Shown here in pieces: positions 1 through 34,310 of a stretch of DNA of 34,310 nucleotides. The notes under the pieces were generated by a model, which saw only the letters and a program-made list of their open reading frames with translations, did no database searches and was not told the origin of the DNA. A program made the translations under genes and the position numbers. The stretch's first letter is position 1, and every line of letters starts with the position of its first letter. Source of the DNA: Trichoplax adhaerens (Eukaryota; Animalia; Placozoa); the NCBI RefSeq assembly GCF_000150275.1, contig NW_002061001.1, forward strand, positions 1 to 34,310, in the 5' to 3' direction.

Positions 1-209
1 TAACGTTTCCTTACACAAGGAAATAAACCTATAAGACGAGTGTATAAGAATGTAAGTTAGACAGATTAATGGAGATTTAGATTAGTCAGACGTTCGATTA
101 TTCTTGTTGAAGATGATCATGAACTCCCTAATCTGTTAATGTATGATGATATGGCTGTGTAGCTGTATAACTTATCTGTTATAATTATCAGACATGATAT
201 TACGCTACA
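1..209. repeat. Dispersed repeat copy 1 (solo-LTR-like or non-autonomous TE), truncated by the window edge
   Basis: Positions 2-160 match 11418-11576 with 2 mismatches. This copy continues to ..CGCTACA(209), an imperfect inverted match to the TGTA(A)ACG start seen in copy 2. Confidence 0.75.
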
Positions 210-1327
210 CTTTATGCTTACATGCTGTAGTTTAGCCTTAAAATTATGGCACGTCATGAATAAGCTATGTCTAACTCAGATTGTCCAACTATATTTAATC
301 ATTGGTCATCCCAGTACAACCTAAACAATTGGCTTTTATGCAACAACTGTTTTAGGTTTCGCTTAAATTAATTTGCAGCAATAGGAAGGCTTGTGGAGTA
401 TAAACTAAGAATAAACTAGAAAATATTTCTAACTGCCTAACAAAAATTACTCTAGCTCCTTTAAGTCCAGCATTGCGTCTAGAATTTATTGGTGTAAGTA
501 CTTCCATTTTACTGCACTATTACAAGCCTACTAATAATTAATGTATGCCATGAAATTAAAATTCCTTTATCCTTAGTCGATTGCGGAGATGAAGATCAAC
601 TATCCTCAACTATCAGCCTATCTTTTTATCTCTATTCGTATTTCTAATCAAAATTTCAGAAAGCTTTGGTGTAGAGATGATGCATACTGTACTGTATAGT
701 AATGACTATTGCCAAGTCTGCGCCTTTTCGAATCTAGATTACCTATTTTAAGCCAAGGACATTGCATTCTAAATAAAAGCACCTGCAAATTTGGGGCAAA
801 ATTATCGTTAAAAAGAGAAACCCTTGTCAGATTAGATCTATAAACATTGATAGCAGATTACAATGTGGACTTGTATATTAAGTTTACAGCCTCTATTTCA
901 TACCGTTAAAAACATCTTTTTGGGAAGATATTCGGACTTTAGAATTGAGCTAGGTTACCCGCATTAGGTGCATTGACAGCATATGACAGTATGTACAAGT
1001 GCATCATGTTTATAGACTCTTTTTCGATGTCAATGCAGTCCCTTCTTAAATGACATTAGAACTTTATAATTGAACCAGATTAGCTACCTATGATCGTCAT
1101 CTTTTAGTGTATCCTAAAATGTTTCCCAAAGCCAGTAATACATTCAAAAGTTTTTTGTAGCATAGATAAAGTTAGTGGAAATTGATCCTTTTGAAATGAT
1201 GGTGTTGGATTGAAGAGCAATGAATTACTAGAATCATGGCGGAGCTATCTTCTTTGCCGGTAACTACTACATATTGGAAGTTAGTGCTAGATATATAATG
1301 CTAAAAACGGGCAGACCATTCATACAA

Positions 1328-1885
1328 CTAACATAAGAAGGAAAACCGACGAAAATAGAATACGGAGAAATTAGAGTTCGCAACTTGGCCATACTCTCAA
1401 TGAAGAATCGATAAAGTTATAACTCTATCTTAAGTCTAAATTATTATGGTATGCGTGCACAAGATTGTCAGACCCATTAATTAATTTATAGAACTAAGAT
1501 AGAAAGGAAATCGACGAAATTAGAATACGAAAAGGTTTCTCTTTGCAACTTTGCTGTGCTGTAATTGACGATTCGTCAAAATCAATATTATAAAATTGTA
1601 TTATTACTCTATATCAACGATAAATCCTTATAAAAAAATTGGCACATTCATCAATAGAAGTTGCAGAACCAACATAAAAAGAAAAGCTAACCAAAATAAC
1701 ATACGTCAAGAATTCAGTTTGTGATTTACTCTAAATTTTTATACAAGATTGACTGATCCAGTAATAGAGCTAATACAGAAAGAAAAATAGACGAAAATAT
1801 GAATACGTCGAAAATTCACTTTACGACTAGGCTATGTTCTAGTTGACATATCGTAAATTTTGCTGCTCTATCCTCAACGATTAAG
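1328..1885. repeat. Degenerate tandem repeat, 4 copies, irregular spacing of ~110-175 bp
   Basis: A core resembling A(C/G)ATAGAAAGGAAAxxCGACGAAAATAGAATACG..TT(C/T)GCAACT..ATCG..AAA recurs at ~1330, ~1497, ~1670 and ~1775. Confidence 0.65.
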
Positions 1886-2539
1886 TATCATTTTTACCCA
1901 AACACTGGGTCGAACCCCGACCGATAAAAATACCATATAAAGAGAATTAAGGATAAAAGAGAGATACTACTAGCCAAGGGTGGAAGAAATTGTTGTAGGA
2001 GTTATCAGGTATGTCAATGGGTGTTACGGTTTAAGATATTATTAATTAACAATAAGATAATTTTATTGAAGTAGAAATAGACGGTTAAGTTTAGATAATT
2101 GTAAATATTATGATCTGTTGCAAAAATTGTGATATTCAATCGTTAATGGACTTCCATTAAAGATTGTATAGAAGTAAGTTACTTAATATGCCAATGACGT
2201 GCAATAACCAAAATGGCGGTTGTCACCCTTGTAGGAAATCTGTTAGATCTTAAACGGATTTAAGTTGTTAATTGGGGCTATATTATTATTAGCTCATAAT
2301 ATCAATTAACACATATTTGTCTGATAGTAATCAATATGATTACAAAAGCTATAGAAAAGACTAAGTTATGTATAAGAATAATTAACAGCTTGCGAAGGTA
2401 TAGAATTGGTACAAGTATGGCTAAGTATATAAGGAGTTGTAATTTACCTCGCTCAGGAGAGGAGAAAAATACGGAGACCTAATAAGTTAGTTTAGTAAAT
2501 TTATCCAGACACTTCTAGTTCGCCTTTTACTGTTGACTG

Positions 2540-2915
2540 AGGTCCTCTGCTAAAGTAGAGTGAGTAACGACGCTTGGTGGCAGTTTTACTGTACGATAGA
2601 AGAGATTAGGATAAGCGTGGAACGGGAATTTTATTGTTTCAAACGACGTTGTGACAATGGGTAAAGAATAAACTACCTAGATGCCCATGAAGGAAGCGCC
2701 TATTACAATATTGCCGCTACGTTACAGGGGATCGCCATTGACATTTTGGGGAAGATAACCTTATCCGGTCTGGAAAGGAATATAAATTGAATATCATAGA
2801 CTAGTAGCATAGGTTCCAGGAAGCGATCTTCATAGCCTAGGCCGACGGTATACATATGGCATGGGAACTTGGACTGTTCTTCACTAGCTTAATAAGTGCA
2901 TACTTGTCCTAAGGC
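2540..2915 (+). mobile_element. Heavily decayed Gypsy-type integrase remnant
   Basis: LQGIAIDILGKIT at 2722-2760 (compare xERVAIDILGPLP) is preceded by an RL..QFYC remnant and followed by WHG/WTVLH*LN at ~2858-2893 (GPY/F-like). There are many stops and frameshifts. Confidence 0.5.
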
Positions 2916-4011
2916 TAAGATAGAGGAACTTCTAGAATATTGCTTTTCGGCTTCTCCAGCAGTTCAACTTTTGAACTTTAACGTTCTACTATTTGCTTTC
3001 TATATTGCCTCGGTAAAACAAGTACAATATGGATAGAAGGACTATTAATAAAAAATTAGCAAAAATCAAAGTACATAATGTGTATTGCATTGCAATGCTG
3101 GAGATTGGGGCAAAGCAAAGTGATGCCTTTCACAAATTGATAGAAACAATGTTAGGCCTTGCATTTCGTATGTATTACCGTATCTACCGTAGAAGAAACT
3201 ATAGCCATACTATAAATGAATATCGATTTTATTGCACCTAAATTGACAAAATTAAAAGTAATCCATAGGAGTGGGCTAGCAATTTTTTGATGGAAATACA
3301 CTTTCATGCGTGAGCTCATCGTGATCTATTATCAATTATCGAATTGAATTTGTATACTCGTAAAGGAAATTCCAATGCAATAAAGCTGAGATAGTGATAG
3401 AATGGCACAATTTCATGATATAATCTTTCAATACTAGTTTATTCACAAATAAAAAGGATTAAAATACTACAGAAAGTGATCAGCACCTGCATGCCTTGGC
3501 TACAGATTGGTTTAGTACTTCAATACTCTACTTTTACTTCTATCTCATCTAAAACATTGAATATACTCGTATATTGTTTAAAAATCATTTTGCTTCCCTG
3601 ACTTATTAATAATTGTTCATCTAGCTATTCGCCTACTTAGATAAGAATAAAACAATTTAGCTCACGATTAGTTCATGAGTACTAGTAATGAATATTCTAT
3701 TCGCCTGCTTGAGGCAATTATTGGATCCGTTAGCAAGAAATTACAAAATCATGGCAGCTTTTACAGGTATGTCAAGTCTAGGCTACGACTGGAAACTCCT
3801 GAAGTGGATTTTGATAACTGCGTGTCTGTATCTTCAAAATCGACATCTTGTTCTAGATCATAGGCAAATAGCAGAAAGTTAACAATGATCCAATACTGGT
3901 CTTTAATCACAGAAATAACATCACAATAACTACTGTACTTCTATAACCTGTCCTGCTTATTCGTTCTAATTATTTATTCAATTAAGTACTCTAGATGAAG
4001 GAAATATGAGC

Positions 4012-4061
4012 NNNNNNNNNNNNNNNNNNNNNNNNNNNNNNNNNNNNNNNNNNNNNNNNNN
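4012..4061. other. Assembly gap (50 N)
   Basis: Run of N. Confidence 1.
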
Positions 4062-4393
4062 ACCATACCATACAGACTTTTAGGACTACAACGATATAAC
4101 TGTACATAGAGTACCGGGTAGTGATGGATACTAATCAATAGGATATCGATTTCTGGATACATTAGCAATTTAAAACCGATAACTGCTACGGTGCCTTATT
4201 CAATTCTGCATCCATATACTGGGGATTGGAATCTTTTCATCAATTATACTCTATAGTATGGACTACTAGATGTAAAAGTATATCTAACAGTCGGCGATTA
4301 CAGTCATACTTTCGTATTATCTAATTGCTAACAATCAAAATTGAACTCTATTTTTGTCATCAGCATCGCCGCTATACAGCAGAAAACTAGATC

Positions 4394-7300
4394 TTAGTGC
4401 AAGGTTTCTAAATATTTGTTAAACATAAATAAATAACAACAGATCTACTTACGTGGAGCTGATATATGTGGACGTCGACAATATCGTTTGTAAAGGAAAT
4501 GAAGTAAGAATATTAGCAGTAGAGAAATTACTGTTGCAGCAATTGGCGCGAATATATGATCATTATTTGCGAAGCCATCTGGAGAATTGCTGCCATGATA
4601 GTTTAACGTAGTATTACTTAAACTGTTGTTAACATAAAGTTCATCCCTAAGTGACGCTAAAATATTAAAAACAAAGCTAGTTATGACATGTCTATAAAGA
4701 ACACGTTCTTATGTTCAACGCTGAAATGGAATGTAAGGAATTTAGTAATTTTTTAAAACTAATGAAGTAGGTATTGCTGCATAATATATCAAAGTAATTT
4801 TCTTCACATCGGTAGTAAGTATTTCCATCTCATGAATTAAAATTATATACAGCAATTATTAAATTTCAGCCTTCAATTATGACCGATATACTATACGATA
4901 TAGTACATTATAGCTCTGTGGCAGGAACTGTGGTCAATATCTTGTCTTATTTGGAGTAAAGTTATGTTTTAAATAAATCTCAGTTTCTAACGCAAGTTTA
5001 AGTGGCAGCTAAAATGAACACAAACTATAAATTTATGTTTTTATACCGATTTAAATTCAATCTTGAATTGCAAATACTGTTATGTTTGCTCATTTAGCGT
5101 GTAAATAGTGATAATAATGGTTTATATTGCCGTTGGCAATTTCATATTAAGCTATTTAAAAGTATCTTTTCTCACCTGTTTGAAAATATACCATTTTGCT
5201 TGGTTTACTTCTGCCATAGATGCTTACGGTGATGATATATAACTGGTAAGTGCTATTGTACTGTAAATTGGTGAGAATAGTCGATATTTCACTTGAATTA
5301 ACAATTTGCATATCATAAATACTAGAAGAATTTGTCCTATAGTAGACAGCAAATCCTGTTATATCATCGCCAAAGTTACTTTTCCGCCATCGAATTATAG
5401 CGGCTCTATAAACGGTGCCTTGGACGCTAACATTTCTTGGAGGATTGGGCAATTCTAATTGTAGTGTTTCATAGGTTAAAAAATCGCAAATTAATTAGCT
5501 ATTGATGGAATTATTTTATAACAAACTTTTACATCATTTTACGTATGTAACGGCCATTAATATGTTATGACTTAGTAAATTAAGGATGAGTACTATACCT
5601 TTTGTTTTATAAGATGCCCATTCGCTGTACGTAATGCCCACTTTACTAATAGATAAGATTTGAAAATTGTACATTGTTCCTGACTTTAAACCTACAAGTC
5701 GCGTAGTTATAGAATTACTGGCTGAAAGGTTAGATACTCCTGTTATTTCCATTTTGATGCACAATGAGCAATTAAGCGACGATGGATATCGTTTTTGTTG
5801 ATGATTTTCAATAAACTGAATATAAGATGTTAAGTTAGCTAGTTTGAATAAGTTATTAGCATAGCTTTCAGATTTCCAAGTAATATTCAATTCAGTCAAT
5901 GAAGATGAGATTGCAGTCAGAATTGGTTTGGACGGTAAGCCTGTAATGTGATTTATATTTAGATTATAAAAGTATCAAATAGTACAGTGGAATTAGTTAT
6001 AGAACAGCCTCTATAAATAGCCCGAAGTCTACACAAAATTTGCATAAAATAGATGTACTACAACTATGCTTTAAGTTGTCATACCTATCGTATTTAATCT
6101 CTTTATCTGACTGCTGCTTGTACCAAAGGCATTTGTTGCTTGCAACTTAAAGTCATAACTACTGCCTTTCGTTAAGTTTGCAATATGTACATATCTAACT
6201 GAGATATTCTGCTTTTGCAAGGACTCTTCTTGGTGATCTGTGATCAACATTGTCAGCCATTTGTTCGATGTACTTTGCTTATAACTGAAGCTATAAGTAA
6301 TGTTGGTTCCATCATGTAAATTTAATGCTTGCCATTCCAACACCACAAAGTCAATATTATCGGTTATCTTTATGATTTGGGGACTAATTGGCATACCTAC
6401 GTTAAAAGTAATTTCGAACAATTACTTACCACCATCATTCACTACCATAAAGTTACTAAAGCCTACATTATGCTAGTTTTTACTGAGGTGTGTATACTAA
6501 ATAATAAAACATTCAAAATAAAAAAAACGATTTCAGGCAGCTAAGTATTGTTAAGTAAGACCTTCATGCTAGCCTAATTTTATTTATTGACAAGTATATT
6601 TTACCTTTCATCGTGATTCGAATCTTGGAACTATTACCGCTTCTTCCGTAGTCATTAACAGCTTGTAACCAAAAATTATAAGTAGTCCATGGTTGTAAAA
6701 AATTAATTTTACATATCGTATCATGACAGGTTTGATAGTTAATAGTAGATACATTAAAGTTTTGGCTTCTCATAGTCGTATTAGTAGGTTTACTCATGGC
6801 TTGGTTAAATATAAGGTAGAATAATCCTTTCGCTAATAGGCTGTAATCGGAATTAATGAAAATAATCAAGTTGGTATTTGTTACATTCTTGACCGTTATA
6901 TCTGTAATATTTGCTGGCGGTGCTAAATGGTACAAATAGCATCTGTCAATTTTTGAAAGCGTAATACTGAATTAATTTATTGTAATACAGGAATGTTAAT
7001 CCTTTTACCTCGAATGATTATGTTAATATTAATTCTTTCATTTCCATATGTGTTATTAGCCATACAATAGCAAAGACTGGAATCATGAAAACTTGCTTGG
7101 ACGATTTGAATAGTAGAGTCATTAATTTGAATTATTCCATTTAAGTTTTTGTTATCTCGGTTGCCACAGTTTAGCCAAACTATAGAGGAAGGAAAACTTT
7201 CAGCTACACAAGTTAACGTTATATCGTCGGTATGGTTGACCAAAAGACTCGAATTTAAATGTATCATTTTATTTATAGTTGGATGTTTGGTATCATGTAA

Positions 7301-9915
7301 TGTTATGGAAAGTTTGGGAGGTCCTACAATACAAAATAATAGTTAACCAGTAGCACTAGATATTAATAAACTACAACACTGAATAAAATCCGATTCCACA
7401 ATTTCAGAAAACTAAATGTCAATCAATAAAAGTAAGCATACATCAATGTAATCGTAATTGGATGCCAAATGCTCGTAAGAAATATTGTAAGGAAAAATGG
7501 CTTTAAAAATATTTTTAAATTATTCTATGCTATTATACCTTTAATCTTGACGTTGAAAACTCTATCATAACCTTGATTATAAGCAGATAGGCCACTCCTC
7601 AATATATACTTTCCCTTGTTATTATACTTTGCATCTAGTATACATAGCTGACTAAAGTATGTACCATTTGCCATTATCCCAGTAGAAATACAGGTATTCT
7701 GCTGTATGTTCTGTATTTCACGATTATTGCCAAAATAGCAAGTTGAGTTTATTACTTTATTATTGAAATACCATGAAGAGAGTATTACATAGTTTCGGAT
7801 GGCGCCAATATTGAAATTTATACAGTATTTTGTGCCATAAGGCATTACAATGTCATTTTGTTGACTGGATGGGATATTTAGTGTAGGTATTACTTCTGGA
7901 AAGAAAAGTTCAATCATTTGCTTAAAGTTGATAAATATCGAAATTTAAAATGTTTTGTCATTTAAGCTTGACATTTGAATTTTATCCTGCTAATTTATTG
8001 ATTTTTAAAAATTAGTTACACGAGTAATTTAAATGATCAAGACTTTTCATTTTAATCCGACAACGTAGAATTAATATTTTCCTTTATCATATTATTTCTG
8101 AGGTAGATATATTATAAGTTTTACACTGACTATATAGCAATATTTAGCTTAAAACATCCTGTGATCTAGATTGAATACTATTCGCGTTTATAAACGATCC
8201 AACGAAATACTATTTTGAAATTCCGAACTAAAAGCGCAATAACTTCAATTACAATCGTATTCTACTTTACATAGATATTATACCACCATTAAGGTATTTA
8301 AAATATAGTTTAGATAGTCACTGAAACTACAATCTTTCGATAATACAAACTTGTATCGCACAAAAGTCCGGTGTATCCAGAGGCGAGACATTTGCACTGA
8401 AAACCATCTTGTAAATTGTGACAATAACCAAAGCGGCAAGGATTTGATTCACAAGGTGAAATATCTGTAAATCGTAACGATTAAATAAGTCAAATAATAT
8501 AGTCCAGTACACAATCTTACGAATTTGTTACAATATCTGCATGTTCTATGCTGAACTGCATGGAATACCCAAAGTTCTGATTGAATAGATGAGAATTTAA
8601 AACTTTTATTTTTGCTATTTAAATTAAATATTCTAGGCATTCAATGTCTAAGATTACAAATAAGTTTTCTTCTGCAATTACTATGCTTAATTGCTTATAT
8701 CTGTTTATGCTAAGATCAGATACTAGTGGCTACTAAAAAAATATTGTCACTATAAAGTTACCGTAGATTGCTCTAGTCGTACATGTGATTTTAAAATTTT
8801 ATTCGTAGATTGAATAAGATTTATATCGCTAAACTTTATGGATTTCGTGATATTCATTTTAAAAATTAATCTATGTCTCAAATAGAACAGAAACAAAATA
8901 AATTGACTATAGATATTTATATGAAGGAAGTCGTTTAATTTCTATCTAGCTAATAAATAAGAACAAAATTTGACTTTATCCCTATTTAATATAATAGATA
9001 TTTCTTACTGCTAATCACAGCTGTAATAAAACTTTCTAGGGTAGTTATGAATATTTTACGCCTTGTTTATTTCGAAAACTTTTACCAATTTCGCAGTGCT
9101 TTCCTGTTCGATAGCGTGGACATAAACACGTATAAGACCTTGTTCTATGGCTTATACATGTAGCGCTTCCGTGACATGGCATTGAAGTACAATAATTTCC
9201 TACGGAATAGTTTTTTGACACAAAGAAATAAACTCATTCTAAATGCAATTAGTAGTTGAACATCCTATTCTTGACTGGTAATCTGACTCTAATTGCAAGT
9301 GTTTATAATCTAATTTACATAGAATTTAAATGTTGATTAGCAGTACCGACTTACTTATCTCGCAAATTTCGCCAGTAAAAAGTGTAGGACATCTGCAAAC
9401 GTAACTTGATGATTTTGTTTTAATACAAGTGCCACCATTCATACAGCTTCTTCCCATATCGCAGCTTATAATAGCTATATTAGCAGAAAAATGAATTAAT
9501 GCTATAGAGCCATGCGGTCAAAGACAGTCTATAATATTGTAGATTTTCCGCTATTTATTCTATTATGATAAATAAGGCAACAGCTCTACTTGCATCTGTT
9601 GCATGTCCTTCCTGACCAGTCGATAGGACATTGACATCGATATTCAGTTTCAGAAATATCATGACAGGTTGAGTATATATGGAGGCATGGGGAAGAGCTG
9701 CACGGTCCACAGATTGCTGAAAATAATATATGATTGATTGGAGATTTGAATGCAGATATAATAATTACAATAACCGTATTTTAAATCATGAGATGGAAGC
9801 GCTATTGATATTGTATGAGATGAGTCCAAATCATGGAATAGCTATTACCTGTATTAAAATGAACGGCGAGAACGAACAATGTACACCAAACAACAAAAAC
9901 TTTTGAACTGATCAT
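4394..9915 (-). CDS. Multi-exon single-pass cell-surface protein: SP-EGFx4-Igx2-FN3x4-TM-short cytoplasmic tail (~890-900 aa)
   Basis: Exons assembled by hand on the minus strand: 9915-9849 (MISSKVFVVWCTLFVLAVHFNT, signal peptide); 9716-9594 (EGF1 AICGPCSSSPCLHIYSTCHDISETEYRCQCPIDWSGRTCNR); 9474-9355 (EGF2 ..CDMGRSCMNGGTC..CRCPTLFTGEICE); 9199-9086 (EGF3 ..CTSMPCHGSATC..CLCPRYRTGKHCE); 8464-8351 (EGF4 ..CESNPCRFGYC..CKCLASGYTGLLCD); 7895-7539 (Ig-like); 7323-7009 (Ig, LTC..W..DSSLCYCMANN); 6922-6605, 6396-6085, 5940-5599 and 5454-5176 (FN3, e.g. LQPWTTYNFWLQAVNDYGRS, LTKGSSYDFKLQATNAFGTS); 4656-4453 (stalk, TM IFAPIAATVISLLLIFLLHFLY, then KRYCRR). All 11 introns between these exons are phase 1 and every internal exon is a multiple of 3 (123, 120, 114, 114, 357, 315, 318, 312, 342, 279, 204). 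The 3' end is ambiguous: read-through stop at 4445, acceptor 4407 (QTLH*, stop 4394), or acceptor 4371 (stop 4328). Confidence 0.88.
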
Positions 9916-11413
9916 GGTCTAAGTATTGTTTGGAAAGTTTTAGCTTTTGATGTTGAAGTGATTTAACTTTCGGATCGAGTGATTCGGCGTTATTAACCTG
10001 ATCCCAACTTAATATAATGAATAATTCAAATTGGTAGAATAACCAAATTTGTGATGAAATGATTTTACATGGAGAAGTCAGTTCTTCTACTGTAAAATTG
10101 CTACTTTTAGCCAATGAAAATAGCAAGATTCTTTGAAAAGCTGATATTCGAATAAAGCAATAAGACCTTTCTATTCAAACTAGCATCTTCTTTAGATCTG
10201 TTCAAGCCATAAAATGTAGCCGTCAATGTACAGTATATCCATAAATTGAATAAGGCGAAAGGTGTAGCAAATTAAAAGGAAATGACGTTGTATAATTGAT
10301 TATAGTAAACATACCTGTGTGACTTATAAGGCAGATATCAAAACATCTATACTATTTGCGGCAGATAGAAGTAATTCAATATCAAGCTAAATAAAGTTTA
10401 CTGCATATTCTATCCTCTTTATAACCTAGGATTAGAGTAATAGCGGAACTGTTTTGTATTGACTTTATTTAGTGCAGACAATACTGTCGTTTGTAGATTT
10501 GCTAAAATACAGTAGGTCTGAGTTTTTTTTTTCATCCTTGATCTAAATTTAGTAGACAGAACAATTTCTTGCATTGAGGCCAGAGAATATAATTAGGTAT
10601 TTTTCAATTTTAGCCATCTCTGCTATAATATTTTCAACTTATTATGAACGCTATGAATTTTAGGTTTGGTTTTGTACGTTAAAGGGACTAGAAGCCATTA
10701 TCCGCATTCCTAATAAAGCGGTAATAAAGTAATACTTTTAGCAGTTTCATATACGGTTACGGAATATTATGCCTATCGTAAGCTAACTTGAGTGGCCTTT
10801 ATTACAATAACTTTATACTATATGATTAAATGATAGCCTTAAAACCTAGGATTAATGATGCTAGCATACCGTACTGAGTCAATCGACTCTGGTCTATCAC
10901 ATTCTGCATAAAACTTGAATAGCTCCTTATGTGGCCCAGATAATAGATAGGAAAGAATTTACTCAAAATTTCTTTTGCATCATATTCTGAAAAAACTCGG
11001 CTTTGTGGCTCTACTAACTAACAGGAAAGAATTATGTAACGATTTCCTTTGCATCAGTACTAGATTTTATATTCTGGCATTTAAGCCCGGCCAAATAATT
11101 ATAGTCGGAGAATTACTAGAAAGCTTTTTTCACGTTTTTCTAGTCGATAAGCCTAGTATCGAGTTGTGAACTTTGAGGCGAAATGCAAAAGGAAGAATCG
11201 AGGAAAATATGCGCGAAGGGAATTTGATATTTGATACAAAGCATAAACAGTTTCTTACGTAGTTTTCTAGATTAATTGCAACTACATGGGCTTATTTCCA
11301 CATTCAGTGTCGAAGGTATGCCCACAAATGGCATAAAAGCAAATAAGTACCAACATAGAAGCGCTACCGTGCAATTAAGTAAGTTAGTAATTGTATACTG
11401 CTTTCAAGAAAAA

Positions 11414-11576
11414 TGTAAACGTTTCCTTACATAAGGAAATAAACCTATAAGACGAGTGTATAAGAATGTAAGTTAGACAGATTAATGGAGATTTAGATTA
11501 GTCAGACGTTCGATTATTCTTGTTGAAGATGATCATGAACTCCCTAATCTGTTAATGTATGATGATGTGGCTGTGT
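11414..11576. repeat. Dispersed repeat copy 2 (truncated)
   Basis: Same orientation as copy 1 and 157/159 identical to positions 2-160. It begins TGTAAACG. Confidence 0.85.
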
Positions 11577-12646
11577 CTCTATATGCAACTGCGAATTTTA
11601 TGATATAACAATCATCAATGCACAGATTATTATCATGTTATCGAAGCTAGTAAAGACTATAGCCTATCATCAACAAATAAAGCAGGCTATTTTTTAGCTA
11701 GCCGGAATAATTTTGATCTAATACTATTATATCGTTAGAAACAAAGTTGAATCAATTCTTATTGAAACATTAATCACATTTCCTAACCAAGATATTTGTT
11801 TCTATTCATTTATCTTACCCACGTAGGTTCTGTGTCGAATAGATGATAGGGGTTCTATTTTGATCATTTTCGTCATTATCATTTTTAAAGGCGTTTATTA
11901 CAATTTCTTAGTTTAATTAATTAACTTATGCAAAATGATAGCAGTTTCATACTAGAATCGTTATTTAAAGCCGTTCAATTTTTAGCTATTATTGCAATTC
12001 TACTTCTCTTACAGTTCAATGCGTGATCAATATTGATAATACACATTATATTCAACGCTATCAAGTATTATGGTATCAGACAAAGTCATTAATATGGGTT
12101 GTTTTTCTCAATAAATTATCTTGGTAGCAACATACAAAGTTACGTGCTTGAGCAGTCATAATAGAAGAGTCTTATTGAATACCATTTATCAGCAACTGTG
12201 TCAGCTAGACTTATTTCCTTCAGTATTGGATTAAATAGAAATGGAGGATTCCTAGGCGAATTAGAATAACATGTATCAATCCATTAATATCGTGCTTCGT
12301 ATTCTAACATTTTTTCAGTATTTTACTGAATTAAATTTCTAGTGCGTCAAGTCGTTTGCTCAAGTGCTGTAAGTAGTATCGCATGTTGATGCTAAAATAA
12401 TTTCTACCTATAGTAGCTCATTTTATGTGCCATTAAACTTGACTATATTGCGTATGTAGACTCTATATTGCTTGGCTACGGTATCATAACGGACTAGGAT
12501 GGTACATAATATAAGAAGGAAGTATAGATAGAGTGCAGTGTTGGGCATATTATTGAGTTCCATATCACTCAGTAAAATGAATATTAACATGAAACACTAC
12601 CGTACCAATTATAGGTTTTAGTATTTGAACAATTTTGGCATATTGG

Positions 12647-13993
12647 TTAACAACACAGTAGAATGAATACTAAAATGAGATTAAAAAATTTTCCATCGTA
12701 AATGTCTTGCTGTGTTTCTTCTTCGTTTGCCCTAGCAACATAACTCAGGCAACTCTTTAGGCCATAGTTGTAAGATTTCTTAATTAAAATATGTTGGGCG
12801 TAAAGAAGAAAAATTGGATACAGATTCACTTACACGGCTTGGCTCTTCCTCTGCATTACTGGAATTGTACAGAATGAGTGCTAATAAGCACCCCATTAGT
12901 GCTAATGCGCCTGTGATTAGCAAAACTTTCAGTATTAAAAGGTCGCTAAAATTCGCAGTAAATTGCTTGCTTCCATTATCAGACGTTTTATTTTTGAAAC
13001 CGTTGGCACTGCGTTTACCACTAAGAGTCGATAATGCTAATAATAAATAGAACAAGGCAAATGAATAAATTGTTTTAATTAAATAGACATATCGGCTTCT
13101 TTGACAGGAGTAAGACTTTGAAAGTATTTGATGAGCGAGATACAGGCATGTCTAAGTTGGCTAATTCATGCGTTACATGCTGTATTTGTTAACTGAAAGA
13201 AATTTATATTTAAGTAACAGTGATGGCAATTTACTGTAGGACAGTAAATTAAATTGGGAAATTTGTGAAAAATCAAGATTATCATTTTACGGTATAATTT
13301 GAATTGGGATTAGAGAAATTTCGAAAGAACATAATTTGAAAATAATTCGTACCTGTTAATATTTTGCTAAAGTATTCAAAAAACTATTATGGCAGATCTG
13401 TCTTAAGTAAGTAACTTACAGTAGTATCTTGTAAGTATCAATAGCAAAGTTTTATTATCTAGAAGATAGATCAATTATTTCAAGGCAATGTAAAATGCCA
13501 TTTACTACAGTGAGTATTAGGTAAGTAGCAATTTTCAGGGTTCTATAGCTACATACAATATTAGTAGCAGTTAGTCTTACGTATTTACTTTTTACAACTG
13601 AGTGATTTTAAAATTTCTCGGTAATTTTGACCATTTCTGAAATTATATTATGCGTATTACTTACTTTCATCGCATATCCTACCAGTCCAGCCATTAGGGC
13701 AAATACATTGATATTGTGTGGGGGAGATATGGTGGCATGTTGCATTGATATTTACACATGGCGATGAACTACACGGCTCACAAAAAACTAATAAAGGATT
13801 AAACCATTTGAAATCGATTTAATTAGTGCTCTACTATTACTATTAATTAATCATCGCTACATGGGTTGATGGTGGATCTATTTTACAAGAGATTAGTTGT
13901 CTACAAATATTAATAAAATTTACCTAAATCAAATTGCCAAACGACAATAGTAAGAGTGTATAAAATTGTTAAAACTCTCGGAATAGTGATCAT
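12647..13993 (-). CDS. Small membrane-anchored single-EGF protein, paralogue A (~175 aa; SP-EGF-stalk-TM-tail)
   Basis: Exons: 13993-13924 (MITIPRVLTILYTLTIVVWQFDL, G|gtaaat); 13787-13665 (VFCEPCSSSPCVNINATCHHISPTQYQCICPNGWTGRICDE, A|gtaagt); 13036-12834 (stalk and TM LLILKVLLITGALALMGCLLALILY, CGT|gtaagt); probable last exon 12778-12647 (KSYNYG...LILVFILLCC*). Splice sites are canonical GT-AG and the frame is open. The last exon is the least certain. Confidence 0.8.
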
Positions 13994-14725
13994 GCTCTTC
14001 TGATAGGTTTTCGAATTCCCTTTTGCGAAAATAACTTTTTGATTACTTGATCCTTCCTTTTCAACCTGTCTTGTATTCGATACCTCGACAGATTACTCTT
14101 GACAGGATATCCAAGTATGTCTAACGGTGGCGTAAGAGAGTGTTTATGACACTTATACAGCTCTCTATAATTGGTTTATGTCTATCAATAATAACATATT
14201 GAAACTTGATCATTTCACATGCTTGTTCAATTCGAATATTTAGATAGTAGAATTACAAATTCAACTGCATGACTATGTAAAGAGGTATCACTAATCATGT
14301 TTGGAACGGCTACTGACTTTTTAGCTCCATTTACCTAGTTATAAAATGGGAGGTTATACTGTAAATTGATTCTTGTTGAAAGGAGAAACACTTCATCAGC
14401 AAGAGGTTATATGTAACATTTTGCTTTCGCCCTACCATACATGCGAATAAACACATAAGATCTATCTTAAAAATTTGGGCAATGTTCATAAGATCTATTG
14501 AAATAATAATTGGCTAAACTGTAGCCAAGTACACAAAAGTTGATGTTGGTTAGCACATACATTTTCAACCCAAATGAGACTTCTATCAGAAATTTTACAA
14601 TCATCATTACATTATCTGCTTTATACTCAGAGTACATCCTAGCTACTGTAACTTTAGTAGTGTACAGATTTGCATGCATGAAATAAACTAAAACAACAAA
14701 ATTTTTTATTATAATATAATGATTA

Positions 14726-14962
14726 TTGCTGAGTGATCATCCAATAAGTGCATATACGATTAATGGAAAGCGTGCAGGATCAGTTATTTCAATACCTCGG
14801 ATAGTACTTATATTTGCAGATTCCGATCTTCCTGTTCATCTAATACAACGCCAGTTTCCTATTAGACCAGCATTTGCTATGGCTATTACTAAAAGTCAGG
14901 GCAAACATTGAATAGGTTAGCTTTTTACCATGGCCAATTTTACGTTGCTGTTTAGTCGTTGT
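14726..14962 (+). mobile_element. Helitron (PIF1-like helicase) C-terminal fragment, decayed
   Basis: IPRIVLIFADSDLPVHLIQRQFPIRPAFAMAITKSQG, then after frameshifts TLNRLAFYHGQFYVA and FSR. This matches the Helitron/PIF1 motifs RRQFPxxxAFAMTINKSQGQTL...FSHGQLYVAxSR, with a short internal deletion. Confidence 0.9.
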
Positions 14963-14997
14963 TACGATGCGTAAGCTCGTTCTAATTATAAATTTAG

Positions 14998-15859
14998 AAT
15001 CCACCATCATGGCAGACTGTGGAACGCAATATGTTAGTGAAACTTTCAAGGAGAGCTGCAGATCGGCAATATTGCCTTGAAGTTCAGTTCACCATATCAT
15101 CATCAAGTCAATAGTGCAGCTGATAGAACCATTCGAAGAATCAAAACGCTATGGAAGAAAGCATTTAAGAGGAAGGGAAATACCCATATACAGCACTATG
15201 GTCATACAGGATAACACCTTTAGATAACAGTATATCATCTCCATACGAACTACTTTACGGACGAAAACCTCAAACGCTTTTACTAGCTTGCAATAGAGTC
15301 CCACAATCACAACACCCTGACAATGAGTACCACCAAGAAGCTAATGAAAGGATTCAGGAAAACAAAAAGTTTTCTACGATAAAGGTACGGGAATAGACAA
15401 GAAATCATTTAACAATAAGAAATTAGTTTACGTAAGTAACACACAGCAAAATATCTGGGAGCCAGCTACGGTACTCAAAAGACCGAATCCCATTGGGGAA
15501 CCTCGAACCTATTTAGTTAATATCGGAGGAAAAATAAATCGTAGAACAAGAGAACACATCAAACCCAGAGCCATGGAAACACCATCTCTTTACCAACCAT
15601 TGGAACCTACCGTAGCATCTAACGTCTTACAAACCCCATTGTCAATAAGAAGACAAGATAGCATTTGTGATACACTAGCCAAATCTAATCAATCACAAAT
15701 ACAACACACGATAGCACATAAAATGCCGCCTATTTGGACTCATTCCCCATCGAAGGAACCCATATTAGCAACTAAGAAAGAGAATGTATCTATAAACCTA
15801 ATAGCCAGATTACGAGAGTTGGAAAAACTACTCGTGTACCTTTGAAATTTCTAGATTAA
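14998..15859 (+). mobile_element. Decayed Ty3/Gypsy (Mag/K02A2.6-like) integrase core and C-terminus
   Basis: Frameshifted motifs occur in the expected order: TIMADCGTQYVSETFKESC (second catalytic D region), SSPYHHQVNSAADRTIRRIKTLWKK, ALWSYRITPL..SPYELLYGRKPQTLL, KQKVFYDK, WEPATVLK..EPRTYLVNIGGKINRRTREHIKPR, and terminal TRVGKTTRVPLKFLD*. ORF 15573-15845 is part of this fragment. Confidence 0.88.
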
Positions 15860-15962
15860 AGGCTAACCTGATAACTCGCGTTTTGCCTACTAAAAGAATG
15901 ATTAAATTGTTATACGAGTAATTGCGTTAGCACACAACCTGTAACTGCACAGCTTGTTTGAT

Positions 15963-16134
15963 AAAGAGGCGGATGTCATAGTATTAGTAGAGCGACTTCG
16001 TAAGGGTAAGTCTTAGATGCGCACGTATTTGAAGTTCATTTGCATGTAAAACCTTCTAGAATACTTAGTCTATGTATACTATAATAACCTACGTTCCTTA
16101 TTTTTGCTTTGATTGAGAATTTTATTCTGCCACA
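15963..16134 (+). mobile_element. Polypurine tract and probable 3' LTR of the Gypsy fragment
   Basis: AAAGAGGCGGA is immediately followed by TGTCATA (LTR start 15974), about 115 bp after the pol stop. The LTR end (..GCCACA, 16134) is a guess. Confidence 0.5.
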
Positions 16135-17044
16135 ATGGTGATCGTTATGATGCTATCAAAGGTAGTGTAGGCTACAATTTAGTATCAGCAAATTATGGCG
16201 AATGATTTAAACGTAGTCATTGTAATCCATAAATTCTATTAACATGCAGTTGAGTTCTTTTCCGGACATTATCATAGCAACTCTTTCTAATTACACATTT
16301 TTTTCTGTTCATTTCACAATCCCAGGTACAATTGATATCATGCAGAAAATGCTAGTGAAATATATATAGAATCTTTTATTTTTACGCAAACATTTGTTAA
16401 AATTTCATAGCTTACAGAATAAATTGACGATTTCATAGTAGAATAGAACTATAGTCATTTTACAGAATCGAAAAATGATGTAATAAATACAGTGCTAAAC
16501 ATAACAGTAATTTATCTCGAGGTTTCTCATATGATACATAACATTATGCATAACTACTGCGTAATGAACGAGTCTTCATATAAGCAATACAATTTTAACT
16601 CTTGTTGCATTGTACTTATATTTATTTCATTACATAATCGGATTGAGAGTAACCGTTGCTTGAAGTGCCTATAGATACAGTAGCATTGCAGTAGGCAAAA
16701 CCATAGTAGTCTTTTTCTTATAGGAATTATCTTTTAAACCACATGTCATCTTGTCTACAATACTTTATTAGGCATATTCATACTAAACATTTTTTATTTA
16801 ATGAGTAAAAATCATAATAGCAGAATACAAGGTGTCATCTACAACTTAATATGTTGACATAAACAGTAATGATAAGGATACGAAATCACTATTAAAGTAA
16901 AACTATAATATCGGCGCTGAGGATTATACCCATCTTTCAACTGTTTGGACTTCTCTTCTGTTATAATCTGCAATCTTTATTTGAACAACAAAGTCAAATG
17001 CGTACATTAGAAAAGCAATAGAAATAGATTGAGCATGTGATAGC

Positions 17045-17688
17045 ATAAAGTGCCATCCTTACTAAGCTGACCTACATCGAAAATACTATATTAAATACTC
17101 TAAAAGTTTTAGTTATTTCTGAAAGTGATTGGATGCGCCTATAGAAAGATGCAATAAGGTAGCTATACAATAGGTAGTTACTGCATCACATTGCCCTAAA
17201 GCGAACAAGCCTAATTTCTCCATCTTGCTGAAATACTATAGTTAAGAGCTATCTAAACTACTAAAGGTGCTTTTGCAAACTACCAAATTTTAAATTTATT
17301 TCTTAGTTACAGTATAGTAGCTTACAATGGGTATGTTTGCTTTAGATGAGATGCAGTATTTGATATATTGTTCAGTTCACATCAATAGTAAAATAAAGCA
17401 CTATCCTTACTAAGCTGAGGTACATTGAATGTACTATATTAAATTCTCTAAAATTTTTTAGTTATTCAAGAAATCATGAAATATCTTTGCTTAAAGGTAC
17501 ATTAAGGCAACTATGCAATATTGATGTCAACTGTAGTTAAGAACTATCTAAACTGCTAAAGGTGCACTTGCAATCTACTAAATTTCAATTCATTTCACGG
17601 TTACACCACAGTAGCTTACAATAGGATGTGTGCTTTAGATAAGATGCAGTTATTGATATATTAATTCTGTTCACATCATTAGTAAAAT
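17045..17688. repeat. Two-copy tandem duplication (~348 bp + ~296 bp) 3' of paralogue B
   Basis: ATCCTTACTAAGCTGA, CTATCTAAACT(A/G)CTAAAGGTGC, GTAGCTTACAAT and TTCACATCA(A/T)TAGTAAAAT each occur twice in the same order. Copy 2 has a ~50-bp deletion. Confidence 0.85.
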
Positions 17689-17864
17689 TGAATATTAGTA
17701 ATTACATTACTATTTTTAATTTGATAGTAGAAAATTGTTGGTATATTTATACATGTCTGCACGCTGACCACTCAAGTGCTATCAAGTTATGTTGCACGTA
17801 TTGTATTTTACATTGCATCTTCTTATATGACATTATTACCGCATGCCTCGCTATTTAGACCTGA

Positions 17865-18892
17865 TCAAGGTTTCTATTTAAAAATACAGTAGGCAGCACG
17901 AAAGAATGAACAATTATAATGCATTTACTTACAGCATGTAGCTGCCGACTAATTTTGTTAGAATTGACCACGCACATTGCTATTAACAAAGCACTTATTG
18001 CTATTAAGACGATGGCTACGAAGATTTGCTGTTCATCCGTAAGACGGTTGTCAATATTTGGCGTGGATTGTTTGTTTTCATTTTCAGATGTGGTATTTCT
18101 TGAATTGTTACTATCGTACGCTGTGCCAAGTAATGCTATAATACGAAAATGTAAATTCCGTTATTGAATAAAACAGCACCATGATATCTCGATACTGAAT
18201 AGGACATTGATAAGCAGTTTAAAGATTCCGGAAGCTATATTACTGTCCTGAATGGGCTATTAATAATTAATCGGACACAATGTCTAAAATGGTTTGTTGC
18301 AGAAAGCATGTCTAATAGTTCGCAAAATTATAAATTCTTAGAGTGGTTTAACCATCACTTGAATTAGCAGGTATTCATGAAATAAATCAATAACTACTTG
18401 TAACTCGTCGATATAAGGGCAATGAATAAATCATAGATGAACAAAAAGTTATTTAAATTCGTTACTATAAAGTAATGAGTGAATAATATGTAAAGTGACA
18501 TTTTAAATTTTTTAGCTCAATCTTACAATTTCTTAAGTTCTATTATTTCTTACTTTCATTGCATGTACTATCCTTCCAGTCTTTAGGGCAAAGGCATTGA
18601 TATTGTGTTGCAGAAATATCGTGGCATGTTGCATTGATGTGTGCACATGGTGATAAATTACATAGCCCACAGAAAACTAATGATTGATTAAGCCATTTGA
18701 ATTCGACACGATTAGTATCTATTACCGTACAACTAGTAATTAATCATTACTATCTGTATTAGTGCTACATCTATACATATGCTGCAGAAGATTACTTCTT
18801 CCAAAAAAGTTTAAAATTTTACCTAAATCAAATTGCCCAACGACAAAAGTGATGGTACATAAGCTCATTAACATTTTTGAAATTCTGATCAT
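17865..18892 (-). CDS. Small membrane-anchored single-EGF protein, paralogue B (~134 aa; SP-EGF-stalk-TM)
   Basis: Exons: 18892-18823 (MIRISKMLMSLCTITFVVGQFDL); 18676-18554 (VFCGLCNLSPCAHINATCHDISATQYQCLCPKDWKDSTCNE); 18135-17933 (TLLGTAYDSNNSRNTTSENE...QIFVAIVLIAISALLIAMCVVNSNKISRQLHA|gtaagt); probable last exon 17873-17865 (KP*). The first three exon lengths (70/123/203) are identical to paralogue A. Confidence 0.8.
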
Positions 18893-21109
18893 GTTCGGTT
18901 TACAGATTTTCGATTTCCTTCTAGTGAAATATGACTCCTTGATTACTTGATTTTTTCTTATAAAGGCACAGTCTCCCTTTGAAATTCTTAAGATGGATAC
19001 GATATTTATCTGGTTCACCATATAATGGTACGAAATAGAATCTTTTACACTCGTATAATACTATATTTGGATGATATCCATATATAAATTGGAACTATAA
19101 AAGCTGATCAATTTTATGTGTGTCATAAAATTATAACGAACGTGGATGGCTAAATAAAGCGGCATGGCGCATCTAAATTAAACTCTTACTGGTTTTAAAA
19201 TCTAATTTACATCATAAAATGATACGTTGCTCCATCAGAATTAATCATAAAAAAAATTCCAAATGGTAGTACATTCAATTTAGGATTGTAGTGTCCGGCA
19301 TCTTATGGATAATTCCATTATGCATTATCAGCATTAAAGAAATGACGATTGCATGTCGTAATTGATAAAAGTTATTTATAGTCTATGTAATATTCAGAAA
19401 TTTAGGCATTATTTTGGCCTAAATAAAAAATTTATACAATTATTAGTCAGACCGTGTATAAGGTCTACTCGTAGCGAATATAAATTTACTGCAATTGAAA
19501 TAATGATTAGGCAAGGCAGTTATTTGCATTAGAACAACTTATATAAAATAATAAGTAATGTATTTCTTATTCAGCTTTATGTTTCAAAATAATTTCCTAA
19601 AGTACAGAGGCTCTAATTTATGTATTCTATTTGGTATGATTATTCCTATCAGATCTGTGGAATACTTGCTACAAATGAATCGTCCCGTATTTGTGCTAAG
19701 ATCCTTAAATTGTAGCTGGTATTTTGCATTTTGGCATAGGTTTCTCTTGGCGACCGGGAATCAATATTTCGGCTACGTACCTTATTTGATAAACTTTGTT
19801 TATAGCTAATGATAGAAATATGCGTGCTGCTTGATCCATAAGTTTAATTTGATACTTCAGTTAACGGGTAATGCTGCGAAAATAACAGTACACGTATCTG
19901 CTATCTACATAATTTTGAGATGAGATAAATCTACTACGGTCTAATTCAAATAACGAACTATTTGTTATGAGTGGAGTTTTTATATTATTCTAGAGCAGCT
20001 ACTGTCCATAAAAAATATGACCATATTATTTGAAGATTAATTGAATGCATATTGTACCATTGCTGTAAATCATATTTTGCGTTGCTGTCACTGTTTCAAT
20101 CATCATGAAAAATACGGTTAAAATACAAGTCGTCTTTGGCTGTAAAAGGTCAATCTGGTAAATTATATGAGAAACACTTTAATTAACAGAAAAATAATAA
20201 AAGTATTGATCTTTTGATAAAGTCGATAAAACAAATGATCTTCTGGTAGGAGATATGATCAAATAAAATTTAAATTCAATTTAACTTGAATATAATAGCA
20301 TGTTGGTATCATTTCATTTACTTCGAATTATCACATTGAAAGTAGCCGTTTCATTCTCTTTCTTGATTACCATTACGGTAGTTGTTACAGCAATTACAGT
20401 TAAATACTTAAGCCGAGAAGATTTTTAAGCTAACTAGATTTATACCTCGAAATGATTACTTGTTTCAAACAATTATAAACTTACTTTCTATATTAATTAA
20501 ATTTTTAAACATCAGAAATATATGCTAGTAACAATTGTTATAATAGTTGCGATGGACTGCACTAGACGATTATATTAAACTACATGTGCATGATGTAATT
20601 GGTGCATACGCAGATAAATATTGCACTTTAATTAGCGAATTCACCATGTTTCCTTCTCAGTGCAATAGAAATAATCAATAAATGGTAATATAAAGATCCG
20701 TTTCATAATTAATTTAATTATTCTTTTCTTGGACTATTTTGATAAAGGTAAATTCGTTCAATTATTTTACAGTGACGATCAAGTAATTTTCCTCAAAACT
20801 AGAGTATTTTTATTTTAGACCCTGAATACCATTTAAATATCAACGCCATATCTGCTCTCTATCTTCTAATTTGATCAACTTCCCAACTATAAGTCCATTC
20901 CATTTGTTAGATATTTTAACCGTTCTACTTCGATATATTTGCTCACAAGTCTAATTGTATAGAAATTTTGATGAAGGGGTAAAGTGAATGAACTCTACTG
21001 ACTAATTTTGAAGTGAAGTAACGCGAATTAAAAATTCTTACGAAATATTATTTAGAGTAAAGGGTTAGAACAACGTCAAATATTAAATTGCAACCGATTA
21101 ATCCTAGCT

Positions 21110-23643
21110 ATATCAGCTTACGAAACAGTTTCTGGAATATAAATTGAAAAATTTTGTACAATATCATTCAAGCTAAATGCTTAAAGTAACGTCAACAAGC
21201 TAAGCTGCAATCCCCAAATTTTGGCTATATAGGTACATACGAAAGAAAGTTGTTATCATGGCGATACTTGTATCAAGACAAACCATCTAAACATATTTGT
21301 CAATATACTTCTGACAATGTTATTAAAATTGTGAATTAGTAAGTAAGTACCTCGGTGAACTTTTAGAGTAGATACTACAGACTCATCATATTACAATAAA
21401 ATGCAAATTTAGAATATCCATTATAGCACTAGGCAATATTTACATAATTATACGTAAAATGCAATCCATTACGCAGGAAAGATGATGATGCTTCTATATC
21501 AATGATGTCTTGCAGATACAAGTTTTAAAGAGCAAAGTATCATAAATCAATTCACAATGTAGTTATCTTTCCATATTGGTAATATGATTGCTTCACTTTG
21601 ACCATAGAAATGAAGCGATTTCTCGATAAAATAATGGCGATATTATAGACTTTCTTGAATATTCATAAAATGGTCAATCTCTAAAACTTTGATATTCTAA
21701 TATTGGCTTAGTAATTTACTGTTTTTAAAAAATAATCTACAAGGTTATAGTTAACTATGGTGATCACGTACGACTATAAGATATTTCTGTCGACTAAATT
21801 ATGATTCCTATCGGGCCATATCAGATATCTCCTGAAACTCTGACATTGTAGCAAGCGGAAGGATGCAAGATATGGTTAGAAATTAGTTAAGCTAGTCGTA
21901 TCTATCCGTTGACTTGACACATCACTTTGCTGAAAGTGAGTTTGTTTTATTAGGTAATTGTTTTTAGCTGACTCATTTATTTTAGATTACACTTTTAATC
22001 CAAGCAATAGAGCTGTATGTCAGAAATGTTGGAATTTTATTCTATTGAAAATTACTAGGTACGGCAGCCGTGCTATCTACACGAAGTATTACCTTAATTT
22101 CAGTAAATATTTCAGGCATTATATCTGTTTTAACGCTAAATAACTTGCTGACAACATTTGTAGGGGAAAATTATTTTCTTTAAAAACCTTCATTTGGATG
22201 CTATGATAAATCCCATTTACTTTAATATTGATTTAATGTCCATCTTGTAAATGTGATAATTATTACATTCTACAAGCAATTAAGTTCGTTCCCAAAAGTT
22301 ATCAACGATACAATCTTTATTTTAAAAGGAATAGGAGTTGTGTAAATCGTACATAACTCTTTATGCGTTACACCAGGTTTTATCCTTCTTACGACGGTTA
22401 TACAATAATACTTCTTGCTATGATGAAAATCGTCTTTGAACTTTAACTACAAATTTCTAAGAGAACTCTGAAGGAGTGCAGCTATAACAATAATTCATTC
22501 ATAGAACTTAGCTGCTGTATTAATTCAAGATACAGTAAAGATGATGTATAATTTAATTGCTTACCTATTTTAGGATTCTTCTACTTGCTAAAATTTACCT
22601 GAATTAAGAAAGAAGTCTACCTTTAAGTACCATTCCACTGATTACATAGACGCTAACATTGAACATTCTATGATATAATGCTAACGCAATATATGAAGAA
22701 ACTAAACTAAAGAGTTCTTTCAGAACAGGAATGGGCTAGGTAAGTTCATAAAGCTGGCCTTGATTTACTGTTCATTTATGCTCATCTCATCCAATGATCA
22801 GGTAGCGTTCGAACTTGATCAATTGAAAATTCTCGCAATATACTTCACCTTATACCGTAAAGTTTAAACATATAAAGTTTCTAAATAGATGCCCCTATAA
22901 AAGCGCGCTAAGTAGTTAGTTTTCCAGCTAGAGATAATAACTTGACATATTCAATCTTCAAATATATGTAGATGCGATTTCAATATATCAATGCACATCA
23001 TATACAGTAATAGACTTCTATGTGCTTCGGTAGCATGATAACCAGAGCCATTAGCAAAAAAAAGAAGCTATAACAAACTCTAAAATCCATTTACGGTTCT
23101 CGCAGCGTTGGAGACAAATCTTTAAAGAAATATATTGAATATGTCTTAAGCTAGCAGTGAGATTATCTTGTAACTCTTCAATAAATTGTTGTAAAACCTT
23201 CCCGTTACTTTCTGTTACTGTTTGTGTAAGTTTCAAAGTTTTGTTGTAAATCGAGTTTAGTTCTCCACAAATTTACACTGATGCATTGGGCTATATCAAA
23301 AACGGACTAGTGTTAAATACGATTAGTAAACAGTAAGATATAAGGCTCGGTAGTCATTCCGTAACATTTTGCCGTTTGTGCCAACGGTAGAAGCGGTAAG
23401 AAACAACCAATGATTGATAAGGACAGATCAAACTGTGATGTTTATTAATTATTAAAAGTTATTTCTAAATCGGCTTACCCCTTTTAGGATTTACTTCTCC
23501 ACTTTCATCAAAGTTTTCGACGTTCCTAAAGATAGCGTCATCATCAAATTGCTCGTCAGAATACGGTTTAGTAAATCTTCTCCAAGCAAGCATTTATCAT
23601 TCGACGTATCCACGCTATGAACCCTGACATAGCTTGCAATAAT
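21110..23643 (-). pseudogene. Decayed multi-exon gene, probably NACHT (STAND NTPase) family
   Basis: Splice-bounded exon remnants (23643-23479; donor at 22564, acceptor at 22482) are followed by a stop-riddled stretch. Its motifs appear in NACHT order: TDRYD*L (~21890, Walker-B DGYDEL-like), KVLEIDHF..FIEK..DNYI..LKLVS, QICLDGL (~21290), NLGI, and FFNL/FQKLF (~21140, FxHxxFQEY-like). A Walker A motif is not clearly recognisable. Confidence 0.42.
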
Positions 23644-26600
23644 CTAGAAAAGAACATAGATATTATGATTTTACAGCTTTTACAACAGAAACGGACCAAG
23701 AGCTAAGCGCCAAGATCAATACGCCCAGGTAAATAAAATTGAATCTCTTATTTTTTAACTACAATGTTATTGAAGAGTATGAGATAGAAATGATAAAAAT
23801 ATTATCAAGCTTATGTAGCTTAAAATAGCTATCCTTGCATTCACATGCGATTACCGAATATAGTCATCTTGCCGAATGTCTATCACACAAGATGTTCCAA
23901 TGCATTAGAAACGTCAAATTACCATAGTTATCCTTTTTACCAAATAAGCAACCATTGGCCCGCTGCCATTAACGAACATTCAGGATACTAGAACAGTATC
24001 ATTGCTGAAAAATTGGATGCTTACTGTGTAGTGAGACCCCGATAATCAAAAGTGAGATGGCGGCGCTAGATCTGAACGGATTAGTGGTGCTAAGGATCTC
24101 TTTAAGCGTTATCAAGTCATTAAGTGAGACTACAGAGCACCTTGGTAAGCAGTACTAGATAGGAGTCTTGCAGCTGCAGAAGCCGTACGAGGTATTGAGC
24201 CACATAAGGGAAATTATAGACTAGGTTAAGTTATTAGGTTTCGAGTTAAATTGGTCAGGAAGAATGATTTAGCAAACATGTTTGTCAACATACTTCAAGT
24301 ACGAATAGAAAAGTCTGAGTCCTTTTAATATACAATAGCGAGCTGAATCCGCATACCAAGCTACGCATTAAATATGCAATTTGCACGAATGTTACATAGT
24401 CACATCCAAGGCTTGCAAGTTGCTATTAGTTGTTAGTAAGCCTGTTCCCAAGATAGTAGCATAATGCAGTAGTATAGGCGTATTTAAACTCTGCATTTCG
24501 TGTATAAAATTGAATCTATCACAGACAATGTATCAAATATCATTGCTTCAGAACGATGCAATAGGCCATTCTAGGCTGTATAGATGTTTTATTATCCTGT
24601 TTATAAAGTCGTAACCAATTTTTGTGTTTTACGTACTTTTAGGTCTTTAAATGATCGATGCAAAGACAGCGTTGCTAAAGTATATAGCTGACTGGGAGAA
24701 AATGATCATTACTTAAACCAACATCTACTTTATCAAAATACCTGATCTCGAAATTCATTGTCACTGTGAAAATTCTCTACCTAAAAATTGTTATCCACAC
24801 AACGTAAATGGTACATAAGTGAGGAAAGGAAACAATCTTACTTTTGGCACAATCACCTCTTTGCTGACATGCTTGTGAAGCAATGTTATAGAGTATATAA
24901 TATTGTCATGTAGTTATTGATTTTTAAATCTAATTTTATTGCACAACTCTACTCAGACATTAACTACGATATTTCCTAACAACATAATTAGGCTAAGACC
25001 CGTGCTAACTACTATTTCAATAACGGTATTACAATCACTAGTAACAAAGTATCCTACACATGCCAATGCTTACGAAAAACGCCTCTTACTGACTAAATGA
25101 GGCGAGATTCGCTATATCCCCAAATAATTCGGTTCTAACGACCGAATACTATTTTATACTTATAGCGTCACTGATAGTGTAGACGAGGTAGTCAGAGATT
25201 TCCTACTATTTATTACTAAAGAAATCTTGATAACCAAGATTATAGGCTTGATAATTCAATAGCAATTGACAAGCTAGTTGACGAAATAGCCGGTTAACTA
25301 ACTAAAAAGCGGTCTTCAGGCATCAGCCTTTTATAGCCTCGTCAGAAACACCTGGTTACATATAGAGTAAAACTATCCTTCTAAAGTTATAAGTACATTA
25401 TCATATTAATCAAAGGTTAAACAGATTATATGAAGAAATGATAACGTCAATTCACACAAATAGCATTTAATATTACTGCCTTAATAATTAAAGCGAGCTT
25501 ACGCATCGTAATAAGTGGATATACACGAATCTGAGTCGCAGCATTGCATAAAACGGAATTTTCCAACATTATAAAATACTGTATACTGAAAGTCATATCA
25601 AGTTCTGTTTTTGCATCGATATGAATTAATTCTCATATATTTTCTTCAATGTTTGTTAATTCATTTATTGTTTCTAGTTTTTTATTAACGATATAAATAG
25701 GACATGGTATTTTTTCATTGGGTGGAGAGAGGGATTTTGCTCCTCTCTGTGCATAAACTAAATATAAGTTATTAAATGCTGAACTATCAACACAATAAAT
25801 TAGCTCTAACTTTAATCTAGTAAAAAGATAAGCTTTACTTACAAGTATTATATATAGTAAGTCGAAAATTACCATTTTATACAAGATATATATCTACGTG
25901 ATTGTAGTCCAACGTACAGGTATGTTGTAAACTTTGCATCTTCCAGATACTTTTATTCGTATTTGCTTTATTTTATCTTCCTGTTTTTTGATCACCTGAA
26001 TTTATTTCAGATTGAACCTATTAATGTTTTGAAGTGTAAATTTTTATACAAAGTGTATAGAATCTAATAGCCTGTCATAGATTTTTGTACTCCATCAGCA
26101 TATTAATCTCAATAAATATTGCTTGACCCTAATGTCTCATCCTTTGACCAATTCAACGCAGGCGATATGAATTACAAAACACCCTTTTATATTTTCGTAT
26201 TATCACCATTTTGTCGCCCATTATCACTTCCATTCGAATGACTATACCGGAATTGCATTCTAACAATTTCTAATATAGCGCTTGCCATCCATCTAATATT
26301 AGCATCCCGTTGATATCAGTTCCTAGAACCTCACCATATCAAATATAGCTATCAACATAAGGAAATATAGCTATCATTACAATCAAATACAGGGACGATC
26401 GCTTTAAGAATAGTTAGAAAAATTGACTTTATGCTGACGTAAGTGTAGCAAGAAGTTATATTCTATTACGGTCTGGGCCGTCATCAATGTTATTTTCATT
26501 AATTAATAGCTTGCTATTGCTCTTATTATTGTCAATAATTTATTGGGCTCTGCTATTCATTAATACGTTAAAAATAAGTTTACTCTAGGAAAATGGATAT

Positions 26601-27664
26601 GAATGATTATACTAGAGCTGCATCAGGCGATATCAAAGAGAAGTAAGTCGCAAGTATCTGACGAAGAATATATTCTTCCGTTATGGCTCTATATAGTAGT
26701 ACTCTTTCTACTACGTACAGAGTAACGTGATTCCGGAAAAAGCTTTAGAATTGGCAGTTGAGTGGCAGTTGAACATAAAATGCGATTTACTAGGTTATCA
26801 AGTAACTTTGAAACTCTGTAGATAGCTGAAATGATCATTTTTGAATTCCAGTAGAGTTATAAGTGCGTATTATCTCTTAACTTTCTCGAATTATCATGAA
26901 CTTATTGACAAATATTGAAGCCTACTATTTGTAAATTTTAAAGTTGCGTGTAAGGTTCTGTTAATATGTACCAATATTGCTACTTTGTGAGTCCCTCGTT
27001 CGGCTTTTCAACGACATTTTGATGGCTTTACTCTTCCAGTCTTCGTCTACAACAGTACATTAATGATTACACTTACTTTAAAAGAGCATTTTATGTAGTT
27101 AGCAAACTCTTTTCGTCAAACTTAATTGTATCAATTTTATATTTCACACTCGGCTTGAATACTATGAAGCTATATAGCAATATAGAGTTTTCTGTAAAAT
27201 TTCACATAGAATTTAGATATCATGGTGTAAAGCACAATGATATTTAGTGTTTCTCATTTGCATTTAGTTCAGGCTATGCGATTGCACTTCTATATTACAG
27301 TTTAGCATGTTATTACACAAACTACTTACTGTTTAGACCATCAATGGCAGTTAATCACCCAGGTATGGTCTACCATAGTAGCAATAAAACTGTAGGCCAA
27401 TTTATTATTTGAAAGCAATCAAGGTGATTGATTTCATAAGAGAAGTAATTCTATATTCCGCTGTGAGAGAGTTTCATCACAAACTGATGCTAGCTAAGAA
27501 CATGATATAGCATACTAATTTAGCTAAAAATATGAGACTAGCAACAGTTGAAACTTTTTTACCTTAATAACTAAGAGTAGATTACCTCTAGTAATTGCCA
27601 CAAGCTCTCCGTAAATATGGTGAAACTTGGAGATTATAGAGATTTGCATGTTTGCTCGTTTCGC

Positions 27665-28890
27665 AAAAGTTGAAACGCAAACAGAATGGAGCTAAATAGT
27701 TTCTTAGATTCATTTCTGTACATCATTAGCTAAATTAGTATAGACCTAAATGCAATGCTGGATGAGTTATAACGGTAACCAACAAGCTAACGGACGAATA
27801 TAATAATAAAGTGTGTCTAATAATTTACATGAAAGTTGAAACACACGCAAAGTTAGAGCTAAATGCTTTCATGAATGCGTTACACGTATATTAAGCAAAC
27901 ACTATACTAACAAATAATAATACAGAGAAAGTGGATCTAAATAATTGAGTTGCCTGAAATTTGAAATAGGCACACAGCATTGGAGTTGAATGTATCATTA
28001 ATGTATAACTAGATGAGTTATATGCCAAGCAACAATCTAACTTACGAATATTACAATATAAAGATTAGTATCTAAAAAGTTGTATAAAATCGAAGCATAC
28101 CGTAAGGAATATTAGAGCTAAATGCATGACCGGGTGAGTTATATACTCGTACAAAATAATAGTCTAACTGACGAATGCAATGATGTAGAGAAGTGCATCT
28201 AAGAAACTGCATCAAATTGAAATGCATACAGTGTTAGAGCTATTTGTATGACTGGATGATTTATATACTAAACAAAATCCAAATGGACAAATGCGGTGAT
28301 ATAGAGAAGCATATCTTAGAAATTGCATAAGAATTGCAAAGCATATAGCGTAGACAGAGTAATGTCGAGAAACTTAGTGTAACTTGCGTGAAAGTTGAAA
28401 TGCATACAGTGTAGGAGCTAAAACCATTTACTGGCAGGGTTACATAGTATATTTAGCAAAAACCTAATGAAGAAATCGAGTAAGTTACGAGAGGGTTAAA
28501 ACGCACATGGTATGAAGCTAAATACATTGCTGGATGACTTGTAGATATACTAACAGTAAATAAAAAACTATTGATCGAATAATTTTACATTGAGAAGAGC
28601 GTGTAATAATTTACATGACAGTTGGAACGCATACAGAGTTAACTGCATTACTAGATATACGCGTATGAATACTAAGTAATAACCTATCTGAGGAATACAA
28701 TAATTAGGAATTTGCTTTTGTATTTTGTATGGAAATCAAAATACACACAATATTGGATCTAAATTATTTGCTGAACTAATTGCATACTAAGCTACAGTCT
28801 GTCTTATGAAACAATAACATAGACAAGTGCATCTAAAATTTGCATGAAAATTGAAAGGCATACTGTGTTGGAGATAAATACTTTACACTA
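27665..28890. repeat. Degenerate satellite-like array, ~11 units, mostly ~100-130 bp
   Basis: Approximate consensus AAA(G/T)TTGAAA(T/C)GCATACAG..TT(A/G)GAGCTAAATGCA..CTGGATGAGTTATA..CTAAC.GACGAAT..AGAAGTGCATCTAA..TTTGCATG. Units start near 27667, 27832, 27957, 28087, 28213, 28331, 28391, 28491, 28618, 28731 and 28847. Confidence 0.85.
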
Positions 28891-29538
28891 TGACTTATGG
28901 CTGAGATAGAAAGAACGTGTAGTGATTACGCTATCGCATTGGAGTAAATTGACTATACCAACCTGGTAAGGATTGATGTCCCATTTCTATGTTAAAAAAG
29001 TAATTATGCAGCGCATGTAGGGTGTAGGAGAACAAATTCAATAGAGTTATTGTATCACTTTTTTCAAAACAAATTAAATCATTTATTATGAATAAAAAAA
29101 TTAGAAGAGTTGTCAACATTTCAATCTATGAGCGTGTACAAAACTTATAGCATTTACTTTTTTTCTTAACAAAATGCTGTCAGAATATCATAGAAAGCAA
29201 TAGTCTTGATATAAAATGATACGCTATCAGTGAAAAATTATCAAGCGTAGATCATTTAATTTCATTTCTATACCATTCTGTATCATAGGATACGCAAGTA
29301 TGCTTCATCAATTCAACAATATAATATTGGTTTTGCGATATTCTATAAGTTTTATGAAGAACGAAAATCCGGCTAATTTATTACGTTTGCAGGAATCTTA
29401 TCAAATTAATACATTAGTTTTAAACATTGTTTGTCTAAAGAAGTATTTAAAACAGACGTATAGTTGTAAATTGTAGATTATATCTTGTTTTAACGATTGC
29501 ATTTTATCGATTGCTATCAAGAAACAGACACAAATCAG

Positions 29539-31140
29539 CTACTTAAGACTAAATTTAAGAATTAAAATATCAAAAATTCTGCTAATGTCCTCCTTATTAA
29601 AATCTTGAAGGTGCTTTTTCATCATACTAGGCACTGGAGTGAAATTAGACCAGAAATAATTATTAAAATGATCGTTTATAAATTCTACTATTGCCAACAT
29701 CAAGCTTGAATGATCAAGCCCTAGTTTAATCATATCGATTTGATTTGAAAGCCAACAACTATCAAAAAATTTAAAATACAATTTCATAATTGTACGGTCC
29801 ACACAAATGGAGCAATCTGAAAATTTCAGTTTTAAACGACCGCCGGCTGAAGTTACCAAAGGGGACTTGTACTCTACCAGCGGGAAAACTTCTTGATCTT
29901 GGTAAGTTGTCTCAGATAAATTTAATTGACCAGGAATAAACTCTGCTCCTTCAATCATGTCATCATCAATATATGGATAAACTTCATAATCGTTTTTAGC
30001 AACGTTGAAATAAATGGTTACTAAAGGATGTGATGCCATTAAACAAACTATAATAAATCGACTGTGCTGTAAGGATGCTTTTATATCCGCTATACTATAT
30101 ATCAGATTATTCAATGCATTCTTCAATTTAATCACATACCCAGTTTGATATTCATAGTTTATAATAAACCATTGCTTTTGGAAGCAAGTTACATCCATCA
30201 TTTCTGTATTTGTTATACCAGTAGTTAGAATTGGAAGATTTTGAATGTTGATGGAATGCCAAGAATTATCCTTGAAGTCGTAATATTTTAGAGTCTTTCC
30301 TTTCAATATCTTTAGTTGTATAACTACTGGTCTATCATCAAAAGAAATTACTTTATGCATTTCTTCACCATTTAATAATACAATTAATTTGGTGGAACTT
30401 TCTCCAGTATTCAAATCTAAAATTTCAACATTTATCAGATGTTTACTACATGTTGCGAAAATCATTCTGTTTTTATGAATACCGGTTGAATAATTATATG
30501 TTTTCATTTTCTCGAGATAATTCATAAATTGATAAGGATACATAATTTTGTATTTAGCTGATGGTTTAGAATTATCCAAGTTGTGCAATACCATTCGGTT
30601 TTTCTCATCCATAGAGTAAAAAAAATGGGTAGTCCTAGTTATAATGCAATCACTCCCAGTACGATGACTAGAAAGTTTATTATAGGTAAGATTGTGACTA
30701 AGTCCATCCGGAACTACAAACCATTTATTAAAGTTTGTATGCGAAGATTTGTTAGAGCATTCCGATAATACGACATCTAGATAATATATTCCAGTAACAA
30801 AAGGAAAACGCAGTGATAGTAATACATTTCTTACACCTTTGAAACTTTTCTTGGTGGTGAAATTGAAGAACGCTGCAAAGCTGAATGTGTTGTAATAACC
30901 ATAATCAGAATTCGTAGATGGTTTCCCTACTAGCTTCCTTAAAGCAATCAACCGATAAATAACTTCCTCGACTACATCTGATGTTACTGTTAATTCAATT
31001 GTATTTGTAGTTATGTTTGGAAAAAAGTATTCCAATATTCTATAAAAACAGTAGAGTGTCTTGTCTAGACATCGAATTTCGATGCTTTCAGCAGTTTTCT
31101 CTTGCAGGAAGACAAATTTTGCTTTGGCATCAAGTCCCAT
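29539..31140 (-). CDS. Intronless 533-aa protein with divergent BTB/POZ-like segments at both ends and a beta-rich (kelch/propeller-like) middle
   Basis: A 1.6-kb uninterrupted ORF in AT-rich DNA is not expected by chance, and an in-frame TAG TAG lies just upstream of the ATG. The N-terminal SIEIRCLDKTLYCFYRILEYFF..IELTVTSDVVEEVIYRL and C-terminal RLKLKFSDCSICVDRTIMKLYFKFFD..IKLGLDHSSLMLAIVEFIN fit the BTB pattern by eye. LKYYDFKDNSWHSI is kelch-like. The domain calls are pattern-level only. Confidence 0.75.
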   Translation of the reverse strand: MGLDAKAKFVFLQEKTAESIEIRCLDKTLYCFYRILEYFFPNITTNTIELTVTSDVVEEVIYRLIALRKLVGKPSTNSDYGYYNTFSFAAFFNFTTKKSFKGVRNVLLSLRFPFVTGIYYLDVVLSECSNKSSHTNFNKWFVVPDGLSHNLTYNKLSSHRTGSDCIITRTTHFFYSMDEKNRMVLHNLDNSKPSAKYKIMYPYQFMNYLEKMKTYNYSTGIHKNRMIFATCSKHLINVEILDLNTGESSTKLIVLLNGEEMHKVISFDDRPVVIQLKILKGKTLKYYDFKDNSWHSINIQNLPILTTGITNTEMMDVTCFQKQWFIINYEYQTGYVIKLKNALNNLIYSIADIKASLQHSRFIIVCLMASHPLVTIYFNVAKNDYEVYPYIDDDMIEGAEFIPGQLNLSETTYQDQEVFPLVEYKSPLVTSAGGRLKLKFSDCSICVDRTIMKLYFKFFDSCWLSNQIDMIKLGLDHSSLMLAIVEFINDHFNNYFWSNFTPVPSMMKKHLQDFNKEDISRIFDILILKFSLK

Positions 31141-32879
31141 TTGTACTAACTTTCTTAACTACTACACGATTTCATCACTATAAGATATTTGTCGATATTG
31201 TTCCTTCTGCAGATCTTTATATATTTGAAAAATACTGTAGTATCATAGCTTAATACAGTAAATTGTACATTAAATTATCCATAAACTATCAAAGGTGATA
31301 TAGATGGTTCAGGTAAGAACTTATGCGTCTAAATGCCTCGTTATTCTAATTTTGAAACATGTCTATGATACATTTATAGGCATATACGCTTGCTTTATAG
31401 TGTAAGTACCGTAATATGGAGTAATTTATCTCCATAAAATGAGAGACATATTACCATTTTTAGGGTAAATTACTGTATTTGGAGATATATCAAGATAAAG
31501 AAAGTATCTTTCAAAGCGTTTATGCAGTCTAAGCTAAACAACTATTGCCTCATATGTTGAATTAAAAATATGAAAGAAAACTTAGGACTTTGTAGCATAT
31601 TTAAAGATCCTAAATTAATAGTCCGGATAGTTCTCTAGGTCTTCTTAAAATAGGAAAGGGCCACAAGCTCAGGTGAGAACTTGTCTGTATAAATAAATTG
31701 TTCTAATTATAAGTCAGATAGTTTTTAAAGTCTTATTATAAAGACGTAATAATGGCTGACTGAGGTAATCAAAGGTTATCTAGGTACTATTTTGGTTCCA
31801 AGAAACACAGATAATATGCTACTTCTTTGAGTGATTAGCATTGGACCTCTAAAAGCAGAAAATTTTGGAGTTTGTAAATGAGTCAAAAAGCTAGTTTATA
31901 TTATTTTGTACTTAGAAAATGACAATTGAAATCCTATAGAGACGGAAAAGGATCTTAATTCTAGGCTCAGGGAGACACAGGACTTAAAGAGATACTCGGG
32001 ACAATAAAAACTAACTGCAATTCTAAACCTGCCTCTACTTTCCTCTCGTAATTTGTGTATGGGATACATCGTCCAATGTGTATATTAGGAGAAATATCTA
32101 CTGTATGATCTACCATGATATTCTAGATATACTAGCATTGGGGCAATATGCAATAGTAGTCAACAGCAGCATATAAATTATACTAACTCAATTTTGCGAT
32201 GAGAAAATTAGCTAGGAAATGGATAAGGTGATAAGAAAAATAGGGCTTAAATAGTAAGTATGGCAGTAACATAGATAGTATAAGATGAAAAGTTGACAAA
32301 GGTTAAAGCGAGACGCTAAGCTAAGAAATCAGCGATTGAAGTGGTAGTTGATTGAAAAGCAAACAATTGTGACTGCTGAGTATAGGGAATTTAATATCTA
32401 TACTAGATGTATTAAAGATATAACGAATAGTATGGAAGTAAATAAAATATAATAAAATGACTATAAGTTATTTACAAATACCGTTATAAAAGTGTTCTAG
32501 ACGAACGAGAAGTATTAAAAGAGAAGGTTTAACATACGAATAAAACGATGACGAACTAGGAACGAAACATGCAATGCTAGTGACTGTATAAATTCATGCG
32601 TACAAGCACCATTACTAATATTAGCTGCGTTTGTCAAGGTTTTGGGATCTTAATTTGCGAAATAATTTCAGCACTATTATATACTCCGTTCATACTTAGA
32701 AACAGATAATCAATGTTGATCATACTTTACATTAATACCGCTTATGTAGAAAGTAAGATAATACTTTTAGAGAAGTGCTTGAATTATAACGGATAAGAAA
32801 GCGTGTTCTTGTAGAAATAGTTGGAAGGCATCCAATTTTACTATATACGAATTACCCACAAAGTGCGGGTATTCAATTC

Positions 32880-32929
32880 NNNNNNNNNNNNNNNNNNNNN
32901 NNNNNNNNNNNNNNNNNNNNNNNNNNNNN
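32880..32929. other. Assembly gap (50 N)
   Basis: Run of N. Confidence 1.
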
Positions 32930-33199
32930 ACAGGCTTTTTTAACGGGAACAAGCTATTCTCCTAATGAATGTTATCCATACTTAGCATCTTCGTTACCGA
33001 TGTGGATTTAGGTTGAAATTGATCAACAACAAATAGTAGAGCTTAAATCGATCGATATGGCCTAGATATTGAATATTAAGTAGTCAAAAATCTCGATAGT
33101 GTCCTCTTTTTCAAAGTTTAAAAATGGCGTTTCATGTACTGAGAAATTGGATAGGAATCTTACCACATGTTATCGTAAAGATCGGTTGTAAAGTTAATT

Positions 33200-33249
33200 N
33201 NNNNNNNNNNNNNNNNNNNNNNNNNNNNNNNNNNNNNNNNNNNNNNNNN
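33200..33249. other. Assembly gap (50 N)
   Basis: Run of N. Confidence 1.
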
Positions 33250-34310
33250 AATTAGCTACTACATTCTTGGGCAATAGAAATCCAGTAGTACTACAATGGC
33301 TCAAGCCTTAAGGGCTGTTATATAGGTCCAGATCCTAATCTAGGTCATAATGCGAAATAACAAAATATGTCCACAGCTACCNCCGTATATGATTGATTAA
33401 GGCAGTTTACTCAGTCAAGTATAAAAAGCTAATAACATTAGTGGAAATTAGTGTGTTTGTATTTAGAATTCAACACTTTGAAATACAGTAAAGTCGATAG
33501 AAGAAATTCAGACTTGAATTTCACTTGCAAGATCGGCTATTGCTTATAAATAAATATGTTTAACGGCCGCCATTTTATGATATGCAACATATCGAAAAGC
33601 TCTCTATAGACCGATACAATTAGTAATGATTCAAATGAAAGTCGAGCCGTAATAACTTAAGCAAGTATACTGTTTTCATTATTTAATTGCTTACGTATTT
33701 GGCTATTAATAATTCTGGTTTACGATATAATTTATTAAGTTAAAGTAAAAATGATGCTATCGAGGCTTACTATCAATTTTAAGTGTCGTTCTAGACTGAT
33801 GCATGTTTGGTATAGAATAGCTAGATAAAATTAATAGATTTGCGCTTCCATCCGCGGGATTTTTGGATAAAATAATTTGGAGTATTTCTGAGCAGATTGC
33901 TATTAAAAGATGGTATTTTTGTACGATTGTTACAATGTGTAAGAGCGTTCTAATTATTAGGTACTTTAAGTCAATCTTTTTACTGAGAATTACTTTAAAG
34001 ATCCTCTAGAATATTTTCGTGCAGCGGCTAAAAGCTTGCGTTATAAATGGAATGATCTTGGACGTATACTTACTGAAAGCTTTTCAGCGTATACCTTTGC
34101 AGACTATTTGAGTAATTATGGTAGAATTTTCAAAATTTGATATGATTGGTATGATCGTAACATTGAGAAATTATTTTTAAAGGAATTTCCTAGATTTTCA
34201 AATGAATAAGGTTATAAAGGTGCTGCATGTCAACTTAGTAAGTTATTTAGCTATTGCACAATATTTACGTTTAAAATCAAGTTAGTAAGGTAAAGAAGTG
34301 CTTAGTGTTC

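What the first reader, a model, noticed from the sequence alone, without database searches (positions are those of the whole stretch)
4394..18892. Tandem cluster of one large EGF-Ig-FN3 receptor and two miniature single-EGF membrane paralogues built from its first two and last two exons
Seen: three same-strand genes share a signal-peptide exon (67/70/70 nt), a 132/136/146-nt intron, an identical-length 123-nt EGF exon (23-25 of 41 aa identical pairwise, hand count) and a 204/203/203-nt stalk+TM exon. The TM exons align, e.g. NSLSNTT..IFAPIAATVISLLLI vs NNSRNTT..IFVAIVLIAISALLI. The following acceptor is also homologous (tag|AAACCTTG, aag|AAATCTTA, tag|AAACCTTG). The two small genes lack the nine internal exons (EGF2-4, Ig x2, FN3 x4). 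Established: symmetric phase-1 exons can be gained or lost without a frameshift. Inference: this is a lineage-specific surface-recognition family that displays a related N-terminal EGF on either a long stalk or close to the membrane. It could act as a receptor/decoy pair, a receptor/ligand pair or an allorecognition-type set. I do not recognise this architecture set as a named family.
Basis: partly seen in the sequence, partly recalled or inferred. Interest (0 to 1): 0.85.

Follow-up and report, generated by a model that had tools for sequence, protein, structure and literature searches.

The report
Placozoan EGF receptor with two mini-paralogues
On a small Trichoplax adhaerens scaffold, a large EGF/Ig/FN3 cell-surface protein lies next to two transcribed, unannotated mini-genes that keep only its signal peptide, first EGF domain and a stalk-plus-membrane anchor; this is a tidy case of in-frame exon loss, and its function is unknown.

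Summary
The core observation holds. Three minus-strand genes share a 67/70/70-nt signal-peptide exon, a 132/136/146-nt intron, a 123-nt EGF exon (57-60% aa identity) and a 204/203/203-nt stalk+TM exon. All lengths are exact.

- **RNA support.** Spliced RNA-type contigs join 13924|13787 and 13665|13036 in gene B and 18554|18135 in gene C. No hidden exons appear.
- **Shared character.** The three N-terminal EGFs carry a seventh Cys. It is absent from 145 other EGF-pattern matches in the loci held.
- **What fails or is weak.**
  - The "homologous acceptor" after the TM exon is not used. B splices to 12251 (tail of 6 aa) and C to 16974 (tail of 16 aa).
  - TM-exon homology is significant only for B-C, marginal for A-C and absent for A-B.
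  - Only one of the two "Ig" exons matches an Ig model.
- **Identity.** The genome is Trichoplax adhaerens. The large gene is TRIADDRAFT_62466, whose public model is N-terminally truncated. B and C returned no protein in two size-limited searches.
- **Polarity.** A collinear paralogue on contig C1408 shows that the large architecture is older. The mini-genes most likely arose by loss of nine phase-1 exons.
- **Function.** Untested. The receptor/decoy, receptor/ligand and allorecognition readings all remain open.

The same stretch was noted once before in this scan (s1-783623), with a variable-cassette reading that the RNA contigs do not support.

The parts
9849..9915 (-). Gene A exon 1: start codon plus signal peptide (67 nt, ends in phase 1)
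   Evidence: Read directly. No RNA evidence obtained for gene A.
9594..9716 (-). Gene A exon 2: EGF1 (123 nt) with an extra Cys 3 residues before C1. The donor is GC (gcaagt). Unspliced read-through would stop after 2 codons.
   Evidence: Pfam EGF 26.6 bits; sequence; extra Cys.
8351..9474 (-). Gene A exons 3-5: EGF2 (9474-9355), EGF3 (9199-9086) and EGF4 (8464-8351), all phase 1-1
   Evidence: Splice-site scan. Pfam EGF at 36.3, 26.7 and 25.6 bits. EGF3 and EGF4 pair with the same positions of paralogue A2.
7539..7895 (-). Gene A exon 6: 118-aa all-beta domain, Ig-like by position only
   Evidence: No Pfam hit. AF2 pLDDT 68 with nine strands. No significant PDB match. Weak match to the same position in A2 (E 4.6e-4).
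7009..7323 (-). Gene A exon 7: Ig domain
   Evidence: Pfam Ig_3 30.5 bits against cut-off 30.
5176..6922 (-). Gene A exons 8-11: four FN3 domains (6922-6605, 6396-6085, 5940-5599, 5454-5176)
   Evidence: Pfam fn3 at 27.0, 23.8, 18.7 and 43.9 bits. Collinear with A2. The public model P0001 uses these exons, with a shorter exon 10.
4453..4656 (-). Gene A exon 12: N-glycosylated stalk, TM helix and basic stop-transfer (204 nt, ends in phase 1)
   Evidence: Sequence; hydrophobic window at residues 34-54; included in P0001.
3761..3852 (-). Gene A probable last coding exon (30-aa acidic/Ser-rich tail), as in the public model.
   Evidence: C-terminus of P0001; acceptor and stop read. No RNA evidence. 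The intron spans the N-gap 4012-4061.
13924..13993 (-). Gene B exon 1: signal peptide (70 nt)
   Evidence: Joint 13924|13787 in contig record 20 of run X9.
13665..13787 (-). Gene B exon 2: EGF (123 nt)
   Evidence: Pfam EGF 22.6 bits. Joints on both sides in RNA-type contigs.
12834..13036 (-). Gene B exon 3: stalk plus TM (203 nt, ends in phase 0)
   Evidence: Joint 13665|13036 in runs X9 and X10 with 0 mismatches.
12004..12251 (-). Gene B exon 4: 6 codons plus stop (12251-12231), then 3' UTR
   Evidence: A 248-nt loose end at 12833 in run X4. Its 30-mer maps to 12221-12250. Acceptor tag|g read.
18823..18892 (-). Gene C exon 1: signal peptide (70 nt)
   Evidence: Sequence. 56% aa identity to B. 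Lies outside the stretch laid with reads.
18554..18676 (-). Gene C exon 2: EGF (123 nt)
   Evidence: Pfam EGF 22.0 bits. Joint 18554|18135 in runs X4 and X5.
17933..18135 (-). Gene C exon 3: stalk plus TM (203 nt, ends in phase 0)
   Evidence: records 13 and 17, with 0 mismatches.
16394..16974 (-). Gene C exon 4: 16 codons plus stop (16974-16924), then 3' UTR
   Evidence: Joint 17933|16974 (skips 958, GT..AG) in runs X4 and X5. Contigs reach down to 16394. Sequence read.
13605..14059 (-). 5' module of B that still aligns at DNA level with C (18500-18959): upstream region, exon 1, intron 1, exon 2 and the start of intron 2
   Evidence: blastn 72% identity over 467 nt, E 3.5e-64. Intron 1 is 65% identical against 45 +/- 5% for random pairs.

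Best explanation
This is a small Trichoplax adhaerens-restricted family of type I membrane glycoproteins in tandem.

Gene A is TRIADDRAFT_62466. Its true N-terminus is probably 9915, and it would encode about 918 aa if the public last exon is right. Its order is signal peptide, four EGF domains, a beta domain, an Ig domain, four FN3 domains, a glycosylated stalk, a TM helix and a short tail.

Genes B (138 aa) and C (148 aa) are separately spliced transcripts. Each encodes signal peptide, one EGF, stalk, TM helix and a very short tail.

Inferred origin: an A-like gene was duplicated, and the nine internal exons were removed in frame because all are phase 1-1. The mini-gene was then duplicated again (B-C dS about 0.5, intron 1 still alignable).

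Inferred mechanism (low confidence): the mini-proteins display the family-specific N-terminal EGF, with its unpaired seventh Cys, close to the membrane. They would engage the same partner as the membrane-distal tip of the large protein. They could therefore act as membrane-tethered competitors or modulators, or as juxtacrine EGF-type ligands, of an adhesion/recognition system.

The confidence given covers the gene structures, paralogy and direction of change. The functional part alone would be about 0.25.
For: - Exon anatomy and lengths.
- Domains.
- Spliced RNA-type contigs with canonical ends and 0 mismatches for B E1-E2-E3 and C E2-E3-E4. No loose ends at the EGF-exon donors 13665 or 18554.
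- EGF1 exons of A, B and C are 57-60% identical (E 1e-13 to 1e-14; E 3.5e-11 and 5.3e-11 genome-wide).
- They form a clade in the maximum-likelihood tree with support 75/76.
- They alone carry a Cys at -3 of C1: 3 of 148 EGF-pattern matches.
- B-C: EGF dN/dS 0.39, which indicates purifying selection. Intron 1 is 65% identical and the DNA aligns over 467 nt.
- TM exon: same length, same phase and same TM position. B-C p 0.001 and A-C p 0.014.
- Paralogue A2 on C1408 is collinear (EGFx4, two beta/Ig exons, FN3x4, one stalk+TM exon of 222 nt in phase 1-1). A_EGF3 and A2_EGF3 pair with support 98/82. The large form therefore predates the A/B/C split.
- Organism and public model.
- The ESM Atlas feature search places P0001 among Ig-FN3 adhesion molecules.
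Against: - Gene A's 5' half (exons 1-6) has no RNA or annotation support. Exon 2 needs a rare GC donor.
- TM-exon homology between A and B is not detectable. B-C TM exons (54% DNA identity) are more diverged than their intron 1, so the 3' halves may have a different history from the 5' module (gene conversion or exon shuffling).
- The EGF tree rests on 35 columns. The nearest unrelated EGF repeats reach 54-57% identity, close to the 57-60% within the trio.
- The last exons of A, B and C are unrelated.
- There are no functional data of any kind.
- Logan contigs cannot show rare isoforms.
Confidence: 0.7

Rival explanations
1. The SP-EGF cassettes at 18892, 13993 and 9915 would be alternative variable first modules, each with its own promoter, spliced onto the constant body of gene A from exon 3 at 9474.
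For: All donors and acceptors are phase 1, so such joints would be in frame. The cassettes are on the same strand, in tandem and upstream of the body. B and C share an alignable upstream region.
Against: RNA-type contigs join each cassette to its own TM exon and its own 3' exon. No contig leaves the stretch at 13665 or 18554 (tables 5, 7 and 8). Each small gene has a complete 3' end.
Confidence: 0.07
2. B and C are membrane-anchored EGF-type growth-factor precursors, like TGF-alpha, Spitz or neuregulin. The EGF would be shed from the stalk and signal to a receptor unrelated to gene A. The shared EGF would reflect ancestry only.
For: The architecture and size match such precursors: signal peptide, one EGF, a stalk of about 33 aa, TM helix, short tail, 138-148 aa. 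That resemblance rests on my own knowledge.
Against: The Cys spacing is C-x4-C-x6-C-x9-C-x-C-x8-C, the Notch-repeat type. It is not the CX7CX4-5CX10-13CXCX8C of EGFR ligands (translations). The nearest relatives are matrix/Notch-type EGF arrays. No EGFR partner was examined.
Confidence: 0.12
3. The small genes were assembled by exon shuffling. A duplicated promoter-SP-EGF module landed in front of unrelated stalk+TM exons, so the similarity of the TM exons to gene A's is coincidental (composition and length).
For: A-B TM similarity is absent (p 0.22). There is no DNA-level hit between any TM exons, and the genome-wide search finds only self. B-C similarity stops about 60 nt into intron 2. The last exons are unrelated.
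Against: Lengths of 204/203/203 nt, identical entry phase, and TM helix starting at residue 34-36 in all three. B-C p 0.001 and A-C p 0.014 under a domain-preserving shuffle. The same single stalk+TM exon design occurs in A2.
Confidence: 0.2
4. B and C are transcribed relics of partial duplications with no function of their own.
For: They are very short, their tails are unrelated, no protein model turned up in the size-limited searches, and a retroelement remnant lies between them.
Against: The reading frames are intact. All joints seen are canonical GT..AG. EGF dN/dS is 0.39 with all seven Cys kept. Contigs were recovered from two coded organisms and two studies.
Confidence: 0.1

Closest known systems
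Ig-FN3 cell-adhesion molecules (NCAM/fasciclin-2, DSCAM, contactin, turtle)
   Same: An Ig domain followed by FN3 repeats, a single TM helix and heavy N-glycosylation. These are the nearest clusters by protein-language-model features (0.95-0.96).
   Different: Four EGF repeats at the N-terminus, only one certain Ig domain, and a very short tail. No sequence-level orthologue was found.
Tie1/Tie2 receptor ectodomain
   Same: Mixes Ig, EGF and FN3 modules in one type I ectodomain (from my own knowledge).
   Different: The order differs: Tie is Ig-Ig-EGFx3-Ig-FN3x3. No kinase is present. P0001 carries only Ig and fn3 families, and the open frames downstream of the TM exon looked unremarkable by eye.
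Membrane-anchored EGF-family ligand precursors (TGF-alpha, Spitz, neuregulin)
   Same: The mini-genes have signal peptide, a single EGF, a juxtamembrane stalk, a TM helix and a short tail, at about 140 aa.
   Different: The Cys spacing is of the Notch-repeat type. There is a seventh Cys. No evidence exists for shedding or for a kinase receptor.
Clustered protocadherin/UGT1-type variable first exons
   Same: Tandem, same-strand, promoter-bearing 5' cassettes lie upstream of a large body, with compatible phases.
   Different: Each cassette has its own TM and 3' exons, and the RNA contigs show that these are used.
Paralogue A2 in the same genome (G000:C1408, about 389-395 kb)
   Same: Collinear: SP, EGFx4, beta/Ig x2, FN3x4 and a single stalk+TM exon in phase 1-1.
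   Different: Identity is 26-54%. There is no seventh Cys. It has a long Ser/Thr/Asn-rich cytoplasmic region with YxxI/V motifs. No mini-genes were seen in the 10 kb held.

Membership tests
EGF-like domain (PF00008) | Six-Cys EGF pattern with a score above Pfam's curated cut-off (21.5 bits) | tested here: met
   A exons 2-5 score 25.6-36.3 bits, B scores 22.6 and C scores 22.0.
Ig-FN3 adhesion-molecule class | At least one Ig-superfamily domain followed by FN3 repeats in a type I membrane protein | tested here: met
   Ig_3 at 30.5 bits. fn3 at 27.0 and 43.9 bits (above cut-off) and at 23.8 and 18.7 bits (below). TM helix in exon 12. Atlas neighbours.
   No Pfam hit. The single-sequence AF2 model is all-beta with pLDDT 68. 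The best PDB matches have E 8e-3 or worse and TM 0.46 or lower.
Tie receptor tyrosine kinases | Cytoplasmic tyrosine-kinase domain | tested here: not met
   The public model ends 30 aa after the TM exon and carries only Ig and fn3 families. The short open frames at 1-4452 looked unremarkable by eye and were not run through Pfam. The contig ends at base 1, so a distant exon cannot be formally excluded.
EGFR-ligand family (EGF/TGF-alpha/Spitz) | Single EGF next to a TM helix in a small type I precursor | tested here: met
   Exon models plus RNA joints.
EGFR-ligand family (EGF/TGF-alpha/Spitz) | Cys spacing CX7CX4-5CX10-13CXCX8C (recalled consensus) | tested here: not met
   The observed spacing is C-x4-C-x6-C-x9-C-x-C-x8-C, with an extra Cys at -3.
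EGFR-ligand family (EGF/TGF-alpha/Spitz) | Proteolytic shedding and receptor activation | not testable with these tools
   Needs experiments.
Clustered variable-first-exon loci (protocadherin type) | Each variable cassette is spliced to shared constant exons | tested here: not met
   Contigs join B and C EGF exons to their own TM exons. There are no loose ends at 13665 or 18554. Rare isoforms cannot be excluded from contigs.
DSL Notch ligands (Delta/Jagged) | DSL domain with tandem EGFs | tested here: not met
   Only sub-threshold hits to JAG1-like_EGF2 and EGF_DL_JAG, within the EGF itself. No DSL domain was found.
Allorecognition-type loci | High allelic polymorphism of the exposed domain | tested here: inconclusive
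   There are 0-1 differences across C's exons and 1 in 62 nt of B's exon 3 between the window and contigs of a second coded organism. That is only two sources, and no population data exist.

The most novel reading that the evidence does not exclude
The mini-proteins and the large protein form one recognition system built on the family-specific EGF with its unpaired seventh Cys. The short forms would pair with the tip of the large form, possibly through a disulfide, or compete with it. Cell-cell adhesion or self-recognition in an animal with very few cell types would then be tuned by the ratio of long to short paralogues.
Probability: 0.12. Interest if true: 0.7.

Novelty: new variant of a known kind. 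Interest (0 to 1): 0.4.

Why it matters
Placozoans are among the simplest free-living animals, and their cell-surface recognition molecules are almost uncharacterised.

This locus corrects a truncated public gene model. It adds two expressed genes for which the protein searches run here found no public model. It also gives a clean, RNA-supported example of how symmetric phase-1 exons let a large modular receptor collapse into a minimal 'tip plus anchor' protein.

If the long and short forms share a partner, the locus would be a simple system for studying how receptor/decoy or ligand pairs originate. Without functional data it remains an ordinary lineage-specific duplication with domain loss.

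Tried and rejected
- **Protein search with the B and C stalk+TM exons.** I used open frames without stops and restricted scoring with 'region'. Nothing was found. Only proteins of about 56-215 aa were eligible, so this says little.
- **Protein search with the public model P0001.** It returned only itself.
- **HMMER of exon 6 against 1.84 billion representatives.** It returned only P0001 and one insignificant hit.
- **Genome-wide search with C's TM exon.** It returned only itself.
- **Exon 6 fold.** The single-sequence AF2 model and a Foldseek search of the PDB gave no significant match.
- **Pfam on other frames.** No hits for A2's cytoplasmic frames, the ORF between B and C, or the 539-aa ORF.
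It was tested as an intronic homology signal and is not robust.
- **EGF tree for polarity.** It gave only moderate support.
- **Literature.** No paper names TRIADDRAFT_62466 or this architecture in Trichoplax.
- **Earlier scan notes searched by words.** Nothing was found.
- **Complex prediction.** I did not run it, because I do not claim binding and have no likeliest pair.
- **Joined spliced proteins.** I built no joined spliced protein for any search or fold.
Full report
**What is in the sequence**

Gene A:
- a 67-nt start/signal exon (9915-9849) and a 132-nt intron;
- a 123-nt EGF exon (9716-9594);
- three further EGF exons (9474-9355, 9199-9086, 8464-8351);
- two exons of 357 and 315 nt (7895-7539, 7323-7009);
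- four exons of 318, 312, 342 and 279 nt (6922-6605, 6396-6085, 5940-5599, 5454-5176);
- a 204-nt stalk+TM exon (4656-4453).

All internal exons are multiples of three and phase 1-1.

Gene B has exons 13993-13924 (70 nt), 13787-13665 (123 nt) and 13036-12834 (203 nt). Gene C has exons 18892-18823 (70 nt), 18676-18554 (123 nt) and 18135-17933 (203 nt).

Without splicing, the frame stops two codons later.

**Domains, searched exon by exon by reference**

- Pfam finds EGF above its cut-off in A exons 2-5 and in the EGF exons of B and C.
- It finds Ig_3 (30.5 bits) in A exon 7.
- It finds fn3 in A exons 8-11. Two hits are above the cut-off and two below.
- Exon 6 has no Pfam hit.
  - A single-sequence AlphaFold model is all-beta (pLDDT 68).
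  - It has no significant PDB neighbour.
  - So 'Ig x2' is confirmed for one domain only.
- The stalk+TM exons have no family. Each carries 2-4 N-glycosylation sequons and a hydrophobic 21-mer starting at residue 34-36.

**Is the similarity more than chance?**

*EGF exons.*
- The three are 57.5-60% identical over 40 aa. E is 1e-13 to 1e-14 within the window, against 1e-3 or worse for EGF2-4 of the same gene.
- They are the top three hits in the whole 105.6-Mb genome.
- The margin is not large. Trichoplax has big arrays of a similar EGF subtype that reach 54-57% identity. A 35-column tree groups A, B and C with only 75/76 support.
- The better argument is a shared derived character. All three have a seventh Cys three residues before the first canonical Cys. 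None of the 145 other EGF-pattern matches in the loci I held has one.

*Signal exons.* B and C are clearly related (56%, E about 3e-4). A is not detectably similar to either.

*B against C at DNA level.* They align over 467 nt at 72% identity. The alignment runs from 66 nt upstream of the ATG, through intron 1, to about 60 nt into intron 2. Intron 1 is 65% identical, against 45 +/- 5% for random pairs. EGF dS is 0.49 and dN/dS is 0.39.

*A against B or C.* Synonymous sites are saturated.

*TM exons.* This is the weak point. Under a shuffle that preserves the stalk, TM and tail compartments, B-C gives p 0.001, A-C gives p 0.014 and A-B gives p 0.22. There is no DNA-level hit, and C's TM exon finds only itself genome-wide. 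Homology is still the better reading, for three reasons: the lengths of 204/203/203 nt, the identical entry phase, and the identical placement of the helix. It is not proven, least of all for A-B.

**Transcripts**

*Gene B.*
- A 324-nt contig in run X9 reads 13998-13924 | 13787-13665 | 13036-12911 with 0 mismatches.
- Run X10 repeats the second joint.

*Gene C.*
- Contigs in runs X4 and X5 read 18598-18554 | 18135-17933.
- In X5 the contig continues to 16974-16763.

All skipped pieces have GT..AG ends on the minus strand.

The step after the TM exon is different from the prediction.
- C's donor at 17933 joins 16974, skipping 958 nt. That exon gives 16 codons and a stop.
- B's donor at 12834 joins 12251. 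The 248-nt loose end maps there. That exon gives 6 codons and a stop.
- The proposed mini-introns of 45-59 nt ending at 4407, 12778 and 17873 are not seen in B or C.
- The motif similarity there is not robust.
- A contig of equal depth also reads straight through C's donor (17660-17962). An unspliced or alternative 3' form therefore exists.
- No contig leaves the stretch at the EGF-exon donors.

By adding exon lengths, B encodes 138 aa and C encodes 148 aa.

**Identity and annotation**

HMMER of exon 6 against 1.84 billion representatives finds one real hit. It is a 582-aa protein that starts inside exon 6. The cluster look-up names it TRIADDRAFT_62466 / XP_002118430.1 of Trichoplax adhaerens, on a 34,310-base contig, which is this window.

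- That model lacks exons 1-5 and uses a shorter exon 10.
- It ends in an exon at 3852-3761, giving a 30-aa tail. The acceptor was read.
- Searches with the stalk+TM exons of B and C returned no protein.
- P0001 finds only itself among 5.8 billion proteins.
- No paper mentions the gene.

**Polarity**

A genome search with exon 6 pointed to contig C1408. There, a collinear paralogue (A2) carries a signal exon, four EGF exons, two beta/Ig exons, four FN3 exons and a single 222-nt stalk+TM exon in phase 1-1.

- A long Ser/Thr/Asn-rich cytoplasmic region without Pfam hits follows.
- A_EGF3 and A2_EGF3 pair with 98/82 support. The large architecture is therefore older than the A/A2 split.
- A2's EGF1 lacks the seventh Cys. 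B and C therefore branched within the A lineage.
- The parsimonious history has three steps. An A-like gene was duplicated. Nine phase-1 exons were lost in frame. The mini-gene was then duplicated.
- The alternative cannot be excluded: A could have captured its 5' module from a mini-gene. The 5' and 3' halves of B and C have also diverged very unequally.

**Function**

Nothing here tests function.

- The ESM Atlas feature search places the public model among Ig-FN3 adhesion molecules.
- The mini-genes look like membrane-anchored EGF-ligand precursors in layout. Their Cys spacing, however, is of the Notch-repeat type.
- My best guess is that the short forms present the same tip EGF near the membrane. 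They would then compete or cooperate with the long form for a common partner. The unpaired Cys is a candidate for disulfide pairing. I give this about one chance in four.
- Allorecognition is not favoured by the little variation seen: 0-1 differences across C's exons in a second coded organism. That is not a population sample.

**Verdict**

The anatomy is real, and the two small genes yield spliced RNA-type contigs. The 'last two exons' claim and the Ig x2 claim need correction, and TM-exon homology is only partly supported. This is a lineage-specific variant of a familiar theme (modular adhesion receptor plus truncated paralogues). It is of moderate interest until a function is shown.

Noticed in passing
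G000:C1408 about 389,100-395,400 minus strand (L037 1-5400, L034 9138-9998): A collinear paralogue (A2) of the large gene. It has a long Ser/Thr/Asn-rich cytoplasmic region with several YxxI/V motifs and no Pfam hit, so it could be the signalling member of the family.
   Followed up: partly
window 15169-15842 (+): Open frames that look like the C-terminal part of a retroelement integrase (my recollection; no Pfam hit at E 0.01 or better). RNA contigs there carry many differences, so they come from other copies.
   Followed up: partly
window 29542-31158 (-): An uninterrupted 539-aa open frame with no Pfam hit, unusually long for this intron-rich, AT-rich genome.
   Followed up: partly
window 9585-9594 (-): Gene A's EGF1 exon ends at a GC donor. 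Read-through would end the protein two codons later, giving a secreted signal-peptide-plus-EGF product.
   Followed up: no
window 17660-17962 (-): A contig of the same depth as the spliced one reads through gene C's TM-exon donor. This is either a retained intron or an alternative 3' end that would add 25 different residues.
   Followed up: no
G000:C1409 1.82-1.93 Mb and 4.26-4.40 Mb: Two very large arrays of one-EGF-per-exon repeats of a 'H-x-Y-A-T-C ... D-W-T-G' subtype, the nearest EGF relatives of the A/B/C tip EGF.
   Followed up: partly
window 14959-14996: Very short (31-60 nt), high-depth contigs in all four runs, with unlike sequence on both sides. Probably a repeated or low-complexity word.
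   Followed up: no
window 4012-4061, 32880-32929, 33200-33249: Assembly gaps (runs of N). The first lies inside the last intron of gene A.
   Followed up: no
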